Source: an uncultured bacterium (lineage in GTDB: Bacteria; Acidobacteriota; HRBIN11; JAKEFK01). From it: a stretch of 64,000 nt of DNA. The stretch is from NCBI GenBank assembly GCA_963843285.1, contig CAWJJO010000004.1:5521-69520 (forward strand). The letters are read 5' to 3'. The stretch's first letter is position 1. The number at the start of each line of letters is the position of its first letter. The notes under the pieces are model-generated. The model was given only the letters and a program-made list of their open reading frames with translations. It was not told the DNA's origin and searched no databases. The translations under genes and the position numbers were made by a program. Positions 1 to 64,000 of this stretch are shown here, piece after piece.

Positions 1-372
1 TCCGCTGGAGGAGGCAAATGGTACAGCGATGCACTGCTAAGACTTCGCTCAGGGGATCGAATCTTCGCCTACATAAAAGGTGTAGGTTATGTTGGTTACG
101 GGGAAGTTACTTCCGAAAGCACCATGGCGAAGGATTTCAGAATCAACGATAGGCCATTATTGGGTTTACCGCTCAAAGTACCTGCGATCAGGCATGATGC
201 AGATAACCCTGAGTTATGTGAATGGGTCATCGGAGTGAAATGGGTGCTGAATTTCAATCGCGAAAAAGCACGGAAATTTCAAGGAATGTTTGCAAATCAA
301 AATATCGCTTGCAAGCTTCGCGATGAGCGCACGCTAACCTTTCTTAAGACCGAGTTTCAAGTTGATAAATAG
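1..372 (+). CDS. hypothetical protein, C-terminal part (ORF enters from upstream of window); possible PUA/EVE-like domain
   Basis: Frame 1 is open from nt 1 (SAGGGKWYSDALLRLRSGDRIFAYIKGVGYVGYGEVTSE...) and is in frame with ORF 124..372. The GD-x-IF-x-Y...G.G.GEV pattern resembles EVE/PUA-like beta-barrel proteins. Tentative. Confidence 0.35.
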   Translation, partial: SAGGGKWYSDALLRLRSGDRIFAYIKGVGYVGYGEVTSESTMAKDFRINDRPLLGLPLKVPAIRHDADNPELCEWVIGVKWVLNFNREKARKFQGMFANQNIACKLRDERTLTFLKTEFQVDK

Positions 373-600
373 CTAGAGTCTGATGGTAGTAGGTTAAAAT
401 TGGAAAACACAAGAATGAACCAAACCGTAAAACCGACATTCCTCATGGGTCGCGGGTCTCAACTCCTCGATTGCTTGAAACTTGGGGAAAAATTTTTTAG
501 AAGGCCTGCTTCACAAGTCGGACTCTTTCCGGGCTACATGAACGGCTTGATGATCCTCCTTGATTTACGGCTAAGGGAACGGTAACAATAAAAGAAGACT

Positions 601-3156
601 ATGCGAATTACGGATTATCACGCCAAGTATTTTGCATACGAGTTAACCAAACATTTCCCATCAGATTCGGTCGACAAGCTTGCTGCTGCTCTCGCCGCTG
701 CTGAAGTCGATCTGAATCCTCATCAAATCGACGCCGCGTTGTTCGCCTTCAAATCTCCACTTTCAAAAGGTGCTTTATTGGCCGACGAAGTCGGTCTTGG
801 CAAAACGATTGAAGCCGGGCTCGTGATTTCGCAAAAATGGGCAGAGCGCAAGCGTCATATTCTGGTTATCACTCCCTCGAACTTGCGCAAGCAATGGTAT
901 CAGGAGATGACCGAAAAATTCTTCCTACCTTGCCGGATCCTCGAGACGAAATCCTATAACGTATCTGTAAAAAACGGCCGATTGCAACCCTTCGATACTC
1001 CCGATATTGTGATCTGCTCGTATCAATTTGCAAGAAACAAACAAGACGACGTTCGGTCGACGTCATGGGATCTAGTGGTTATTGATGAAGCACACCGCCT
1101 ACGAAACGTTTACAAACCTTCAAATATCATCGCGAATACTTTAAAAACTGTCCTCCAGGGGAACAACAAACTGCTTTTGACTGCAACTCCCCTCCAAAAC
1201 TCACTTCTTGAGTTGTACGGGCTGGTGAGCTTCATCGACGAGCATACATTTGGGGATCTTAAGAGTTTCAGGGAACAATTCGCCAATCTCAATCAAGACC
1301 AGGTTTTCGAAACTCTAAAATCGCGGTTGAAGCCAGTGTGCCATAGGACGTTACGTCGGCAGGTCAAAGCGTACATCAACTACACAAACCGGTTACCGAT
1401 GCTGGAACACTTTACTCCGGAAGAGAGTGAGGATCGGCTTTACAATCTTGTTTCAGAGTATTTGCAGCGCGAAAATCTTCAAGCACTTCCAGTGAGCCAG
1501 CGGACTCTAATGACTCTTGTCCTGCGCAAATTGCTTGCGTCATCAACTTTCGCAATCGCAGGAGCCTTGAATTCCTTGTCCAAACGGCTGAAAGCGAAAT
1601 TAGGAAAGACGCGACCGCCGGAGACAGTCCCGGAGGAGTTACAACAGGATTACGAATCGCTAAACGACACTGCGGAGGAATGGGCGGAAGAAGAAGAGGC
1701 TCCGGCAATTACTGAAACCGACCGTAGCGCGATTCAGCTGGAAATTGCGGACCTTGAAGCTTTCATGAGCCTGGCTACTTCCATAGATCACAATGCAAAA
1801 GGTAACGCGCTGCTGAAGGCCCTCGGAATCGCCTTTGCCAAGGCAAACAAAATGGGGGCCGAACAGAAAGCCATTATCTTTACCGAATCTCGAAAGACTC
1901 AAGACTATCTTCTTCGTTTGCTTGCTGACAGCCCCTATTCTGAAGGTATTGTTCTTTTCAACGGCTCAAACAATGATAGTCGGTCGAAAGAGATTTATTC
2001 CAACTGGTCAAGTCGCTATCAAGGAACCGATCACATAACAGGTTCAAGGACGGCTGATATGCGGTCGGCGATCGTTGACTACTTCCGAGAAGAGGGTCGT
2101 ATCATGATCGCTACAGAGGCGGGAGCGGAGGGCATCAATCTTCAATTCTGTTCATTGGTTATTAATTACGATCTGCCATGGAATCCTCAACGAATAGAGC
2201 AGCGGATAGGCCGTTGTCATCGGTACGGACAAAAGCACGATGTCGTTGTTGTGAATTTTCTGAATGAGAAGAACGCCGCCGATAAAAGAGTCTACGAATT
2301 ACTGGAACAGAAATTTCAACTTTTTGAAGGTGTTTTCGGTGCTAGTGATGAAGTGCTTGGAGCTATAGAATCAGGCGTGGATTTTGAAAAGAGGATTGTT
2401 GCGATATATCAAAAATGCAGGAAAGCTGAGGAAATACAAGCGGCATTTGATCAGCTTCAACTGGAGTTGAGCTTCGAAATAAACGAATCCATGAAAAAGA
2501 CAAGACAAAAGCTGCTAGAGCATTTTGACGATGAAGTTCGGGAAAAACTAAGGGTTCGGGATGCGGATTCAAAAAATTCACTAAATCGGTTCGAGCGCTT
2601 TCTAATGGATCTCACGCGGCACGAGTTGCACGAATATGCTGATTTTTCGGAAGATTCAAGATTCTCGCTCAAAGAACAACCCTTTAAGGACCTCGCGACA
2701 GTTATTCCTTTAGGAATCTATCAGTTGCCACGACGTTCCGGGGAGGCACATACCTATCGACTGAATCATCCTCTCGCCGAAGCTGTGTTGCAGCAGGCCA
2801 AAAATCGTGAGTTATTACCGGCCGAGATCGAATTCATATACGCAGAGCATGAGGGCAAGATAAGTATTTTGGAACCTCTCATCGGGAAATCGGGCTGGCT
2901 GAGGATATCAATGCTGACGATCGATTCTCTCGATCAGTCTGAGGATTTTGTGATCTTTGCGGCACAGATGGATGATGGTCAGATACTGGAGCAGGACATT
3001 GCGGCACGCTTAATGACTTTACCCGGACATTGCCCTGACAACTCCGCAGTAGACTCACCAGCGTTTCTTGAGTCTCTTGTCGAGCACCGAAAAGCAACTA
3101 TTCAGCGGGATATTTCCGAGAAGGAATGCGAAATTCTTCGAATTAGAAGCCGATAA
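601..3156 (+). CDS. SNF2-family (Swi2/Snf2) DEAD/DEAH-box helicase
   Basis: 851-aa ORF with motif I LADEVGLGKTIEAG, motif II VIDEAHRLRN, motif VI QRIGRCHRYGQ and a helicase C-terminal domain. Its 3' end overlaps the next ORFs. Confidence 0.85.
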   Translation: MRITDYHAKYFAYELTKHFPSDSVDKLAAALAAAEVDLNPHQIDAALFAFKSPLSKGALLADEVGLGKTIEAGLVISQKWAERKRHILVITPSNLRKQWYQEMTEKFFLPCRILETKSYNVSVKNGRLQPFDTPDIVICSYQFARNKQDDVRSTSWDLVVIDEAHRLRNVYKPSNIIANTLKTVLQGNNKLLLTATPLQNSLLELYGLVSFIDEHTFGDLKSFREQFANLNQDQVFETLKSRLKPVCHRTLRRQVKAYINYTNRLPMLEHFTPEESEDRLYNLVSEYLQRENLQALPVSQRTLMTLVLRKLLASSTFAIAGALNSLSKRLKAKLGKTRPPETVPEELQQDYESLNDTAEEWAEEEEAPAITETDRSAIQLEIADLEAFMSLATSIDHNAKGNALLKALGIAFAKANKMGAEQKAIIFTESRKTQDYLLRLLADSPYSEGIVLFNGSNNDSRSKEIYSNWSSRYQGTDHITGSRTADMRSAIVDYFREEGRIMIATEAGAEGINLQFCSLVINYDLPWNPQRIEQRIGRCHRYGQKHDVVVVNFLNEKNAADKRVYELLEQKFQLFEGVFGASDEVLGAIESGVDFEKRIVAIYQKCRKAEEIQAAFDQLQLELSFEINESMKKTRQKLLEHFDDEVREKLRVRDADSKNSLNRFERFLMDLTRHELHEYADFSEDSRFSLKEQPFKDLATVIPLGIYQLPRRSGEAHTYRLNHPLAEAVLQQAKNRELLPAEIEFIYAEHEGKISILEPLIGKSGWLRISMLTIDSLDQSEDFVIFAAQMDDGQILEQDIAARLMTLPGHCPDNSAVDSPAFLESLVEHRKATIQRDISEKECEILRIRSR

Positions 3157-3457
3157 ACTGGATGGTTGGGCCGACGATCTAAAGATCGCCCTAGAGCGTG
3201 AAATAAAAGAACTTGATCGTCAAATCAAAGAAGCGCGGCGTGCGGCTACGGTAGGCGTGTCACTCGAAGAAAAGCTCGATGCCCAGAAGCAGATCAAGTC
3301 GTTGGAGTTTCAGCGTCACAACAAGCGAAAATCACTGTTCGATGCCCAGGATCAGGTGGATAAAAAGAGGGAGGAACTGATTGAGAGAATTGAAGCAAAG
3401 CTGCAGCAACGGACAGATTTAAAACCGCTGCTTACCGTCCGATGGCGAATTCGATGA
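3068..3457 (+). CDS. 129-aa coiled-coil ORF (TTG start), possibly the frameshifted C-terminal extension of the SNF2 helicase
   Basis: Frame-2 ORF overlapping the helicase 3' end by 89 nt and the next gene by 16 nt. Charged heptad-like sequence (IKELDRQIKEARRA...). The frame-1 helicase tail (ISEKECEILRIRSR) looks non-native. Confidence 0.35.
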   Translation: MSLLSSTEKQLFSGIFPRRNAKFFELEADKLDGWADDLKIALEREIKELDRQIKEARRAATVGVSLEEKLDAQKQIKSLEFQRHNKRKSLFDAQDQVDKKREELIERIEAKLQQRTDLKPLLTVRWRIR

Positions 3458-5268
3458 GTTCTGATCTTCCTATTGAGATTCAGCAACTCCGGCCATCCCT
3501 ACATGAGCTCTTTACTGGGAAGTTGCCTGAATCCACCTCTGGATCTGAGGAGGAAAAAGAAAGGAATTTTCTGAGTCGTGCGCTTGGCGCATATTCGATC
3601 CACAAACTGGCAGGGGCTTCAATAGAAGAGTCTGTCTCATCGGTTGTGGATGCAGGTGGAGACGGAGGCATCGATTGCATCTTTTACGCAGCAACATCAC
3701 AAACACTCTGGGTGGTCCAATCAAAGTTCATCGCGGACGGCCGTGGAGAACCATCCTTGGCAGATGTAACTAAATTCAAAACTGGCCTTGAAAATTTATT
3801 ACAAGGGAATTTCGCAGCCTTCAAAGACAACTCGTATTGGCAGAAAATAATTCCCCGGCTGGAAATAATATTCAAAGTTTCGTCATTACAAGTTCGCGCT
3901 GTTCTTATTTACTCCGGAACAGCTGTTGTTTCCAGCGATCGCCGGGCGCTGTTCCTCGAACTAAAACGTCGGTTCTCTCCGGAATCAGATTATTTCGGAC
4001 ATCAGACGTATAATCTTACCAGCGTTCACGATTGGATAACGGGGACCGATCAGGGGCCCGGCGTCGAAAAACTCGAGTTGGTTCTGATTAAGCCCGGTTG
4101 GGTGACGGGTCCCTATGAGACAGTATTCGGGTTGGTGTCACTGACTGATCTTGCTAGACTTTATGGGCAATACGGGAAGCGATTGATTGCCGCAAATATT
4201 CGAGGATTCAGAGGAACAACGGATGTTAACCTTGAAATAATAACTACGGCAAAAGATGAACCAGCAAATTTCTTTTACCTTAACAACGGGCTTACAGCAT
4301 ACTGTGAGCGCCTTGAGGTTCATAACCTTGACAGAGCAAACGCCGAGTCGAAAAGAGTGACAGCTTATGCTCTGTCAATCGTTAACGGTGCTCAAACCCT
4401 AGGTTCAGTGGGTGAGGCCCTAGCACCAACCAACATCGGACACGACGGCTTTGTGTTTCTAAAGATAATTTCATTGGAGCGTTGCGACAATGATCGTGAA
4501 TTCGCCGGTCGAATTACTCGAAGCACGAATTTTCAGAATCAAATCGGTCCGAAAGATTTCGCAGCGCAACAGCCCGAACAAGAACATATCGCGAAGCAAC
4601 TCAGACTTTCCGGGATTACATATCACTACAAACCTGCCGAAGATGTTCCATCGCCAGATGCGACCAATTTCACAATGGATGAAGCAACTACAGCGGGCGC
4701 ATGCCTTACACAGCAGAACGATTGTGATTTGTATGCCCGAGCTTTGGCGAACAGGCAATCTCTTTTATCGATGGATGAGATTTTTCCGGAAGAACCGTTT
4801 CGATCCAGATATTCGCGAGTGTTCGTTTTTGATCGATCTGGGCGTACAGTTTGGAGAGCTGTGCAAACGCAAAGGCTGGTGATCAGAACAATGCAGGACA
4901 GCGGCAGTGCGAGCACAGGCGTACGAAAAACCTTTTTTGAAAACGCTCGCTGGCTCGTACTGAACGCGGTATATCTGAAGCTACGCCCTGAGCAGGGCGA
5001 CACGCTGGGCCTTACTCCGGACGAAGAGGTTGCAATCACAAAAGCAGCGCTCGATTTTGCCGAAATGCTGTTTTCAGCGTCCGAAGCTAAAGGATTTGTT
5101 TCACGCCGCACTGATACGGCAAGCGGAATGGATGTTTATGAACAGCCTCGCCACTTCCGGTCAGTTTTTGCGACATCAGCTGACTGTCAAATTCTACGTA
5201 ACGAACTGCTAAAAAGAATTAATGAAGGAAGTTCCCCTGCTTCGGAATCAACAACTGTCACTATTTGA
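3442..5268 (+). CDS. AIPR-like abortive-infection-type protein with N-terminal Mrr-cat PD-(D/E)xK motif
   Basis: 608 aa. GGDGGIDCIF...VVQSKF matches the Mrr catalytic signature D-GGID...QxK. The AIPR family assignment is from memory, not searched. Confidence 0.5.
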   Translation: MANSMSSDLPIEIQQLRPSLHELFTGKLPESTSGSEEEKERNFLSRALGAYSIHKLAGASIEESVSSVVDAGGDGGIDCIFYAATSQTLWVVQSKFIADGRGEPSLADVTKFKTGLENLLQGNFAAFKDNSYWQKIIPRLEIIFKVSSLQVRAVLIYSGTAVVSSDRRALFLELKRRFSPESDYFGHQTYNLTSVHDWITGTDQGPGVEKLELVLIKPGWVTGPYETVFGLVSLTDLARLYGQYGKRLIAANIRGFRGTTDVNLEIITTAKDEPANFFYLNNGLTAYCERLEVHNLDRANAESKRVTAYALSIVNGAQTLGSVGEALAPTNIGHDGFVFLKIISLERCDNDREFAGRITRSTNFQNQIGPKDFAAQQPEQEHIAKQLRLSGITYHYKPAEDVPSPDATNFTMDEATTAGACLTQQNDCDLYARALANRQSLLSMDEIFPEEPFRSRYSRVFVFDRSGRTVWRAVQTQRLVIRTMQDSGSASTGVRKTFFENARWLVLNAVYLKLRPEQGDTLGLTPDEEVAITKAALDFAEMLFSASEAKGFVSRRTDTASGMDVYEQPRHFRSVFATSADCQILRNELLKRINEGSSPASESTTVTI

Positions 5269-5270
5269 AT

Positions 5271-6920
5271 ATGTCATCTCTAAAAAAGCAAAAGCTCGAA
5301 TTGACCTGGATCGGCAAAGAAAATCGACCAAAGCTTGAGCCTCGTATCTTACTAGAAGATCCAGAGAAGTCCTACCATGCAAAACATAGAGTGAACAACG
5401 GGGACTTATTCGACAATCGACTTATCTTTGGCGACAACTTGCTTGCTCTCAAGGCTTTGGAACAGGAATTTTCCGGTAGAATTAAATGCATTTACATCGA
5501 CCCTCCTTATAATACAGGAAGTGCTTTCGAACATTACGATGACGGCGTGGAACATTCACTATGGCTTGCCTTAATGCGAGACCGACTAGAAATTCTCAGA
5601 AGGTTGCTTTCATATGAGGGTTCACTATGGATTAATCTAGACGATAACGAGGCGCATTACTGCAAAGTAATCTGCGACGAAATATTCGGTAGGGACAATT
5701 TTCTTGGGAATGTAGTTTGGGAAAAAACTGATAGCCCGCGAATGGATGCGGAATTCTTCTCTATTCGCCATGATCATATAATCGTTTATGGCAAAGATCG
5801 ATCAAGGACATCTTGGAACAGGTTGGTAACAGACACCTTACCAGCTCATTACGACAAAACAGATGAATTCGGCCGCAGGTACTACCTAAAACCATTAAGA
5901 GCCATGGGCGGTCAAGGCGACAGCCGCTCTGCACGTCCAACACTGTATTTTCCATTAGTCGCCCCTGATGGGTCACAAGTATACCCGAAACGTCAAGATG
6001 GGACCGATGGGGCCTGGCGGTGGACTGCTAAGAAGATCGAGGACGAACACTTACGAATCGAATGGGTTCACGGTAGAAACGGGTGGACACCGTATTTCCG
6101 CATTTTCGCTGACTCTAGTATAGGAAGACCAGCGGAAACCATCTGGTCACATAGTGAGGTTGGAAGCAATCGCACTTCAAAAGCCGAGATCAAACGACTA
6201 TTCCCAGATATGATTCCATTTGCGACTCCAAAGCCCGAAAAGCTGTTGCGGCGGATATTGACCATAGCATCAAATCCTGGTGACTGGATTTTGGACTCAT
6301 TCGCGGGATCCGGGACCACAGGTGCAGTTGCGCACAAAATGAATCGACATTGGATTATGGTTGAGTTGGGAGATCATTGCCATACACATATTATCCCACG
6401 CCTTATGAAGGTAATCGAGAATCAAGACTCCGGAGGAATAAGCAAAGATGTGGATTGGAAAGGAGGCGGAGGTTTTCGGTACTATCGACTCGCTCCTTCC
6501 CTGCTTGAGAAGGATAAGTGGGGGAATTGGGTCATCAACAAACAGTATAACGCTACGATGCTGTCCGAGGCATTGTGTAAGCTGGAGGGATTTCAATATG
6601 CACCGAGCGACACAATCTATTGGCAACACGGATATTCCACTGAGCAAGATTTTATCTACATTACTACGGCGAATCTAAGTCACGAACAGCTCATGCAGTT
6701 AAGTGAAGAAGTGGGGCCTCAGCGCACACTGTTGGTTCTTTGCACGGCATTCCGCGGAAGGGGGGAATATCCAAATTTGACTGTTAAAAAAATTCCGAAG
6801 CAGGTCCTATCACGTTGCGAATGGGGGCATGATGACTATAGCCTTCGCGTAGAGAATCTTCCAAAAGCCCCCGCCGGACCTGGACAACAGGATCTTTTCG
6901 CTGAAGCGGGAAACCAATGA
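5271..6920 (+). CDS. mod: Type III-like R-M DNA methyltransferase (Mod), beta-class N6A/N4C MTase
   Basis: Motif IV IYIDPPYNTG lies near the N-terminus and motif I FAGSGTTGAVA ~270 aa downstream (beta order, TRD between). ATG at 5271 (ORF track used TTG 5265). Stop overlaps the res start. Confidence 0.8.
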   Translation: MSSLKKQKLELTWIGKENRPKLEPRILLEDPEKSYHAKHRVNNGDLFDNRLIFGDNLLALKALEQEFSGRIKCIYIDPPYNTGSAFEHYDDGVEHSLWLALMRDRLEILRRLLSYEGSLWINLDDNEAHYCKVICDEIFGRDNFLGNVVWEKTDSPRMDAEFFSIRHDHIIVYGKDRSRTSWNRLVTDTLPAHYDKTDEFGRRYYLKPLRAMGGQGDSRSARPTLYFPLVAPDGSQVYPKRQDGTDGAWRWTAKKIEDEHLRIEWVHGRNGWTPYFRIFADSSIGRPAETIWSHSEVGSNRTSKAEIKRLFPDMIPFATPKPEKLLRRILTIASNPGDWILDSFAGSGTTGAVAHKMNRHWIMVELGDHCHTHIIPRLMKVIENQDSGGISKDVDWKGGGGFRYYRLAPSLLEKDKWGNWVINKQYNATMLSEALCKLEGFQYAPSDTIYWQHGYSTEQDFIYITTANLSHEQLMQLSEEVGPQRTLLVLCTAFRGRGEYPNLTVKKIPKQVLSRCEWGHDDYSLRVENLPKAPAGPGQQDLFAEAGNQ

Positions 6921-9604
6921 ATCGGGAAGTCAACCCGATTTCAGGACGATTGAGCCTTCGCCCCCCACAAAGACGATCTCTGGAAATTCTTGATCGGATC
7001 ATCGAGATTTTTCCGCCCAAAAAGAATTCCGACATGAAATTGGCTCTTGAAATTATTCGGTCTGAATTCCCTTCTGTTACCGATTTTGAAAGAGATTTTC
7101 CATCTTTATGCTTTGCGCTGGCAACGGGAGTAGGTAAAACGAGATTGATGGGCGCCTTCATCAGCTATCTCTATCTTGCCCATGGATTTCGGAATTTCTT
7201 TGTAATGGCGCCGAATCTCACGATCTACAACAAATTGATCACAGATTTTACGCCAAACACACACAAGTATGTTTTCAAAGGGATAGCCGAGTTCGCAACA
7301 GACCCGCCTGCGTTGATCACTGGAGACAATTATGAATCGATGGCCGGATCCTTTGATTACGAATTAAGGCTTTGCCGAATCAACATCTTCAACATTTCCA
7401 AAATTAATTCTGAGGTGCGCGGAGGAAAGTCTCCGCGAATCAAAAGGCTTTCTGAATACATTGGACAAAGCTATTTTGATTTTCTAGCACAGCTTGACGA
7501 TTTGGTTCTTATTATGGATGAATCTCATCGATATAGAGCGACTGCCGGCATACGTGCAATCAACGAGCTTAGACCAGCCCTAGGCCTCGAGCTGACGGCA
7601 ACACCATTTGTTGAAACTGCACGGGGCGCAATCGCGTTTAAAAATGTTATTTACGACTACCCTTTAGCCAGGGCAATGGCTGATGGATTCGTTAAAGAAC
7701 CTGCCGTAGTTACGCGAAAAGATTTCAACGTTGGTGACATGTCGGCAGAGAAATTGGAACGAATAAAGCTTGAAGACGGTATTCGCCTACATGAAAGCGT
7801 CAAGGTCGAGCTGGAGACATTCGCAAGAGAAACGAGCAATCCCGTAGTAAAACCGTTTTTACTCGTGATCGCCCGTGATACAACACATGCTTCACAACTG
7901 TTGCAGATGATACAGTCTGACAAATTTTTCGAAGGCCGTTACAGGGAGATGGTCATCCAGGTTGATTCAAGCAAGACAGGGGCTGAGGAAGAACTAATGA
8001 TTGAGCGCCTTTTAAAGGTCGAGCATAACGACGATCCGACAGAAATCGTTATCCATGTCAATATGCTAAAGGAAGGCTGGGACGTCACAAATCTGTACAC
8101 CATTGTTCCTCTTCGACCGGCAAATGCCAGAATCCTGATTGAGCAATCCATTGGCCGTGGTTTACGCCTGCCCTTTGGAAAACGGACCGGTGTAAACTCC
8201 ATTGATCGCTTAAACATCGTCGCGCACGATCGCTTCCAGGAAATCATCGATGAAGCCAGAAAACCCGACTCTGCTATTCGCCTCCAAGCTCTGGTGATCG
8301 ATAAAGAGGAGCTAGAACGAAAACATGTGACACTAATTACGCAGACTAAGCTGGCGAATAAACTCGGAATAATCCCCGATCAACTAAGCGACACGAGCGT
8401 CGTGATTGGAAAAAATACTGCTCCCATTTTTGAGAACGAGGAAGAACAGAAGGTTGCTCAAATTACCTATGAAGTAATTCGAAAGTTGGAAAATCGTCCG
8501 GAAATAATACCGTCTCTTTCTGACTTACAAAAACCTGAGATTCAGGCCGCGTTGGTCAAGGCCGTTGAAGAGAAATACCAGCCATCCCAACTGGAGCTTG
8601 AAGAAAAGCCGCGGAAGATCGACATTGCCGCTGTAGTCGCCCGAACCTCGGAGACAATAATGCGGGAAACGATCAACATTCCACGCATTCTGGTTGTACC
8701 AAAGGGAGAAGTCAGATCCGGATTCAAGTCTTTTCAACTTAGGCTCGAGTCGTTGCGCTATCCCGCTGTTTCCGAAGAACTCTGGGTACAGTATTTACGA
8801 ACCGGAGGGACTGAGGTTGTGGCAATCGGAAAGTCGATCACGGAAGAGTTACGGCTTGAAGATTACATAGTGAGTGGACTGGTTGATTTCGATGATATCT
8901 CCTACGACCAGCATTCCGATTTACTCTACGAACTTGCAGCTCAAGCCGTTAACCACTTCATGAGTTATCTATCGGAAGAAGAAACACGCAAAGTCTTGAG
9001 CTGTCATCAGCGAGAAATCGCAAAGTTTATTCATGCGCAGATGCAAGAACATTACTGGGAGGAAGCGGTTGATTATGAAGTAAAGGTGAGTAAAGGCTAC
9101 ACAGAGTTGAAAGCGAGCGCATTTACAAGCTCCGTGAACGAAACACCGCTTGAATATACTTCCTCACCAGAAGACAAAAGTAACATGTCAAAATACCTAT
9201 TCGTCGGGTTTAAGCGATGCCTATACCTTCTTCAAAAGTTTGATTCGGATTCCGAACGAAAATTAGCGGTTATTCTGGATCGTGACAGTCTCAAATGGTT
9301 CAGACCTGCAAAAGGGCAGTTCCAAATTTTCTATCGACACGGATCCGACCATCTCGAATACCAGCCGGATTTCGTTGCTGAGACGCGCGATGCAATTTAC
9401 ATGTTAGAGGCAAAAGCACGGAATGAGATGGAAGACGCCGTGGTTCTGGCAAAAAAGAATGCAGCCGTCAAGTGGTGTAGAAACGCCACAGAGTATGCCG
9501 CGAATTCTGGAAGCAAACCTTGGAAATACGTGCTAATTCCACATGATGGAATATCTGAAAATAACACACTGAATTCCTTAGAAAAAAGATTCAGCGCCAC
9601 GTAA
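6917..9604 (+). CDS. res: Type III restriction enzyme Res subunit (SF2 helicase + C-terminal PD-ExK nuclease)
   Basis: 895 aa. Walker A ALATGVGKTR, DEAH-like IMDESHRY, C-terminal YQPDFVAETRDAIYMLEAKA (PD...EAK). ATGA overlap with mod. Confidence 0.8.
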   Translation: MNREVNPISGRLSLRPPQRRSLEILDRIIEIFPPKKNSDMKLALEIIRSEFPSVTDFERDFPSLCFALATGVGKTRLMGAFISYLYLAHGFRNFFVMAPNLTIYNKLITDFTPNTHKYVFKGIAEFATDPPALITGDNYESMAGSFDYELRLCRINIFNISKINSEVRGGKSPRIKRLSEYIGQSYFDFLAQLDDLVLIMDESHRYRATAGIRAINELRPALGLELTATPFVETARGAIAFKNVIYDYPLARAMADGFVKEPAVVTRKDFNVGDMSAEKLERIKLEDGIRLHESVKVELETFARETSNPVVKPFLLVIARDTTHASQLLQMIQSDKFFEGRYREMVIQVDSSKTGAEEELMIERLLKVEHNDDPTEIVIHVNMLKEGWDVTNLYTIVPLRPANARILIEQSIGRGLRLPFGKRTGVNSIDRLNIVAHDRFQEIIDEARKPDSAIRLQALVIDKEELERKHVTLITQTKLANKLGIIPDQLSDTSVVIGKNTAPIFENEEEQKVAQITYEVIRKLENRPEIIPSLSDLQKPEIQAALVKAVEEKYQPSQLELEEKPRKIDIAAVVARTSETIMRETINIPRILVVPKGEVRSGFKSFQLRLESLRYPAVSEELWVQYLRTGGTEVVAIGKSITEELRLEDYIVSGLVDFDDISYDQHSDLLYELAAQAVNHFMSYLSEEETRKVLSCHQREIAKFIHAQMQEHYWEEAVDYEVKVSKGYTELKASAFTSSVNETPLEYTSSPEDKSNMSKYLFVGFKRCLYLLQKFDSDSERKLAVILDRDSLKWFRPAKGQFQIFYRHGSDHLEYQPDFVAETRDAIYMLEAKARNEMEDAVVLAKKNAAVKWCRNATEYAANSGSKPWKYVLIPHDGISENNTLNSLEKRFSAT

Positions 9605-9605
9605 C

Positions 9606-11284
9606 GTGAGGCATCTTGTTCATATGGACAAGTATTTAAAGATCAGAGATATGCATAGACGCCATCGTGGCCTATCAAAGGCCGTTGCAGATAGCTATCA
9701 AGAAGCCGCAGTTGTGTGCTTGAGCCGCCACCACAAGTCACCGGTCAGCGTTGACCTGACGGATAATGCAAACCAAACATCGTGTGCAATCCAATGGCGG
9801 AAGCCGGATCGTCGTACCATCGATGCTTGGGCGAACGAAACCGTTACAACTGAGGCAGGAGCATACGCTGTGTCATCGCTGCCGTTGAGTATCTCAGGAA
9901 TGTTTTTGCGGTACGTCGCGCCGAGACGGGAACGGGATCTGATTACTACATCGGCTTAGCGGGGTCTGGAATCATTGATCTTGAGGATTGTTTAAGACTT
10001 GAAGTTTCCGGGGTTAGCGATGGGGATTACAAAGAAGTTGCAAAGAGGTTGTCCCAAAAAGTGAGCCAGGCTCTGCGGGGTAAAAGCAGCCTACCAGCTA
10101 TTGCCGGAGTGATCGGCTTCAGTGCCAGAGTCATTATGGTCAGAGACGTTCGGGAGCCTCAATGAGTTGGGATTCCCACCACACCAAAAGTGAAGAGGTT
10201 GCTGGCCAGGCACAGGCAGAAGCAAGATCTTTGAATCAAAAAAAGGCAGAAGAGCTTTATCGCCTTGCCGCAAGCGAGGAAGAGATTGCCTAAGCGAAGT
10301 CCCGCCTGAAAAACAAAAAACACGTGGCATCACCGTTGTTAGTGCCGTCGCCCTATGGTACAAAGGCAAAAACTACGCCAAGGCTTCCCAAGTAGCCCAT
10401 CGTGAGCTTGCTAATGATCAACTCCCCGAATTCGCCAAAGATCAACTCAAGGAGCTTCTGCACTTCATTTGGTCGGCAGAATCAGCTGAGGAATCGGGAC
10501 TCAAATTCGCTCCTGGAGACGTGCTCGTTTCGATCAAAGGTGGAGAGGTAATTCACGGTGGAGCCCCACTTGACCTGATTATACAAAAAGTCGAAGCGAT
10601 AAAATCCTTCCTGTTTAGGATTGTGGAAATGCTTTTGAAACGGCCTATCCGTCGCCGAGGAGGACCGCCGCTAGAGGTTCTATCAATGTTTCGCGCATGG
10701 CTTATTCAGGTACCTGCAGGTAGTTATCAATTTGCTGTGCGTGTTGAGCAGCCTCCACAAATGGACTTGTGGGAACAGCCCCCGGAGATTGGTCAAATTA
10801 CTGAAACGTTTTTTACAGTGTTAAATGCAGCGACTGCTGATCCCGAAAGGCAGTTACAGAATGTTGTACCCGATGAAGGATACAGAGATGTCTTTCTCAG
10901 CCTTTCACGCAACCTTGCCCCTACCGGTAAAAGCTACGAGTGGGTCGAATACGCGATGGGGGAAATCCGTCTCAACCCATTGTAGTCCTTTCGTCCGAGA
11001 ACCGGCAAACACTGAATATGACCTTACGAAATCTGCCGGTAAGAGCATTCATAGCTTTAGATGAGATCATTCAGGTCCGAGGGGTTCTGCGGGCGGTGCA
11101 CCTTGACCAAGATTGGCTAGAAGTGGCTACGATCGATCCCGCTAATGTTCGACATCTAAGAATCGACGATGCAGGAGAGGCTTTAGATGATGTTATCGGC
11201 CCCATGGTTAATCGAAGCGTTACAATAGAGGCGCTTCATCGAGGGTCAAAGTATTTATATAGGGATATTCAACTTGACGAGTGA
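9606..11284 (+). pseudogene. ORF fragments in alternating frames (9606-9959 f3, 9854-10163 f2, 10194-10985 f3, 10940-11284 f2): probable decayed gene(s), function unknown
   Basis: Protein-like translations continue across frame switches and there is no single intact ORF. Could also be sequence error. Confidence 0.3.
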
Positions 11285-11698
11285 AACGTGAAGATCCTCT
11301 GGTTTTGTAGGTTCTGCTGCACGATCATGGATGGCCACGAAGCGTAGCGGTGTGTTTTGTCGGACGCGCAGAATCCTGTCCTCGGCACGTTATTTAGAAT
11401 CGGTCGGAGAGGAGCAATTTTAGAAGGTTGCGGCAACTGGGTTCAGATCATGGCCCGAGGACGATGTTAACCCACGGGGAATCCTTCAATTGGTCCAATC
11501 TCTACCCCTGTTCCTAAGCTATATTCTTCTTTCTTCGTATGCACGGAAAAATCGAAGATTGTGGGGCTACTCTGTACTTCGATCACTGCGGGTTTTGCGG
11601 AAAGTGCACCGAGAAGTTAGGACAGGCTTAAAAGGTGTAGCGAATCGAATCGGAAAATAGCGTGGCACGCCTGGCCAATCAGCGAGAAACGCGTCCGT

Positions 11699-11958
11699 TT
11701 AAGATCGGATCCAGAGTTTTTCGTATACGACACTGGGAAGAAAGAAGCGCATTTCCAATCCTTCTACTTCGGCGCGCGCGAACAAATAACGTTGCTCATG
11801 AAAGAGAGGAAGCGCCAACGCCTTGTTCCTGAGGATCTCTTCGATTTCGCGATAAATGGCCTGGCGGACTTTGCGGTCCTGTTCTGCGCGACGTCGTTCA
11901 ATCAGCCGGTCCAATTCAGGCAAGCTGCAAAAAGCAGCGGCAAAAACGTTCCTTTCTC
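11699..11958 (-). pseudogene. 3'-terminal fragment (74 codons) of a paralog of the giant kinase gene 18619..25050
   Basis: ~230 nt near-identical to 18619..18850, followed by ~25 nt matching 20195..20220. Encodes ...[34 protein letters not shown]. Confidence 0.6.
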
Positions 11959-11966
11959 GCGGAAGG

Positions 11967-12010
11967 GTGTAAGAAAGGGGATGTGGAGATGAGGGAGATG
12001 TGGGAATGGG
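11967..12010 (+). repeat. G-rich palindromic-repeat family, single G-rich arm (GTGTAAGAAAGGGGATGTGGAGATGAGGGAGATGTGGGAATGGG)
   Basis: Direct match to the family consensus. Abuts the gene fragment 11699..11958. Confidence 0.8.
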
Positions 12011-12037
12011 TTCACCGTCTTATTGTAAGATCTGAAT

Positions 12038-13376
12038 ATGACAGATGCGGAGCGGCCGTCAGGTCCACCGGGTCATTTCCTTTTCGGCAATCTTCCGGAA
12101 TTCGGACGCGACATCCTTGGCTTCTTCACCAGATGCGCGCGCGAATACGGGGATATCGTGAAAATCAAACTGTTCCGGTACGATGCGTTTCTGATCAATC
12201 ATCCTGATTACATTGAGCAAGTTCTGGTTACAAATAGCCGCAGCTTTCAAAAGCACAGTTTTTTCTGGAGACATGTGCGTGCAATTTTTGGAGAAGGATT
12301 GCTTACAAGCGAAGGCAATTTCTGGCTCCGCCAACGCCGCATGTCGCAGCCCTTTTTCCACAAAGAACGGATTGCAGGGTACGGAAAATTGATGGTCGAT
12401 TTTGCCGAACGGATGCTCGCGGATTGGAAAGATGGCGAAACGCGCGACATCCACCAGGAGATGATGCATGTTGCATCGCGGATTGTTACGAAAGCATTGT
12501 TCAGCACCGATATCGACCGGGACATGCGCGAAGTGGATGAAGCTTTCAACATAGCGATTCAGGAAGTCGCCGTACGGTTCCGGCGGCCAATTCGAATCCC
12601 TGAATTCCTGCCTCTTCCAGGAAATCTCCGGTGCAAAAAAGCTGTGAAGCGGCTGGATGCGTTAATGTACCGGATCATTCGCGAGCGTCGTTCCGCAGCA
12701 GATGGGACCGATCTGCTATCCATGATGTTGCAGGCGCAAGACGAAGATGGAACTCGAATGACCGATACGCAGCTGCGCGATGAGGCCGTAACATTATTTC
12801 TCGCGGGTCATGAGACTACAGCGATTGCGCTTACCTGGACGTTTTACCTGTTATCGCAAAATCCCGAATCGTTAGCGAAACTGGTGTCGGAACTCCGAAC
12901 GGTTCTGAATGGACGTTCCCCGCAGGCCAGCGATATACCGAAATTGCGTTACACGGAAATGGTCATCATGGAATCGATGCGTCTTTATCCGCCTGCGTAC
13001 GCGTTTGGGCGCGAAACGATCCGCGATTGCCGGATCAATGGAATCGAGCTGCCGAAAGGAACCACGGTTTTCATGAGCCAGTGGGTCATGCATCGTGATG
13101 CGCGGTATTTCGATGAGCCGGATGAGTTTCGTCCCGACCGATGGGCGGATGGTCTGGCGAAAAGGCTCCCGCGATTTGCGTACTTTCCTTTCGGCGGCGG
13201 TCCCAGACTCTGTATCGGCAATTCTTTTGCAATGATGGAAGCGGTTCTGATACTCGCAACCGTTGCGACAAAAATTCCGCCTGGAGCTTGTCCCGAATCA
13301 TCCGGTAGAGCCCTTCCCCGCAATTACACTCAGGCCGCGTTTCGGTATGAAGATGACATTGCGAAAGAGGGTGTAA
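12038..13376 (+). CDS. cytochrome P450 (apparent +1 frameshift in A5 run at 13270-13274)
   Basis: FGGGPRLCIGNSFA heme-Cys loop and AGHETT I-helix. The ORF track runs to 13555 through the repeat. Frame 3 after the A-run gives the canonical P450 C-terminus KFRLELVPNHPVEPFPAITLRPRFGMKMTLRKRV*, ending at TAA 13374 inside GTGTAAG. Confidence 0.75.
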
Positions 13377-13412
13377 GAAGGGGGATGGGGAGATATGGGG
13401 GATGTGGGGATG
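13371..13412 (+). repeat. G-rich palindromic-repeat family, single arm; its TAA is the predicted P450 stop
   Basis: GTGTAAGAAGGGGGATGGGGAGATATGGGGGATGTGGGGATGG. Confidence 0.8.
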
Positions 13413-13490
13413 GTGTGTTCGAATTTGCTGAAAAGAGAAAATTATTGTCGCGCAGTAGGGCGTTGCTTATGGTGTCGTTTTTGACGGACT

Positions 13491-13536
13491 CTGATGTGTG
13501 GCTTCCACGCGCACACATCAGATGTGATTTTCCTCT
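13491..13536 (+). terminator. possible intrinsic terminator hairpin downstream of P450
   Basis: 10-bp perfect stem CTGATGTGTG / CACACATCAG with an 11-nt loop, followed by ATGTGATTTTCCTCT. Confidence 0.35.
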
Positions 13537-13775
13537 GTGCGGCCCGGTTGGATGATCTTCTGGAAGTATGTGTGTACGTTGGACACATCGGGACAAAATC
13601 GTTGCGATTGAATTTCGAGGTCAGAAAAAAGGGGACGCTGAGCTGATTACCGATGCGCGTTTTGTTCTTGTATTCCGTTCGCCGCGACACTGTTTGAGAC
13701 TGTTCCAATGCCGAATGGTTTGATTCAAAAACTACGACCATACACAGATCCGAACATTGAGTCTTAGCCCTGAAT

Positions 13776-15041
13776 TCATGATCCGAAGGGATGATCAATC
13801 GATGGACTCTGCACAGTAAACATCCGCGGGCCGTCTTCTGTGATGTACATACAATCTTCCAGGCGAATTCCGAATTCTCCATAAATAACGATCGTTGGCT
13901 CATCGCTGAAACACATTCCGGGTGCAAGGCGTGTTTGGTTTCCGCGAACGAGATAAGCCCATTCGTGGCCATCCAATCCGATCCCATGACCGGTTCGATG
14001 TGGAAGTCCCGGGACTTTGTAATCGGGTCCAAATCCGGCATCCGTGATCACCTTGCGCGCAGCAGCGTCTATCGACTCGCAGGTCGCGCCGACTTTCGCA
14101 GCCGCAAACGCTGCATCCTGCGCTTTGCGCTCTAGATTCCAGATGTCTCGCTGCCGCGCAGAAGGTTTGCCGAACACAAACGTTCGTGTGACATCCGAAC
14201 CGTATTTTTCCACATCACAGCCCCCGTCCATCAAGACAACGTCTCCTTCCTTCAGTTTTTGCGGCTGAATACTACCATGCGGAAAGGCCGTGTACTTTCC
14301 AAAGCTTGTAAAGGCTTCCCCTTCAACGCCCAGCGCACCAAATGCAGCAGAAATATTTGCGGAAAATTCGTCCGTGGTGATCCCCTCTTTTAATGTGTCT
14401 ACGGAGGCCTTATACGCGGCAATCGTGATGTCATTTGCACGCTGCATCAAAGCCAGTTCTGCAGCGGATTTGATCATCCGGCATCCGGCAGTCACAGGAT
14501 CAGCGCTTACGAAGGTCAACTGCGGAGCCTCCTTTCGAATGCCGTCAAAAAGGAAAAAGCGTACTCGTTCCTCCATACCAATCGTACCGGTTAGAATCCC
14601 GCGATCCTGAAAGATCCCGGCAATCTTTTTGTACGGACTTTCATCCTCTTGCCAGGTGCGAATGTCGGAACCAAAACGGATCAGCTCGCGCGCGCGCTGT
14701 TCTTCGAATGCAGGACAAACCCATGCAATCTCTCCGCGCGCCGGAAGAACGGCAGCGAACATCCGCTCAGATCCATGCCATTGCACTCCCGTAAAGTAAA
14801 ACAAACTGGTACCCGCTTCGAGATAAATCGCATCGATTTTGTTTTCTATCATTCGCTTGCGAGCCTTTTCCATTCGTTCCAATCGCTCTTGATCTGTGAT
14901 CGGTTTGACTCCGCCGGTCATAGGCTTCAAGTTTGCGAATGCGCCACCCGGGGTATCGGCGCGTGAAAAGCGGGGACTGGCCATGGCACCGGCGGCGAAT
15001 GCGGACAGTTTTAGAAAATTTCGTCGATCCACACAGATCAT
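13776..15041 (-). CDS. M24-family Xaa-Pro aminopeptidase/dipeptidase with Tat signal
   Basis: RRNFLKLSAFAAGAMA twin-arginine signal. HGIGLDGHE and other pita-bread metal-ligand motifs. Confidence 0.8.
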   Translation of the reverse strand: MICVDRRNFLKLSAFAAGAMASPRFSRADTPGGAFANLKPMTGGVKPITDQERLERMEKARKRMIENKIDAIYLEAGTSLFYFTGVQWHGSERMFAAVLPARGEIAWVCPAFEEQRARELIRFGSDIRTWQEDESPYKKIAGIFQDRGILTGTIGMEERVRFFLFDGIRKEAPQLTFVSADPVTAGCRMIKSAAELALMQRANDITIAAYKASVDTLKEGITTDEFSANISAAFGALGVEGEAFTSFGKYTAFPHGSIQPQKLKEGDVVLMDGGCDVEKYGSDVTRTFVFGKPSARQRDIWNLERKAQDAAFAAAKVGATCESIDAAARKVITDAGFGPDYKVPGLPHRTGHGIGLDGHEWAYLVRGNQTRLAPGMCFSDEPTIVIYGEFGIRLEDCMYITEDGPRMFTVQSPSIDHPFGS

Positions 15042-15235
15042 AGGCGATTCCTCCTGCTATCGAATTGGCCCAAAACTCAGAAAGTTTTACCGGCTACAAT
15101 TGTACATTCTCTGAGCATCGTCTAGAAGTCAGCGCTCACTTCTGCGGTTCGAAAAATTCCTTTGTTCGTTTGCCTGCCCGCTGAATACTCTGTGGAAAAA
15201 AAGGTGTTCGGCTTTGGTAAAATGAAAATATCCCT

Positions 15236-15778
15236 ATGCACGGAACGATCTTCTTTGAATTGAAAAAATATGTGGAAACAAAGCTCGGCGGACGCGCGGC
15301 CTGGGACAGGCTCCTCATTGAATCCGACCTGGGAGCCAGAACATACGAAGTAATGGCTGATTATCCGGATAGCGAAATCATCCAACTGACTTCGACTGCA
15401 TCCAGAATGACGGGTGCGCCGGTTCGCTCCATCCTGGAGGACTTTGGAGAATTTATTGCGCCCGATCTGCTTCAAATGTATGCGGGTGTAATCCAACCGG
15501 CATGGAAGACTCTGGATGTCATTGAGCATACAGAAGATCAAATTCACAGCGTGGTCCGGTTACACAACCGGGATGCTCATCCGCCGGACCTGAAGTGTGT
15601 TCGAACATCGGAAAACGAGGTTATCATTCACTACAACTCCAAGCGAAAGATGTGTGACGTCGCCAGAGGAATTGTGAAAGGACTCGCCAGGTACTATGAG
15701 GAAAAAATCTCAATTTCTGAGTCCACCTGTATGCTCAAAGGGGAACCAGCTTGCACCATTCAGGTAAGACGTGATTGA
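15236..15778 (+). CDS. stand-alone H-NOX (heme-NO/O2 binding) domain protein
   Basis: 180 aa. N-terminus MHGTIFFELKKYV, candidate proximal His104, and Y133-x-S135-x-R137 (YxSxR) at canonical spacing. Confidence 0.75.
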   Translation: MHGTIFFELKKYVETKLGGRAAWDRLLIESDLGARTYEVMADYPDSEIIQLTSTASRMTGAPVRSILEDFGEFIAPDLLQMYAGVIQPAWKTLDVIEHTEDQIHSVVRLHNRDAHPPDLKCVRTSENEVIIHYNSKRKMCDVARGIVKGLARYYEEKISISESTCMLKGEPACTIQVRRD

Positions 15779-15830
15779 CGCAGTTCAGACATCAAAACTG
15801 AGCCCTGTGGTCTGCAATGAGATTAAAGGA

Positions 15831-15877
15831 GTGTAAGAAGGGGGATGTGGAGATCGGGGGGATGAGGGGATAAGGAT
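15831..15877 (+). repeat. G-rich palindromic-repeat family, single arm
   Basis: GTGTAAGAAGGGGGATGTGGAGATCGGGGGGATGAGGGGATAAGG. Confidence 0.85.
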
Positions 15878-15921
15878 TTTTACTATCTTAAGAAAAAATA
15901 TCCCGACAGTCGAGATACGCA

Positions 15922-16404
15922 TCAATTGCGATCTCTTTCCTGAAGAATCAGCTCCAGTTCGGCGATCACTTCCAAATCTTTTGGGCGGCCAACAGCCCGT
16001 TTCACTTCGATTAACTTCTCAAGATTGAGGCAAAGACAGGAGACACCAAAAAGTTCGATGGGGATGGAATGAGGCACCAAATCTTCAAACGTTCCACCTC
16101 CGGTAATCTCGCCCAACAAATCTAGATTCCCGAGGGAAGTGGTCAGCGTAAAGTTGAGTCCTGAGGCCAAAGTCTCAACATCCCATCGAAACGGTAACCC
16201 CGGAGGTGCGCCTCGCAAATATGGTTGATAAGGCTTCAGCGCGTCCACCATACGTTCCATATTTTGCGGACTGCGATCATAAACGATGTCGAGATCGTTT
16301 GTTAATCTGGAGGATCCATGTGCAATCGCCGCCGCTCCCCCAACCAGAATAAAACGTGCACCCGTGTTTACGAGTAATGGGATGAGTGTTTTGAACTGAA
16401 TCAC
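15922..16404 (-). CDS. pol-beta superfamily nucleotidyltransferase (MNT-like)
   Basis: GS-x10-DLD motif (HGSSRLTNDLDIV). 160 aa. Confidence 0.6.
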   Translation of the reverse strand: MIQFKTLIPLLVNTGARFILVGGAAAIAHGSSRLTNDLDIVYDRSPQNMERMVDALKPYQPYLRGAPPGLPFRWDVETLASGLNFTLTTSLGNLDLLGEITGGGTFEDLVPHSIPIELFGVSCLCLNLEKLIEVKRAVGRPKDLEVIAELELILQERDRN

Positions 16405-16592
16405 TTTTTGTTGGCGCGCTCGCCCGCTCGTCTCAATTCTTCAGCGAAGGCTTGCAGATTCATGAGGTTTTCAAATCTTTGTTGCACGGTAAGGCGGAGG
16501 TTCTCACGAATCAAAGTGCGATCGACGTGCTTTTTGTATTCCGCTATGACCGCTTCCATTGAAGTCTTGCGAGGCTTGCCATCAAGCTTCAT
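16401..16592 (-). CDS. 63-aa protein, possible partner (antitoxin-like) of the nucleotidyltransferase
   Basis: 4-nt overlap with the downstream nucleotidyltransferase ORF. Charged and helical. Confidence 0.35.
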   Translation of the reverse strand: MKLDGKPRKTSMEAVIAEYKKHVDRTLIRENLRLTVQQRFENLMNLQAFAEELRRAGERANKK

Positions 16593-16656
16593 CTTTGATC
16601 CTCCATGATTATTCTAGCCCTTCTGCTTCCATCCTGCTACGGCGGGGATCTGAGGA

Positions 16657-16705
16657 GTGTAAGAAGGGGGATGTGGAGATCGGGGGGATGAGGGGATATC
16701 GGATC
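16657..16705 (+). repeat. G-rich palindromic-repeat family, single arm
   Basis: GTGTAAGAAGGGGGATGTGGAGATCGGGGGGATGAGGGGATATCGG. Confidence 0.85.
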
Positions 16706-16751
16706 AAGGGGACTTTGTTCAACGATTTCTATGAGAAGTTTGTTTCCCTTT

Positions 16752-18341
16752 TCAACCACGATCCCTTCCAATCTTCAGGTTATCTGATTTGCCTTCCACC
16801 CTTATCTTTAGAAAGGTGCCGGCGCCTTCTTTTGCAAAAAATGGATCAACGGGCTTTAGCACCCATCGTTTCCAGCCCGTCATTGTTTGCGAAACTTTTG
16901 CATCGAGCTTTAGTGTCCCGCGCAAATTCACGAGATCTGAAGCCACATTGTATGTTCCTGTCAGATCGACTCTGGCCCCGGATACATAAAACGAGAGACG
17001 GCGAAAGACTATGGCCTGGTTTTCGAGGTGGAAAACACCTTTCATCTGGGAAAATACATCGTTGATTTTTCGATTCTCCGGCTGACCCTGGCCTCGACGA
17101 CTTAAGGTATCGACTTTCTCCTGGACGGCTGCGCGCAGAAATCTCCCTCTCGAAAGTGTGAAATTTCCATCAAGGATTAACTTTTCGCGAACTTTGCCGG
17201 ATAGCGGAGGAATCTCAATCTTTCCTTTGAAAGAAACCGTTCCATCCATTCCCGGTGTTCCTTTTGTTGCAAAACGCAGTAATTCGTAAATCGAACCTTT
17301 TGGAATAGTCACATCCAGCGAAATTCTTCGTGTCGGATCCTTTTCATGCTTTACGACACCGCCAGTCGTTGTAAAACTCGTTGCTCCTATGGATCCGGTA
17401 ACCGGTTGAAGGATGGTATTTCCGTTTGTTCCGTCCACCATCACCTCAAAGCTGGTAGTAAGGGGCAGTGGTTTCCCTCCATTCTTTAGATGAAATTCAG
17501 GAACGGAAGCTTTTCCGATGACATGAATTTTATCCAGCGTTCCATCAAAATGTCCGGTGGAATCCAGATGTCCCGCGATTCCGCGAAAGACGGACAGATC
17601 TGCTTTCTTGAAGTCGTACTCACCTGTCAGCGGTGTGTCCCCTGGTTCTTCCGTTGTCCATGGTCCGAATTTCCCACGGCTATTGATATCACCCGGAGGT
17701 CTTGCATTTTTTAGCATCGCCTCATAGTTGACGACCAATTCCTGGCTGGAAGGTTGGAGGCGAATCTTGTGCAGCTCAAAGCGCAAGGGAGTTTTCTTCG
17801 GGTCTCTCGGTAGAATTGCGAGTGTTGAGCCGGTAACCACGATCTCCTTGATCATGATGCGTGGATCACGCGTACCGAGCCGCTTTGAAACATTCAGATC
17901 GCCGTTCTTCGACTTTGGAGGGATATTGATTTCCATCTCATCTATTTTCAGCAAAGCAACTGTTGCAGGCGGGTGAACAACCGTTCCCAGATCTACGTCA
18001 AAAGCAAAACGCTTGATCGCAAACATTGCGGGAATATCTTTCCGTCCCTTATGCCGGATGAGGAGATTCTCGCCTTCAACCTTTGCCAGAATACCCTGGC
18101 CACGATTCAATAATATTCGGATTGCGGAAACTTCCGGTATGTGGATGCGAAGAACGCCTAACTCCACTTCACTGTCAAATCGCTGCCGAAGATAGGAGAT
18201 GGCTTGCTCTTTAAGATAAGGCTCCAGGCGGTTCGCAAATCTTGTTCCGATTCTGTCGAGAACAAGCAGACCTGTGATCAGCAGTACAAGAACGGAGATG
18301 AAAAAGATCCATTTCTTCTTGCTTACCACAATTCGCGCCAA
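16752..18341 (-). CDS. AsmA-family membrane protein
   Basis: N-terminal TM helix followed by ~500 aa of beta-rich AsmA-like region. Confidence 0.55.
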   Translation of the reverse strand: MARIVVSKKKWIFFISVLVLLITGLLVLDRIGTRFANRLEPYLKEQAISYLRQRFDSEVELGVLRIHIPEVSAIRILLNRGQGILAKVEGENLLIRHKGRKDIPAMFAIKRFAFDVDLGTVVHPPATVALLKIDEMEINIPPKSKNGDLNVSKRLGTRDPRIMIKEIVVTGSTLAILPRDPKKTPLRFELHKIRLQPSSQELVVNYEAMLKNARPPGDINSRGKFGPWTTEEPGDTPLTGEYDFKKADLSVFRGIAGHLDSTGHFDGTLDKIHVIGKASVPEFHLKNGGKPLPLTTSFEVMVDGTNGNTILQPVTGSIGATSFTTTGGVVKHEKDPTRRISLDVTIPKGSIYELLRFATKGTPGMDGTVSFKGKIEIPPLSGKVREKLILDGNFTLSRGRFLRAAVQEKVDTLSRRGQGQPENRKINDVFSQMKGVFHLENQAIVFRRLSFYVSGARVDLTGTYNVASDLVNLRGTLKLDAKVSQTMTGWKRWVLKPVDPFFAKEGAGTFLKIRVEGKSDNLKIGRDRG

Positions 18342-18524
18342 CTTTGAGGAAACTTTTGCAATCGAATATGGAAGGCCCGATGAAACGGGTATTCCCGATG
18401 CGTATGGAATATATGCAACGAGAAACGAACGTCAAGTTTTGGCTGTTCTGCCTGTCGTTTCGTCGCGAACTTGCGGCCGGTAGATGAATGCGGCATACTG
18501 AACGCCGGCATTCTGCCGGGAAGA

Positions 18525-18570
18525 GTGTAAGAAGGGGGATGTGGAGATCGGGGATAAGGGACAGGATTTT
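18525..18570 (+). repeat. G-rich palindromic-repeat family, single arm
   Basis: GTGTAAGAAGGGGGATGTGGAGATCGGGGATAAGGGACAGG. Confidence 0.85.
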
Positions 18571-18618
18571 TGTTTCACTTATAATCCCGTAACTTTGGAC
18601 ATTCAGGCAGTTTGTTGT

Positions 18619-21600
18619 TTAAGATCGGATCCAGAGTTTTTCGTAAACGACACTGGGAAGGGAGAAGCGCATTTCCAATCCTTCTACTTCCGCACGCGCG
18701 AACAAATAACGCTGCTCATGAAAAAGAGGAAGCGCCAACGCCTTGTTCCTGAGGATCTCTTCGATTTCGCGATAAATGGCCTGGCGGACTTTGCGGTCCT
18801 GTTCTGCGCGACCTCGTTCAATCAGCCGGTCCAATTCAGGCGAGCTGCAAAAAGCATCCAACATTCCGTCACCTGTCTCAAAGATCTCTGCAAAAGTAGA
18901 AGGATCCGGATAATCAGCATGCCACCGCACAAGAGCCAAATCCGCATTTCCTGTTTTGAGAAAGTCGGCAGACGCTTTATTCTCCAGTACTTTGATCCGA
19001 ATTCCTTTTTCGTTCAGCATGGCGATCAAATCTTGCAGCAGAGCCGAATACGTACTTTCGTAAATGGGATGGATCATGCAGGTCAGTTCCAGATCCCCTT
19101 TTCCTTTCACACTGGAGGGTAATCCTGTCCTGCGTGTAGGCTCATATCCAAGTAAGCCCGGCGGGGTCAAGCTGTAAGCCGCGATTCCCAAACGGCCTAC
19201 ACTCTGACGCACCAACCGGGTTACGTCCACCGATTCCAGAATTTGCCGTCGCAAAGCTGGATCGGTCATCGCTCCGGAATGAGAGTTCATCACCAGAAAA
19301 TAGGTGGAAAGAGTAGGCATTTCCGCGTAATGAGCGGCAAGAGTCGGATCACGGCGTAAGGTTGCAACATCTGATGGAAGCAAGTCAGTAGCCACTGAAA
19401 AGTCTCCGCTGCGGAACCCGCTCAAGATTTCTTGTGGCGGCACGCCAAAAGTGAATCTGAGCCCATCACTTTTGGGCAGTCCGGTACGCCAATAATCAGG
19501 ATTCGCTTCCAGTTCCAGCAGTTTTTCCGGCTCATACCGGATGAGGCGGAAAGGTCCCGTCCCGATACACCCATCTCGCCAGCTTCCCGAAAACAGAGTG
19601 CTCCCTTCCGGTATGACGGAGCAACAGGGATGGGTCAACATTGCCGGCAACAGCGAAAGAGGGCGGGTGAGGTCGATTACGAATTCCGTGGCGGAAATGA
19701 TCTTGAATCCAGGAAGGTCGTTGGATTCACCTTTGATCATCGAAGTGGCTCCACGAATTGCAGACAAATATCCGCGACGCGGAGATCCGCTTTTGCGCAG
19801 GAGTTGTTCAAAGGAGTAACGAACGTCGCGCGAAGTCAGGCGCCGTCCATCTTGAAAACGTACGTTTTCGCGCAACTTGAAGTGGAATCTTTTTCCTCCT
19901 TCCCCGGAAGAAAACTCAGATGCGAGCCACGGAATGATTCCCCCTTGCTTTTCGACGGTCAACGTTTCGAAAATCATGGGAGTCACTTCCCCCTCTACGA
20001 TCAGAAAATTCATCGAAGGGTCTATACTTTGTGGTCGCGTGGTTTGAGGGACTCGCACAAGCCCTCCTTCCCGTTTTTTGCCCGGAACCAAACCTTCTTC
20101 TTCGATTCTTCCGATTTCCGCGTACCGGACAAATGGCGCGCTGCTTTGAATCGCGAGTCCTCTGAGGTTGTGAGCCGCCACACGGTAATCGATTTCATAA
20201 AAGAGCGGCAAAAACGTTCCTTTCTCCATCAGCAGCTCTTCCATCTGTCGATACAACTTTTCTCTTTTCTCAGGGCGACTTTCCACGCGCGCCTGTTCCA
20301 TGAGCTCATCGATTTGATCGCTGGAGAAATATTTCCGAAAATTGCCGGCCTTGGAATAAAAAAGAGGATAAATGAAATTGTCCGGATCATCATAATCGGC
20401 GATCCAACGCGTGAGCAACACATCGATATTTTCATTGTTGTCCCAGGCCTCGCGATACGAGCTCATATCCGGCGTCACGATCGAAGTTTCAACACCCAGC
20501 TCTTCCCAGGTTTTCAACAACGCTCTGATCAAAGCGCCGTAGCGGTCCTGGAGAATCGGATGGACGGCAGCTCTTAACCGGATCGGTAAGGATAGACCGG
20601 TTGTTTGCAATCGTTCGCGAGCCTGATCGATGGAAATGCTGATATGTCTTCGGCCCGGATCGTGACCGAGCAGTCCGGGTGGCAGCAAACCCTCAGCAGG
20701 CTGCGCAAAGCGCCCCAGTGTGCGCCACACCAGATCATGCGTTTGAAGCACTCCGCATAATGCTTCGCGCAATGCAGCTACTTTTCCAAAGGGTCCGGAT
20801 GAGTTGAACACAAGAAAACAGGTGCTCTTTTTCGGAACTTCTACAAATCCAGCTTGAATCAACGGATCGCGAAGGATTTCATCCAGATTTTCCGGCAACA
20901 GATCGCGGACAACATCGAATTCACCTTTCTTGAAACCTTCCGCCATCTTCTTTGTGCTGATGGAAGTTCGAAACTCGACAGTATCCAGGAAAGGCGCGCG
21001 TCCTTTCCAGTAATGTTCGTTTTTCTGCAAAATGATTTTACCGGGTTCCACCGAATCGATCCGGAATGGACCTGTGCCCACCAGGTTTCCATGGGTGTCA
21101 TCGCAGGTGATCGCTGCCCGCGCATCCGTTAGCAGCGAGGGATAAATCAACAGCGGCTCCTCCAGTTGCACGGAGAACGAAGTGTCCGACTGCACCTGGA
21201 TTCCGGTGACCTCATTTTGGGAACCAGCGAGGAATTCCCGGACTCCCACGATGGAACCGAATGCTGCCGCCATATTTTCCCCGCTGACGCGGATCGCTTT
21301 TTCAAATGAGGATTTCACATCTTTCGCAGTGAGCGTGCGGCCATCGTGAAGAGATAATCCCTGTCTGAGAGTAAACACAAATAGTTTTCCATCTTCACGA
21401 GCTTCCCAGTTGTCGCACAAAAACGGGACCGGATGCCCGCGTTCATCTGTGCTCACCAGAGTTTCAAAGATCGTGGCATGAACTTCTGCTTCTTCCACAA
21501 GCGAAATGTTGGCAGGATGCAACGCGGAAATGGGAGCAGGAAGAGCCACAACAATCTTGCCCCCCTGCGCAATTTTTCCTTCTTTCTTCGGCTGCGGCGC

Positions 21601-24600
21601 GAGGACTTCCAATTCATGCAAATACTGCTTCGCCTTTTCGTACTCGCCCCGTAGATTTGCAACCGTGCTTCCGAGCGAAAGCAATCTGTGCAGACCGCCG
21701 GTTTCACCGCTGGACTTCGCAACCTGGATTCCTTTGTCCACCCATTTCCCGGTTTCCTCGAATTTCCTGCTCTCCCAGGAAGTTTCTGAGAGTTGAACGA
21801 GCGCATTCGCGAGATGCGCTTGATGTTTCTCCGTTTCAAACAGGGAAACCGCCTGTTCTAATTCCCGTAATGAATCCTCCAGATTTCCGGCCATCCGGTA
21901 TGCCTCTGCCAGAAGCATTCTGGCTTCCCCCTCTCTGGAACGATCCATCCCTTCTTCTTCATCGCCGAAGAAATCGAGAACGGTTTTTGTTGTGCGTATG
22001 GCATCTTCCGTGCTGAAAGCATGGAGAGATTTTCGCGCAAATTTTAAACCGTAGTCGATCACTTTTTCAGGAACGTCGGCATTCGAATAGTGATGAATCA
22101 ATTCCGGGTACACCCGCTCCAGCCGCCCCTGGTTCCGGCGCTCCAGCTCTTCAGCGTATTTGCGATGAAGGGACCGGCGTTTGCGGCGTGAAAGCTCCGC
22201 GTAGAGCACATCGCGAATCACGCCGCTGGAAAACATCAGACGGTCGCCGCGCGACTCCCGTTCTTCTTGCAACAAACCGTCACGGAGTAACTGATCGAGC
22301 GCATCTTCTACGTCCTTGCCTTCGGCAAGCAGCTCCAGATCCCTGAAATCAAAACTTTTCCCGATCACCGATGCGAGGGAAAGGACATCCTTCCGGTCCT
22401 GAGGCAGCCGCTTGATCCGTTTTTCGATCACTTGCTGGATTGTTTCCGGCAAAGCTCCTGAAGAAAAAGCGGCATCACTCGAAATGGTCCAGGCTCCCGT
22501 GTCATCCTTCGCGACCCCGCCCGAATCGATCAACGATCGAACAAGTTCCTGCGTAAAGTATGGATTTCCCTCCGTCGCTTCAAACAATCGTTCGGCGAAC
22601 CGGTCATCCAGAGTGGTTCCTGTCAGGATGGTTTCGAGAAACAGTCGATGTTCGGCAGTGGAAAAAGGTTGCAGATGCATCAGTAAAAATCGCCTGTCGC
22701 TGCGAAAGCTATCCAGAAGCTGGTGCAGCAGATGCCTCTTATCCACTTCGCCGCTGCGATACGTTCCTACCACCAGAGTCGGCGTTGTGCTGAGCCGGCG
22801 CACCAGATATTCCAACGCATCAATCGAAATGTCTACGTTATGCAGATCTTCAAAGAAAATGACCAGCGGCTTTGCGCCTCCGATCCGGATAAAAGAACGG
22901 GCGAGCAGATCAAAGATATAAGTGCGGTCTTCAATCTTTTTTGTTTCTGCTCCGGGCGTAATCTTTCGATCCGAAGTTAACTCGATCTCTGCGAGAACGG
23001 GAAACAGAGAGACGAGATCAGAAGCAAGGTCGGAGAAATCCACCGGACCGGAAGAAGAGGTTGCCTTTAAGTGAAAATATTCCTGGATGACTTCACAAAA
23101 CCCCTGATAGGGGAAGGCCCGGTCCTGTTCTGCGAAACGACCGTGAAGAACACGGATGTGGCGCGCGCGCGCGAGCCGTTCCAGCTCATCCAGCAATCTG
23201 CTCTTGCCGATTCCTGCTTCACCGCCGACCACCACAAACTGGCATTCACCGGCTGCTGCCAGGTTCAACCGGTTTTGTAAATCGGTGAATTCTTTTTCTC
23301 GATCCACAAAAGGAGATTGCACGGCCTTTTGAATATGACTGGACAACCTGCCGATCATGGACAGCTTTTGCGCGCGTTCGCTGTCGCGCAGCTTCGAACG
23401 AAGCTTCATCAAAGATTCCGTTAATTCCCGCGCGCGCTGCGGACGTTTGGTCCGGTCCTTTTCCAGACAGCTCATCACAATGCGTTCCAGCTCCTCCGGC
23501 ACATCGGCGCCAAGCAAACGAGGAGCCGACGGAATTTCGTGAGCGATGCGGTACAGGACCGACTGAATTTCTCCTGCGAAAGGCGCTTCTCCCACCAGAC
23601 ACTCATACAGCACCGTTCCCAGAGAATAAATATCGGAACGTCCATCCAGGTCTCCCTGCGATAATTGCTCAGGACTGAGATAGGCGACGGTGCCCACTAA
23701 CATCCCTGTTTTGGTGAGATGGCTTTGAGTCGAGGACATGGCAAGACCGAAGTCGGTCACACGCACACGCGCTCCACCCGTAGCCGTTTCTCCCACCGAT
23801 ACGAGAATATTTTCCGGCTTGATGTCGCGATGTACGACCCCTTTCGTGTGGCTGTATTCGAGAGCATCCGATACCTGAATACCGATGTCGATGACATCTC
23901 CTAAACTCAGAGAGCGGTCGCGCAGCAAAGCTCGAAGACTCGATCCCGGAACGTACGGCATGACAAAGAACAGAGCTCCGGCGTGTTCGCCGATATCGTA
24001 TACGTTCACGATTGCCGGATGATCCATCTTCGCAACCACGCGCGCCTCTCGCTTGAAGCGTTCCACCGCGTCGGTGGAAAGAGCATCCGGAGTGATCACT
24101 TTGACAGCCACTTCGCGATCCAGCATCGGATCCCGGGCGAGGTAAACCACACCCATTCCGCCACGGCCCAGCTCGCGAATAATCTGATACCGGTTGGCAA
24201 AGCGAAGCGCCCTCAGCGCATTGGCCAGCTCCATAGCGGAGGAGTAGCGCTGGTTCCTGTCCTTGACCATGGCGCGGCGAAGGATCGGATCCAGTCCCTG
24301 CGGCATCAGAGCGGAAACGGAGCTCGGAAGCGGAGGATCGGTTGTGGCAATTTCATGCAAGATCGAAAGAACACTGGGACCGCTGAAAGGAACTTTTCCG
24401 GTGGCTGCTTCATAGAGAACGGCTCCCAAGGAGAAAATATCGGTGCGGAAATCGAGCGGTTCGCCTCGCGTTTGCTCCGGGGACATGTACGCCACGGTTC
24501 CTACAATCATTCCTGTTTTCGTGAGTTTACTGACGGTTTGCTCACCGCTTACCTTTTCATCCTCAACCTGGACCACCTTCGCAAGGCCGAAATCGAGTAT

Positions 24601-25050
24601 TTTGGCCTGCCCGTTGGGTGTTACTAATATGTTCGAAGGTTTGATGTCCCGGTGGATCAGACCCGCTGAATGCGCCGCTGCAAGACCATCTGCAATCTGC
24701 GATCCAAGATCCAGAAGCTGCGACAATTCCAGGGGACCTCGCTGCAACAAGGATCTTAACGTTTCCCCTTCCACATATTCCATGACGATGAAATCCGCGC
24801 CATCAACCTCTTCGATGTTATAGATCGTAACGATGTTCGGATGATTCAGAGCGGATGCAGACCGCGCTTCCTGCAACAGACGCCGCTTCGCTGTGGCATC
24901 CTGTGAAGCGGAGGAGGGCAAGAACTTGACCGCCACCTGGCGTCCAAGCTTGAGGTCCTGGGCTTTAAAGACTTCACCCATTCCCCCCTGCCCGATTTTT
25001 TCAAGAATGCGGTAATGAAGTATTTTCTGTTCGGGACCGGATGAATTCAC
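18619..25050 (-). CDS. giant multidomain signalling protein: two tandem Ser/Thr kinase domains, AAA/STAND NTPase, TPR, two SBP_bac_5 (OppA/DppA-like) solute-binding domains
   Basis: 2143 aa. Kinase 1: [31 protein letters not shown]. Kinase 2: [27 protein letters not shown]. Walker [13 protein letters not shown]. Two C-terminal modules with the family-5 SBP pattern (GTGPFR...KNEHYW). No TM segment evident. Confidence 0.85.
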
Positions 25051-25115
25051 GATGACTCCGTGGAACTTCGGGCTAAATCAGCAAAAGTAAAAGTATACCA
25101 GAGTGGGTGTAACAA
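23451..25115. repeat. segmental duplication copy A (~1.67 kb, near-identical to 32406..34078)
   Basis: Identity starts at CCGGTCCTTTTCCAGACAGCTCATCACAATGCG and ends inside the G-rich repeat arm after GTGTAACAAGGGGGA. Confidence 0.85.
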
Positions 25116-25167
25116 GGGGGATGGGGGGGATGGAGGAGATAAGGGGATGGGGTTTTATTTATTGAAT

Positions 25168-26493
25168 CAGTGCTGTCCGGTTAAATGTCGAATAGTTGCA
25201 ATTGTTTACAGTTTAGATCCTGTTGAATCGTATAGTTTGGTTGTGAAAGTGCTTGGAAAATGGGCATTTTTTCGAAAAGGCTGAGACTCAAAATCTGTAG
25301 AATTGTGTAAAGGCTTTGATCCAGTTGGAGTTGTTTCTTTATCACCGACACCAGAACATAAACCGAGATGGAAATCCAAATTTGAGTCTTCACAGCGTTT
25401 GGTGAGGTTCCATAAAATGCTTTGATTCGCAAATGCTGTTTGATCCATTTGAAGAAAAGTTCGATCTGCCAACGGCATTTGTACAGCTGGCCGATGACCA
25501 CGGCAGGCAGATGGAAATTGTTGGTTAAGAATGTAAATCGCTTGTTTGTTTCGGTATCGTAGTATCGAATGCGGCGTAGTTTGTCGGGGTAATCTAGTTT
25601 GGTTTTGATGCCATTTAGCAAGATAGTTTGATCGCATCGAAGTCCTGTGGATCGCTCCACAGGATAGGAGTATAGACGATGGTAGTCGAAGTTGCTTTTG
25701 GCTCTCGTGATGAAGAAGGCCATGGTTTGATCGATCTTGTAGAGTCGAGCAAAATCGACGTAACCGCGATCCATGATGTAGATGGCAGCGGGCTCGAATG
25801 TCAGTTGGTCCAGGATGTTGATATCGTGCACTTTTCCTGTCGTGACAATAACCGTCGTCGGAAGATTGCCGCGCAAATCCAGCAGCGTGTGAAGTTTTAT
25901 CGCGCCTTTGTGCTTGCGAAACCTCGCCCACGGAAACAACTCCAGACAAAGATCGATTGTAGTGGAGTCCAAAGCGTAGACTGTCTGATCCAAATCCAAA
26001 GCGAAAGGCCCGTCTGCGTACAGTTGTCGAGCAATGCCAATGAGCACCTGCGCAAAATCGGCGTAAATCTGCCAAGATCGCTTCTCGTTGGCATCGGCCA
26101 GTGTGCTGCGGGAGATCTTGCCGCGAATGCCAGCATGATAAAGTTTGGATTCCATTACCCGCAGACACGTCTCGATATCCCGCAGACTCTCGCGATATGT
26201 AAGTTGCGCAAAGGCCATGCAAAGAAACTGATCCAAACAAGAGAAACTCCGCGTACGATGATTCCCTTGATAGCGTTCGACACATTGATTGAATTCCAAG
26301 CGGGAAGCGAGTCCATCAATTGAGAGAAAACCGTTCGTCCTTCGTTCATAGACCACCTCTTTCCGTAACAAAGCGCGGAAAGTATGGCAGAAAGGATCAA
26401 CTAATTTGAAATCGAAAACGACTATTTTGTACTCTAAGATATTCATTTAGTATAAGTTATGGGCAACTTCAAAATTTTAACCGGACAGCACTG
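25168..26493 (-). mobile_element. IS4-family insertion sequence, 1326 bp, intact
   Basis: 18-bp perfect terminal inverted repeats CAGTGCTGTCCGGTTAAA. 9-bp direct target duplication TTATTGAAT (25159-25167 and 26494-26502). Single DDE transposase ORF. Confidence 0.85.
25181..26446 (-). CDS. IS4-family DDE transposase
   Basis: 421 aa filling the IS between its IRs; sequence is IS4-like. Confidence 0.8.
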   Translation of the reverse strand: MNILEYKIVVFDFKLVDPFCHTFRALLRKEVVYERRTNGFLSIDGLASRLEFNQCVERYQGNHRTRSFSCLDQFLCMAFAQLTYRESLRDIETCLRVMESKLYHAGIRGKISRSTLADANEKRSWQIYADFAQVLIGIARQLYADGPFALDLDQTVYALDSTTIDLCLELFPWARFRKHKGAIKLHTLLDLRGNLPTTVIVTTGKVHDINILDQLTFEPAAIYIMDRGYVDFARLYKIDQTMAFFITRAKSNFDYHRLYSYPVERSTGLRCDQTILLNGIKTKLDYPDKLRRIRYYDTETNKRFTFLTNNFHLPAVVIGQLYKCRWQIELFFKWIKQHLRIKAFYGTSPNAVKTQIWISISVYVLVSVIKKQLQLDQSLYTILQILSLSLFEKMPIFQALSQPNYTIQQDLNCKQLQLFDI

Positions 26494-26608
26494 TTATTGA
26501 ATAATAAATTATCCCCACATCTCCATCATCCCCTGATCTCCTTTCTTACACTTCTTTCAATCGGGAACTGGAATTACACTGGCTCGCCGGGCACCGAAAC
26601 GGTATCGG

Positions 26609-27754
26609 CTAAAGCCAACCGCCACTAAATCCCGCCCGCCGCAGTCCGGTGACGACTGCCGGGCAACGGCGCATGATGTTCCAGAGCAGGCCGGTCCGGT
26701 AGTTCTCGATCATCAGCACGACCGGTCCTTGATCGATGCCGAAGTGATACGGCGTGACCCACCAACCGGTCGGGCTATCCGGCACGGCAAACGATTGATT
26801 GAACGACGGCTTGAACCCATATTTCCCCGTCATTCCCAGGTCCATTCGCGCAAAGTGCCGCACGGTCGGGATGACGATTTCAGGAGCAAACGGCAGCGAG
26901 GCGACGACGACCCACGGGGCGACAGTGCCGTCGTCTGGACCGAATGGGGCGCCGCGAGCGATATAGTCGAAGAACTCGCGTTCGACGCCGTTGACCACCC
27001 GCTTCGCCCAACCGGGTCCGTCGCATGCCGTGAATCCCCAACAGTGTTCGCCGTAGCCGACGAAATTCATGGGATTGCGGATCGCGTATTCCTGCTGCAC
27101 AAACGTCGCCTGCCGGCTGTTCTCGAAGTAGTCGCTGCCGTGCGTCCGCATGAATTCGTCGCGAATGCCGCGAAAGTCGATCCACATATGCGAGAGCTGA
27201 TGCGTGAAGAGCGGCCCCGAGTAAAGCAATTCACGATCGTAGATGTTCTTCCACTGGTAGGTCGCGCAATAGGCGCGATAACTCTCGGGCGGCAACGGAT
27301 GCGTTGGCGAGCCGAGTCCGAGGATGTAGAGCAGCAAGCCTTCGTCGTAACCTTGCCAGCGGTGTGGGATGAACCCGTTCTCCGGCCGCCAGCCATGCGT
27401 GAGCGTCGGTCCGCCATCACAGGCCCAATTCCAGTCGGCCCGACGGTAAAGCGCATCGGCCAAGCTTCTGATCTCGACCTCGTCGGGCGTGTCGCGGTCG
27501 AAATAGGTGGCGACCGTCAAGGCACCCGCGAACAGAAATGCCGAGTCGATGGTGGAAAGCTCGCACTGCCAGACGCGGCGACCCGTTTCGATGTCCAGGA
27601 AATGGTAGAAGAAGCCTTTGTAACCGGAGGCGTCCGGCTCGGGACCCTGCGGGCATTCGAGCAGGTATCGCAGTCGTTTCCGGGTGATCTTGGCGGCGAA
27701 ATCTCGGAAGAGGACGCCGCGCTCGACGACGACCGGAATCGTCGCCAGCGCCAT
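26609..27754 (-). CDS. hypothetical Trp/Tyr-rich protein in high-GC block, possibly glycoside-hydrolase-associated (DUF3131/glucoamylase-like?)
   Basis: 381-aa intact ORF immediately downstream of the GH94 pseudogene. Family call weak. Confidence 0.4.
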   Translation of the reverse strand: MALATIPVVVERGVLFRDFAAKITRKRLRYLLECPQGPEPDASGYKGFFYHFLDIETGRRVWQCELSTIDSAFLFAGALTVATYFDRDTPDEVEIRSLADALYRRADWNWACDGGPTLTHGWRPENGFIPHRWQGYDEGLLLYILGLGSPTHPLPPESYRAYCATYQWKNIYDRELLYSGPLFTHQLSHMWIDFRGIRDEFMRTHGSDYFENSRQATFVQQEYAIRNPMNFVGYGEHCWGFTACDGPGWAKRVVNGVEREFFDYIARGAPFGPDDGTVAPWVVVASLPFAPEIVIPTVRHFARMDLGMTGKYGFKPSFNQSFAVPDSPTGWWVTPYHFGIDQGPVVLMIENYRTGLLWNIMRRCPAVVTGLRRAGFSGGWL

Positions 27755-27930
27755 GCCGACGGCGGCGATGCTGACCGGAGCGTTCGGGTCGGTCTTGTCG
27801 CGGACCAGCCCATTGTCCGGATTGGTTTCGTGCAGATAGTACAGAACCGTGGAGAACTGCAGCAGACCCAGATCTTGTCGGTGAGCAGTCGATCAAGATC
27901 GTTGTCGGCACCGGGAGTGTCGGCCATGAG

Positions 27931-30900
27931 TCAGTTGCTCTCGGTCAGCCCAATTGCACGCGGACGTTGTGAGTCTTCCCGTCGTCGCTGAGCGGCACTG
28001 CGTCGTTCGGCAATCGTTGCCCGTCCAAGCTCGACCGATCGGACGCCGCGACCCGTGCCAGCCGAGTTGTCCACCAGAATCCGGTATGTCGCGGACCGAT
28101 GGCGATAGGTCAGTTCAAATCCCGGCCAGCTCGGCGGGATGCATGGCTCGAAACGAAGAGTGCCGCCCCGCAATTGGAAGCCCAGAATCGTTTCAATCGC
28201 GACGCGGTAGAGCCAACTCGCCGAGCCGGTGTACCACGTCCAGCCGCCGCGGCCCGTGTGCGGCGGGGCGCCATACACGTCGGCGCACACCACATACGGC
28301 TCAACTTTGTAATGCTGCACCTCCTCAGCCGTCGTGGCATGGTAGACCGGGTTGATGAGGTTCCAAAGTTCCATGGCGCGGTCGCCGCGACCCTGCAACG
28401 CCGTCGCCAGGGCAACCCAAGTGGCGGCGTGGGTGTATTGACCGCCGTTCTCGCGGATGCCCGGCACATATCCTTTGATGTAGCCGGGCTGAAGGGTGCC
28501 TTTGTCGAACGGCGGGTCGAACAGTTGGATCAGTTTGTCGCCGATACGCACCAGTCGTTTTTGAACCGCGTCCATTGCCGATTGAGCCCGCTGCCGGGTT
28601 TGCTACCCCGGAAATGACCGCCCACGCTTGTGGGATGGCGTCGATCTGGCACTCATCGTTTTGAGCTGATCCCAGGGGAGTGCCGTCGTCGAAATATGCC
28701 CGGCGGTACCACGCGCCGTCCCAGGCGTTCGCCTCCAGAGCAACCCGCAACTGCTCGGCTCGCTCCCGGCACCAATTGGCATCGTCGGCCTGGCTGCGCC
28801 GCTCAGCCAATTCTGCAAACGCGTTCAACACGCTGACGAAGAACCACCCGTTCCAAACGCTCTCGCCCTTTCCGTGGGCGCCCACCTTATTCATGCCGTC
28901 GTTCCAATCGCCAGTGCCCATGAGGGGCAATCCGTGGGGACCCAGTCGATAGCCGTGCTTCAGCGCGCGAACGCAGTGCTCGTAAACGGTGCCAGTCTGC
29001 TCACTCACTGCGGGCAAGTTGAAGTCTTCCTCCTGGTCTTCGCGAAGTACCGGCGACGTGATGAACGGCACGACTTCATCTAACAAGCTCCGTGTCGCCT
29101 GTTGTCACAACATAGTGGTGAACGACGAGCGGCAGGAAATAGAGGTCGTCGGTGATCCGCGTGCGAACGCCGATCCCGGACGGCGGGTGCCACCAGTGCT
29201 GGACATCGCCCTCCTCGAATTGCCGTGCCGCCGATCGCAAGATCTGCGCCCGCGCCTCTGCCGGAGCGCTGTAGACCAGGGCCATCACATCCTGCAGTTG
29301 GTCTCGAAAGCCGTACGCTCCGCCGGATTGGTAAAACGCGGAGCGAGCCCAAACGCGGCAAGCCAGGACCTGATAAACAAGCCAACGGTTGAGCATCAGG
29401 TCGATGCCCGGATCGGGCGTAGTCACGTGCAACGCGTTCAGGTAGCGGTCCCATTGCTGTTGCACCTGCGTCAGTGCCGCATCGGCTCGATCGGATTGTG
29501 TGTATTCGTCAATGAGTCGATGAACCTCCTCCAAACTGTCCGCCTGACCCAAGGCAAAAACCACTTCTCTCGTCTCACCAGGAGCCAGCGTCAGTTCCGT
29601 CGTCATTGCCGCGCAGGGATCGAGGGCATGGGCCGGCGCGGCCGGACAGCCCGACGCGCCTCAGAGCGGCGGGCATTGAAATCGAGCCGTGTTCCCCGAG
29701 AAATTCCGTACGATCGGCGGTGACCGACTGCGTCGGCGAACCACAGGCCGCGAAGGCGATCTTCTCGGCGAAGTTCGCCGGCCCAGGCATTCCGCGCCAA
29801 TATCGCGCTCGCTCTCCGGATCGCGCTCACAGACGACTTGCAGCGGAGCGTTTTCACGGACGGTTCCAAGAACCCATTCGGCGTAGTACGTCGCCGACAA
29901 GCGCCGGGGCCGATCGCCGTCATTTCGCACCGTCAGGCACACCAACTTAATCGGATCGTCGGTCGGGACGAAAACCAAAAGGTCCTGATTGAGATTGCGG
30001 CTGACATGCGTGTAGCGAGTGTAGCCCTGGCCGTGGCGGACGGTCACCGTTGCCGCTAGGTCCCAGCGGCAAGGGCGTGGGTGTCCAGAAGTCACCGGTT
30101 TCCTCGTCGCGCAAATAGATCACTTCGCTTGGCGGGTCCGAAGTCGGATCATTCGACCAGGGAGTGAGGCGGTTCATTTGACTATTGCCCGCCCAACTGT
30201 AGCCCAGACCAGCCTCTGTCACTAAACATCCGAACTGCGGATTGGCCAGCACATTCGTCCAGGGGGCCGGCGGCAACGCTGGTCCCGACTGTGACGTGCC
30301 GTCGATGACGATCACGTACTCGCGGCCATCACGGGTGAAACCTCCGAAGCCGTTCCAGAAACTCAATCCTTCAGGCGGTCGGGCGGGCTGCGCGACAGGC
30401 TTTGTCGCCGATCGCAGCCGGAGTGAGTTGCGGCGGCGGATCGGGCGGTGGGGCAGCGCGATGATCGATCTGCTCGGTCAGCGAGCCCGCGACCACCGCC
30501 GAGTACAGCCCGCGCGGCGGCCGCGAGCAGGACCGCATCATCGGCCGGCACCTTGTCCGCGGTCAAAAAGAACACACCGCCTGGCTTGCCGAGCATCTCG
30601 CCGGCAACTCCCGTCTGTAGTTCCTTTCGTAACCGATCGGCAGGTTCGCCGGCGCGCTCGTCCAGAATCACGAGATCCAATTTCAATCCCCGACGGCGTG
30701 TATAGGTGCGCCACTGAACAAGTTGGCGAACGACCGTCTCATCGTCGTCCTGAGCGACTCGGACCAGCACAATTGGCAGGTCACCGGAAATGGAGTGCGG
30801 CCACAGGCTCGCCTGCCCCAGCCGGTTGGCAGCCACGGCATCAAGGTCGCGAAGACCGGAGTTCGTGAAAATGACGGCCGCCGCCAATCGGTTGAACAGG

Positions 30901-31800
30901 GCGATTTCGTCCGGTGTGAGCTCCAAGCTCTCGTAGTTCGCTCTGGCAGCGGGCTTTGGCGCCTGCAAATGCCTGGTCGATCGCTTCGAATTCGCGGAAT
31001 CGTTCGGCTATTCCGATGGCGGCTTCACGCGTGTCAGCCGCTCCGGTCACAAATGCGATCCGAGTCGTCATTCCCGGCTTCGAGCTCGACGCGCCGGCGC
31101 AAGCTGAAGATCGGATCGAGCACCGGGCCGGTGGTCCGCGATAAGCGAGACCCCGAGTCCAAGGCGGCGGGATTGGCCGGCGTGCGACCGCGTCCGAGAA
31201 ATCTCATTCGATCCGTCTCGTATTCAATCTCTTCAGTGGCCGAAACGCTCGCTGCCGAAGTGTGAATCGCCCAGACTGGATGCTCGTTCGCGCCGCGGGG
31301 TCGGCGTCGGGCCAAAAGTGCGCCGCACCGGGGATCGAATTCCGTCTCCAGGAATAGCTTTGCGAAAGCAGGGTGGGCCTGATCGGCCCGACGGTCATTC
31401 AGACACACCTCCGCATAGCTCGTCAGCTCGAGTTCGCGGTGGCGAAGGCCGTGATTGACTAGCGTCACCGCACGTACCTCAGCATCTGCATCCGGCACGA
31501 CACAAACGGCACAGCGGGTCTCGATGTCGCCATCCCGTCGACGAAACTCCGCCCGGTCGGTATGAAACTCGAATTCAGATTCATCAGCGGTCTGGCGGCA
31601 GCGGTTGGCTGCCAATCGACCACAGACTGTCGTCGCTGAGGTCACGAATGTAATAGAACTGGCCCCAACAGTCGCGCGTGGCATCTTCGCGCCAGCGGGT
31701 TACATCCAGGTCGCGCCAGCTGCTGTAGCCTGCGCCGGCGCTCGTGATCATCACGCTGTACGAGCCGTTGGATAGCAGCGCTACCTGCAGGTTGCGATTT
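27931..31800 (-). pseudogene. GH94-family glycoside phosphorylase / cyclic beta-1,2-glucan synthase-like gene, 5'-truncated and broken by >=6 frameshifts
   Basis: GH94 hallmarks spread over different frames: SYSVMITSAGAGYSSWRDLDVTRWREDATRD (~31.75 kb), LELTSYAEV, DLVILDE, GAYGFRDQLQD, HWWHP, GDWNDGMN, RFEPCIPPSWPGF. Locally very high GC. Confidence 0.6.
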
Positions 31801-31978
31801 CATTTCTCGTCCTTTCGACATCAGAATCCTGTTGATACTACTTACTATTGACAAAAGTATGAACTGAGTGGCAAGCAAGCAAGCCCATAGGCGTCTTGCC
31901 GAATTACGAGGACCTGCGATGGCTTCAAATAAGGTGGGAAGATAGGGTTGCAACGCGGAGAACGCGGAGAGCACTGAG

Positions 31979-32022
31979 GTGTAAGAATGGAGATGGGGAG
32001 ATGAGGGTGGATGGGTACGCGC
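31979..32022 (+). repeat. G-rich palindromic-repeat family, single degenerate arm
   Basis: GTGTAAGAATGGAGATGGGGAGATGAGGGTGGATGGG, preceded by tandem AACGCGGAG AACGCGGAG. Confidence 0.7.
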
Positions 32023-32024
32023 TA

Positions 32025-32330
32025 TTATTCGTCCCAGGCTGCGACGCACCAGATCTGGATTGGCGTAGTGCCCCACTGCAGCATACGGTTCCCTGGACTT
32101 CCGACAATAGGGCATTCAGTATCGCCTTCTTGATCGATCACTACGATCCCTTTTGGCTTTCCTGTGGCCGGGTCAACCGGCATGTGGTGTGAGAACGTCG
32201 GGGAGTGACCGAAGCTTTGAAGACTGCCGGCGCCCGTAAACTGCCGGTTCTTCAAGACGTCGAAGTCCGCATTCAGTACCCAGAATTGCAGCAGAGATCC
32301 GGGCTGAAGTGTCGTAATCATCAAATTCAC
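32025..32330 (-). CDS. 101-aa hypothetical ORF translationally coupled to tandem-kinase ORF
   Basis: Its ATG overlaps the kinase TGA (ATGA). No recognisable motif. Confidence 0.3.
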
Positions 32331-34003
32331 GATCCGATCTCTCCAGCCGCTTTTCGCTGGACCCTGTCAAACAGGCTGGTGAAAGCGACAATGCGTTCTT
32401 CGCTCCGGTCCTTTTCCAGACAGCTCATCACAATGCGTTCCAGCTCCTCCGGCACATCGGCGCCAAGCAAACGAGGAGCCGACGGAATTTCGTGAGCGAT
32501 GCGGTACAGGACCGACTGAATTTCTCCTGCGAAAGGCGCTTCTCCCACCAGACACTCATACAGCACCGTTCCCAGAGAATAAATATCGGAACGTCCATCC
32601 AGGTCTCCCTGCGATAATTGCTCCGGACTGAGATAGGCGACTGTGCCCACTAACATCCCTGTTTTGGTGAGATGGCTTTGAGTCGAGGACATGGCAAGAC
32701 CGAAGTCGGTCACACGCACACGCGCTCCACCCGTAGCCGTTTCTCCCACCGATACGAGAATATTTTCCGGCTTGATGTCGCGATGTACGACCCCTTTCGT
32801 GTGGCTGTATTCCAGAGCATCCGATACCTGAATACCGATGTCGATGACATCTCCCAAACTCAGAGAGCGGTCGCGCAGCAAAGCTCGAAGACTCGATCCC
32901 GGAACGTACGGCATGACAAAGAACAGAGCTCCGGCGTGTTCGCCGATATCGTATACGTTCACGATTGCCGGATGATCCATCTTCGCAACCACGCGCGCCT
33001 CTCGCTTGAAGCGTTCCACCGCGTCGGTGGAAAGAGCGTCCGGAGTGATCACTTTGACAGCCACTTCGCGATCCAGCATCGGATCCCGAGCGAGGTAAAC
33101 CACACCCATTCCGCCACGGCCCAGCTCGCGAATAATCTGATACCGGTTGGCAAAGCGTAGCGCCCTCAGCGCATTGGCCAGCTCCATAGCGGAGGAGTAG
33201 CGCTGATTCCTGTCCTTGACCATGGCGCGGCGAAGGATCGGATCCAGCCCCTGCGGCATCAGAGCGGAAACGGAGCTCGGAAGCGGAGGATCGGCTGTGG
33301 CAATTTCATGCAAGATCGAAAGAACACTGGGACCGCTGAAAGGAACTTTTCCGGTGGCTGCTTCATATAGAACGGCTCCCAAGGAGAAAATATCGGTGCG
33401 GAAATCGAGTGGTTCGCCGCGCGTTTGCTCCGGCGACATGTACGCCACGGTTCCTACAATCATTCCTGTTTTCGTGAGCTTACTGACGGTTTGCTCACCG
33501 CTTACCTTTTCATCCTCAACCTGGACCACCTTCGCCAGGCCGAAATCGAGTATTTTGGCCTGCCCGTTGGGTGTTACTAATATGTTCGAAGGTTTGATGT
33601 CCCGGTGGATCAGACCCGCGGAATGCGCTGCCGCAAGACCATCGGCAATCTGCGATCCAAGATCCAGAAGCTGCGATAATTCCAGGGGACCTCGCTGTAG
33701 CAAGGATCTTAACGTTTCCCCTTCCACATATTCCATGACGATGAAATCCGCGCCATCAACCTCTTCGATGTTATAGATCGTAACGATGTTCGGATGATTT
33801 AAAGCGGATGCAGACCGCGCTTCCTGCAACAGACGCCGCTTCGCTGTGGCATCCTGGGAAGCGGAAGAGGGCAAGAACTTGACGGCCACCTGGCGTCCAA
33901 GCTTGAGGTCCTGGGCTTTAAAGACTTCACCCATTCCCCCCTGCCCGATTTTTTCAAGAATGCGGTAATGAAGTATTTTCTGTTCGGGACCGGATGAATT
34001 CAC
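32327..34003 (-). CDS. stand-alone tandem Ser/Thr kinase (two kinase domains); truncated duplicate of the N-terminus of 18619..25050
   Basis: 558 aa. The first ~533 aa are near-identical to the giant protein (e.g. IATADPPLP vs IATTDPPLP), then a unique 25-aa tail [25 protein letters not shown]. Confidence 0.8.
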
Positions 34004-34078
34004 GATAACTCCGTGGAACTTCGGGCTAAATCAGCAAAAGTAAAAGTATACCAGAGTGGGTGTAACAAGGGGGATAGG
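32406..34078. repeat. segmental duplication copy B (near-identical to 23451..25115)
   Basis: See copy A. Confidence 0.85.
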
Positions 34079-34106
34079 GAGATAATGGGGATGTGGGGAT
34101 AGCGGA
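34069..34106 (+). repeat. G-rich palindromic-repeat family, single arm
   Basis: GTGTAACAAGGGGGATAGGGAGATAATGGGGATGTGGGGATAGCGG, immediately before the ATG at 34107. Confidence 0.8.
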
Positions 34107-35828
34107 ATGAAAAAGAAGAAGGGCCGGCGCACGTCGGAGAGGGATCCGCTGATCAAGGTTCTATCCACATTTCGGCGCACGGATACGACATCTTTTGAGG
34201 ATGCATGGGTGGGGATGGAACCGACTTTTCAATCGGCGAAGTCGGTGAAGAAGTGGCGCAAGATGTCTGAAGAAGTTGGAGGCGAGGATGCCTACTTCCT
34301 TGATCCATACATGCTCAATACACAGAAAGAGGTCGCCAAATCGATTGTCAAACGGTATCGACGCAAAAAGGAACAAGGAGATCGGGCCTGTTTCTTTCTG
34401 GATGTGAAGCGCGAAAAGGATCAGGATCCGTGGAAGGTACAGCGTCAAAATCTTCACTTCGTTTGGGATGCGCAAGGAATCGAGGACTTCGAGGTGCGGT
34501 TTACGCTCGATCCGGAAACTTTCGAATACAGCATCAAGCCTGTTCCTCTTCTCTGGTTCTATGATGAGAGGTTCGTTCGTTTCCTGGAAGAGTTCCTGTG
34601 GAAGGTGCCCCTGCAGCATGGTCTATCGCCGTCCATCGCGCACGGAGGCGCTCAGTTCTCTCTATCGGCAAAAACGTACCTGACCGGAAGTCTTCTGGCA
34701 GACGACATCGCGGATAAATTGAATCATCCTGAATTGACGAACTGGATCTTCGATTGGCCGAATCCGGATGATCGCTCCTTCCGTGCTACGGAACAGCGTT
34801 TCGCGGCGTTCCGGAATCTGCTTTCCGCTTACTGGTCCGGAGGATTTCACCCAAAAGTGAAAGGCCTTCTCACTGCATCGAACGCTTATTTTGATGACGG
34901 ATTCAGTCCGGTTCAGACAGATAAAAAGGGCCTCATGGATTGGAACAGTGGTCCGGTCGGCAATGACCAACAGATTTTTCAGACGAACTTTTGTTTTGGC
35001 CGCGCAATCAGACTTTTCGCGCAGAATGTGCATCCCGGATACTGGCAGGCGGTGGATCCCAAAGAAGATGGCTATCGCCCCGATCAAATCATGCGCTACA
35101 GTGAGGCCAACCTCAACCGTTTGCAAATCGCGGGCGAGTGGCACGTCAAGAGCGGCGAACCATTGGATGTCGAGCGTGCGCCGAAATTGGACGCAACCCT
35201 CGATTCCTCCATGCTCACAACGGAGGCGAGTTACGAGAACCGCGGCCAGATGGGGCGCACCAGCGCAAAGGACTTTGTGGAAGCGCTGCTCCTCTCAATC
35301 CATCGCGCACGCTACCTCAAAGCACATCCTTGCGTGCGCGTAAAAGGCTCTCTGCTTCAGGATCAACTCCTGATCCATGCGGAAGCCACAGTGAAAAAAT
35401 ATGCGGGCAGCGCTGCGCTGGACAGATTGAAAGTGAACGCGCGGAAATCAAATCTTGAGTATTCCAAAGGGCGGCTCAAAATGGATTGGATTGAGCCGGA
35501 GACGCTGTTCTGGAGCGCATGGCATGCGCTTCCACGCAAAGAGAAAGCCGCAATTGCGTCGGAAGTCATCGGTCGTTTCGTTTCCTATGTCGAAGAGTCT
35601 GCATCGATGGATCCGCGTCCCGCGAAGGATGATCCGATGGAATGGCATCGGCACCGGATTCATCCCGTCCTATGGAAGGCTCTTGAAGATGGAAAAAGCA
35701 TTTTTAAGCCGGATGACTCTGTGCAGCGCGAGCTCAGAGCGTTTCGCGCAAATCGCAAGAAATATCTGGATCGCAGACCTGTCTTTTCGCAAATCCGCTT
35801 GAGACGGCCCTGGGGTTCGGAAGTGTAG
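34107..35828 (+). CDS. hypothetical protein, 573 aa, no recognisable domain
   Basis: Long ORF with good coding character. Its stop TAG lies inside the repeat start GTGTAGAAG. Confidence 0.6.
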   Translation: MKKKKGRRTSERDPLIKVLSTFRRTDTTSFEDAWVGMEPTFQSAKSVKKWRKMSEEVGGEDAYFLDPYMLNTQKEVAKSIVKRYRRKKEQGDRACFFLDVKREKDQDPWKVQRQNLHFVWDAQGIEDFEVRFTLDPETFEYSIKPVPLLWFYDERFVRFLEEFLWKVPLQHGLSPSIAHGGAQFSLSAKTYLTGSLLADDIADKLNHPELTNWIFDWPNPDDRSFRATEQRFAAFRNLLSAYWSGGFHPKVKGLLTASNAYFDDGFSPVQTDKKGLMDWNSGPVGNDQQIFQTNFCFGRAIRLFAQNVHPGYWQAVDPKEDGYRPDQIMRYSEANLNRLQIAGEWHVKSGEPLDVERAPKLDATLDSSMLTTEASYENRGQMGRTSAKDFVEALLLSIHRARYLKAHPCVRVKGSLLQDQLLIHAEATVKKYAGSAALDRLKVNARKSNLEYSKGRLKMDWIEPETLFWSAWHALPRKEKAAIASEVIGRFVSYVEESASMDPRPAKDDPMEWHRHRIHPVLWKALEDGKSIFKPDDSVQRELRAFRANRKKYLDRRPVFSQIRLRRPWGSEV

Positions 35829-35870
35829 AAGGGGGATGTGGGGATGAGGGGATATTGGGATAGGTAAGGG
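35823..35870 (+). repeat. G-rich palindromic-repeat family, single arm (GTGTAGAAG variant supplies the TAG stop)
   Basis: GTGTAGAAGGGGGATGTGGGGATGAGGGGATATTGGGATAGGTAAGGGG. Confidence 0.8.
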
Positions 35871-35936
35871 GTTTGTCTTCGGGGCGAGAATCCATTATTC
35901 TTTTGTGTTTCACACTCCACTTCAAGAGGAAGAACT

Positions 35937-37958
35937 ATGAAAATATTGATTTTGGTTGCAATCACATTTGCCGTTCTTGCGGCTTTTCGGGCGCCTGTAG
36001 AAGGCGCCGATGCATCAGGTCTGGAAAAGAAGAACTTTGACGATTCGATCCGTCCTCAGGACGATCTCTATCGATTCGTCAACAATCACTGGCTGAAAAA
36101 TACTCCGATTCCGGCCGACAAATCGAATTACGGCACGTTCACCATGCTTTTCGATCAATCGCTGGAGCGGCTGAAGCTCATCGTGGAAGAAGCAGCCGGA
36201 TCCAACGCAGCTTCGGGAACCGAAGCGCAGAAAGTCGGTGATTTCTACAAGAGCTATATCAATACAGAGAAACTGGAAGCTCTTGGCTTGAAGCCGGTCG
36301 AACCTTATTTCAAGGAAGTGGATGCGATTTCCGACAAGCAAGCGCTCGCCCGATGGTTTGCGAAGGGGAACCATGTCGGGATCACCGGTCCGATCCGGTT
36401 ATTTGTGGACCAGGACAAAAAGGACGCCAGTCAATACACCGCCTACTTTTTTCAGAGCGGTCTCGGATTGCCGGACAGGGATTACTACTTCAAAGATGAT
36501 GAGAAGAGCAAAGGAATCCGCGACGCTTATCTGAAACACATCGAAACGATGTTTTCACTCGCGGGCTTCGCGGATCCCGCCGGAAGCGCAAAGAAAATCT
36601 ATGCAATCGAAGAACAGCTTGCCAAGGGTCAGTGGACGCGAGTAGAAAATCGCGACGCAGTCAAAACATACAACAAAGTGGAAACAGCTCAGCTGGGAAC
36701 GCTCACTGCCGATTTCGACTGGAAAGCCTTTGTAGACGGTCTGGGGATCCAGAATCAAAAGGCAGTTGTTGTATTTCAGCCCTCCTACATCACCACGTTC
36801 GGCACAGTTCTGAAGAGCGCCTCGCTCGATGACTGGAAGCTCTACGCAAAGTGGCATGTGCTTTCCGATGCAGCTTCGTATCTGTCGAAAGCGTTTGACG
36901 ACGAAGACTTTAACTTCAACAGCAAAACGCTGCGCGGCATTCAAGAGCAGGAGCCGCGTTGGAAGGAAGCCGCTGAAAACATCGACGCTCTGATCGGCGA
37001 AGCGGTTGGAAAGATCTATGTGCAGAAATATTTCCCGCCGGAAGACAAGGCGCGAATGGAAAAGCTCGTTCAGAATCTGCTGGCAGCGTACGATCAAAGC
37101 ATCCAGAGTCTCGATTGGATGACCCCGGAAACGAAAAAAGCAGCCAAAGCAAAACTCGCGAAGTTCACCTATAAGATCGGATATCCCGACAAATGGCGCG
37201 ACTATTCTTCCATGACGATTCAAGCGGACGATCTGCTGGGGAACGTCATCCGCGCAACGGAGTTTGAATACAACCGCGATTTGAATAAGCTGGGAAAACC
37301 GATCGATCGCACCGAATGGGGAATGAGGCCGCAAACGGTCAATGCGTATTACAACCCGGTCATGAACGAAATCGTGTTTCCTGCGGCGATCCTTCAGCCG
37401 CCATTCTTTAACAAGAATGCGGATGATGCCGTGAATTACGGCGGAATCGGCGCGGTGATCGGACATGAAATCGGGCACGGGTTCGACGATCAAGGCTCGC
37501 AGTATGATGGCGACGGCAATCTGCGCAACTGGTGGACCGATCTGGATCGCAAGGAATTTGAGGCGCGAACTGGAAAGCTCGTGGCGCAATACGATTCTTT
37601 CTTCCCCGTTACAGGCGAACACGTCAACGGCAAACTGACTCTCGGCGAAAACATCGGCGATCTGGGCGGACTCAGCATCGCGTACAAGGCGTACAAGCTG
37701 TCATTGAATGGAAAAGAAGCTCCCGTGATTGATGGCTTCACGGCCGATCAACGCTTCTTCATGGGATGGGCGCAAGTGTGGGCGCGTCTGTATCGCGACG
37801 AAGAGCTGCGGCAGCGTCTGGTGACCGATCCGCACAGCCCGAGCGAGTACCGTTGCAACGGTGTGGTACGCAATATTCCGGAATTCTACACGACGTTCGG
37901 TGTGAAGGAAGGAGATAAGCTGTATTTGAAGCAAGAAGAGCGCGTGAAGATCTGGTGA
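35937..37958 (+). CDS. M13-family metalloendopeptidase (neprilysin/PepO-like), secreted
   Basis: Signal peptide. HEIGHGFD zinc motif, ENIGDLGG (ENIADxGG-like), NAYY. Confidence 0.85.
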   Translation: MKILILVAITFAVLAAFRAPVEGADASGLEKKNFDDSIRPQDDLYRFVNNHWLKNTPIPADKSNYGTFTMLFDQSLERLKLIVEEAAGSNAASGTEAQKVGDFYKSYINTEKLEALGLKPVEPYFKEVDAISDKQALARWFAKGNHVGITGPIRLFVDQDKKDASQYTAYFFQSGLGLPDRDYYFKDDEKSKGIRDAYLKHIETMFSLAGFADPAGSAKKIYAIEEQLAKGQWTRVENRDAVKTYNKVETAQLGTLTADFDWKAFVDGLGIQNQKAVVVFQPSYITTFGTVLKSASLDDWKLYAKWHVLSDAASYLSKAFDDEDFNFNSKTLRGIQEQEPRWKEAAENIDALIGEAVGKIYVQKYFPPEDKARMEKLVQNLLAAYDQSIQSLDWMTPETKKAAKAKLAKFTYKIGYPDKWRDYSSMTIQADDLLGNVIRATEFEYNRDLNKLGKPIDRTEWGMRPQTVNAYYNPVMNEIVFPAAILQPPFFNKNADDAVNYGGIGAVIGHEIGHGFDDQGSQYDGDGNLRNWWTDLDRKEFEARTGKLVAQYDSFFPVTGEHVNGKLTLGENIGDLGGLSIAYKAYKLSLNGKEAPVIDGFTADQRFFMGWAQVWARLYRDEELRQRLVTDPHSPSEYRCNGVVRNIPEFYTTFGVKEGDKLYLKQEERVKIW

Positions 37959-38005
37959 GTGTAAGAAGGGAGATGGGGAGATGAGGGTGATGTGGGGATA
38001 AGGAT
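37959..38005 (+). repeat. G-rich palindromic-repeat family, single arm, abutting the TGA stop of the M13 gene
   Basis: GTGTAAGAAGGGAGATGGGGAGATGAGGGTGATGTGGGGATAAGG. Confidence 0.85.
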
Positions 38006-38129
38006 TATTTTTTTGAGGCTTCGTAACGCCAGAAATCGCCTGGAAGAAGAATGTCAATATCTTCTTTCTTACACCTCATTGGAAGTCCCGCCATAAGGCG
38101 ATAGAATCAACGTAGAAGGAGGTGTTCGA

Positions 38130-38510
38130 ATGCCGCTGACTGTACGCGTGGAAGAAAAGGGTCGAGGAATGTATATGGTTTACTCTGAAGGAACCATCGA
38201 TGCGAATACGCATACCATTTTGCGATCCGAAATGGACGCAATTTTGAAGAAGTCCCCCAGGATGATCATCATGGACATGAAAGATGTAAAGTACATTAGC
38301 AGCGCGGGGATTGCCGTAGTCCTGACTACAGAAAAGTCGATGAAAGATCATGGTGGCGATCTATTGATGGTTCATCTTCCCCCTCAAATTAAGAAAGTTT
38401 TTGATATCGTTCAGGCTCTTCCCTCTCAACAAATCTTCGCCAGCGTTGAGGAGCTGGACAGGTATCTGATTGAGATGCAACGAAAAGTAAAAGACGGAGA
38501 GATTGAGTAA
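38130..38510 (+). CDS. STAS-domain anti-sigma-factor antagonist (SpoIIAA/RsbV-like)
   Basis: 126 aa; DMKDVKYISSAGIAVVL STAS core. Confidence 0.75.
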   Translation: MPLTVRVEEKGRGMYMVYSEGTIDANTHTILRSEMDAILKKSPRMIIMDMKDVKYISSAGIAVVLTTEKSMKDHGGDLLMVHLPPQIKKVFDIVQALPSQQIFASVEELDRYLIEMQRKVKDGEIE

Positions 38511-38525
38511 CCATACCGGGATGAA

Positions 38526-38951
38526 ATGTTCCGCAAAAACTTTGAAATCAAGAATGATTTGAAAGAAATCGATATTTTAGCGGCCGATGTTTTGGAACTT
38601 TGCCGCAATCACGGCATCGATGAGAATTCCTGTCACGATATCCGGCTCGCGCTGGAAGAAGCGGTTTCCAATACCATCAAATATGCTTACGACGATTCGC
38701 AGATTCACAAGATTCGAGTCGTTGCTGGAACGGACAATCAGAAATTCTTCCTGGAAATCGAAGATGACGGAAAGCCGTTCAATCCGCTGGAAAAACCTGC
38801 CCCCAATCTTTCCCTGTCTGTTGAGGAAAAGCCGATCGGCGGACTCGGAATTTATCTTTTGCGCAAAATTATGGATCAAGTGGAATATCAGAGAATCGAT
38901 TCCAGGAATGTTTTGCGGATGACGAAAATTACACCGGCTAAAAACACTTGA
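38526..38951 (+). CDS. anti-sigma regulatory factor Ser/Thr kinase (RsbW/SpoIIAB-like, HATPase_c)
   Basis: 141 aa; EEAVSNTIKYAY and GGLGIYLLRKIMD ATP-lid motifs. Adjacent to the STAS gene. Confidence 0.7.
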   Translation: MFRKNFEIKNDLKEIDILAADVLELCRNHGIDENSCHDIRLALEEAVSNTIKYAYDDSQIHKIRVVAGTDNQKFFLEIEDDGKPFNPLEKPAPNLSLSVEEKPIGGLGIYLLRKIMDQVEYQRIDSRNVLRMTKITPAKNT

Positions 38952-38960
38952 CCATTTCAT

Positions 38961-39012
38961 GTGTAAGAAGGGGATGTGGAATGAGGAACATCTCCCTGCT
39001 GACACATCGAGC
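38961..39012 (+). repeat. G-rich palindromic-repeat family, short collapsed copy with mini inverted repeat (GGGGATGTGGA...AACATCTCCC)
   Basis: GTGTAAGAAGGGGATGTGGAATGAGGAACATCTCCCTGCTGACACATCG; shares ACACATCGAG with the 43320 copy. Confidence 0.6.
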
Positions 39013-39044
39013 GCGATGACCTTCTGGCGCAATAAAATGCCAGT

Positions 39045-40427
39045 TTGTCATACAAGAATTACAGCGCTTCCTCGCTGAACAATCGGCACGCAGGTTGCAC
39101 GTGGATTGTCTCAGAAGGAGGAATCAACGCAATGAAACAATCAACCCTTGAGCCTGAAAAAACATTTCAGCGATCGCCTTCAATTCATAGTGGTGGCTTC
39201 TCGCGAGCGCGGGTGGATCGAATGCATGCCACCATGAGACGCCACGTTAAAGAAAGCGGGTTGCCTGGTCTTGTTACGCTTGTTTACCATCGCGGTCATG
39301 AACACGTGGACGCAATCGGTTCTTTTGCTTTTGACAACAAGGTACCGATGGAACGGAATACGATCTTCCGACTTGCATCCATGACAAAGCCGGTCACGGC
39401 GGTCGGTGCGATGATCCTTGTGGAGGAATGTAAACTCCGGCTGGACGATCCGATCGACAACTGGTTGCCGGAACTAAAAGATCGCAAGGTGTTGCGAACA
39501 ATCGACAGCCCACTGGACGATACCGTGCTTGCCAAGCGCCCGATTACACTCCGTGATCTTCTCACGTTTCGATCAGGTTACGGTGAAATCGGATTCCTTG
39601 CGCCAACTTCTCTGCTGATGAAAGCGATGTTCGAAGCGCAACTTCCTCTCAGCACCTGGCCACTGACATATACAGCGGACGAGTTCATGAAGTGCTTGGG
39701 AAACCTGCCGCTTGCGCATCAGCCGGGTGAGCGATGGCTGTACCATATGGGCTCCGAAATATTAGGCGTGTTGATCGCTCGCGTCTCCGGCAAATCGCTG
39801 TCCTCATTTCTTAGCGAGCGAATCTTCGAACCACTTGGGATGACAGACACAGGTTTCTACGTGCCGGAAGCGAAACTCGATCGACTTCCAACCTGTTACG
39901 GAATGAATTTTCCAATGGTGGATTATGTACCTTCTTCGCCTGATTCTTCTTTTAGCTTCGAGCTCATCGTATTGGACGAAGCACACGGCGGCAATTTCTC
40001 ACACCCACCCGTCTTCGAATCCGGCGGCGGGGGGCTCGTGTCGACAGCAGACGATCTGCTGGCCTTCGGCAAAATGATGTTGAACAACGGCGCATACAAT
40101 GGCGGGCGCATCCTTTCGCGGCCGGCAATCGAGTTGATGACAACGGACCATCTCACGCCCGAGCAGAAGAAAGCTTCTCCATTCTTCGAGAATTTTTGGG
40201 ATACTCGTGGCTGGGGTTTCGGCTTGTCGATGGTCACAAGGCGGGATGATCTTGCAGATGTGCCGGGACGCTTTGGTTGGGACGGCGCATTCGGGACTTC
40301 CTGGTACGTTGATCCAAAAGAAGATTTGATTGGTATTTTCTTGGTCCAGCGGCGTCCGGACGTGCTGGCGATTCCCGCTGTCACGAACGATTTTTGGACC
40401 TCGGCTTACCAGTTGATCGACGATTGA
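39045..40427 (+). CDS. serine hydrolase of beta-lactamase/PBP4-like family (likely true start ~39132)
   Basis: S-x-x-K active-site motif in RLASMTKPVTAV; typical class C/esterase fold length. Confidence 0.7.
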   Translation: MSYKNYSASSLNNRHAGCTWIVSEGGINAMKQSTLEPEKTFQRSPSIHSGGFSRARVDRMHATMRRHVKESGLPGLVTLVYHRGHEHVDAIGSFAFDNKVPMERNTIFRLASMTKPVTAVGAMILVEECKLRLDDPIDNWLPELKDRKVLRTIDSPLDDTVLAKRPITLRDLLTFRSGYGEIGFLAPTSLLMKAMFEAQLPLSTWPLTYTADEFMKCLGNLPLAHQPGERWLYHMGSEILGVLIARVSGKSLSSFLSERIFEPLGMTDTGFYVPEAKLDRLPTCYGMNFPMVDYVPSSPDSSFSFELIVLDEAHGGNFSHPPVFESGGGGLVSTADDLLAFGKMMLNNGAYNGGRILSRPAIELMTTDHLTPEQKKASPFFENFWDTRGWGFGLSMVTRRDDLADVPGRFGWDGAFGTSWYVDPKEDLIGIFLVQRRPDVLAIPAVTNDFWTSAYQLIDD

Positions 40428-40540
40428 GACAAGTTCATTCATGTTGAGCTTATGACTTCGTCGGTCTACCGTGGGTTTGGGTTCCGGCTTTTGAATTCAA
40501 CTACACATCATCCATAGATTCTGACTTTCGACAGCCGCAC

Positions 40541-40858
40541 GTGGACGAAGTGACGTTTGGCGTCGAACAACAACTACCATGGGGCCGGATTTTCGCATTG
40601 CCCCGGGGCACGTTCCGGCTCGATGCGCACAACATTCTGGACCTCCGTATCGAAAAGCAGTTCCGTGCCGGACCGGGTCAAATGCGATTCACAGCCGACA
40701 TCTTCAATCTCTTCAATACAGCCGAGGTCACATCGTGGACGATAAATTCGGGTCGGACAACTTCGGACAGCCAACAGCTTTCTCTTCCCCGCGACAGATC
40801 AGACTTGGAATCAGGTATACCTTCTAGATTATGTAACCGAGACTTAGCCGGAGACTAA
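40541..40858 (+). pseudogene. C-terminal remnant of an outer-membrane beta-barrel (TonB-dependent-receptor-like) gene, frameshifted
   Basis: Frame 2 gives ...FTADIFNLFNTAEV, then frame 1 gives ...SSPRQIRLGIRYTF*, a terminal aromatic typical of OM barrels. No upstream part of the gene is present. Confidence 0.4.
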
Positions 40859-40877
40859 ATAACACCGCAGGTCTTTC

Positions 40878-43097
40878 TCACTTGCCGGGTTCGGCGATTC
40901 CGTAGATGTGGCCTTGCGCGCGCACGATTAGCATTTTGTCGCTGATAGCGGGAGTTGCCATAATCACTTCTCCCATCGAGTTGGTGGCGAGAATGTCAAA
41001 CGGAGGAGCGGCGCGCACTACGAAAATCTCACCATCTTCGCTGCTGAAATACAGACGACCGTCCGCTGCGACAGGAGAAGCGGTGAAAGCAAAAGCGTTT
41101 CTTTTTCCTCCGAGGCGTTGCTGCTGGATCTTTTCGCCGGTCTTTGCATTGTACACGGTGACAATACCGTTGTTCGCACAGGTGAAGAGGTAATCGCCAT
41201 AGACAATCGGAGTGGGCAGGTACGGCCCGCCGCGCTTCTTGCTCCAGACTACAAATTCGCCCGTATCCGTTCCCTCCTTCAAGCTGATGTCGCCGTTTCC
41301 TCCAGGCCGAATCGCATAAATCGGCTGGATTGGTGCATAACCGCTTGTGACGTAAATCAGATTATGCGCAAACAGGGGAGTCGGAACCGTGATTTCGGAG
41401 TTACCCTTCAGCTGCCACAGCTCTTTGCCGGTCAACGGATCGTAACCGCGGATCGCATTCGTTCCATTCGTCACAAGCTCCACGCGTGACTTACTTTCGA
41501 TGACCGTCGGCGTCCCCCATGATGGAATTTCATTGCGTGCGGTGCTCCAGGACTTCTTGCCCGAATTCACATCGAACGCTATGATGGCTGAATTCGTTTG
41601 CAGATCCGCCTGCACAATTACCAGATTCTTGTAAATGACCGGAGAACTTCCATAGCCCCACTGGTAATCGGGATCGTAGAACCAGCCGGAATCGAGCGTT
41701 CCAAGATTGATCTGCCAGAGTTTCTTTCCATTCAAATCGAACGCGACCAGATCGCCGGTGCTAAACAGCGCGATCACATGTTTTCCATCGGTTGCCGGTG
41801 TGGAATTTGCCTGTGTGGACTTCGGGTGCCGTTTGATTTGCGGCACTCCTTCGGAAACGGTCTGCTCCCAAAGGATCTTTCCGCTTTTCCGATCCAGGCA
41901 ATACAATTTCCAGGTGTGCTTCGAAACATCTGTAGCCGGCTCCACTTCGCCGTAGAGTCCTGTGCGCAGCGTCGCAGCGGGATCGCTGCTGATTGCGGTG
42001 GTGACAAAGACGCGATTTTCCCACACGACAGGACTGGAATTGGAAAGTCCCGGAATCGCTGTCTTCCATGCAATATTTGTGGAGTCTGCGGCATTCCATC
42101 GAATGGGCGGATTCAGTCCGTCTCCGATTCCGGAAGCATGGACTCCGCGAAAAGAAGGCCAGCCTGTTTTTGCAATCGATGCGCCGGGAGTGAGAGGTGT
42201 CGTCAAAGTTGCCGGAAGAGTCACCACGGGAGCGGCAGCTTCGGGATTGATTCGTTTGTACACGGAACTTGATCCGTCATCGCGCTTTACGGTGAAACTG
42301 TCTGCAGAAGGACTTGCGGGATCGAATTGCATCGTGAGTCCGCCGGAAGATGGAGTGAACGTGTGATCGTCAATCGCTTGGAGCGGGAAGGGATCGCTGC
42401 TCATCGGTTCTGCAATCAGCACATTTCCTTCGACCTTCAGCTTCAACTCGTTGCCGTCTTCACGCCGGAAGCTTCCTGCGTATTTCTTCAGGATCTCCGG
42501 ATCCACTTGCACGGATTGCGACGGCATCACCTTCGCGCCGGCCTTCTTCAGAAGTTCGGAAATCTCAGTGGCTTTCGCATCCTCCGCAGCAGTGAGCGCT
42601 TTGCTGAGAGTTTCGGGGGACTGCTTCGTAGTTTCGAGAATCACCTGCACCGTGTCCTTTGTCTTGCTATCCGATGCGGCAAAAATGAGAGCTTCGTCCG
42701 AACCCTTGGCCCCTTTTTCCAACAAAAGCTTCACCACTTCGGGACGTCCTTCGGTAATGGACCAGATCAGCGGAGTTGCGTGATAGAAGGTATCCTCAAC
42801 ATTCGGATCTGCCCCTTTGTCCAACAACAAGCGCAGGATATCCAAATGCCCTTTCGCCGCCGCAAAAAAAAGCGGCGTGGTACCGTAGCGATTTCGAGCA
42901 TTTACATCTGCGCCTTTCTCGAGCATCTGCTGCACGAGCTGGAGATTGCCGGTTCGCGCTGCTTCCAGAAGCTGCTCGTTCACGTTGTCTTCTGCGCGGG
43001 CAAAGAGCGTGATTGCAAAAAGAACTGCCGGAATCAAAAGAAATGGTGAAGCTCTCATTTTTAACTCCCGATAAAACAATATCGCGGAAGCGATCAA
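40878..43097 (-). CDS. secreted ankyrin-repeat + PQQ-like beta-propeller protein
   Basis: Signal peptide, ankyrin repeats (GADVNARNRYGTTPLFFAAAKGHLDILRLLLDKGADPN), C-terminal repeated G..LW propeller blades. Confidence 0.65.
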   Translation of the reverse strand: MIASAILFYRELKMRASPFLLIPAVLFAITLFARAEDNVNEQLLEAARTGNLQLVQQMLEKGADVNARNRYGTTPLFFAAAKGHLDILRLLLDKGADPNVEDTFYHATPLIWSITEGRPEVVKLLLEKGAKGSDEALIFAASDSKTKDTVQVILETTKQSPETLSKALTAAEDAKATEISELLKKAGAKVMPSQSVQVDPEILKKYAGSFRREDGNELKLKVEGNVLIAEPMSSDPFPLQAIDDHTFTPSSGGLTMQFDPASPSADSFTVKRDDGSSSVYKRINPEAAAPVVTLPATLTTPLTPGASIAKTGWPSFRGVHASGIGDGLNPPIRWNAADSTNIAWKTAIPGLSNSSPVVWENRVFVTTAISSDPAATLRTGLYGEVEPATDVSKHTWKLYCLDRKSGKILWEQTVSEGVPQIKRHPKSTQANSTPATDGKHVIALFSTGDLVAFDLNGKKLWQINLGTLDSGWFYDPDYQWGYGSSPVIYKNLVIVQADLQTNSAIIAFDVNSGKKSWSTARNEIPSWGTPTVIESKSRVELVTNGTNAIRGYDPLTGKELWQLKGNSEITVPTPLFAHNLIYVTSGYAPIQPIYAIRPGGNGDISLKEGTDTGEFVVWSKKRGGPYLPTPIVYGDYLFTCANNGIVTVYNAKTGEKIQQQRLGGKRNAFAFTASPVAADGRLYFSSEDGEIFVVRAAPPFDILATNSMGEVIMATPAISDKMLIVRAQGHIYGIAEPGK

Positions 43098-43319
43098 ACT
43101 TCCACAGCAGTCGTCCCCCAGTCTTTCGTTTTAACAGAGACGGGAAAGTTGTTCCGACATTCAGGCCGCGATTTGACACAGTTTGTTTTCGATGCTGGAA
43201 TTCGCCATTCTTTTGTATTCCACATCCCACTTCGGATAATCGTAAAACGCGGCTACCAGGACCGCGACCGTTTCGGCCTTCTCATCGCGGGTCAGTCTTT
43301 CTATTTTCATGCTTCGATT

Positions 43320-43385
43320 CTTACACATCGAGTGGGGTGTAAGAAGGGGATCGGGGGGATGGAGGAGAGAGGAGATAGGGGGATG
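43320..43385 (+). repeat. G-rich palindromic-repeat family: terminal fragment of a C-rich arm (TCTTACAC) directly followed by a full G-rich arm
   Basis: CTTACACATCGAGTGGGGTGTAAGAAGGGGATCGGGGGGATGGAGGAGAGAGGAGATAGGGGGATG. Confidence 0.8.
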
Positions 43386-43458
43386 ATTTTGCTACCAGAT
43401 AAGGACTATCTTTGAATCTTTCCTGTGTATCAGGCGTTCCAGATAAGGAGGTGGAACT

Positions 43459-44688
43459 ATGCAATATCACGGATTATTCTGGACCGGGCTTCTGGGGGCG
43501 ATCTTAATCGTGGCACTTCTCTTCGGGGGAAAGGCGCGAGCGAGTCAAACTCAACCGGTGTCACAGCCCTTGAGCCGGCTGGCTTCCGCCAACACCAAAT
43601 TCGGGTTCAAGATGCTGGCGGAATTGAACGGGGGCGGAACGGAAAATGTTTTGTTCTCTCCTTCCAGCATCGCCTGGTGCCTGAGCATGGCGCTGAACGG
43701 CGCCGGAGGGACAACAAAAGACGAAATGATGCTGGCCCTGGAAACGAAGGGCTTCAGTCTTCAGGACCTGAACAGCGCTTACGCTGAATGGAAAAACACG
43801 TCTGCAAGCATCGACCCGAAAGTGGAAATTGATATCGCCAATTCGATCTGGGCCAGGCGCGGCATCGGGATTCGTCCGGAGTTTGTGGAAACAAACAAGA
43901 AGTACTTCGGCGCTGAAGTCAGCGAGCTGGATTTCAACGATCCGCGCGCACTCACCACCATCAACTCCTGGGTCAAGGACAAGACTAGAAGCAAAATTGA
44001 CAAAATCGTGGATGAGATCAATCCGGATTCCGTGCTCTTTCTCATCAATGCCATCTACTTCAACGGCAAGTGGACCCGCGCATTCGATGCGACAAAGACA
44101 AAAGAAGAAAATTTTACGCTCGGCAGCGGTACGCAAAAACGTTTGCCGATGATGCATCAGCGCGGAACGTATCAGTATCTGGAGACTCCTGAGTTTCAGT
44201 CCATCCTGTTGCCGTACGGCAACAAACGCCTGAGTATGTATGTCTTCCTCCCTGCAAAAACTGTTGGGTTACAAAACCTTCACGGTATGTTGACCGATAC
44301 AAATTGGGAAAAGTGGATGACACAGTATTCAGAGTCGGAAGGGGAGATTGTTCTGCCCAAATTCCGGATTGAATATGAAGCGACTTTGAACAAGATGCTC
44401 ATCGCGCTCGGGATGCGATCGGCGTTTGATCCGCAACAGGCGGATTTCAGCGCGATGATCCGAAGCTCAGCGAAAGCTTATATCAGTAAGGTCAAACACA
44501 AAGCGTTCGCGGAAGTCAATGAAGAAGGCACCGAAGCCGCAGCCGTGACCTCTACGGAAATCCGGGTTGTTTCGGCGGTCATCCCCAAGAAGACGTTTCA
44601 GATGATCGTGAATCGTCCGTTCTTTTTTGTAATACACGACAGCGCTACGGGTGCTTTGCTGTTTATGGGCTCTGTCGTTGCTCCTTGA
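43459..44688 (+). CDS. serpin (serine protease inhibitor), secreted
   Basis: Signal peptide; C-terminal serpin signature NRPFFFVIHDSATGALLFMGSVVAP. Confidence 0.85.
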   Translation: MQYHGLFWTGLLGAILIVALLFGGKARASQTQPVSQPLSRLASANTKFGFKMLAELNGGGTENVLFSPSSIAWCLSMALNGAGGTTKDEMMLALETKGFSLQDLNSAYAEWKNTSASIDPKVEIDIANSIWARRGIGIRPEFVETNKKYFGAEVSELDFNDPRALTTINSWVKDKTRSKIDKIVDEINPDSVLFLINAIYFNGKWTRAFDATKTKEENFTLGSGTQKRLPMMHQRGTYQYLETPEFQSILLPYGNKRLSMYVFLPAKTVGLQNLHGMLTDTNWEKWMTQYSESEGEIVLPKFRIEYEATLNKMLIALGMRSAFDPQQADFSAMIRSSAKAYISKVKHKAFAEVNEEGTEAAAVTSTEIRVVSAVIPKKTFQMIVNRPFFFVIHDSATGALLFMGSVVAP

Positions 44689-44694
44689 GCCCTG

Positions 44695-44742
44695 TGTAAG
44701 AAGGGGAATGTGGAGATAGGGGGGATGCGGGGATCTATTATT
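44695..44742 (+). repeat. G-rich palindromic-repeat family, single arm 6 nt after the serpin TGA
   Basis: GTGTAAGAAGGGGAATGTGGAGATAGGGGGGATGCGGGGATC. Confidence 0.85.
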
Positions 44743-45784
44743 TCGGATATACCATACGGATCATCTCTTGAGACAACACTTCTGCAATCACCAGGTTTGC
44801 CTGTGCATTCTTATGCTGATCGTACGGTGTTACCCATAGCTTCTGAGGGTCATCAAAATGACGCGCCATTGTGGACAACGGATCTACGACTCGCATCCGT
44901 GGGTTATCAAGCGCCCGTAATTTCTGATGGATTTCCCGATAAGGATAGTTGCGCGTGAAGTCTTTCACTTCGTAAATCTCGGGCGCAATTAACAGAAAAA
45001 AGGGAATGTTCCTGCTTTGAAGGTAAGCCGACATTTCGCGTAAAACAGATTTGACTGCATCGAAATATACGGACGAATGCAGCGCCAGAAAGTAATTTCT
45101 AACATTCCCCGCCTTGATTCGCTCATCGTTTATGGAAGTTAGAGAAAGCGTCGAATACTGAAAGAACTGGTAGAGATAAATACGGGTGAGGGGCCCGGAT
45201 TTTACAAAACTTACAGGATTGTAGATTTCGGGATCATTGAAGACATAATACAAAACCACAACGGTTGGATGGTAATCCATCACTCTCTTCTTGAGAAGCA
45301 CGAATTCCTGTGCGGTGTTGTAACCAACAACACCAAAATTCAAAACCTCATACTGATGTTCCGGATCGAGCGACTGCAATTTATTCTGAATCGAGCCACT
45401 GATCGTTTCGTCCGGCGGTAGTCTTTCGCCGAAGGTCTCCGAGTCGCCCAGAACCGCGATCCGCCTGACACGCTCACGCGGCTGCAAGGCAACCTCCTCC
45501 CCACGAAAGCCGGCTGAATTGATCCGCACGAAACCTCGTTGAGCTTTTGGAACAAGTTCCCAGACGAGGTCGCTATCCCGGCTTTTGCGAAATAACCTGT
45601 CGCCTGCGAGAACATGATAGACATTGAACGGTTGCTGCTTGAGGAAACGGACAAAACCGATACTGCTGTTTGGCGGACTCCATCGAACCAACGCACGGAG
45701 AGAAATCTCGGCGATGAAAAATCCGGCGATCAGCCCGATCGCGATTAAACCAATCTTTGCTCCTCTCTTTCGCATACCGGCCAA
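44738..45784 (-). CDS. SGNH/GDSL-family hydrolase, membrane-anchored
   Basis: N-terminal TM; GDS block in RIAVLGDSETFG. Confidence 0.6.
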   Translation of the reverse strand: MAGMRKRGAKIGLIAIGLIAGFFIAEISLRALVRWSPPNSSIGFVRFLKQQPFNVYHVLAGDRLFRKSRDSDLVWELVPKAQRGFVRINSAGFRGEEVALQPRERVRRIAVLGDSETFGERLPPDETISGSIQNKLQSLDPEHQYEVLNFGVVGYNTAQEFVLLKKRVMDYHPTVVVLYYVFNDPEIYNPVSFVKSGPLTRIYLYQFFQYSTLSLTSINDERIKAGNVRNYFLALHSSVYFDAVKSVLREMSAYLQSRNIPFFLLIAPEIYEVKDFTRNYPYREIHQKLRALDNPRMRVVDPLSTMARHFDDPQKLWVTPYDQHKNAQANLVIAEVLSQEMIRMVYPK

Positions 45785-45824
45785 TTTAGATTACCATGCG
45801 GAAAGAGAGCGGGTGCTGTAGCTC

Positions 45825-45870
45825 GCGTAAGAAGGGGGATTGGAAATAACGTCGATAGGGAGATGATGAA
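45825..45870 (+). repeat. G-rich palindromic-repeat family, degenerate arm (GCGTAAGAAGGGGGATTGG...)
   Basis: GCGTAAGAAGGGGGATTGGAAATAACGTCGATAGGGAGATGATG. Confidence 0.6.
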
Positions 45871-45920
45871 AGAAAAATAGGGCCGGTGCAAAGAGCACCG
45901 GCCCATCACATAGAGATACG

Positions 45921-48900
45921 TCAGAATGTTTTGCTCCAGGTCCCGAACGGGATAAACGGATTGCCGTTCTTTGCCCGGTCAACGAACACATCGATGAACT
46001 TCCTGGAAGTTCCTGCGGTTGTATCCAGGAGAAAACCACCGCGGAGGAAGTAATCGGCTGTGCCGGACCCGATCGTTGCATCGAAGCGGCTACCTGCATC
46101 TCTGGTTGCTCCGCTATCAATGGCTTTGCCGTCATACCACAGCCTGGCCGTTCCACTACGATGCCCACCGACAGCTGTAATACGGACAGACAGCCTGAAG
46201 CTCACGGTGTCTCCTGAGCTAATCGCCGGGAGAGTGGAAAGCGCCAGATTGATCGTTCTCAAGACCGCGTTGTTGAATCCGCTGCTGCCGCCCGGAACGT
46301 TGTTGATCTGACCGCTACCCACAACCGTGCCGTTCTGAAGTACTTCGGCCAACAGATCGAAGTTCGTGCCCACGTCATCGCTATTCTTCAGCCCGATCCA
46401 CACCTTCGCGGGACTGAGCGCGCTCAACTGCGGCTCGCAGTCATAGACGCGAACATTGTCTACGTACCAACCAAAGGTTGTGCCGCCGCATCCGTCCGTG
46501 CTGATGTCCCAACGAAGCTGGATGCTATCGCCGGCGGCGACAAGTCCAGCTAGATTGACAATGGATTTGCCCCAGGTTCCATCTACCTCACCACCATCGG
46601 TACCGGACCATGCACGCTGACCGGCGCGTGGATTGGTATTTCCGGGCGCAGCGGCAAAAGTCGCGTTGTAACCGTTGTAGATGAAGTTCGCTTGCGGTAC
46701 AAGTGTGAACGGCCCGCCATTCACGCTAATCATCAGTTGCCCGCCATCGAAGCCGGCCTCCGTTGCAACCCAATGATCGAAGGTAAGGGTTGGTGTAGAA
46801 GTCAGCGAAGGCGGTATTGCGATGACCGGGCTGGTCAGGTGACGAACACCGCTTTCATTATCTGTTGCATTGCAGCCGCCAATGTTCAGATCTGCGCCAA
46901 AGAAGGCTTGCCCTGCGCGACCATCCGGCAGCGTAGTGCTAACTACCCAGTCGGGCTGGCTGTAACCTGCTCCAACAGCATCGAAGGTAGCAGTCCAACC
47001 GGAGGTGTTGCCCTCAAAGTCGTCCGCAAATAGAGTGTGCTGAGCAGTGCCGGCGCCGCAGGACGGATCAGCCGGTGGATTCTGGCCCAGGAGTGGCTGG
47101 AAGTTGCACTGCGTCGGCAGAGTGCGCATCTGCACCGCCAGCATGGCCTTCTGCACTTCAGCTACATCGGCTATCGTGATGATCTGACCGGAAGGTGCGC
47201 CTGTATTCAGATCGGGAAGGTCGACGCCGATCAAATCGGTAGCCGACTGTTCGATCGCATCAGCATGATCCACGAAGTCGGTGGTTGGATGCTGGTAAAC
47301 CGTCTCCGCGCGGAAATAGATGTGTGCGGCCTTCGTCAAACCGATGCCGTTGATGGTCTGGCCGTTGTAGGTTCCGCCATCGACGGTCAGCGCATAGGCA
47401 TGATTGGGAACGCCGGAGTTGTTATGCACGCCGCCGCTGTCGCCTGTCCCGCATCCATATTGAGTGTCGGTCACTTTGCCCGGATTGTTGTAGCAGTTTG
47501 GCCACCACATGTCGCGGAGCGCGCCGCTTAGACCAACAGCTGTGTCGTCTTCGCCCAGGAGCCAGCGAACGGAGTTGTCGGGCCCGGTGGCGCCACGGCT
47601 GAGGGTCGCGTTGACTGTATTCGAAAGGAGCTGAGTCTTGATCGCGTTCCCGTCACTTTGAAGGATCAACAAAGATGGAACGGTGATTGTTGCATCAACG
47701 CCACCCATGTTGATAATCCCGGCTGCATTATTGGCTACGATCACACCCACCGCTCCGTTGACCTGCGCGTTCTTGACCTTCACTGCGAACCCGCAAGTGC
47801 CGCGGTCGACCAATGCGAACTTACCTGCGACATCCGCCGCATTCGTCCAGGAGTTGGCTGCGCAGACAAAACTCGGCCCGGCGCAGCAGCCGTCGGACAG
47901 AGTCTGGCCAGTGGCGACGCCATCGTTCGCGAGCACCACATCGTTGGTGACCGTGAAGGCCGTTGGACCGAATTGGGCGATTCCTGCAGGCTTGACTCCC
48001 GCGATCGCAGCAGGTGAGTTAATCGTGACCGTTGGCGGCAGCTGTGTGAAAGCGCTGCAGGCGCCATCGGTTCGCTGCGTATTCGGAGTGTCGGTCATTC
48101 TACCGTTAATCCGGTCAATCGTTTCACCAAAAATGTCTGAATAAGATTCGTTTAGTGCGCCCGGTTGCCACGCATAGATGAGGCCGTGTGTGTACTGTGT
48201 GTAGGCGTGAGACCACTCATGACCGGTGACATCATCTGTGGTTAGACCGTTGCAAAACGAAATGAATGTGCCGTTCCACGAAGCGTTCGGGCACCCGTAA
48301 CCACGATTGAAAATCGAATCCATGATTCCACCCAGGCCGTCGAAGGAGTCTCGACCGAAGGAGAAGCTGTAAAAATCATAGGTGTCCTTGGAGGCAAGGA
48401 TCATATTATCCGCTTCAGTATTGCCGGTGGGAAAAGGCTGCCCTTCCACCCAAAACGGTGAACCGGGATAGAATGTCGGAACTTGCGCTTCCGGAAGGAA
48501 ATTGCCGTTGTAAGCGCGACGAAACATCGCGTCCACAATTCCGGTAATTTGGTCCACAAATTTTCCGGTGTGCGCATCGATGTACACAAATTCGCGGACA
48601 TTCGCGCCGTTCCCAACTTCAACTTCCCAGACCAGATGATTCTGACCCGGAATGCCCTGAGCCAGTCCTGTACGATAGATCATGAGTATGGTGTTTCGAA
48701 CCGAAATCGATTTGTCGGCTCCTTTATCGTTGATCACCATGGCCAGAGCTGTGGCAGCCGCATCTTCCGATCTTTTGGATGGATGCGGGTTCACGTTAAT
48801 TTCCGGAATGATGTTGCCATTCACGGCACGCAACTGGCCGGCAGCATCAAAGTGCGTTTTGATGACTCCGGCAAAAACCGGAACTCCGAAATAGAACTGC

Positions 48901-49277
48901 CCATACGAAAGATGCTTACCGCCTTGAGCATCGCTTTTTTCCTGAGTCATTTTCAAATCAGTCAACGCATTTTTCAAGCCAAAAACACTGCCGTATTGCT
49001 GGAAGAATAAGAAGGATCGATCATGTACGGAGGCCGCTTTTTCCAGTCCCCTTAAACCAGCGGCAGTGAATCCGATGAACCGTGCGCCCCCGGTAGCATC
49101 CGAGATCGAGATTTTGGTATTCTCGCTACTGTTGCTCTTGAGCCGCTGGATCCCGAGTGGGTCCAGGACTTTTTGCTTGCCGGCTTTTCCGCCTGCATCT
49201 GCGAAACAAGTCAGCTGAAACGCCATGAAGAAACTTATGGCTACAAAAAACAATCTTCGCATTGGGTGCTCCTTCAA
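45921..49277 (-). CDS. M4 (thermolysin-like) zinc metallopeptidase with large C-terminal extension, secreted
   Basis: 1118 aa. Signal peptide; HEWSHAYTQ (HExxH), GALNESYSDIFGE third zinc ligand, GGVHNNSGVPNHAYAL. Confidence 0.85.
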   Translation of the reverse strand: MKEHPMRRLFFVAISFFMAFQLTCFADAGGKAGKQKVLDPLGIQRLKSNSSENTKISISDATGGARFIGFTAAGLRGLEKAASVHDRSFLFFQQYGSVFGLKNALTDLKMTQEKSDAQGGKHLSYGQFYFGVPVFAGVIKTHFDAAGQLRAVNGNIIPEINVNPHPSKRSEDAAATALAMVINDKGADKSISVRNTILMIYRTGLAQGIPGQNHLVWEVEVGNGANVREFVYIDAHTGKFVDQITGIVDAMFRRAYNGNFLPEAQVPTFYPGSPFWVEGQPFPTGNTEADNMILASKDTYDFYSFSFGRDSFDGLGGIMDSIFNRGYGCPNASWNGTFISFCNGLTTDDVTGHEWSHAYTQYTHGLIYAWQPGALNESYSDIFGETIDRINGRMTDTPNTQRTDGACSAFTQLPPTVTINSPAAIAGVKPAGIAQFGPTAFTVTNDVVLANDGVATGQTLSDGCCAGPSFVCAANSWTNAADVAGKFALVDRGTCGFAVKVKNAQVNGAVGVIVANNAAGIINMGGVDATITVPSLLILQSDGNAIKTQLLSNTVNATLSRGATGPDNSVRWLLGEDDTAVGLSGALRDMWWPNCYNNPGKVTDTQYGCGTGDSGGVHNNSGVPNHAYALTVDGGTYNGQTINGIGLTKAAHIYFRAETVYQHPTTDFVDHADAIEQSATDLIGVDLPDLNTGAPSGQIITIADVAEVQKAMLAVQMRTLPTQCNFQPLLGQNPPADPSCGAGTAQHTLFADDFEGNTSGWTATFDAVGAGYSQPDWVVSTTLPDGRAGQAFFGADLNIGGCNATDNESGVRHLTSPVIAIPPSLTSTPTLTFDHWVATEAGFDGGQLMISVNGGPFTLVPQANFIYNGYNATFAAAPGNTNPRAGQRAWSGTDGGEVDGTWGKSIVNLAGLVAAGDSIQLRWDISTDGCGGTTFGWYVDNVRVYDCEPQLSALSPAKVWIGLKNSDDVGTNFDLLAEVLQNGTVVGSGQINNVPGGSSGFNNAVLRTINLALSTLPAISSGDTVSFRLSVRITAVGGHRSGTARLWYDGKAIDSGATRDAGSRFDATIGSGTADYFLRGGFLLDTTAGTSRKFIDVFVDRAKNGNPFIPFGTWSKTF

Positions 49278-49309
49278 AAAGGTACTGTGAACCTGGCCAC
49301 AGCACGGGA

Positions 49310-49729
49310 TTATTCCCCCTTCTTTTCAAACGACACTACCAATGTTGCCTCGTACTCCTCTTGACGGATACTCTGATTCACTGAAGGATACGGATTCAGC
49401 GCAATCAGCCGAATTGTATATCCCTGGTAGTCAGCCTCCGACAGGCCGGAATCGGTGTTGAGTGAAACGGATGCGGGATCGCTTTTTTGACGAACCAATT
49501 CCAGCTCGATCTTTGCATTCCCCTGTGTGATACATTGCGCGCCTTTCGGACAACGTGAATCTTGAGGAACAGAAGTGAATCGGATTTGCAGTTTTTCTGA
49601 CTTGACTTCGACGCGTTGCCCTACTTTTATGTTGAATTCCTGGTCTAGCAGCACGTTCCGGATGTCATCGGACTCCTGTGCACAAACGCCGGCCAGAACG
49701 AGAAAAATAGTGATAGCAGCGAGCCTCAT
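49310..49729 (-). CDS. small secreted protein (139 aa) immediately upstream of the M4 peptidase; candidate inhibitor/chaperone
   Basis: Signal peptide MRLAAITIFLVLAGVCAQ; Cys pair CPKGAQC. No family recognised. Confidence 0.45.
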   Translation of the reverse strand: MRLAAITIFLVLAGVCAQESDDIRNVLLDQEFNIKVGQRVEVKSEKLQIRFTSVPQDSRCPKGAQCITQGNAKIELELVRQKSDPASVSLNTDSGLSEADYQGYTIRLIALNPYPSVNQSIRQEEYEATLVVSFEKKGE

Positions 49730-49859
49730 CTACTCCTACGGTGTTAGCGTATGCAATCCTAAGAAACGGTGAGTCCTCCCTCTTTTGTTCTTACCAAAAA
49801 AGGTTATCTCCAAGCTATTCCAAGTTTCTAAGCCTGTCAAATGGAAAAATGATCGCCTA

Positions 49860-49965
49860 GTGTAAGGAGGGAGATGTGGAGATAGGGGGGATAAGGGGAT
49901 GATTTCAGTTTTCCAATAATAAATATCCCCACATTTCCAATATCCCCTTATCCCCCTTCTTACAC
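49860..49965 (+). repeat. G-rich palindromic repeat, complete 106-bp element (G-rich arm, ~25-nt AT-rich spacer, C-rich arm)
   Basis: GTGTAAGGAGGGAGATGTGGAGATAGGGGGGATAAGGGGAT...ATCCCCACATTTCCAATATCCCCTTATCCCCCTTCTTACAC. Confidence 0.9.
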
Positions 49966-49972
49966 TCCTGGG

Positions 49973-51412
49973 TCAAACGAAGTAGTCGATAAATAGTTTG
50001 GACGAATCCATGCGCAGGGATTTGACGAACTTGCTCCATTGCGCCGAGGTAATTCCATCCGGCTTTTCTGTGGTCTCCGGAAGATTTTGCCAGTCGGCCC
50101 GAATCAGACGTCCTTTGGTCTTTTGCAGCAAAGCATCCTTTAAGGCCTTCGCAGGCATATCCCAACCTTTTTTGTTTGACCCTTTCGGCAAACGCGCGAA
50201 CTCTTCATCCACCGGGATGGCGGCGACCAGTTTGGAAGAAGTCATGAGCTCCAGACCCTTTTCCCGGAGCGTTGCATTGTGACTTCCATGATGTCCGACT
50301 TTGTAAAACGTGACTCGTTTCAGAAGATCTGCAGCTTTGATTTTTGTTGATGGTCCATTCGCTGACGGCACATCCCATTCCACTTTATCCCACGATTTCC
50401 AGTTGCCGATTTCCGCATCGCCGACAAACAGAAGCACTTGATCGCTCTCAATCAGCTCAATTGCGAGGACCAGGCTTGTGTTGTTCAAATGATCATCCAA
50501 TTGCAATGCGAGTCTGGCGGCAGAGTACAGCCAGTCGTAGTCAATCCTTCGCCAGGATTCGTCCGGCGAGTTGTATCTGCCATACAGATCGGGCCAGTCG
50601 TGCTGCAGTCTTTTTTCATCAGACCATTGCAGGTTTCGATCGAAAGGAGAAAACACAGGCTCCTGCTCTTTCCCCTGTTCTTTCGAAAGCATACTTTCCA
50701 GCGCATTCAAAAACGCAAAATCAGGCCCCGCGAGGCCATACATGTCCGATTCTTTTTCTTCATAGTGAATATCTTTGACATCTTTTGACGGCGCAAAAAT
50801 GTAAAAGCGGACACCTGGAAGCCAATCCCGCTCAATCACCTGACCGGGTTCCAAATAATCCGGAGTGGGATCCCGGCGGGTGATTTTGTTCATCGCCTCT
50901 TCGGTTTTCTCGGAAAATCCGATCATACCCATTCCGGACAGTCCGCCAAGGAAACCAAGAATGTCGGCGATCGCTCCACCGCGTCTTTGTGCTTCTTCCT
51001 GCAGATCGCTGATTTTCGCCAGAGCCAATTGCAACGCAGCCAGCTTCTGCTTCTTTTTCTTGCTCTCTTTCAGAATCTTTTGATCTGGATTTTCAGTCCA
51101 TGCAACCCAGATCTCTCTCATTTTCATCGGATCGAAAATCGTTCTTGCATCCCAGAACCCGGCTATATGATCCCAGTGTTCATGCGTAGCAACAAGAACA
51201 TCCAGTTTTGGCCCAATTTCGCTATTGATGTTGGCTGCAACGTTCCTGAGTTTTTCAGCGCCCCCGGGAGTTCCTGTCAACACACCGCAGTCGATCAACA
51301 TGTGCCGCAAGCCCTGCGTGCTGTTAAACGTCAGAAGAAAGCAGTCTCCCAGTCCTTGTTTGTACATCCTCACCCTCAAGGACCAGTTTGTTGGAGTTGC
51401 AGCCGGCGGCAT
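49973..51412 (-). CDS. metallo-beta-lactamase-fold hydrolase
   Basis: VATHEHWDHIAG (HxHxDH) motif. Confidence 0.7.
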   Translation of the reverse strand: MPPAATPTNWSLRVRMYKQGLGDCFLLTFNSTQGLRHMLIDCGVLTGTPGGAEKLRNVAANINSEIGPKLDVLVATHEHWDHIAGFWDARTIFDPMKMREIWVAWTENPDQKILKESKKKKQKLAALQLALAKISDLQEEAQRRGGAIADILGFLGGLSGMGMIGFSEKTEEAMNKITRRDPTPDYLEPGQVIERDWLPGVRFYIFAPSKDVKDIHYEEKESDMYGLAGPDFAFLNALESMLSKEQGKEQEPVFSPFDRNLQWSDEKRLQHDWPDLYGRYNSPDESWRRIDYDWLYSAARLALQLDDHLNNTSLVLAIELIESDQVLLFVGDAEIGNWKSWDKVEWDVPSANGPSTKIKAADLLKRVTFYKVGHHGSHNATLREKGLELMTSSKLVAAIPVDEEFARLPKGSNKKGWDMPAKALKDALLQKTKGRLIRADWQNLPETTEKPDGITSAQWSKFVKSLRMDSSKLFIDYFV

Positions 51413-61184: not shown

Positions 61185-61330
61185 GGCTGTTGAAAAATGC
61201 AGGAAAATCTTGTTTGCAATCTGTAACGCCCGCCTCTGGCGGGCTCTTGAGCTCGAGCTCAGCCCACGGGACGTGGGGCGTTACAAACCGCAAACAGGGA
61301 TCTCTTTGCATTTTTCAACAGCCTCAACCT
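61185..61330 (+). other. ~145-bp long imperfect palindrome / extended hairpin, intergenic
   Basis: Arms GAGGCTGTTGAAAAATGCAGGAAAATCTTGTTTGCAATCTGTAACGCCC and GGGCGTTACAAACCGCAAACAGGGATCTCTTTGCATTTTTCAACAGCCTC pair over ~45 positions (with GU pairs and bulges). GC-rich central sub-hairpins GCCCGCCTCTGGCGGGC and CCCACGGGACGTGGGG. Confidence 0.5.
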
Positions 61331-61340
61331 GCGCTCCACA

Positions 61341-62546
61341 ATGCTGATGCCACCAACCTTTTCAACAGGGTCCTCGTCTAATACCGGTAGAGTAGGAGGA
61401 GTGTCTATGAATCGCCTAATATCGTTTGTGTTTATCTTATTTGCCGCAAATCTGCTCTATGCCTCAGCGGACATGGAGAAGCAGTTCAGTGTCCAGCCGG
61501 GAGGGACGATTTCGTTCGATCTTCGCACCGGTGGATCGGTGCGCATCACCGGATGGGACCGTAATGAAGTCCTCGTGGTTGCCCGTTCAAGAAGCGAAGA
61601 TGATGAGGATTGCGTGATTGAAATCACACAGACGCCTGGAGGCGTGAATGTCCTTGCAGAATATAAGGGCCATCGGAACTCGTATAATACGGACATTCGA
61701 TTTGAGATTTCGGCTCCAAAAAAATACAACGTATCGCTGGATTCGGCAGGCGGTGGAATCATCCTCACGGGTATGTACGGAACCTTCAAAGGAGACACTG
61801 GCGGTGGAGAGATCACGATCAAAAATTCAGAAGGCCTAGCTTACCTTTCTACTGGAGGTGGAGAGATCCGTCTGGAGGATTCGAAACTGGAAGGGAAAAT
61901 CAGTACCGGAGGCGGACGGATTGTTTTGCGAAATGTGCGGGGAGACGTCAAAACGACCACCGGCGGTGGAGAGATCATTCAGGAAGCGGGTTTTACAGAT
62001 AAACCCGATGTTCTTGCGAGCTCCGATGAAAAGGTGGTTGCAATCAGAACAGGCGGAGGCGCGATCCGGATCGACAGCGCCCCGCTAGGAGCTGATGTTC
62101 AGACAGGAGGCGGAGAAATCACAATCCGTTCCGCGAAGAGGTTTGCAAAAGCAACAACCGGCGGCGGAGATATTGAAATTGAATCGATCGATGGCTCCGC
62201 AAAGGCATCCACAGGCGCAGGCGATGTATCCGTACAAATGACGGGGGATGTGCAATCGGAAGGTCATGATGTCAGTCTTTCTTCTGGAAAAGGAGATATC
62301 ACATTGATCCTTCCTCCTTCCTTTTCCGGCAGTGTGTACGTGAAGCTTGGCTTCACACGCACTTCCGAAGATGTAGATATTATCAGCGACTTTGATTTAC
62401 AGCGCGAAAAAACTAACGACTGGTCCTCAGAAGAAGGAACACCTCGCAAATACATCTACGGAAAGGGTCAAATCGGAAATGGCAAGAATCGGATTCGCAT
62501 CGAAACCGTAAACGGAAATGTGTACTTGAAGAAAGCAGGGAAGTAA
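61341..62546 (+). CDS. DUF4097-like beta-helical putative adhesin (probable start Met at 61406)
   Basis: Signal peptide after MNRLISFVFILF; repeated TGGGEI/TGGGRI units. Confidence 0.6.
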   Translation: MLMPPTFSTGSSSNTGRVGGVSMNRLISFVFILFAANLLYASADMEKQFSVQPGGTISFDLRTGGSVRITGWDRNEVLVVARSRSEDDEDCVIEITQTPGGVNVLAEYKGHRNSYNTDIRFEISAPKKYNVSLDSAGGGIILTGMYGTFKGDTGGGEITIKNSEGLAYLSTGGGEIRLEDSKLEGKISTGGGRIVLRNVRGDVKTTTGGGEIIQEAGFTDKPDVLASSDEKVVAIRTGGGAIRIDSAPLGADVQTGGGEITIRSAKRFAKATTGGGDIEIESIDGSAKASTGAGDVSVQMTGDVQSEGHDVSLSSGKGDITLILPPSFSGSVYVKLGFTRTSEDVDIISDFDLQREKTNDWSSEEGTPRKYIYGKGQIGNGKNRIRIETVNGNVYLKKAGK

Positions 62547-62555
62547 TCGCTTAGC

Positions 62556-62606
62556 ATGCAGGCTGGAAGCCTGCGACCCCTAATGCAGACTGGAAGCCTG
62601 CGCTCC
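62556..62606. repeat. tandem pair of hairpins GCAGGCTGGAAGCCTGC / GCAGACTGGAAGCCTGC between convergent genes
   Basis: Two ~24-nt tandem units, each a 6-7 bp stem with a TGGAA loop. Possible bidirectional terminator. Confidence 0.4.
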
Positions 62607-64000
62607 ATGGATCAATTTGAGATAACGTGGATGGCTGCGAAGCGGATCCCACTCAGGATCCACCTTGAGCATCGGAACAGAAAACCAGGAAGAAATCGAG
62701 AGAACGTATTCAATTTTGTCGAGCGCCTGATCGTATTCGCCTGTCATTGTATAGATTTGCGCAAGATCAGTGACATAATTAGGGCCGGTGAACGAGTCCC
62801 GGGAAACAGGAAGTAGCTCAGTGGCCAGCTTTCCTTCTCGAATCGCATCCTGCTTCCTGCCAAGTCCTGCATACGCAATTCCGAGCGCCGAGTGGACCGC
62901 GGGATTGGTGCCTCTATCTTTCAGCTGATGTTCCAGAAAATCACGGGACTGGTTCCAGAGATCCGCTGCCTCTCGAGCGTGATGCATCCAGCCGTGGATT
63001 TGCGCCAGCGCCGAGAGCTTTGGTTGATAGATACTTTCTTCCTGAAACACCTCCACGGGAGTCGACTCCAAACGCGCAAGTACTTTTTCATAATTACGCT
63101 CTCGAATTTCCTGTAACATCCAGAAACTATGATAAAAAGCGGGCTCCCTTTCCGGCATTTTTTCCAAGATTGCGCGCGCAGCGGCTATATCTCCCTTCCA
63201 CAAAATCATATTCATCGCTTTGATTCCATATCCGTAAACCTGCTCCGGACTCAATCTCACCGAGCGATCATAGGCGGCATCTGCCTCGCTGAATCTGCGT
63301 AAACGGGTCAATACTGCGCCCATTTCATTTGGAATGTCCGCGCTGCGCGGATCCAATTCGGACGCGATCTTTAGATTCCGAAGAGATTCTTCGAATTCTC
63401 CTTGCCTTCTTTGGACATATGCGATTCCTGCGAATGCCTCTTTCTCGTTTGGAGACAGCTTTATGGCAACGGAAAAAGCCTCCAGCGCTTTTGCGTAATC
63501 GCGCAGACCGTGATATTGGAAGAATCCGAGCGCGACCCGAGCTGCAGGAAGATCCGGGTTCAGCTGCAGCGCGCGATCTACAGCCTTTTCTGCGAGTTTC
63601 AATCGCTCCGGACTGGAATCGTATCCTTCATGAAAAAGCTGGAGATGCGCTCTGGCAAGTTGCGCGTATGCTAGCGCGAACGACGGATCCAGCTCCACAG
63701 CCTTTTGATAGCTTTGAATCTGAGTCAAGAACGTCTTTTCATCGTATCCGGGATCATGTAAAGCCTCGTTGCCGCGCAGATACTCCTGATAAGCTTCCAG
63801 ATTTTTTGTAGGCGCCGAATTCAAAGTCTTTTGCTGCGCTTCTCCCAGCGTGATTCCCAACTGTGTAATCACGCCCTCTGCAATCTGGGATTGGACTTCA
63901 AACACGTCATTGATGACGTGATCATAGATATCGCTCCAGACCTGCGTATCGTCGGCGACACGGATCAGTTGAGGCGTGACGCGAACACGGTTGACGCCGC
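62580..64000 (-). CDS. TPR-repeat protein, N-terminus beyond window end
   Basis: Reading frame stays open upstream of the listed GTG start through 64000 (...GVNRVRVTPQLIRVADDTQVWSDIYDHVINDVFEVQSQ...). Multiple TPR units follow. Confidence 0.6.
   Translation of the reverse strand, partial: GVNRVRVTPQLIRVADDTQVWSDIYDHVINDVFEVQSQIAEGVITQLGITLGEAQQKTLNSAPTKNLEAYQEYLRGNEALHDPGYDEKTFLTQIQSYQKAVELDPSFALAYAQLARAHLQLFHEGYDSSPERLKLAEKAVDRALQLNPDLPAARVALGFFQYHGLRDYAKALEAFSVAIKLSPNEKEAFAGIAYVQRRQGEFEESLRNLKIASELDPRSADIPNEMGAVLTRLRRFSEADAAYDRSVRLSPEQVYGYGIKAMNMILWKGDIAAARAILEKMPEREPAFYHSFWMLQEIRERNYEKVLARLESTPVEVFQEESIYQPKLSALAQIHGWMHHAREAADLWNQSRDFLEHQLKDRGTNPAVHSALGIAYAGLGRKQDAIREGKLATELLPVSRDSFTGPNYVTDLAQIYTMTGEYDQALDKIEYVLSISSWFSVPMLKVDPEWDPLRSHPRYLKLIHGAQASSLH

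Follow-up and report, generated by a model that had tools for sequence, protein, structure and literature searches.

A Type III restriction-modification operon of an SNF2-partnered clade, carrying an AIPR-family gene, in an acidobacterial contig

The 64,000-nt stretch of DNA analysed here (the window) carries four large ORFs on its + strand, at 601-3156, 3442-5268, 5265/5271-6920 and 6917-9604. HMM searches assigned to them, in gene order, the Pfam domains SNF2-rel_dom plus Helicase_C, AIPR, N6_N4_Mtase and ResIII, in agreement with the four families that an initial annotation had proposed. The features recognised at the locus were as follows.

601..3120, + strand: first 840 codons of the SNF2-family ATPase, read in the original frame; a DrmD-like paralog
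784-807, 1084-1095 and 2200-2232, + strand: SNF2 motifs DEVGLGKT, DEAH and QRIGRCHRYGQ
3121..3122, + strand: 1-nt insertion (extra A) shifting the SNF2 frame, located by comparison with four full-length homologs
3123..3457, + strand: C-terminal coiled-coil segment of SNF2 in the +1 frame, inside ORF 3068-3457
3442..5268, + strand: AIPR-family protein in the SNF2-to-Mod slot, likely true start ATG 3454
3655-3675 and within 3712-3729, + strand: N-terminal PD-(D/E)xK nuclease motif of AIPR, GGDGGID and QSK
4276-4302 and 4378-4398, + strand: central AIPR motifs YLNNGLTAY and IVNGAQT
5271..6920, + strand: Type III Mod, beta-class N6-adenine methyltransferase, alternative TTG start at 5265
5499-5510 and 6300-6320, + strand: Mod motifs DPPY (aa 77-80) and FAGSGTT (FAGSG aa 344-348)
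6917..9604, + strand: Type III-like Res, SF2 helicase with C-terminal nuclease motif, its start overlapping the Mod stop
7121-7141, 7517-7528 and 9365-9415, + strand: Res motifs GVGKT, DESH and PD...EAK

The four genes had been described as co-oriented and closely packed, and this operon-like arrangement is real; however, the SNF2 gene is broken by the 1-nt insertion at 3121/3122. As the initial annotation had noted, the Mod stop and the Res start overlap in an ATGA (6917-6920). The AIPR stop codon had been placed 3 nt before the Mod ATG, whereas the TGA occupies 5266-5268 and the ATG starts at 5271, leaving a gap of 2 nt; the alternative Mod start, TTG 5265, overlaps the AIPR stop. Tight junctions are a conserved feature among relatives, in which 4-nt NTGA overlaps were found at 20 of 32 SNF2-AIPR, 9 of 29 AIPR-Mod and 17 of 25 Mod-Res junctions. 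The GC content of the locus was 46.5% as compared with 52.5% in the rest of the window, the lowest among all 9-kb windows, which bears out the AT-richness noted before. GC3 was 43-47% in the locus genes and 52-65% in the other genes of the window. On our reading, a Type III restriction-modification operon of an SNF2-partnered clade was acquired here by horizontal transfer. Scans for tandem and dispersed repeats detected neither a phase-variation tract nor flanking repeats marking an insertion, and scans of 300-10600 for promoters and terminators gave counts not above those of shuffled sequence and were uninformative on internal promoters. Genes for a P450, an M24 peptidase, H-NOX and kinases lie downstream. 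The ORF at 9606-9959 was conserved nowhere among related loci, and no conserved flanking gene besides SNF2 was found in about 120 of them.

The SNF2 product matched SNF2-rel_dom with an E-value of 2.4e-37 and Helicase_C with 9.7e-21, and its homologs form more than 8000 clusters, nearly all of about 950 aa. In the window, the annotated SNF2 ORF ends at 3156 (stop 3154-3156), short of the AIPR start, and the source record annotates a truncated 851-aa product. The conserved C-terminal coiled coil is carried by a separate 129-aa ORF at 3068-3457 in the +1 frame, whose TGA (3455-3457) overlaps the AIPR ATG 3454 in an ATGA and lies 16 nt past ATG 3442. The initial annotation had taken helicase and coiled coil as one ORF overlapping the AIPR start and had missed the frameshift; the coiled-coil part is a separate ORF because of the insertion at 3121/3122. 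Specifically, homologs have ...IQRDISERNAKFFE... within one ORF of about 950 aa, and the window has an extra A (GAG-A-AGG) at that position. Deletion of nt 3121 in silico gave an uninterrupted 951-aa SNF2 ORF with no other stops. In addition, the coiled-coil segment was 54-74% identical to homolog C-termini and matched positions 764-862 of the 872-position PADLOC DrmD model.

The SNF2 gene of the window is thus probably damaged. The extra A is explained equally well by a real mutation and by an assembly error, so that here either SNF2 function would be impaired or the assembly is erroneous; if real, the frameshift would remove the SNF2 coiled coil and uncouple AIPR translation in this genome. 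Loss of the conserved 110-residue C-terminus and of the coupling to AIPR, the truncated product in the record and the split genes in several relatives from metagenome bins could together be read as signs of a decaying remnant, with an SNF2 pseudogene in an operon that no longer works as it does in relatives. We regard this reading as rather unlikely, though a serious one, since the lesion is single, the full ORF is recovered on removal of one base, AIPR, Mod and Res show no damage and retain all their motifs, and the extra base could equally well be a single-base error of the draft assembly. A "methylation-aware helicase" had also been suggested, and this was not upheld: no reader domain was detected in SNF2, and an AF2 model of the protein, meant to identify its family-specific region at aa 660-840, had a mean pLDDT of 50.6, insufficient for a fold search, as its alignment comprised only sequences of 72-75% identity.

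The Mod product matched Pfam N6_N4_Mtase (3.9e-46) and PADLOC MTase_III PDLC03636 (1.3e-226), and its best solved relative was EcoP15I Mod (4zcf_A, 1.6e-33). DPPY precedes FAGSG, the order of the beta class, and a variable central target-recognition domain (TRD) lies between them: in a conservation profile, the region of about aa 150-310 was 30-40% conserved versus 70-80% elsewhere. Such a hypervariable TRD is as expected for a sequence-specific methylase marking self DNA. The Res product matched Pfam ResIII (1.9e-20) and PADLOC REase_III PDLC03648 (1.2e-205). It has the Type III Res layout of an SF2 ATPase with a C-terminal PD-(D/E)xK endonuclease, and mod lies upstream of res in one operon. 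GVGKT, DESH and PD...EAK were present and invariant across 19 homologs, and residues P817, D818, E831 and K833 were invariant in 19 sequences. The best PDB match of the Res profile was EcoP15I Res (4zcf_C), with 1.3e-5 over about 70 residues only, and with the canonical NCBIfam Res model PRK15483 it reached 25 bits, the cut-off being 564; judged by these scores, Res appears to be only distantly related to the biochemically studied Type III Res subunits. The catalytic motifs of SNF2, Mod and Res are all intact, and relatives show no variation in them.

AIPR genes are known to travel inside restriction-modification operons (Pfam description). The AIPR domain of the window's protein (PF10592, residues 251-400) scored 92.4 bits against a cut-off of 25. 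A structural model predicts a FokI/Mrr-like PD-(D/E)xK (PD-QxK) nuclease domain, with an NTP-binding domain of the ParB-like kind also probable; a sequence search of AIPR against solved structures gave no match. Distant AIPR relatives were found in Type I and C5-methylase contexts, and the window's own AIPR subfamily was seen only in the SNF2-to-Mod slot. The placement of AIPR genes in restriction-modification operons has been remarked on in general terms (PMC2292703).

We compared the locus with its relatives, starting from Res and from AIPR as well as from SNF2. Note that the loci found with Res come from the best 80 of 544 matches and are not a random sample. Of the 40 informative loci among these best 80 matches, 35 had SNF2 upstream of Mod-Res, and the other five had no SNF2 gene within at least 6 kb upstream. 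Relatives whose Res was at least 40% identical retained SNF2, and those at 39% or less lacked it. In the opposite direction, an N6_N4 methylase adjoined SNF2 in 25 of 26 SNF2-found loci (at least 43% identity, enough flank). The same SNF2 clade accompanies at least two further Type III families: PDLC03646/03654 on IncF plasmids of E. coli and Klebsiella, and PDLC03634/03647 in Cupriavidus (plasmids). Distance matrices of SNF2 and Res correlated with r = 0.83. Gene content across these relatives indicates that SNF2, Mod and Res form a conserved core, in which SNF2 is the only near-constant partner of Mod-Res.

Canonical Type III restriction-modification needs only Mod and Res, the textbook two-subunit, ATP-triggered sliding nuclease. 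The SNF2 gene could be an independent defence or repair gene, functionally unconnected to its neighbours, that happens to sit beside an ordinary two-gene system in a defence island. SNF2-less sister clades and the five of 40 loci without SNF2 fit this view and indicate that Mod-Res is evidently able to work alone; SNF2 and Mod can lie as much as 10 kb apart, with unrelated genes between them, and in the window it is SNF2 that carries a frameshift, the other genes being intact. On the other hand, the genes keep one order and orientation in many phyla and with three different Type III Mod/Res families; some relatives (L092, L108 and L137) have SNF2 immediately next to Mod; SNF2 and Res have co-diverged; nearly every member of the SNF2 clade that was seen had an N6_N4 methylase beside it; and SNF2 and Res persist as outer boundaries while the cargo between them changes. 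We therefore consider mere juxtaposition most improbable.

The initial annotation had asked whether the four-gene synteny recurs elsewhere, and had named as counter-evidence a failure of SNF2 and AIPR ever to accompany this Mod/Res pair. SNF2, AIPR, Mod and Res occurred in the same order in all 30 AIPR-found loci with sufficient flanking sequence, from many phyla, so that this objection falls. The annotation had gone on to propose an obligate unit in which an Mrr-type nuclease feeds into Type III restriction, that is, one four-component machine with AIPR as an integral second cutter or sensor. Besides these 30 loci, the proposal draws on the correlation of AIPR distances with those of Res (r = 0.88) and SNF2 (r = 0.77), and on the start/stop overlaps that flank AIPR on both sides in many loci. 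AIPR is, moreover, present in every locus of the window's own AIPR clade, where it has co-diverged with SNF2 and Res and overlaps the stop and start codons of its neighbours, and the slot is occupied repeatedly by AIPR-family genes, which represent two or more divergent subfamilies. Viewed from Res, the picture is different: in the 35 SNF2-bearing loci among the best 80 of 544 Res matches, the SNF2-to-Mod slot held AIPR, its most frequent occupant, in 14, unrelated defence genes in 18 and nothing in three. The other occupants included GmrSD, SIR2-HerA and ABC/OLD ATPases, and were packed as tightly as AIPR. Near-identical elements also exchange the content of the slot; in Thiobacillus, elements with 96-97% nt identity in SNF2 have slot genes that are unrelated to each other and differ by an exchanged TRD in Mod, with SNF2 and Res remaining the outer boundaries. 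Furthermore, AIPR relatives occur with Type I systems, C5 methylase systems and Mza, and co-divergence is expected for any genes co-inherited on one mobile operon. The obligate hybrid is accordingly improbable, and AIPR appears, from its distribution, to be facultative, one of many interchangeable defence genes in a cargo slot. The recurrence of divergent AIPR subfamilies hints at some affinity for the slot, and a functional tie of the window's subfamily to the SNF2-Mod-Res core is conceivable. A second cargo slot lies between Mod and Res, and further nested defence genes in these operons include Abi_2, Fic, RhuM and YhcG/DUF1016.

Enzymes of the EcoP15I/EcoP1I type assemble as Mod2Res1-2. The present operon shares with them the mod-then-res order with a stop/start overlap, a beta-class Mod with variable TRD, and a Res combining an SF2 ATPase with a PD-ExK nuclease. 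It differs in the near-constant upstream gene for an SNF2 ATPase of about 950 aa, in the cargo slots inside the operon, in the absence of simple-repeat phase-variation tracts, and in its distant Res, which lacks the match to the PF19778 endonuclease domain seen in another SNF2-linked family. Nesting has precedents in Type I restriction-modification and BREX operons, which embed PrrC/RloC in hsd loci and BrxU/GmrSD in BREX. There, as here, unrelated defence genes sit inside a modification system and vary between close relatives, but here the scaffold is provided by an SNF2-Type III operon in which there are two defined slots.

The closest curated family to the SNF2 protein, C-terminal coiled coil included, was DrmD of class 1 DISARM (PADLOC PDLC02619, 3.6e-209), and the two systems are alike in having an SNF2 gene followed by genes for a DNA adenine methylase and for an effector of the helicase-nuclease type. 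However, the methylase here is a Type III Mod (N6_N4_Mtase) rather than DrmMI, and the effector is a Type III Res. DISARM itself was rejected: DrmA, DrmB (DUF1998) and DrmC (PLD) were found neither at the locus (window genes at 1-27754) nor in about 120 related loci, and SNF2 and its full-length homolog in locus L016 scored 709 and 694 bits against the NCBIfam DISARM_DrmD_b equivalog, below its cut-off of 950. BREX was rejected likewise, with PglZ, BrxC and PglX absent among window genes at 1-27754, no BREX genes in about 120 related loci, and only secondary matches of SNF2 to the PADLOC BrxHI/HII models (1.2e-71); the absence of both marker sets had been noted initially and was confirmed. AIPR domains also occur in AbiU1 of Lactococcus and in MzaE of Mza, and the window's AIPR matched the corresponding PADLOC models (AbiU 1.9e-22, MzaE 1.5e-9); Mza was nevertheless rejected, as the MzaE equivalog gave 43 bits against a cut-off of 1050. 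ARMADA comprises the SNF2 protein ArmA, the methylase ArmB, the YprA-like helicase-nuclease ArmC, and ArmD (bioRxiv 10.1101/2025.09.15.676423; PMC13463889). Likened by composition, it shares the logic of an SNF2 ATPase, a methylase and an SF2 helicase-nuclease in one operon. Its ArmB is, however, PglX-like, its ArmC a YprA/DUF1998 helicase with Vsr nucleases, and its UvrD-like ArmD is absent here; since Res matched ResIII only and Mod is an N6_N4_Mtase, with no YprA ArmC and no PglX-like ArmB, assignment to ARMADA was rejected. [quoted passage not shown]

Taken together, we hold it somewhat more probable than an even chance that the locus is a Type III operon with an SNF2-Mod-Res functional core and AIPR as cargo. 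As in the Type III family at large, Mod would methylate an asymmetric site, and Mod-Res would cut unmethylated invader DNA through the ATPase and PD-ExK nuclease of Res. Linkage and analogy suggest a role for SNF2 in this system. Deletion of drmD together with drmMI nearly abolishes the protection by class 1 DISARM against phage Nami (bioRxiv 10.1101/2021.12.28.474362), and ARMADA II defence requires all of armA-D, the SNF2 gene included (PMC13463889). By analogy with DrmD and DrmMI, and with ArmA and ArmB, SNF2 may be a dsDNA translocase or remodeller that cooperates with Mod-Res, e.g., by clearing or loading DNA, and so lets restriction or methylation proceed; its coiled coil may be a contact or dimerisation element. 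AIPR would most likely be a separate, co-expressed second-line nuclease effector, with an architecture resembling that of GmrSD, itself an occupant of this slot in other loci. Unrelated defence genes could be swapped into the slots through recombination between the conserved anchor genes.

A further-reaching proposal is that SNF2-Type III is a distinct, very widespread three-component system in which the SNF2 motor is mechanistically required, the operon serving as a two-slot carrier of exchangeable defence modules; we advance this tentatively, as somewhat less than an even prospect. If true, the motor would alter target finding or target processing by a Type III enzyme, complete modules such as AIPR, GmrSD, SIR2-HerA, ABC/OLD ATPases, Fic, RhuM and YhcG would be expressed from the operon, and recombination at the conserved anchors SNF2, Mod and Res would exchange them.

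The window locus is an ordinary member of the SNF2-Type III clade, and operons of this kind are very common yet unstudied. The initial annotation had raised the possibility of an undescribed system; consistent with this, a full-text literature search found no published description of the SNF2-Type III scaffold, and SNF2 beside Type III genes is mentioned at the annotation level only (PMC5608340, PMC12757443). With current tools, SNF2 is labelled "DrmD" and the remainder "RM type III", so that the unit goes unrecognised. That a large clade has retained an additional SNF2 motor in many phyla suggests a hitherto unstudied mode of action for Type III restriction, and would tie Type III systems to the SNF2-plus-methylase theme of class 1 DISARM, ARMADA and BREX type 3. 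In addition, conserved anchors around two slots offer a simple route to new defence genes and show how these are shuffled.

On IncF plasmids, which include clinical ones, the SNF2-Type III clade was found in E. coli, Klebsiella and Salmonella. A small HTH controller upstream was considered as a conserved fifth gene and rejected, because only 3 of 60 loci showed a recognisable excisionase-type HTH ORF. Such an ORF lies directly upstream of SNF2 on enterobacterial plasmids, outside the window's system.

ORF calling showed that the span 601-9604 of the window is occupied by four large ORFs on the + strand, whose matches bear out the family calls of the initial annotation:

601-3156, + strand: SNF2 ORF, 851 aa; Pfam SNF2-rel_dom (2.4e-37) and Helicase_C (9.7e-21); PADLOC DrmD PDLC02619 (3.6e-209)
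3442-5268, + strand: AIPR ORF, 608 aa; Pfam AIPR (5.3e-26); PADLOC AbiU (1.9e-22) and MzaE (1.5e-9)
5265 (TTG) or 5271 (ATG) to 6920, + strand: ORF of Mod, the Type III methylase, ~550 aa; Pfam N6_N4_Mtase (3.9e-46); PADLOC MTase_III PDLC03636 (1.3e-226)
6917-9604, + strand: ORF of Res, the Type III restriction subunit, 895 aa; Pfam ResIII (1.9e-20); PADLOC REase_III PDLC03648 (1.2e-205)

The ATGA at 6917-6920 is common to the Mod stop and the Res start, as had been noticed, and the AIPR TGA (5266-5268) is indeed tightly joined to the Mod ATG, the spacing being 2 nt rather than the 3 nt given. The locus is also AT-richer than its surroundings, as proposed; its GC content is 46.5%, the minimum among all 9-kb windows, and the remainder of the window has 52.5%. 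GC3 is lower as well, and this composition fits horizontal acquisition.

The helicase and its coiled coil had been taken as a single ORF overlapping the AIPR start, which is not the case. The SNF2 ORF ends at 3156; the coiled coil conserved at the C terminus lies in the +1 frame in an ORF at 3068-3457, whose TGA overlaps an AIPR ATG at 3454. In full-length homologs, the stretch ...IQRDISERNAKFFEAEADKLDGWADDLK... is found within a single ORF of ~950 aa; compared with these, the window gene has one extra A at 3121/3122, and deletion of one base yields an uninterrupted SNF2 ORF of 951 aa. The SNF2 family comprises more than 8000 clusters (E <= 1e-20), and the members listed are nearly all ~950 aa. 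The source record annotates the shortened 851-aa product on a 135.7-kb contig. The window SNF2 gene is probably damaged, and the frameshift may be either a genuine mutation or an assembly error; otherwise, the window copy is an ordinary member of the SNF2-Type III group. Note that two overlapping ORFs in different frames (10521-10985 and 10940-11284, + strand), neither with a Pfam match, may represent another frameshifted gene; if so, they would be relevant to the quality of the assembly and thereby to whether the SNF2 frameshift is real.

The proteins were compared with known systems. The best solved relative of Mod is EcoP15I Mod (1.6e-33), and EcoP15I Res is the best, but weak, solved match of the Res profile (1.3e-5). 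Res scored far under the cut-off of the canonical NCBIfam Res model; its motifs GVGKT, DESH and PD...EAK are invariant. On these sequence comparisons, Mod and Res have a Type III architecture, with Res in a distant family. The closest curated family of SNF2 is DISARM DrmD (variant b); however, the window SNF2 and a full-length homolog scored 709 and 694 bits, respectively, below the equivalog cut-off of 950 bits, so that identity with DrmD was rejected in favor of a DrmD-like paralog. The SNF2 ATPase motifs are invariant across homologs, and no known domain was found in aa 660-840; the AF2 model of SNF2 is poor (pLDDT 50.6). In AIPR, residues D78, Q93 and K95 are invariant, and the motif IVNGAQT can tentatively be likened to DGQQR, a motif found in ParB-like domains. 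The earlier Mrr-cat assignment is supported.

AIPR homologs of ~600 aa number in the hundreds, with 55-65% identity, in many phyla. An AIPR-alignment scan with one genome per species gave 47 loci, which were searched by tblastn with the window proteins. The order SNF2-AIPR-Mod-Res was kept in all 30 loci with enough flank, and in each of them SNF2 and the coiled coil share one frame; 12 further close relatives end at contig ends, none contradicting the order. SNF2 and AIPR therefore do recur with this Mod/Res pair elsewhere, in hosts including Proteobacteria, Cyanobacteria, Planctomycetota, Verrucomicrobiota, Bacteroidota, Acidobacteriota, Chloroflexota, Firmicutes and Deinococcota, and 4-nt start/stop overlaps are frequent at the SNF2-AIPR, AIPR-Mod and Mod-Res junctions. 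Pairwise distance matrices of 19 complete loci were strongly correlated for AIPR-Res (r = 0.88), SNF2-Res (r = 0.83) and SNF2-AIPR (r = 0.77), and only weakly for Mod with any other gene (r ≈ 0.3). Hypervariability of the central part of Mod (aa ~150-310) accounts for this weak correlation and is the behavior expected for a target-recognition domain (TRD). Within the window's AIPR clade, AIPR is never absent and has co-diverged with the SNF2/Mod/Res core, and there may be a specific tie between them. Distant AIPR genes (27-32% identity) sit with C5 methylase, NOV_C proteins or a Type I S subunit. Some four-gene loci (L007 11956-13758, L030 11816-13579 and L038 8496-10376) have, directly 3' of the first AIPR gene, a further and divergent AIPR paralog with 26-29% identity.

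A different picture was obtained from Res. In a Res-alignment metagenome scan, from which the best-scoring 80 of 544 matches were taken rather than a random sample, SNF2 was upstream in 35 of 40 informative loci, and five had no SNF2 nearby. Slot 1, between SNF2 and Mod, was empty in three of the 35, held an AIPR-family gene in 14, and held other genes without AIPR in 18. The AIPR genes fall into two or more divergent subfamilies; with AIPR missing from 21 of 35, an obligate unit of the four genes is not supported. The 18 alternatives included ATPases (SMC/ABC-like of ~770-1050 aa, MORC-like GHKL, OLD-like AAA_15), GmrSD, IrrE/M78 with HTH, an AAA+/subtilase pair, an Eco57I-like methylase and Bro-N. 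Slot 2, between Mod and Res, is also variable (YhcG/DUF1016, RhuM, Fic, Abi_2, Schlafen/AlbA_2 or AAA_21). The cluster thus divides into a conserved SNF2-Mod-Res linkage and exchangeable cargo. In Ferrovum myxofaciens (L239, CP149478, 12918-22788), slot 1 carries ~10 kb of defence genes (AAA+/S8 peptidase pair, DUF2130, SIR2-HerA, KTSC, GmrSD) before Mod. The Thiobacillus-related elements L241, L243 and L246 give direct evidence that cassettes have recently been exchanged between the conserved anchors: SNF2 (96-97% nt identity) and the adjoining DUF2130 gene (91-93%) are followed by unrelated ATPase genes, slot 2 holds unrelated genes (YhcG, Fic or RhuM), and the Mod TRD is swapped. These elements also have a second SNF2-like gene (768 aa) and a DUF6094 gene upstream. 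No gene family outside SNF2...Res is conserved in ~120 loci, so SNF2 and Res are the boundaries of the unit; DrmABC are likewise missing from these loci, as the initial annotation had reported for the locus. Res relatives at 40-56% identity keep SNF2, in some cases directly abutting Mod, and those at <=39% have Mod-Res alone.

Among loci with SNF2 of at least 43% identity and enough flank, an N6_N4 methylase adjoins SNF2 in 25 of 26. The same SNF2 clade (47-57% identity) accompanies other Type III families, PDLC03646/03654 on E. coli and Klebsiella IncF plasmids and PDLC03634/03647 on Cupriavidus plasmids, and on a Salmonella IncFIB plasmid the slot holds an IS256 and an Abi gene. In the full-text literature searched, mentions were at the annotation level only, and neither an SNF2-partnered Type III system nor its cargo slots were described, in line with the suggestion that the system may be undescribed; current tools label the unit in two pieces, 'DrmD' and 'RM type III'. 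Plasmid-borne relatives and a few others have a small HTH gene (excisionase/MerR-like) directly upstream of SNF2 (L129 6232-6432, L130 8769-9014, L128 8792-8992, L006 702-908, L090 2211-2651 and L125 564-851). In L129 and L130, this HTH gene overlaps the SNF2 start. Its product could act as a controller protein; the window has no such gene.

Direct observations comprise the architecture, the intactness of the motifs, a hypervariable TRD in Mod, the conserved linkage of SNF2 with Mod-Res and the exchangeability of the cargo. As in the Type III family, Mod would mark an asymmetric site and Mod-Res would cut unmethylated DNA; by analogy, the SNF2 motor would act together with them, its coiled coil probably serving for contact or dimerisation. 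When drmD and drmMI are deleted in class 1 DISARM, protection against one phage is nearly abolished (bioRxiv 10.1101/2021.12.28.474362), and in ARMADA II (composition, bioRxiv 10.1101/2025.09.15.676423) the SNF2 gene armA is required, as are armB-D (PMC13463889). AIPR is best read as a co-expressed yet separable nuclease effector. Its relatives in other settings include MzaE and AbiU, a single-gene Abi in Lactococcus, and the same slot is filled elsewhere by GmrSD, which is a modification-dependent nuclease and has a ParB-like domain, leading to the speculation that slot 1 supplies cover against phages escaping methylation-based restriction.

Around the operon, the C terminus of a protein is encoded upstream at window 1-372 (+ strand), and PADLOC matches it to the candidate defence family PDC-S11 (1.2e-20). 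Its reading frame continues open up to the first base of the window, and another candidate defence gene therefore adjoins the operon. A 117-aa ORF at 9606-9959 (+ strand; GTG start 2 nt past the Res stop), without a family match or a counterpart in 47 genome loci, is probably not a gene. Genes downstream of the operon encode P450, M24 peptidase, H-NOX and kinases, none being a defence gene. On the - strand are an ORF weakly resembling AbiEii/DUF6036 nucleotidyltransferases (15922-16404), a 2143-aa protein with two protein-kinase-domain, one AAA_16 ATPase and two SBP_bac_5 solute-binding matches (18619-25050) and, adjoining it, a DDE_Tnp_1/DUF4372 transposase (25181-26446).

Follow-up and report, generated by a model that had tools for sequence, protein, structure and literature searches.

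The stretch of DNA analysed here (64,000 nucleotides from an uncultured bacterium, referred to as the window) encodes a protein of 2143 amino acids in which protein kinases, a STAND switch, TPR-like repeats and two family-5 solute-binding (SBP5) modules follow one another in a single chain. SBP_bac_5 domains are normally extracytoplasmic and family-5 SBPs are described as transport receptors. The protein is soluble and cytoplasmic and its host is a soil acidobacterium. By analogy with known STAND regulators, the family to which it belongs most likely senses a small intracellular molecule and responds by phosphorylating other proteins.

Gene and domain structure

The gene is real and is part of a large family. 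Its reading frame starts with GTG, with a GGAG 8 nt 5' of the start, and the chance of an open frame of 2143 codons was estimated by us at about e^-100. Homologues of 2140-2154 aa span 100% of the protein, so that both the start and the end of the gene are taken as correct; an identity look-up found no record of the exact protein in public collections. The domain order proposed in an earlier note on this DNA was recovered by Pfam as Pkinase twice, AAA_16, a weak TPR and SBP_bac_5 twice. In full it reads kinase 1, kinase 2, NOD (P-loop, helical and winged-helix parts), TPR and two family-5 SBP modules (Table 1), and all catalytic and nucleotide-binding motifs are undamaged.

Table 1. Features of the gene and of the surrounding locus, in window coordinates.
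Feature	Position	Strand	Basis
Whole gene, 2143 codons and stop (stop codon 18619-18621)	18619..25050	(-)	ORF and same-length full-length homologues
Kinase 1, Hanks-type RD kinase (aa 13-281)	24208..25014	(-)	Pfam; motifs in homologues
Kinase 2 (aa 288-545), common to whole family	23416..24189	(-)	Pfam; 32-sequence alignment
STAND nucleotide-binding domain, AAA_16 (aa 581-761)	22768..23310	(-)	Pfam; AF2; Foldseek
NOD helical domain, winged helix and arm (about aa 762-954)	22189..22767	(-)	AF2 secondary structure; STAND matches
TPR-like helical repeats (about aa 955-1150)	21601..22188	(-)	Weak Pfam/NCBIfam; AF2; Foldseek
SBP5 module 1 (about aa 1161-1650), complete OppA/MppA/DppA type	20101..21570	(-)	Pfam; PDB sequence; AF2; Foldseek
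SBP5 module 2 (about aa 1661-2143)	18622..20070	(-)	Pfam; PDB sequence; AF2; Foldseek; OppA alignment
Duplicated 76-nt upstream region with RBS (GGAG)	25051..25126	(-)	Repeat boundary
TGGTATACT, putative extended -10-like motif	25092-25100	(-)	Read from sequence
IS4-family insertion sequence	25168..26493	(-)	DDE_Tnp_1 and DUF4372; inverted repeats; flanks
Second copy: promoter region and codons 1-533	32404..34079	(-)	98.2% DNA identity
Relic of last 78 codons (aa 2066-2143)	11697..11936	(-)	96% identical

The same note had seen no evident membrane segment, and the hydropathy analysis agrees with it: the 19-residue Kyte-Doolittle mean peaks at 1.44 in this protein and at no more than 1.71 in 56 homologues, its maxima correspond to buried strands (Walker B and the first SBP strand, for instance), and no membrane segment was detected in any of these sequences. 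The conventional receptor-kinase layout with periplasmic SBPs was thus not seen. Such a receptor, or a fusion produced by assembly or annotation, might be suggested by the usual extracytoplasmic place of SBP_bac_5 and by the repeats of the locus, which could mislead an assembler; however, a hydrophobic segment is absent throughout and the same architecture, with the same length and uninterrupted, occurs on hundreds of independent contigs (NCBI, JGI, ENA, Logan). Hydropathy and independent contigs together refute this scarcely conceivable explanation for practical purposes. Since the two SBP_bac_5 modules proved genuine and complete, and a TM segment is absent, the two objections foreseen in the earlier note fall away.

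Pfam Pkinase matches twice (at about aa 13-281 and 288-542; 343 bits over the two stretches), and both domains contain the Hanks hallmarks, i.e. the Gly-rich loop, VAIK Lys, alpha-C Glu, HRD with Asn, DFG and APE/SPE. These are G20-x-G22-x-x-G25, K42, E61, H133-R-D135, N140, D153-F-G, T177/T179 and S190-P-E in kinase 1, and G295-x-G297-x-x-G300, K317, E335, H407-R-D409, N414, D433-F-G, T446/T448 and S459-P-E in kinase 2. The motifs are also conserved among homologues, and the claim that both kinases are apparently active stands at the level of sequence, every catalytic motif having been kept. The 631 bits scored by the PknB/Stk1 PASTA model NF033483 came from the two kinase stretches and profile positions 9-267 of 563 only; assignment as a PASTA kinase was rejected, the protein having neither a TM segment nor PASTA in Pfam.

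In the 32-sequence alignment the invariant columns start at R287. Kinase 1 is restricted to a tandem-kinase subclade, in which its motifs are undamaged in 14 of 15 members, and it is degenerate in the P0043 lineage. It resembles the kinases of separate STPK genes (44-50%) more than it does kinase 2 (40-44%). Judged from these comparisons, the proteins with tandem kinases are a paralogous subclade to which kinase 1 was added as an independent bacterial acquisition. The tandem kinase of the earlier note is therefore present in this protein as a trait of the subclade only, the single-kinase form being commoner. The plant tandem kinase proteins to which it had been likened (WTK1/Yr15, Rpg1, Sr62) also carry two kinases per polypeptide, and the comparison is one of analogy only, with no sign of common descent.

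The nucleotide-binding domain was identified by Pfam AAA_16 (69.6 bits against a cutoff of 32.6), with Walker A at G610EAGIGKS and Walker B at FFED (E734); G610, G613, G615, K616 and E734 are invariant in the homologue alignment. A PDB sequence search with the STAND region returned only a marginal TPR match and a fold search was therefore needed. The AF2 model (pLDDT 82) showed helices followed by strands at model residues 340-381, on which the helical domain and winged helix were assigned, and paired helices with pLDDT > 90 at model residues 396-591, the TPR-like part. The best Foldseek match of the NOD-winged helix-TPR model was the MalT-like STAND PH0952 (6mfv, E 6e-14), the next being Apaf-1, CED-4 and MalT 8bob (2e-7), and EfAvs5 SIR2-STAND was also among the structural matches; LGN and Rap TPR structures matched the TPR-like part. 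Pfam TPR_MalT/TPR_12 was weak at 1043-1151, as were the NCBIfam MalT (20.9 bits) and AfsR TPR matches. The PknK/AfsR-like logic assumed earlier is supported by the fold matches to 6mfv, Apaf-1, CED-4 and MalT and by TIGR03903 ("TOMM system kinase/cyclase fusion"), the best HMM match for the kinase-NOD part (1.4e-46, aa 560-1160).

The protein shares the kinase-NOD part of TIGR03903 and has no cyclase domain. Membership was rejected because the score lies below the cut-off (455.8 against 705.75 bits), Guanylate_cyc is absent in Pfam and no TOMM genes are found nearby. A peptide-modifying enzyme, in which the SBP5 modules would hold a precursor peptide for the kinases in the manner of the LanL/LanKC-type and TOMM-associated kinases of RiPP systems, would be in keeping with the partial NCBIfam matches to TIGR03903 and to class III/IV lanthionine synthetase kinase domains. 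These matches lie far under the curated cut-offs and concern generic kinase and NOD parts only, and precursor, lyase, cyclase and transporter genes are not conserved near the homologues; the proposal, highly improbable on these grounds, was rejected.

The SBP_bac_5 assignment was confirmed by three methods, each giving two full-length modules. Pfam matched twice (349 bits in all, covering positions 2-366 of the 368 in the profile), and PDB sequence matches spanned residues 16-478 in the slice for module 1 and 8-479 in that for module 2, with E-values of 1e-32 to 1e-36 (MppA 1.6e-32; OppA and DppA match too). In the AF2 model of the region (pLDDT 86.9) the three-lobe fold is entire and both modules are in the open form, and Foldseek gave TM values of 0.70-0.90 to family-5 SBPs (0.90 for 5u4o, 0.86 for YliB, 0.82 for open MppA). 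The placement of the two modules relative to each other, and of TPR relative to SBP, is of low confidence in the models (pTM 0.52). The structure prediction proposed for finding ligand pockets thus yielded the open-cleft fold, the pocket itself being compared with OppA by sequence only.

In that alignment D2046 of module 2 corresponds to OppA Asp419, which is said, from the work of Tame et al., to anchor the peptide alpha-amino group, and W2043 corresponds to OppA Trp416. D1552 of module 1 is the counterpart of D2046 in the same motif; D1552 and D2046 are invariant among 32 and 56 homologues, and W2043 is invariant among homologues as well. OppA Arg413, which together with His371 serves the peptide C-terminus, and OppA Trp397 have no conserved equivalents. 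By analogy with OppA the ligand is probably a peptide or another amino-group-bearing compound; it may be other than a peptide, since the modules retain no more of the OppA pocket than the anchor Asp and a single Trp. The modules, internal or C-terminal in the chain, have no export signal and no hydrophobic segment, and no ABC permease or ATPase genes adjoin the gene here or at homologous loci. The region has the family-5 fold and is not a transport SBP.

The loss of most OppA pocket residues, the large surfaces offered by two tandem modules and TPR, and models that are confident for each domain and not for the mutual arrangement could also speak for modules that bind no small ligand and act as a scaffold for protein interaction or oligomerisation, or else dock segments of kinase substrates that are unfolded or terminal, the STAND switch being governed by TPR-bound partners, nucleotide state or the like. 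We regard this as decidedly unlikely: both modules keep the three-lobe fold and the open cleft of unliganded SBPs, neither the anchor Asp nor the motif around it varies in either of them across the family, and the existence of variants with one SBP5 module implies that the pair is dispensable as a scaffold.

Family variants and genomic context

The architecture had been called unusual, which holds against the literature only: no work on Pkinase/AAA_16/SBP_bac_5 proteins or on an SBP-type STAND sensor was found in open-access and bioRxiv text, whereas a survey across the Acidobacteria, as had been suggested, showed that it is not rare. The chassis is common to at least about 290 clusters at 90% identity and was located in 389 genomic stretches of species-representative genomes. 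The best 80 of these 389 are from MAGs and are labelled Acidobacteriota almost without exception, the few other labels being taken to be mis-binning. The family is large and previously unstudied. Its commonest form has one kinase and about 1880 aa, mean pairwise identity is 0.53-0.73 with strong conservation in each domain, and paralogues and tandem copies are frequent.

The same STAND-TPR-SBP5 chassis, bearing one or two SBP5 modules, is found with different N-terminal domains. An OmpR-type winged helix (Trans_reg_C) is present in P0126, P0207, P0219 and P0220, a double XRE HTH (2x HTH_3) in P0172, and no N-terminal domain in P0123 and P0379. P0126 is 48% identical to P0002, which in turn is 69% identical to the present protein. 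A rare form combines SIR2_2, kinase, AAA_16 and 2x SBP5 (three clusters at 90% identity: P0152, P0271 and P0272), and P0252, a second 50%-identity representative, is a further SIR2-kinase variant.

Conserved neighbours were sought by BLASTP clustering of the ORFs from 79 homologous loci. Apart from other Ser/Thr kinases, which were met in 15 loci, nothing recurred in more than 4; the window's own neighbours had no counterparts there save one P450 match, no phosphatase or FHA partner was conserved beside the gene, and no defence gene recurred. In the closest relative, the locus L002 (85% DNA identity), homology stops at the gene borders and synteny is absent. The contexts are variable and often of a housekeeping kind, such as a trp operon with che genes or ppk1 with bio genes; the neighbourhood of the SIR2 variant is also plain housekeeping. 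TA modules lie near some homologues.

The window itself is rearranged around the gene. The IS4-family element lies 118 nt upstream of the start codon; its inverted repeats are perfect over 18 nt, and its target site is duplicated over 9 bp (TTATTGAAT). The second copy of the 5' part yields a 558-aa kinase-only ORF at 32327-34003 and differs from the gene by 27 synonymous changes and 1 non-synonymous change. The 5' copy (first 1.6 kb) and the 3' relic, and hence the rearranged locus, are absent from the earlier note. Scans for a consensus promoter upstream and for a terminator downstream of the gene gave nothing. A restriction/DrmD-like island lies about 9 kb from the IS-bearing locus, with type III R-M, a DrmD-like helicase and an AIPR/AbiU-like gene 9-18 kb away. 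Peptidases are abundant across the window, and a tRNA scan of it was empty, so that there is no tRNA-linked island.

These data bear on the Avs-like defence role to which the earlier note had likened the protein. As an anti-phage or conflict receptor of the Avs/NLR type, it would recognise through its SBP5 modules an infection-derived molecule, e.g. a phage peptide, a protein terminus or muropeptides from wall damage; the STAND part would oligomerise, and the kinases, as effectors, would bring the cell or the phage to a halt, like stand-alone defence kinases, a SIR2 NADase being the effector in the rare relatives. The layout of N-terminal effector, STAND and C-terminal sensor, the SIR2-bearing relatives and the EfAvs5 structural match are shared with Avs and bacterial NLR-like STANDs. 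The gene is cassette-like in that its homology to the 85%-identical relative ends at its borders, and the occurrence of paralogues, of tandem copies and of fragments of the gene is a sign of birth-and-death turnover. The restriction genes 9-18 kb off, the TA modules of some homologues and the degenerate kinase 1 of P0043, reminiscent of plant kinase-pseudokinase receptors, point the same way.

However, PADLOC matches (PD-T4-6, mad6, MkoA) were limited to two stretches on the kinase domains, generic PknB-type models score as high, and NCBIfam MAD6 and PglW (BREX) remained below their cut-offs. No Avs model matched the protein, PADLOC models missing its NOD and sensor, and membership in PADLOC anti-phage systems was rejected, since the matches were kinase-only and partner genes of known systems are absent. 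There is no recurrent defence neighbour in the 79 loci, and several contexts are housekeeping, that of the SIR2 variant included. The same chassis carries DNA-binding outputs in sister proteins, the family is very widespread with well conserved sensor domains, SBP5 clefts fit small ligands and not folded phage proteins, and the family is absent from the STAND immune census searched. A defence function thus has little support and appears unlikely; it keeps some weight in view of the turnover of paralogues, the rearrangement of the locus and the SIR2 variants, rare as these are. A quite unlikely extension would make the family a bacterial counterpart of NOD1/NOD2-type receptors, with MppA/OppA-like modules detecting cytosolic muropeptides or foreign peptides upon phage attack or wall damage, and kinases or SIR2 NADases as effectors; the tandem-kinase subclade, with one lineage whose kinase 1 has decayed, would then parallel plant tandem-kinase immune receptors.

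Relation to known regulators and proposed mechanism

The reading we prefer, which is a little more probable than its contrary, is that of a MalT/PknK-type ligand-gated switch whose sensor would be the cytoplasmic SBP5 modules and not TPR alone. In its favour, the DNA-binding outputs of some sister proteins are those of regulators that sense a ligand, MalT and AfsR among them. The output of MalT is a LuxR-type DNA-binding domain, whereas that of the present protein is a kinase, and sequence similarity between them is marginal. The NOD-winged helix-arm-TPR fold is common to MalT of E. coli, PH0952 of P. horikoshii and this protein. MalT and PH0952 sense by TPR; here a short TPR (about 190 aa) precedes SBP5 modules of about 1000 aa in all, the likely sensor. 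With PknK of Mycobacterium tuberculosis and its relatives the protein shares the N-terminal Hanks kinase, the MalT-type NOD, TPR and a soluble cytoplasmic nature; compared by domain layout, it differs in the second kinase and the two C-terminal SBP5 modules, neither of which is present in PknK to our knowledge, and is therefore a PknK-like variant and not a plain member.

In AfsR/SARP STANDs (Trans_reg_C, AAA_16 and TPR) the winged helix stands where the present protein has its kinases, and BTAD is absent from the latter; the sisters with Trans_reg_C join it and AAA_16 to an SBP5 sensor, and we know of no SBP5 sensor in AfsR. Compared with the cluster-C proteins OppA, MppA and DppA, the modules have the whole fold, the family signature region and the Asp419 equivalent, and they differ in having no signal peptide or lipobox and in their tandem fusion to a cytoplasmic STAND kinase. 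In BvgS-type sensors two tandem SBP-fold (Venus-flytrap) modules likewise control a kinase, which is an analogy only; the BvgS modules are of family 3, are periplasmic and drive a histidine kinase.

The STAND scheme has been published, with PknK cited as a STAND kinase and the sensors described as repeat domains, namely TPR, LRR, WD40 and ankyrin (PMC4381067). Inducer-dependent NOD opening and multimerisation are presumed to be common to MalT, PH0952 and this protein, and from the STAND family we infer that multimerisation would depend on both inducer and ATP (PMC4381067, PMC6468293). At rest the NOD would be closed on ADP and kept shut by the TPR/SBP5 region. A small cytoplasmic ligand, most likely a short peptide or another amino-group-bearing compound, would be bound in one SBP5 cleft or in both, and Venus-flytrap closure would lift the autoinhibition. 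The NOD would then exchange ADP for ATP and multimerise, and the clustered RD-type kinases would cross-phosphorylate their activation-loop threonines (T177/T179 and T446/T448) and subsequently target proteins. Kinase 1, a later addition, would either broaden the output or regulate kinase 2. Paralogues would probably differ in ligand specificity, and the role would be a physiological one, such as the regulation of peptide nutrition in Acidobacteriota that degrade proteins.

Implications for the Acidobacteriota

The current annotation of family members as "ABC transporter substrate-binding protein" is misleading. By analogy, the family appears to place one or two complete OppA-type modules in the cytoplasm as a STAND sensor, and this sensor is coupled to interchangeable outputs, namely kinase, double kinase, winged helix, XRE HTH and SIR2. 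The family would thus offer modular ligand-gated kinases and transcription factors. The Acidobacteriota, a phylum abundant in soil, are poorly understood. Their class Blastocatellia specialises in proteinaceous substrates and lives on them (PMC7077872). If the SBP5 modules bind peptides, they would constitute a direct cytoplasmic peptide-sensing pathway in these bacteria.

Domain anatomy and cellular location

The gene encodes a 2143-residue protein in which, as the Pfam matches and the reading of motifs confirm, two tandem kinases are followed by an AAA_16 STAND portion (NOD) with TPR and by two family-5 binding-protein (SBP5) modules. The catalytic set of kinases 1 and 2 is complete and consists of the Gly loop, Lys42/Lys317, Glu61/Glu335, the HRD residues Asp135/Asp409 and Asn140/Asn414, together with DFG, an activation-loop Thr-x-Thr and SPE; its residues are conserved among the homologues. 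The P-loop GEAGIGKS and the Walker B sequence FFED are invariant. The reading of the protein as a RiPP kinase was judged very improbable.

Features of the 2143-residue protein, its gene and the surrounding window
Feature	Position	Strand or protein	Details
Gene, single open frame	25050 to 18619	minus	2143 codons, GTG start, GGAG 8 nt upstream
Pkinase, two domains	~aa 13-281 and 288-542	2143-aa protein	Pfam
AAA_16	aa 581-761	2143-aa protein	Pfam, 69.6 bits against a cut-off of 32.6
TPR_MalT/TPR_12, weak	aa 1043-1151	2143-aa protein	Pfam
SBP_bac_5, two domains	C-terminal	2143-aa protein	Pfam, 349 bits over the two
Direct repeat, 1676 nt, 98.2%	23451-25126 and 32404-34079	minus	76 nt upstream plus codons 1-533
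558-aa ORF, both kinases only	32327-34003	minus	533 copied codons, then 23 unrelated codons
Relic, 240 nt, 96%	11697-11936	minus	last 78 codons (aa 2066-2143), 6.7 kb downstream of intact gene
IS4-family insertion sequence	25168-26493		DDE_Tnp_1 + DUF4372 transposase, 421 aa
GGGGAT repeat copies	13381-13403, 15827-15872, 16653-16698, 18523-18571, 25127-25149, 34055-34109, 35832-35862, 37957-38010, 44694-44734, 49859-49900, 57479-57516, others
GH94 gene (cellobiose-phosphorylase/cyclic-glucan-type)	26609-32330	minus	at least 8 frame-shifted ORFs
Four-gene defence island	601-9604	plus	SNF2 helicase (DrmD/BrxH-like, 851 aa), AIPR/AbiU-like (608 aa), type III methyltransferase (551 aa), type III restriction enzyme (895 aa)
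Proteolysis genes	13776-15041, 35937-37958, 43459-44688, 45921-49277, 51695-54946, 55957-57471		M24 aminopeptidase, M13, M4 thermolysin-like (1118 aa, PA domain), S8 subtilase (1083 aa), S10 carboxypeptidase, bacterial serpin
Ankyrin-repeat protein with PQQ/BamB-like beta-propeller	40878-43097	minus	739 aa

A Kyte-Doolittle scan of the protein gave no transmembrane candidate (maximum 1.44), and in 56 homologues the maximum was 1.71, the peaks corresponding to the Walker B strand or to the first SBP strand. The earlier note had made its cytoplasmic sensor depend on the SBP_bac_5 assignment and on the absence of a membrane segment, and both points are decided in its favour. The protein is thus cytoplasmic, and a periplasmic receptor, or an artefact, can hardly be entertained.

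In the model of residues 560-1160 (pLDDT 82), a P-loop domain is followed by a helical domain, a winged helix and about five pairs of helices. Its best structural match in Foldseek was PH0952 (6mfv, E 6e-14), a TPR-sensor STAND protein whose crystal structure is available, followed by Apaf-1, CED-4, MalT and an Avs5, and Rap TPR proteins were also retrieved. In the HMM comparison the kinase-NOD portion of TIGR03903 came nearest to this region, the MalT and AfsR TPR matches being marginal.

Both C-terminal modules are, by sequence and fold, complete cluster-C binding proteins. Module 1 was closest in sequence to MppA (1.6e-32), then to OppA and DppA, and module 2 to a Mesorhizobium peptide-binding protein (1e-36), then to OppA. 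The AlphaFold model of residues 1151-2143, obtained from the alignment of 56 homologues (mean pLDDT 86.9), contains two confident modules connected by a disordered 10-residue linker. Only family-5 SBPs were retrieved with this tandem by Foldseek, the pheromone receptor PrgZ being among the matches, and the top TM values belonged to unliganded or open structures (5u4o 0.90, YliB 0.86, open MppA 0.82). In OppA, Asp419 binds the alpha-amino group of the peptide. Alignment to OppA (1b05, mature numbering) placed D2046 at Asp419 and W2043 at Trp416, and Arg413 and Trp397 of OppA are not conserved. D2046 lies in the motif RWxADY(D/P)DP, as does D1552 in module 1, and both are invariant across all the aligned homologues. 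That the modules serve only as a scaffold is improbable.

The family and its exchanged outputs

The architecture, which had been called unusual, proved to be common in the databases. Pkinase, AAA_16 and SBP_bac_5 occurred together in at least 120 clusters (120 of the 120 listed in a whole-protein search, at 90% identity), two further searches yielded about 180 more, and 389 coding stretches emerged when one genome per species was scanned with a pattern. Among these 389, the top 80 all span the whole SBP tandem, and nearly all of them come from Acidobacteriota MAGs (Pyrinomonadaceae, Blastocatellia, Chloracidobacterium, Vicinamibacteria and bins labelled Thermoanaerobaculia); a few bins are labelled otherwise (Clostridia, Nitrospiraceae), which we take to be mis-binning. 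The closest relative among the matches listed, P0001 from MAG swi_bin.31, is 89% identical. The databases label the family proteins only as 'ABC transporter substrate-binding protein' or as 'protein kinase'. The components, the STAND logic and the PknK-type STAND kinases are already known; no description was found in open-access text of a family-5 binding protein as a cytoplasmic STAND sensor, of the tandem SBP5 arrangement on STAND, or of this Acidobacteriota family.

The tandem kinase (2100-2166 residues) is present in about 43 of the first 120 clusters, the others (about 1880 residues) having no kinase 1. Kinase 2 is the family's own kinase, because the invariant alignment columns begin at R287. 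Kinase 1 is 73% conserved within its own clade, where the motifs are kept in 14 of 15 members, and has decayed in the P0043 lineage. It shows 44-50% identity with the kinase domains of separate STPK genes (about 850-940 residues) of the same genomes and 40-44% with kinase 2, and this closer likeness points to fusion, rather than internal duplication, as its probable origin. A separate 742-residue protein with two Pkinase domains is also encoded in acidobacterial loci.

Tandem-kinase and single-kinase paralogues lie about 70 kb apart on one JGI contig, and two family genes adjoin in several loci, which makes the family multi-copy. In several acidobacterial loci two family genes lie in tandem or within 10 kb of each other, which indicates frequent local duplication. 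The loci that show such pairs or the 742-residue double-kinase protein are L085 (1-582), L043, L070, L073 and L003 (25214-25636).

Alternative N-termini on the common NOD-TPR-SBP5 chassis were revealed by an exhaustive HMMER search with residues 560-1700 against 50%-identity representatives. A Trans_reg_C output (OmpR/SARP winged helix) is combined with two SBP5 modules in P0126 and P0207 and with one in P0219 and P0220, two XRE-type HTH_3 domains with two modules in P0172, and SIR2_2 plus kinase with two modules in P0152 and P0252; one kinase and one module form proteins of about 1360-1530 residues (P0143, P0190, P0206), and two modules occur with no N-terminal output in P0123 and P0379 (268-kb contig). 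The winged-helix protein P0126, from a Blastocatellia MAG, is 47-49% identical to kinase forms over 92% of its own length, which establishes that outputs have been exchanged within the family. In P0126, P0207, P0219, P0220 and P0172 an SBP5 sensor presumably makes the protein a ligand-gated transcription factor. The SIR2 variant occurs rarely, in three 90%-identity clusters (P0152, P0271, P0272) and in P0252, a second 50%-identity representative, and its SIR2_2 domain is N-terminal, ahead of the kinase.

The rearranged locus and its neighbours

In gene direction the locus consists of a 5' copy, 7.3 kb, the full gene, 6.7 kb and a 3' relic. Among the 28 differences in the coding part of the direct repeat 27 are synonymous and one is non-synonymous; purifying selection therefore acted while the two copies diverged, and they would most simply be alleles of different lineages later united. 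The 558-residue ORF may encode an expressed tandem kinase that lacks regulation, or it may be a remnant of very recent origin. The 7.3-kb spacer contains the frame-shifted GH94 gene, a glucoamylase and the insertion sequence, and the 6.7-kb spacer a membrane protein, an NTase-like ORF, an M24 peptidase and a P450. The arrangement looks as if a 20.7-kb segment bearing a second, intact copy had split an older copy of the gene; it could conceivably also be an assembly join of two strains.

The insertion sequence ends in perfect inverted repeats of 18 nt and is flanked by a 9-bp target duplication, TTATTGAAT; it lies 118 nt upstream of the gene's start codon, where it interrupts the loop of a GGGGAT/ATCCCC palindromic element. 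A GGGGAT(G)-rich, REP-like intergenic repeat of about 45 nt is dispersed across the window (seven matches to a 23-nt consensus versus 0 expected); two copies are identical at 46/46 positions, and the duplicated gene segments have copies at their borders. The GH94 gene, adjoined by the apparently intact glucoamylase-like ORF, is decaying and possibly of foreign origin, the GC content of its region and of the 7.3-kb spacer being 0.57-0.62 versus about 0.50 in the rest of the window. The combination of ankyrin repeats with a PQQ/BamB-like propeller, also encoded in the window, is uncommon in bacteria.

Clustering of the ORFs of 79 homologous loci gave no conserved neighbour in more than four, except for other Ser/Thr kinases in 15. 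Compared with an 85%-identical relative, DNA homology ends at 25107 and 18618, which are the gene borders. Single loci have a PEP mutase and a PD40 kinase nearby, cytochrome oxidase genes and a free SBP5, or ppk1 and biotin genes; toxin-antitoxin pairs are present near some family members. The one SIR2 locus examined, L084 (10001-16573), has the trp operon on one side and che (chemotaxis) genes on the other and does not belong to a defence island.

An Avs-like immune role of the family is kept alive by the SIR2 variants, the cassette-like mobility of the gene, the turnover of paralogues, the rearrangement of the locus and the presence, 9-18 kb away, of a restriction/DrmD-like island; however, PADLOC matches were confined to the kinases, the neighbouring genes include no recurrent defence gene and the fold of the sensor is suited to small ligands, so that such a role is considered unlikely.

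Proposed mechanism, ligand and role

By analogy with RD kinases and with the STAND logic of MalT/PH0952 (PMC4381067, PMC6468293), the SBP5 cleft would close on the ligand, autoinhibition of the NOD would be lifted, the ATP-bound NODs would multimerise, and the kinases would then trans-phosphorylate and signal. A peptide is the leading guess for the ligand, because the nearest solved relatives bind peptides or muropeptides, the Asp equivalent to the amino-group anchor of OppA is invariant, the window encodes M24, M13, M4, S8 and S10 peptidases and a serpin, and the Blastocatellia have proteinaceous substrates as their speciality (PMC7077872). The dense proteolysis genes of the window fit a protein-degrading lifestyle. 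Sensing of imported signalling peptides in an RRNPP-like manner would fit the same mechanism; Rap TPR proteins and PrgZ are among the structural matches.

A regulatory role of the family is modestly favoured, because some members carry DNA-binding outputs on this chassis, the family is widely distributed and its domains are conserved (identities 0.53-0.73), and the genomic contexts are often housekeeping. No concept is overturned by these data, and what the specialist may find notable in the family is the choice of its sensor and the swapping of its outputs.

Follow-up and report, generated by a model that had tools for sequence, protein, structure and literature searches.

Why does an insertion sequence (IS) lie in the middle of a palindromic intergenic repeat? 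Its transposase may recognize the repeat, the core of the repeat may simply satisfy a short sequence preference of the element, or the insertion may have been random and have survived where it did no harm. We examined this question in the window, by which we mean the whole analysed stretch of 64,000 nucleotides. An earlier note had proposed that an IS4-family element with perfect ends and an intact reading frame had recently entered the spacer of a palindromic repeat, and that such spacers are targeted by the element. The explanation that we favor is that an IS4-family element probably entered a palindrome of ~110 bp that was already present, at its A+T-rich centre, as a result of the element's own short sequence preference, with no need for recognition of the repeat.

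Structure and classification of the insertion sequence

The IS is 1326 bp in length (positions 25168 to 26493) and carries its transposase gene on the minus strand. It is bounded by 18-bp terminal inverted repeats that are 100% complementary: CAGTGCTGTCCGGTTAAA at positions 25168 to 25185 on the plus strand, at the 3' end of the transposase gene, and TTTAACCGGACAGCACTG at positions 26476 to 26493 on the minus strand, at its 5' end. A search of the window for this inverted repeat, allowing up to 3 mismatches, returned 2 matches, both of which are the ends of the IS (0.07 matches are expected). A perfect 9-bp direct repeat, TTATTGAAT, adjoins both IS ends; its first copy (25159-25167) constitutes the last 9 nt of the left half of the spacer, the second is located at positions 26494 to 26502, and the probability that all 9 nucleotides would match by chance at these fixed positions is ~4e-6. 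The perfect inverted repeats and the target-site duplication described in the earlier note are thus both present.

Assignment of the element to the IS4 family, which had also been claimed, is well supported. The window ORF matches the NCBIfam model NF033592 (transpos_IS4_1) with 275.9 bits (cut-off 115), and it contains the PF01609 DDE_Tnp_1 domain (E 1.4e-33). According to De Palmenaer et al. (PMC2266710), members of the family are characterized by D(60-110)D(100-150)E spacing and a Y(2)R(3)E(6)K motif. Numbered according to the intact sibling protein P0121, the catalytic triad is formed by D128, D194 and E297, whose spacers of 65 and 102 residues fall within the family range, and the YREK motif is present as Y290-KC-R293-WQI-E297-LFFKWI-K304. 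At the subgroup level, the element was assigned to IS4Sa based on the features listed in Table 1 of PMC2266710, not on phylogeny. IS4Sa elements are 1150-1750 bp long, have ends of the form CA------T and produce duplications of 8-10 bp, and the window IS fits this description with its length of 1326 bp, its ends CAGTGCTGT (C1, A2, T9) and its 9-bp duplication; the transposase of IS4Sa itself is a distant tblastn match (23% identity, E 4e-11). The nearest named relative is ISGme2 from Geobacter metallireducens (59% amino acid identity), followed by ISPosp4 from Polaromonas sp. JS666 (55%). Both matches cover 95-100% of the transposase, and both elements have the DUF4372 plus DDE_Tnp_1 architecture in common with the window IS. 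As identity to the named elements is below 60%, the window IS counts as distinct; it is an ordinary, so far unnamed IS4-family element, one more of its kind, and in itself it matters little.

The transposase gene contains a frameshift

The transposase gene (DUF4372 plus DDE_Tnp_1; 25181-26349, minus strand) has its canonical start at position 26349. Read from this position on the minus strand (MNEGRTVFSQLMDSLP...), the frame is open for 16 codons and is shifted at codon 17, after which the conserved transposase sequence resumes in a different frame. Alignment to a 91%-identical relative and to P0121 traces the shift to a 1-nt deletion that converts CCCC to CCC (plus-strand GGG, 26302-26304). 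The reading frame had previously been described as intact, which this deletion contradicts. The 421-aa ORF that spans positions 25181 to 26446 on the minus strand begins at a fortuitous upstream ATG, and its Pfam match to DUF4372 starts only at profile position 14 because the ORF is open only in the shifted frame. Transposase homologues are 388-389 aa in length, are encoded by one ORF and share the N-terminus MNEGRTVFSQLMDSLPR(Q/L)EFNQCV. A second 421-aa ORF in the window (13776-15041) was suspected to be another copy of the IS; it encodes an M24 peptidase that is unrelated to the transposase.

Close siblings of the element were found among protein clusters. The 90% cluster of the closest homologue includes the exact 421-aa protein (P0123, encoded on a contig of 135,714 bp), as well as the intact 389-aa P0121, which is encoded on two contigs, the longest of 592,424 bp. 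P0121 is identical to the window transposase except for the frameshift, and this identity supports the earlier proposal that the insertion is recent. The source genome holds at least three copies of the IS if the contigs that encode P0121 and P0123 share its assembly. Judged from these sequences, the window copy would be either a very recent frameshift mutant or the product of a homopolymer miscall in the assembly; a genuine frameshift would probably leave this copy reliant on intact copies at other loci of the genome.

The insertion interrupts a pre-existing palindrome

Outside the duplications lie two arms of a repeat family. The left arm is G-rich and on the plus strand (25106-25153; nhmmer E 6e-7); it consists of GTGTAACAA and then four GGGGAT-type units, is 94% complementary to the arm at positions 26527 to 26542, and is followed by the left half of an A+T-rich spacer (25154-25167). 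Its partner, as defined by hairpin reconstruction, is a C-rich arm at positions 26505 to 26552, which is a G-rich arm on the minus strand (nhmmer E 9.5e-9). The nhmmer profile was built from 17 arms, and each arm is composed of GTGTAAGAA and then four units of ~8 nt of the GGGGAT type. When the IS is removed together with one duplication copy, the site becomes a 110-nt hairpin-forming palindrome with a predicted energy of -64 kcal/mol using RNA parameters and -26.2 kcal/mol using DNA parameters (z = -5.2; 0 of 200 shuffled sequences are as stable). The duplicated 9-mer spans the apical loop of this hairpin. Both arms match the family profile and the reconstruction folds as one hairpin, which bears out the claim that the IS inserted into the spacer of a palindromic repeat that was already in place.

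The further claim that the reconstructed spacer resembles those of intact copies holds for one of the four other paired copies. The uninterrupted copy at positions 49859 to 49966, which we used as a model of the empty site, comes closest to it in spacer and inner arm (AATAATAAATATCCCCACAT) and shares AATAATAAAT(T)ATCCCCACAT with the right spacer half and inner arm of the reconstructed site, whereas the spacers of the paired copies at 37958, 38961 and 57481 are unrelated to it.

As a result of the insertion, 1.3 kb now lies between the two arms. The hairpin is located upstream of a gene encoding a 2143-aa kinase, 56 bp from its start codon; the IS now separates the hairpin arms, and the transposase gene points toward the kinase gene. 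Given this arrangement, the insertion may have altered expression of the kinase gene. A scan for promoters and terminators around the IS yielded matches at chance level only, and we therefore do not claim a junction promoter. A neighbouring gene encoding a 381-aa protein is part of a G+C-rich block that matches Rhizobium and Udaeobacter proteins at 85-93% identity and was probably acquired horizontally. A search for an orthologous empty site by way of the 381-aa gene obtained no useful relatives.

Related elements reveal a short target preference

Scanning genomes with the inverted repeat of the IS recovered at least 53 full-length relatives with ~65-70% nucleotide identity, which, among the matches listed, mostly originate from Bryobacterales and other Acidobacteriota assemblies. 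Exact 9-bp duplications flank 38 of the 53 full-length relatives among the matches listed, and the duplication length is thus a trait of the clade. A 17-nt target matrix was built from the 35 empty sites of relatives that could be reconstructed, with the window left out. The contigs of P0002, P0005 and P0008 gave no empty sites, as their left and right flanks contain no common duplication; these assemblies probably collapsed several copies. Together, the 35 sites define a weak, symmetric consensus, WWT|AYNYNRNRT|AWW, and the targets are richer in A+T than the loci in which they are found (42% versus 58% GC, p 6e-7). In leave-one-out calculations, the matrix placed the true site in the median top 1.6% of its own locus. 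Applied to the window with the IS removed, the matrix ranked the real insertion site 2nd of 62,649 positions, and the real 17-mer has the best matrix score among the 10 most A+T-rich 17-mers of the window. A matrix learned from distant relatives thus predicts the insertion site almost perfectly, and because it is independent of the window, this rank demonstrates that the site is clearly non-random.

These data are consistent with the following mechanism. The IS would have moved by DDE cut-and-paste transposition with 9-bp staggered cuts, as expected from what is known of its family, and would have entered the A+T-rich centre of a palindromic intergenic repeat that already existed. The site would have been picked by the transposase's short preference for A+T-rich, weakly palindromic DNA, which roughly corresponds to the consensus given above and which the repeat spacer appears to match exceptionally well in a genome of ~50% G+C. 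Neither the G/C-rich arms nor a cruciform would have to be recognized, and we infer that the arms were not. The insertion would have persisted because its position is intergenic and dispensable, and the 1-nt frameshift in the transposase gene would have been acquired afterwards, unless it is an assembly miscall.

Alternative explanations for the insertion site

The earlier note favored targeting of repeat spacers, and in its explicit form this would mean that the palindrome or the tip of its extruded hairpin is recognized, either by the transposase or by a repeat-bound host factor, which directs insertion into the spacer. We regard this as rather unlikely, yet several observations speak for it. 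The insertion is only 2.5 bp off the dyad, at the tip of the stable hairpin described above. In addition, of the four highest-scoring matrix positions in the window, three fall within or beside the repeat family: the real site, rank 1 (position 44740, directly after a single G arm) and rank 4 (position 38059, inside another paired repeat). As a result, sequence preference and repeat preference cannot be separated within the window, which weighs against a model based on sequence alone. Further support comes from close relatives of the IS. A metagenome scan with a 30-nt end-specific pattern returned 13 contigs, two of which carry close relatives (L124 and L131, with 91% and 87% nucleotide identity, respectively); two scans of viral contigs found nothing. 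The elements in L124 and L131 are both located in another A+T-rich palindromic repeat, two copies of which were entered independently, at positions that differ by 6 bp and with the elements in opposite orientations. The L124 site also has a poor matrix score, which counts against the model based on sequence alone. In L136 and L137, which hold two copies of a third relative, the palindromic motif GGATTTGAAATCTC is found beside the IS in both cases. There is also precedent within the IS4 family, as 10 of 10 copies of ISRm22 in Sinorhizobium meliloti reside in REPs (Tobes and Pareja, PMC1525189).

Other observations argue against recognition of the repeat. The targets of the 35 relatives, which have the same inverted repeats, are not hairpin-prone: their empty sites have a median structure z of +0.79 versus random windows, relative to which the window site is an outlier at z -3.7, and the flanks of the relatives' insertions are heterogeneous. 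Insertion into palindromic or structured targets was thus not found for these 35 empty sites, although the narrow lineage that contains L124 and L131 may differ. In L124, the element entered a stem arm and not the loop. At least 15 other repeat copies in the window contain neither the IS nor a solo inverted repeat, and the sample consists of a single inspected copy of this IS, the one in the window. In L139, a related contig, the repeat spacers are not top matrix sites, and only 2 of its top 12 positions are near arms, a result that also counts against the model based on sequence alone. Of the targeting claim, what stands is that the insertion site is non-random (rank 2 of 62,649); the part that invokes the repeat does not fare as well, since the matrix describes a short A+T-rich preference and the sites of the relatives are unstructured.

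A less probable alternative, and one that we consider doubtful, combines coincidence with purifying selection: insertion would be random and survivors would be seen only in dispensable intergenic DNA, much of which is repeat. Arms and paired spacers indeed account for ~14% of the intergenic bases in the window (859 + 145 of 7334), and from 11.9 to 57.6 kb almost all intergenic regions contain a repeat copy. The expectation from position alone is also not negligible, as 18% of the A+T-rich intergenic 9-mers (no more than one G/C) are found in paired spacers. However, the paired spacers alone make up 2% of intergenic bases, and a random insertion would attain the second rank under the independent matrix with a probability of ~3e-5. 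Finally, the notion that the arms are part of the mobile unit, as the outer inverted repeats of a larger element that carries the IS as cargo, draws on the symmetric placement of the inverted arms around the IS and on a gene that is flanked in L139 by a G arm on one side and a C arm on the other, but it is very improbable, as paired repeats have no flanking duplications by inspection, and insertion of the IS into the repeat is secure because the 9-bp duplication is directly next to the 18-bp inverted repeats of the IS and not to the arms, relatives of the IS occupy ~50 other loci without such arms, and IS-free arms are present at 15 or more other sites.

The repeat family is strand-polarized

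The repeat family that harbors the IS has a distinctive arrangement. Each of the 13 arms that lack a partner is on the plus strand (p 2.4e-4), and C arms are found only as partners of G arms. Along the window, G arms follow one another in runs, and a single C arm closes each run. Single arms form no internal hairpin (0 to -1.2 kcal/mol). The family is present in the related contig L139 (10.6 kb); it was absent from the 883 kb of other loci and from the viral contigs in which it was sought, and no Rfam family matched anywhere in the window. Synteny between the window and L139 breaks at arm ends, and L139 contains a gene and a second paired repeat between arms that are adjacent in the window. 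One end of a 1.7-kb duplication, whose copies are 98% identical, is located inside an arm. One orthologous gene has arms on neither side in another relative; in the window and in L139, the last codon and the stop codon of this gene come from an arm. The proteins encoded in the window are mostly singletons at 90% identity, and their best matches among named proteins indicate Acidobacteriota.

Several known repeat types were considered and rejected as identities for the family. It is not a REP or REPIN, as its single arms do not self-fold; among 32 scanned ORFs of the window, neither a Y1 transposase/RAYT gene nor any other transposase gene besides that of the IS was found. Interpretation as a MITE, with the arms acting as inverted repeats, was discarded because no direct repeats surround the pairs 25106/26552, 37958/38076, 49859/49966 and 57481/57616. 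Resemblance to integron attC sites (RYYYAAC ... GTTRRRY) is limited, since the ends GTGTAAGAA and TTCTTACAC have 2 mismatches to each core. An attC array would be co-oriented, as the arms are, but most copies of the repeat are single arms and no integrase was seen in the window.

The strand bias, the runs closed by a C arm, the breaks in synteny, the duplication that ends in an arm, the extra gene in L139 and the armless ortholog suggest another interpretation, which we put forward as speculative and, on balance, unlikely to be correct. The A+T-rich segment inside the G-rich arm may be a hot spot for the entry or rearrangement of foreign DNA, such that the arms, being neither REP, MITE nor attC, would mark strand-polarized junctions between variable gene blocks in an uncultured lineage that is probably acidobacterial, with the IS as one instance of a general property of this undescribed family. 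The strand-polarized repeat family is a more unusual feature than the IS insertion, and it merits separate analysis.

Comparison with known systems

IS elements, one of the IS4 family among them, have been known since 2006 to insert into palindromic intergenic repeats, and the novelty of the present case is low. Tobes and Pareja described such insertions for elements of five families (PMC1525189), and conserved target arms have been reported for ISRm22 and certain IS4-subgroup elements (De Palmenaer et al., PMC2266710). Given the precedent of ISRm22, even genuine targeting of the repeat would be a case of a known phenomenon. The locus carries a caution for studies of this kind, as apparent repeat targeting can arise when a short sequence preference meets the A+T-rich core of a repeat.

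ISRm22, which belongs to the IS4Sa subgroup, is similar to the window IS in that it is an IS4-family DDE element found inside intergenic palindromic repeats. It differs in being represented by 10 copies as compared to one in the window, and its REP is G+C-rich with G/C pairs at the duplication ends, whereas the window IS entered an A+T-rich spacer between the two arms of a 110-bp palindrome. ISRm22 is not among the tblastn matches of the window transposase, and the Sinorhizobium matches correspond to ISRm16 (35% identity). Palindromic intergenic repeats are also entered by IS1397 and ISKpn1 of the IS3 family and by IS621, ISPpu9/10 and ISPa11 of the IS110 family. According to passages in PMC1525189, the REP specificity of IS1397/ISKpn1 and IS621 has experimental support, and work cited there places IS1397 insertions in the palindromic units of BIMEs. 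These elements have other transposases, chemistry and duplication lengths, and their specificity was shown on many copies or by experiment, whereas a single copy of the window IS was inspected.

The target repeat itself resembles REPIN/BIME and ERIC/MITE sequences in being short, high-copy and intergenic, with some inverted pairs that form a long hairpin, and is distinguished from them by single arms that do not form a hairpin, by the lack of flanking duplications and by unpaired arms that are confined to one strand. With regard to target choice, the window IS has features in common with IS10/Tn10 and IS50/Tn5, which likewise generate 9-bp duplications (Table 1, PMC2266710), and with IS231A. 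Palindromic target sites are described for Tn5 in a passage of PMC1525189, and a target consensus and DNA bending are attributed to IS231A in reference 21 of PMC2266710. These elements belong to other subgroups and have another consensus, and that of the window IS was derived in silico from the sites of its 35 relatives; all of them share with it a weakly palindromic target consensus with A+T-rich or bendable flanks.

Distribution and strand polarity of the repeat arms

A copy of the repeat is present in nearly all intergenic regions across 46 kb of the window (11966-57616). Within this interval, G-rich arms are located on the plus strand at positions 11966, 13370, 15830, 16656, 18524, 25106, 31978, 34059, 35827, 37958, 38961, 43336, 44694, 45824, 49859 and 57481, and C-rich arms (the same unit read on the minus strand) at positions 26552, 38076, 39005, 49966 and 57616. 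The arms are strand-polarised: each of the 13 that lack a partner carries its G-rich sequence on the plus strand (binomial p = 2.4e-4), and this polarity is independent of the orientation of the flanking genes. No C-rich arm is seen here without a G-arm partner, and the order of arms along the window reads (GGGGGGC)(GGGGC)(GC)(GGGGC)(GC).

Synteny breaks and gene ends at the repeat arms

The window was compared with a related 10.6-kb metagenome contig that carries the same repeat family (L139). The two are 89-96% identical at the nucleotide level, in patches, and gene blocks that are adjacent in L139 lie tens of kilobases apart in the window. Because the homology between them stops where the repeat arms end (matched arms at window 35822-35864, 44694-44739 and 49918-49966 versus L139 10019-10065, 6369-6411 and 1821-1868), we interpret the arms as junctions of shuffled gene blocks. 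Besides the pair split by the 1326-bp IS4-family insertion sequence (the IS; window 25168-26493), a second split pair is present at L139 1821-2438. The same locus in the window (49859-49966) is a plain G arm-spacer-C arm palindrome, whereas the L139 version contains, besides its G arm, a PDDEXK_3 gene, one more complete paired repeat and an additional, partial C arm. This difference reflects either the entry of DNA into the spacer or its deletion by arm-arm recombination.

Two duplications within the window lie at or near arms. The larger (23451-25126 and 32404-34079; 1676 bp, 98.2% identity) contains one third of the 2143-aa kinase gene near the IS insertion, from the 5' side, together with the leader of this gene and the initial 20 nt of the G arm; the duplication terminates within that arm. 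The smaller is a 240-bp copy of the 3' end of the kinase gene (11697-11936 and 18617-18856; 96%) that sits about 30 nt from the arm at 11966.

The last codon and the stop codon of the gene at 34107..35828 come from the arm's GTGTAG or GTGTAA, in both the window and L139; repeat arms are absent from both flanks of an 88%-identical ortholog in another metagenome relative, L140 (window 34059-34104 and 35822-35852 compared with L140 3887-3930 and 5651-5760). The annotated C-terminus of a cytochrome P450 ORF (12038-13555) is probably an artefact of the repeat, as the ORF reads through the arm at 13370-13414 and runs about 60 codons past the end of its Pfam P450 match.

The segment at 26609-32115, with the C arm at 26505-26552 and the G arm at 31978 as its boundaries, has a G+C content of 62%, as compared to about 50% for the window. 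It carries glucoamylase-family and GH94 fragments that share 85-93% identity with proteins of Rhizobium and Udaeobacter, arranged as about eight successive minus-strand ORFs, and its first gene lacks a 5' end. This block has the appearance of horizontally acquired DNA that is decaying. A co-directional cluster at 601-9604, which is free of repeat arms, encodes an SNF2-type helicase, an AIPR protein, an N6/N4 DNA methylase and a ResIII helicase, and resembles a restriction or defence locus.

Relatives of the IS in other contigs

Metagenome contigs L124 (= L001; 91% nucleotide identity) and L131 (87%), from sibling JGI samples of groundwater or sediment type, carry the two relatives most similar to the IS. 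Their flanks (L124 1-123 and 1451-1669; L131 1-99) show that each lies in a separate copy of an A+T-rich repeat (TTCTTTACTTATGTTTATTTGATATTT), at points that differ by 6 bp, and that the two insertions are oppositely oriented. In L124 this repeat forms one arm of a long palindrome. In a third contig, L138, a relative of the IS is directly adjoined by a second, different DDE_Tnp_1 gene, also of 421 aa (1412-2677), and IS elements appear to cluster in this contig.

Follow-up and report, generated by a model that had tools for sequence, protein, structure and literature searches.

The 558-codon open reading frame (ORF) studied here in a 64,000-nt stretch of DNA (the window) is best read, with a probability of about 0.5, as the 5' stump of a second copy of a giant STAND-type kinase gene, either a paralog or an imported allele, and not as a purpose-built gene. 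The original prediction of a stand-alone tandem-kinase gene was right in that a real, 98%-identical copy with an intact ORF is present; this ORF, however, has the appearance of the front part of a second copy or allele that was broken. Fusion of the broken copy to scraps of an unrelated gene, called X in the following, most likely reflects the ordinary wear of a genome in a region rich in repeats and prone to rearrangement. For the positions of all features, see Table 1.

When the window was compared with itself by BLAST, copies A and B were connected by a single ungapped match of 1,676 bp (98.21% identity, 30 mismatches, E = 0). The near-identity of 32406-34078 to 23451-25115 that had been proposed holds, with coordinates off by about 2-11 bp (copy A ends at 25126, not at 25115), and so does the proposed content, the giant gene's 5' end together with upstream region, which amounts to the first 533 codons and 76 bp upstream. 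The two copies are told apart by 30 fixed differences and have unlike flanks on all four sides; the proteins derived from them differ solely by T237A over the 533 shared residues. The segmental duplication within one genome is genuine and its copies are non-identical. A simple tandem duplication was ruled out, as the sequence following copy A (25127-32403) has no homology in self-BLAST to that following copy B (34080-41356). The spacer between the copies measures 7.3 kb and contains an IS4 element and a foreign cassette. The duplication had also been called recent, but its age is not readable from 98% identity: the dS is 0.07, and the near-lack of non-synonymous change has three competing explanations.

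Table 1 Features of the window, with positions counted from its first letter
Feature	Positions	Strand	Description
X fragment, middle	11592..11695	-	X residues about 267-305 with internal frameshift; profile 275-303, E 9e-4; starts right past the stop codon of the 3' stump
Giant-gene 3' stump	11697..11936	-	Last 78 codons, stop and 2 nt; 96.25% identical to 18617-18856
Giant gene, intact	18619..25050	-	2,143 aa, 6.4 kb; Pkinase x2, AAA_16 (STAND-type NTPase), TPR, SBP_bac_5 x2
Repeat copy A	23451..25126	-	5' end of intact giant gene; self-BLAST, mismatch list
REP-like element R6 (G arm)	25102..25150	+	Upstream of copy A; first ~16 nt as in R8, other subtype beyond; distal part resembles the copy at 43346
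IS4-family insertion sequence	25168..26493	-	1,326 bp; perfect 18-bp terminal inverted repeats (CAGTGCTGTCCGGTTAAA); 9-bp target duplication TTATTGAAT (25159-25167, 26494-26502)
C-rich inverted partner arm of R6	26510..26545	+	REPIN-like pair with R6, spacer split by the IS
GH94 + glucoamylase two-gene cassette	26605..31816	-	5.2 kb; 62% GC vs about 51% background; 82-84% nucleotide identity to Candidatus Udaeobacter-type loci (Verrucomicrobiota)
REP-like element R7	31975..32013	+	Between X fragment and acquired cassette
101-aa ORF	32025..32330	-	Within the direct X fragment; 4-nt overlap (GTGA) with stump stop
X fragment, direct, 3'-terminal	32028..32339	-	X profile 576-672 of 672, DRIV...WDE-stop, E about 1e-31 to 1e-34; last ~97 codons
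Stump ORF	32327..34003	-	558 aa: 533 shared residues (two kinase domains) + 25-aa tail
X fragment, inverted	32336..32401	+	66 nt; X profile 553-575; antisense gives most of the 25-aa tail
Repeat copy B	32404..34079	-	76 bp upstream including first ~16 nt of REP + giant-gene codons 1-533; self-BLAST, mismatch list
REP-like element R8	34055..34103	+	Upstream of copy B; repeat boundary inside R8

A collapsed repeat, the artefact suspected earlier, would lower the number of copies and not raise it; the artefact to consider here is a false join, and the non-homologous junctions speak against one. In such a case two strain alleles of one gene would have been laid out as two loci with a chimeric spacer. 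This is highly improbable, although the 2-4% synonymous-type divergence is at the level seen in co-occurring strains, the single-base insertions and deletion of the cassette (see below) look like locally poor consensus, and no independent contig of the same species was found among the matches listed. False joins arise within shared repeats without a visible junction, whereas the junctions kinase/inverted X/X and REP + 25 nt/3' stump are non-homologous and structured. Moreover, the sequences flanking each copy are unique on either side, the host REP family flanks the foreign cassette, the target duplication of the IS is intact, and all other long ORFs are unbroken, including the 6.4-kb giant gene. 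Altogether, a repeat-driven assembly artefact is unlikely.

The stump starts with GTG like its parent and has a GGAG ribosome-binding site, 76 bp of upstream sequence in common with copy A, and no stop or frameshift. Both of its kinase domains are of the Hanks type (Ser/Thr), Pfam Pkinase being matched twice (E 1e-102), and the Gly-loop, VAIK Lys, HRD, DFG and APE/SPE motifs are readable in both. Kinase 2 is broken within subdomain XI, at codon 533/534 (CLEKDR/SEERIV), a position where CLEKDPxxRPQ is kept in all orthologs. The claim that both kinase domains are retained was therefore only partly borne out: two Pkinase domains are present, but kinase 2 has lost the subdomain XI Arg (KRP) and helix alpha-I, and antisense sequence of X stands in their place. 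In an AF2 model of the stump, pLDDT was above 90 for both kinase cores and 52-68 for the tail. A scan for the sigma-70 consensus upstream of the stump gave no match, a consensus that does not cover Acidobacteriota promoters. Because start codon, Shine-Dalgarno sequence, the 76 bp upstream and both catalytic cores are kept, the stump is probably still transcribed, and its predicted product could be a tandem kinase that lacks a sensor and ends in a junk tail.

The tail of 25 aa, described before as unique, is present, but its sequence is read-through into the antisense of the inverted X piece. This piece scored 7.8 bits (E 4e-5), a score reached by none of 1,500 shuffles (maximum 5.4), and several X homologs match the same spot. 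A tail formed by in-frame fusion to X, in the kinase frame, was also considered; the alignment made by eye gave no added profile score, and the antisense/inversion reading is supported instead. Likewise, the 4-nt overlap of the 101-aa ORF with the stump had been recognized correctly, but the ORF is the C-terminus of X and not a small gene. Its alignments are confined to the C-terminus of proteins about 660-720 aa long, which rules out a real coupled small gene. Judged from the sequence, the stump gene is an accidental fusion with debris and not a tidy new operon. An 11-mer, GAACGCATTGT, occurs both in the kinase and in the inverted X piece at a distance of 42 nt; it lies off the junction and may be chance. 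Microhomology at the junction by way of this 11-mer was rejected since it is not located at the junction itself.

A second stump, the 3' end of the giant gene, differs from the intact gene by six synonymous and three non-synonymous changes. The intact giant gene thus lies between two stranded pieces of that gene in the same orientation, and each stump adjoins X debris. The presence of the 3' stump beside X debris indicates that the once-duplicated segment exceeded the giant-gene 5' end. Debris of the two operon partners of X was not found in the window. The order of the X fragments, with a C-terminal piece upstream of a middle piece, is not producible by one simple event and speaks against the broken-copy reading; it points to a history of several steps.

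The REP-like family has at least 17 copies in the 64 kb, some of them as inverted pairs. Copies A and B are identical through ATACCAGAGTGGGTGTAACAAGGGGGAT, including a private C absent from all other copies of the element, and continue in two different REP subtypes thereafter; the boundary REP is a chimera of both. As proposed, the boundary lies inside a G-rich repeat, the right boundary following the first ~16 nt of the REP-like element. The left breakpoint is not in a REP, codon 533/534 of the kinase being joined to inverted X. Repeat-mediated recombination, suggested by the original prediction, is plausible as far as one boundary in a multi-copy REP is concerned, but the other boundary is illegitimate, so that a simple REP x REP tandem duplication does not describe the event. 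REP-mediated chromosomal duplications and rearrangements have been reported (Shyamala, Schneider and Ames 1990, as cited in PMC11708052), REP clusters are recombination hot spots (PMC11708052) and inverted REP pairs are known as REPINs (PMC3116915). Like in REP-mediated rearrangements, one end of the present repeat falls inside a multi-copy extragenic repeat, and the chimeric boundary REP is as expected for REP x REP exchange. Unlike in REP-mediated duplications, a REP is found at one boundary only, an illegitimate join accompanied by an inversion of 66 nt forms the other, and no simple tandem duplication is present. No RAYT transposase was seen in the window.

If the stump is the remnant of a broken second copy, dispersed REP copies would have recombined and thereby duplicated or translocated a segment with the giant gene. 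Illegitimate events of the template-switch type would then have deleted the central part of one copy, with a short inverted piece remaining at the breakpoint. In events independent of these, the IS4 element would have jumped into the REP pair that precedes the intact copy, and the Verrucomicrobia-like glycoside-hydrolase cassette would have come to lie in the spacer.

The transposase of the IS contains DDE_Tnp_1 and DUF4372 domains (NF033592, 276 bits vs a cut-off of 115). A junction made by the IS was ruled out by its perfect inverted repeats and its intact 9-bp target duplication in the spacer of the REP pair. Since this target duplication is intact, the IS is a later simple insertion and not the maker of the junction. 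Sequence 26500-26552, which holds the C-rich arm, matches an intact REP pair at 49915-49966 in self-BLAST. Insertion of IS elements into REP elements has been described (Tobes and Pareja 2006, PMC1525189), and the present case resembles it in that the spacer of an inverted REP pair is occupied by an IS4-family element whose 9-bp target duplication is clean. As a cause of rearrangement the two differ, because the IS is here a bystander and the duplication boundary is not its work.

By composition and nucleotide identity, the GH94/glucoamylase cassette is horizontally acquired. It carries 13 single-base insertions (in GH94) and one deletion without accompanying substitution decay. GH94 was discarded as a slowly decayed pseudogene for dating the spacer; minus the 13 single-base insertions, it shows normal constraint and no stops. 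Host-type REPs flank the cassette within 60-160 nt on both sides. This bears on the idea that the 7.3-kb spacer integrated at the 5' region of the giant gene and created the 1,676-bp direct repeat in the same event, the 2% divergence being that of a donor strain. Such an event could have proceeded on sister chromosomes, by one REP-REP homologous exchange and one illegitimate join; alternatively, a circle with the 1.7-kb segment on it could have integrated in the Campbell manner. The layout is exactly segment-spacer-segment, the spacer is compositionally foreign (62% GC, 84% nucleotide identity to Udaeobacter), one junction is in a REP and the other illegitimate, and synonymous-only divergence fits two alleles diverged in different strains. 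The flanking host-type REPs suggest, however, that the cassette was already resident. The spacer is also devoid of an integrase or other circle-forming function, save the IS with its own intact target duplication, and the 3' stump at 11.7 kb and the X debris at both stumps are left unexplained. We consider an integration of this kind improbable.

Evidence against a broken copy comes from the divergence of the 5' copies, with 27 synonymous changes and one non-synonymous change (omega 0.012 over 1,599 nt; dS 0.07). For a stump neutral since duplication at this dS, about 40 non-synonymous changes would be expected vs the one seen. The low omega and the lack of a stop or frameshift are exactly the pattern of a selected functional gene. 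The near-lack of non-synonymous change means that the stump was either recently truncated or is still under selection. When the 3' stump was analyzed, an omega of 0.14 (6:3) and a dS of 0.12 were obtained; compared to a relic neutral since duplication, its synonymous excess has a P of about 0.05, a binomial estimate from 9 differences only and thus weak evidence. As this surely dead stump shows a similar synonymous bias, recent truncation is favoured. Its dS and that of the 5' stump are statistically compatible, as expected for two ends of one former copy. Most likely, the 27:1 excess would go back to pre-truncation divergence of two full-length selected alleles, or else the intact copy would have undergone allelic replacement at a later time; either would account for the bias of both stumps. 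Selection acting on the stump over a long time is less likely as the cause.

We regard it as a tentative possibility, weaker than the broken copy, that a partial 5'-end duplication produced a new functional gene, a stand-alone tandem kinase without sensor and NTPase that has been kept by purifying selection since, with its junk tail tolerated. The product could act together with the parent kinase, as a partner that is constitutive or dominant-modulating. The substitution pattern argues against neutrality of the copy since duplication (P about 1e-16), but the non-functional 3' stump is similarly biased, so the bias needs no selection on the 5' stump. ORF, start codon and ribosome-binding site are intact and the 76 bp upstream identical; both catalytic cores are complete and confidently folded in the model, in which the tail forms a helix at the place of alpha-I, yet in sequence an unrelated gene's antisense replaces subdomain XI Arg and alpha-I of kinase 2. 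A 1.7-kb direct repeat of 98% identity is recombinogenic, and the fact that it has persisted suggests that either the copy or the spacer is selected for. The X debris at both stumps is unexplained by a duplication of the 5' end alone. Finally, no stand-alone ortholog of the stump was found among the matches listed from 5.8 billion proteins. The close homologs among the matches listed (70-76%) are all giant-gene heads or partial calls and include no complete stand-alone tandem kinase of about 560 aa, a 546-aa match being annotated as partial. Among the matches listed, nothing exceeded 63% in contigs or 76% in proteins, and no sister genome with the pre-rearrangement state was found.

The parent gene has the layout of STAND (PknK-like) kinases, a kinase followed by an AAA_16/NOD NTPase and a TPR sensor arm; the stump is without NTPase and TPR. 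AAA_16 is matched at 581-761 with 69.6 bits vs a cut-off of 32.6, and the TPR_MalT/TPR_12 matches are weak. PknK of Mycobacterium tuberculosis has been named as a STAND kinase (PMC4381067), and like this type of Ser/Thr kinase the parent combines an N-terminal Hanks-type kinase with an AAA_16 NTPase and TPR/MalT-like repeats. It differs by two tandem kinase domains and two C-terminal SBP_bac_5 solute-binding domains, and the stump by its lack of the regulatory parts. The same K1-K2-AAA-TPR-SBP5x2 gene occurs in two relatives (L081 and L082), where no stand-alone kinase copy was found within +/-10 kb of the giant gene. As they carry the gene without such a copy within 10 kb, the giant gene represents the parental, ancestral architecture. 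Synteny was rejected as a guide to the native locus, since these loci have only the giant gene in common with the window. Two distant orthologs (L001 and L002) have the second kinase domain only.

Membership of the giant gene in a defence family was rejected, the PADLOC and NCBIfam matches being generic kinase-domain matches. For the anti-phage kinase systems PD-T4-6, MADS Mad6 and Mokosh MkoA, PADLOC matches span generic kinase domains only and no adjacent partner genes were found. It is a tentative possibility that the stump is a young functional, sensor-less tandem Ser/Thr kinase derived from a broken paralog, with a C-terminus recruited from the antisense of an inverted scrap, kept by selection (omega 0.012) and perhaps acting as decoy or modulator of its STAND-kinase parent beside a defence island.

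Plant tandem kinase proteins, e.g. immune receptors of the WTK/Yr15 type, usually pair a kinase with a pseudokinase. The stump is similar to them in having two kinase domains in one polypeptide and little else. In contrast, both of its domains keep all catalytic motifs, and nothing indicates common descent or an immune function. It also resembles bacterial gene remnants or truncated paralogs that arise by duplication and subsequent deletion: the intact copy is accompanied by 5' and 3' stumps that are fused to scraps of another gene, and the tail of the ORF is a fortuitous read-through. Unlike usual gene remnants, the 5' stump is pristine, with one amino-acid change in 533 and no frameshift, and its upstream region is kept; it may still be expressed.

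If the ORF is only a stump, its main value is to show, in a clean and well-resolved form, how genes are shuffled, broken and fused in the REP-rich regions of Acidobacteriota, and to warn that function is not proven by an omega near zero between paralogous fragments. Were it expressed and under selection, it would represent a rare case of bacterial gene birth by truncation and a natural experiment on a STAND kinase head freed from its NTPase and sensor domains.

Comparison of the window with itself returned one outstanding match, a gap-free pair of 1,676 bp (23451-25126 and 32404-34079; 98.21% identity, 30 mismatches). This bears out, with slightly corrected coordinates, the original prediction that the 5' end of the giant gene and its upstream G-rich repeat occur twice in near-identical form, and the predicted ORF layout matches the ORF map. 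The duplication is real and one of its boundaries lies in a REP-like element. According to Pfam, the giant protein carries two Pkinase domains, AAA_16, a weak TPR/MalT-TPR match and two SBP_bac_5 domains; the 558-aa protein has two Pkinase domains only, each with all Hanks motifs.

Coordinates and content of the features discussed
Feature	Position	Strand	Content
Giant ORF	18619..25050	-	2,143 aa
Stump ORF	32327..34003	-	558 aa: residues 1-533 common to the giant protein, then 25 unrelated
101-aa ORF	32025..32330	-	GTG start overlapping the stop of the stump ORF (GTGA)
IS4-family element	25168-26493		DUF4372 and DDE_Tnp_1; perfect 18-bp inverted repeats; 9-bp target duplication
REP sites, examples	11977, 13381, 15841, 16644, 18535, 35832, 37969, 43346, 44712, 49870/49925, 57492/57574		
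Acquired cassette	26605-31816		GH94 and glucoamylase genes
GH94 gene	27950-31806	-	interrupted by insertions
Defence island	601-9604	+	DrmD-like SNF2 helicase, AbiU/AIPR-like protein, type III methyltransferase, type III restriction enzyme
Gene-poor stretch	9606-11590		~2 kb, short overlapping ORFs only

Homology of the second copy stops within codon 533/534 of kinase 2. Where all orthologs read CLEKDPxxRPQ, this copy reads CLEKDR followed by SEERIV, so the subdomain-XI arginine and helix αI are lost. Both kinase domains are kept, as had been proposed, in terms of Pfam and Hanks motifs, but kinase 2 is incomplete at its end. In the AF2 model both kinase cores have pLDDT above 90 up to ~residue 530, and the 25-aa tail forms a low-confidence helix (pLDDT 52-68). 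The 101-aa ORF gave 58 matches among 1.84 billion representative proteins and aligned nearly always to the very C-terminal end of proteins ~660-720 aa long, here called X. A profile built from 29 full-length X members (672 positions) matched the minus strand at 32366-32028 with positions 569-672 (E ~1e-31), and positions 553-575, expected just ahead of this part of X, matched the opposite, plus strand at 32336-32401 (7.8 bits, E 4e-5). None of 1,500 six-frame shuffles reached 7.8 bits (maximum 5.4), and several individual X homologs also matched this spot. On the minus strand, the junction runs from kinase codon 533 through GC and 66 nt of inverted X into direct X 576-672, ending at X's natural stop. 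The tail taken to be unique results from reading on into the antisense strand of X. The 101-aa ORF does overlap the preceding stop, as its description as a coupled ORF implied, but homologs and profile identify it as the stranded C-terminus of X.

On the minus strand the 11-mer GAACGCATTGT occurs in the kinase at 32430-32440 (codons E-R-I-V) and again, 42 nt downstream, at 32388-32398 in the inverted X piece, there as X codons D-N-A-F in reverse complement. It may have acted as microhomology in a template switch, or be due to chance. Elsewhere, on Actinomycetota-type contigs, X closes a conserved three-gene operon without Pfam match. The operon genes overlap and encode ~1,450, ~1,020 and ~665 aa (L168 2626-11992; L170 2521-12013), and hosts include Acidimicrobiia, Micromonospora and metagenome contigs. 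No trace of X's two operon partners was found in the window.

A second remnant of the giant gene lies at 11697-11936, which matches 18617-18856 at 96.25% in the self-comparison and comprises the final 78 codons, the stop and 2 nt. Directly after this 3' stump, in the same direction, follow X residues ~267-305, frameshifted (profile E 9e-4; single-protein E 8e-6 to 3e-5). Because both stumps adjoin X debris, we argue that they descend from a shared arrangement of giant gene and X; a second full-length giant-gene copy would have lost its middle 4.6 kb, leaving both stumps. The minus-strand order begins with the upstream region and codons 1-533, X(553-672) with its first part inverted, a REP and a foreign cassette. 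It continues with REP, IS and REP, the intact giant gene and a REP, and ends with 6.5 kb of ordinary genes (P450, M24 peptidase, H-NOX and others), a REP, codons 2066-2143 and X(267-305). No single simple event yielding this order could be derived, and several duplication-plus-deletion or insertion histories would fit. The gene-poor stretch between the restriction enzyme and the X/giant-gene debris has no convincing gene and is probably further degraded sequence; the defence island sits immediately left of this debris zone (9.6-12 kb).

The G-rich repeat belongs to a family (consensus GTGTAAGAAGGGGGATGTGGAGAT..GGGGAT) that is represented at least 17 times in the window; nearly all copies are intergenic, and three form inverted G/C pairs. 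The element is ~45 bp long and REP/REPIN-like, with the same strand used almost throughout; the window showed no RAYT-type transposase. Both copies of the duplication are identical through ATACCAGAGTGGGTGTAACAAGGGGGAT, including a C absent from every other REP copy, and then diverge into different subtypes, the giant-gene copy resembling the REP at 43346 and the second copy that at 13381. The right (upstream) boundary therefore falls inside the REP, as originally proposed, and the REPs there look recombinant to judge from their subtypes. Repeat-mediated recombination is supported at this boundary, but the left one is a join to inverted X. Exchange through REPs is an established mechanism (Shyamala et al. 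1990, as cited in PMC11708052), and clusters of REPs act as hot spots (PMC11708052). The event belongs to a known kind.

The copies are separated by 7,277 bp. The IS4-family element in this spacer was inserted exactly in the AT-rich stretch that separates the two arms, G and C, of an inverted REP pair (a comparable intact pair lies at 49870-49955); REP elements are a known kind of IS target (PMC1525189). Its insertion is a simple later transposition and did not make the junction. The cassette has 62% GC against a background of ~51%, is closely flanked by host REPs on both sides, and shows 82-84% DNA identity to the pair of genes for GH94 (1,280 aa) and glucoamylase (439 aa) on Candidatus Udaeobacter-type contigs (Verrucomicrobiota); its glucoamylase is 85-92% identical to Udaeobacter, Rhizobium and soil-metagenome proteins. 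The cassette was acquired horizontally. The two genes are a unit of recent and wide transfer, now within an acidobacterial genome, and the glucoamylase has a 1-nt deletion at ~codon 17.

The original prediction had raised a collapsed repeat as a possible artefact; collapse removes copies, and what has to be considered is a false join. Such a join falls in shared sequence and shows no junction, whereas the junctions in the window connect non-homologous sequences and have structure, including an inverted 66-nt piece. In addition, each copy has unique flanks, the foreign cassette lies between host REPs, and the IS has kept its target duplication. A warning sign comes from GH94, in which 13 insertions of one base and one of 3 nt, most of them outside homopolymers, are accompanied by no deletion. 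All shift the frame with the same sign (chance of 13 alike ~2e-4 by our arithmetic). With the inserted bases removed, omega is 0.16 (0.18 between intact homologs), the 1,280 codons contain no stop and the window branch shows no surplus of change, as under normal constraint. The insertions look like a locally inaccurate consensus, or else an unusual inactivation of very recent date.

Between the two kinase copies, 27 of 28 coding differences are synonymous, and the sole amino-acid change, T237A, is at a site variable among orthologs (dS 0.071, dN 0.0008, omega 0.012). A copy neutral since duplication would at that depth show ~40 non-synonymous changes (P ~1e-16). We estimate from these counts that the stump was free of constraint for no more than ~6% of the divergence (Poisson upper limit, 4.7 changes in 1,200 sites). 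This fits selection acting on the stump. It also fits divergence between two full-length copies or strain alleles, both under selection, until one of them recently lost its interior. In a further reading the stumps are recent, and homologous recombination later exchanged the intact copy for an allele with 2-4% divergence. The 3' stump, which is unable to function, has 6 synonymous and 3 non-synonymous differences (omega 0.14), where neutrality since duplication predicts ~2/3 non-synonymous (our binomial P ~0.05). This synonymous bias in a non-functional piece weakly favours the latter two readings. We read the supposed stand-alone gene, with a probability of about one half, as the 5' remnant of a second, broken copy, well preserved and joined to debris; a new gene under selection, the main rival, seems rather unlikely.

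Among the matches listed, relatives on long contigs share 70-76% protein identity across the entire tandem-kinase head. The same K1-K2-AAA_16-TPR-SBP5x2 gene is present at loci L081 and L082 (split there by gene callers); neither locus has another tandem-kinase copy within 10 kb, and the gene order around them is not shared with the window. Distant orthologs (L001, L002; 52% identity over residues 284-2139) begin at kinase 2, which marks the first kinase domain as a lineage-specific addition. None of the close homologs listed is a complete stand-alone form of ~560 aa; the giant architecture is the ancestral state, the short ORF a derived one. Across these four loci the kinase head is 73-76% identical, compared with ~45-60% for the AAA/TPR/SBP body.

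The parent is a PknK-like STAND kinase (PMC4381067), but adds one kinase domain and two solute-binding-protein domains that presumably form the sensor; the protein has no evident export signal. Identity as a kinase-type defence protein was rejected, the PADLOC matches being generic domain matches. If made, the stump product is predicted to be a kinase head without NTPase switch or sensor. Judging from its domain content, it could plausibly be unstable, with kinase 2 lacking its last helix; constitutive activity, or rivalry with the parent for substrates or partners, would also be plausible.
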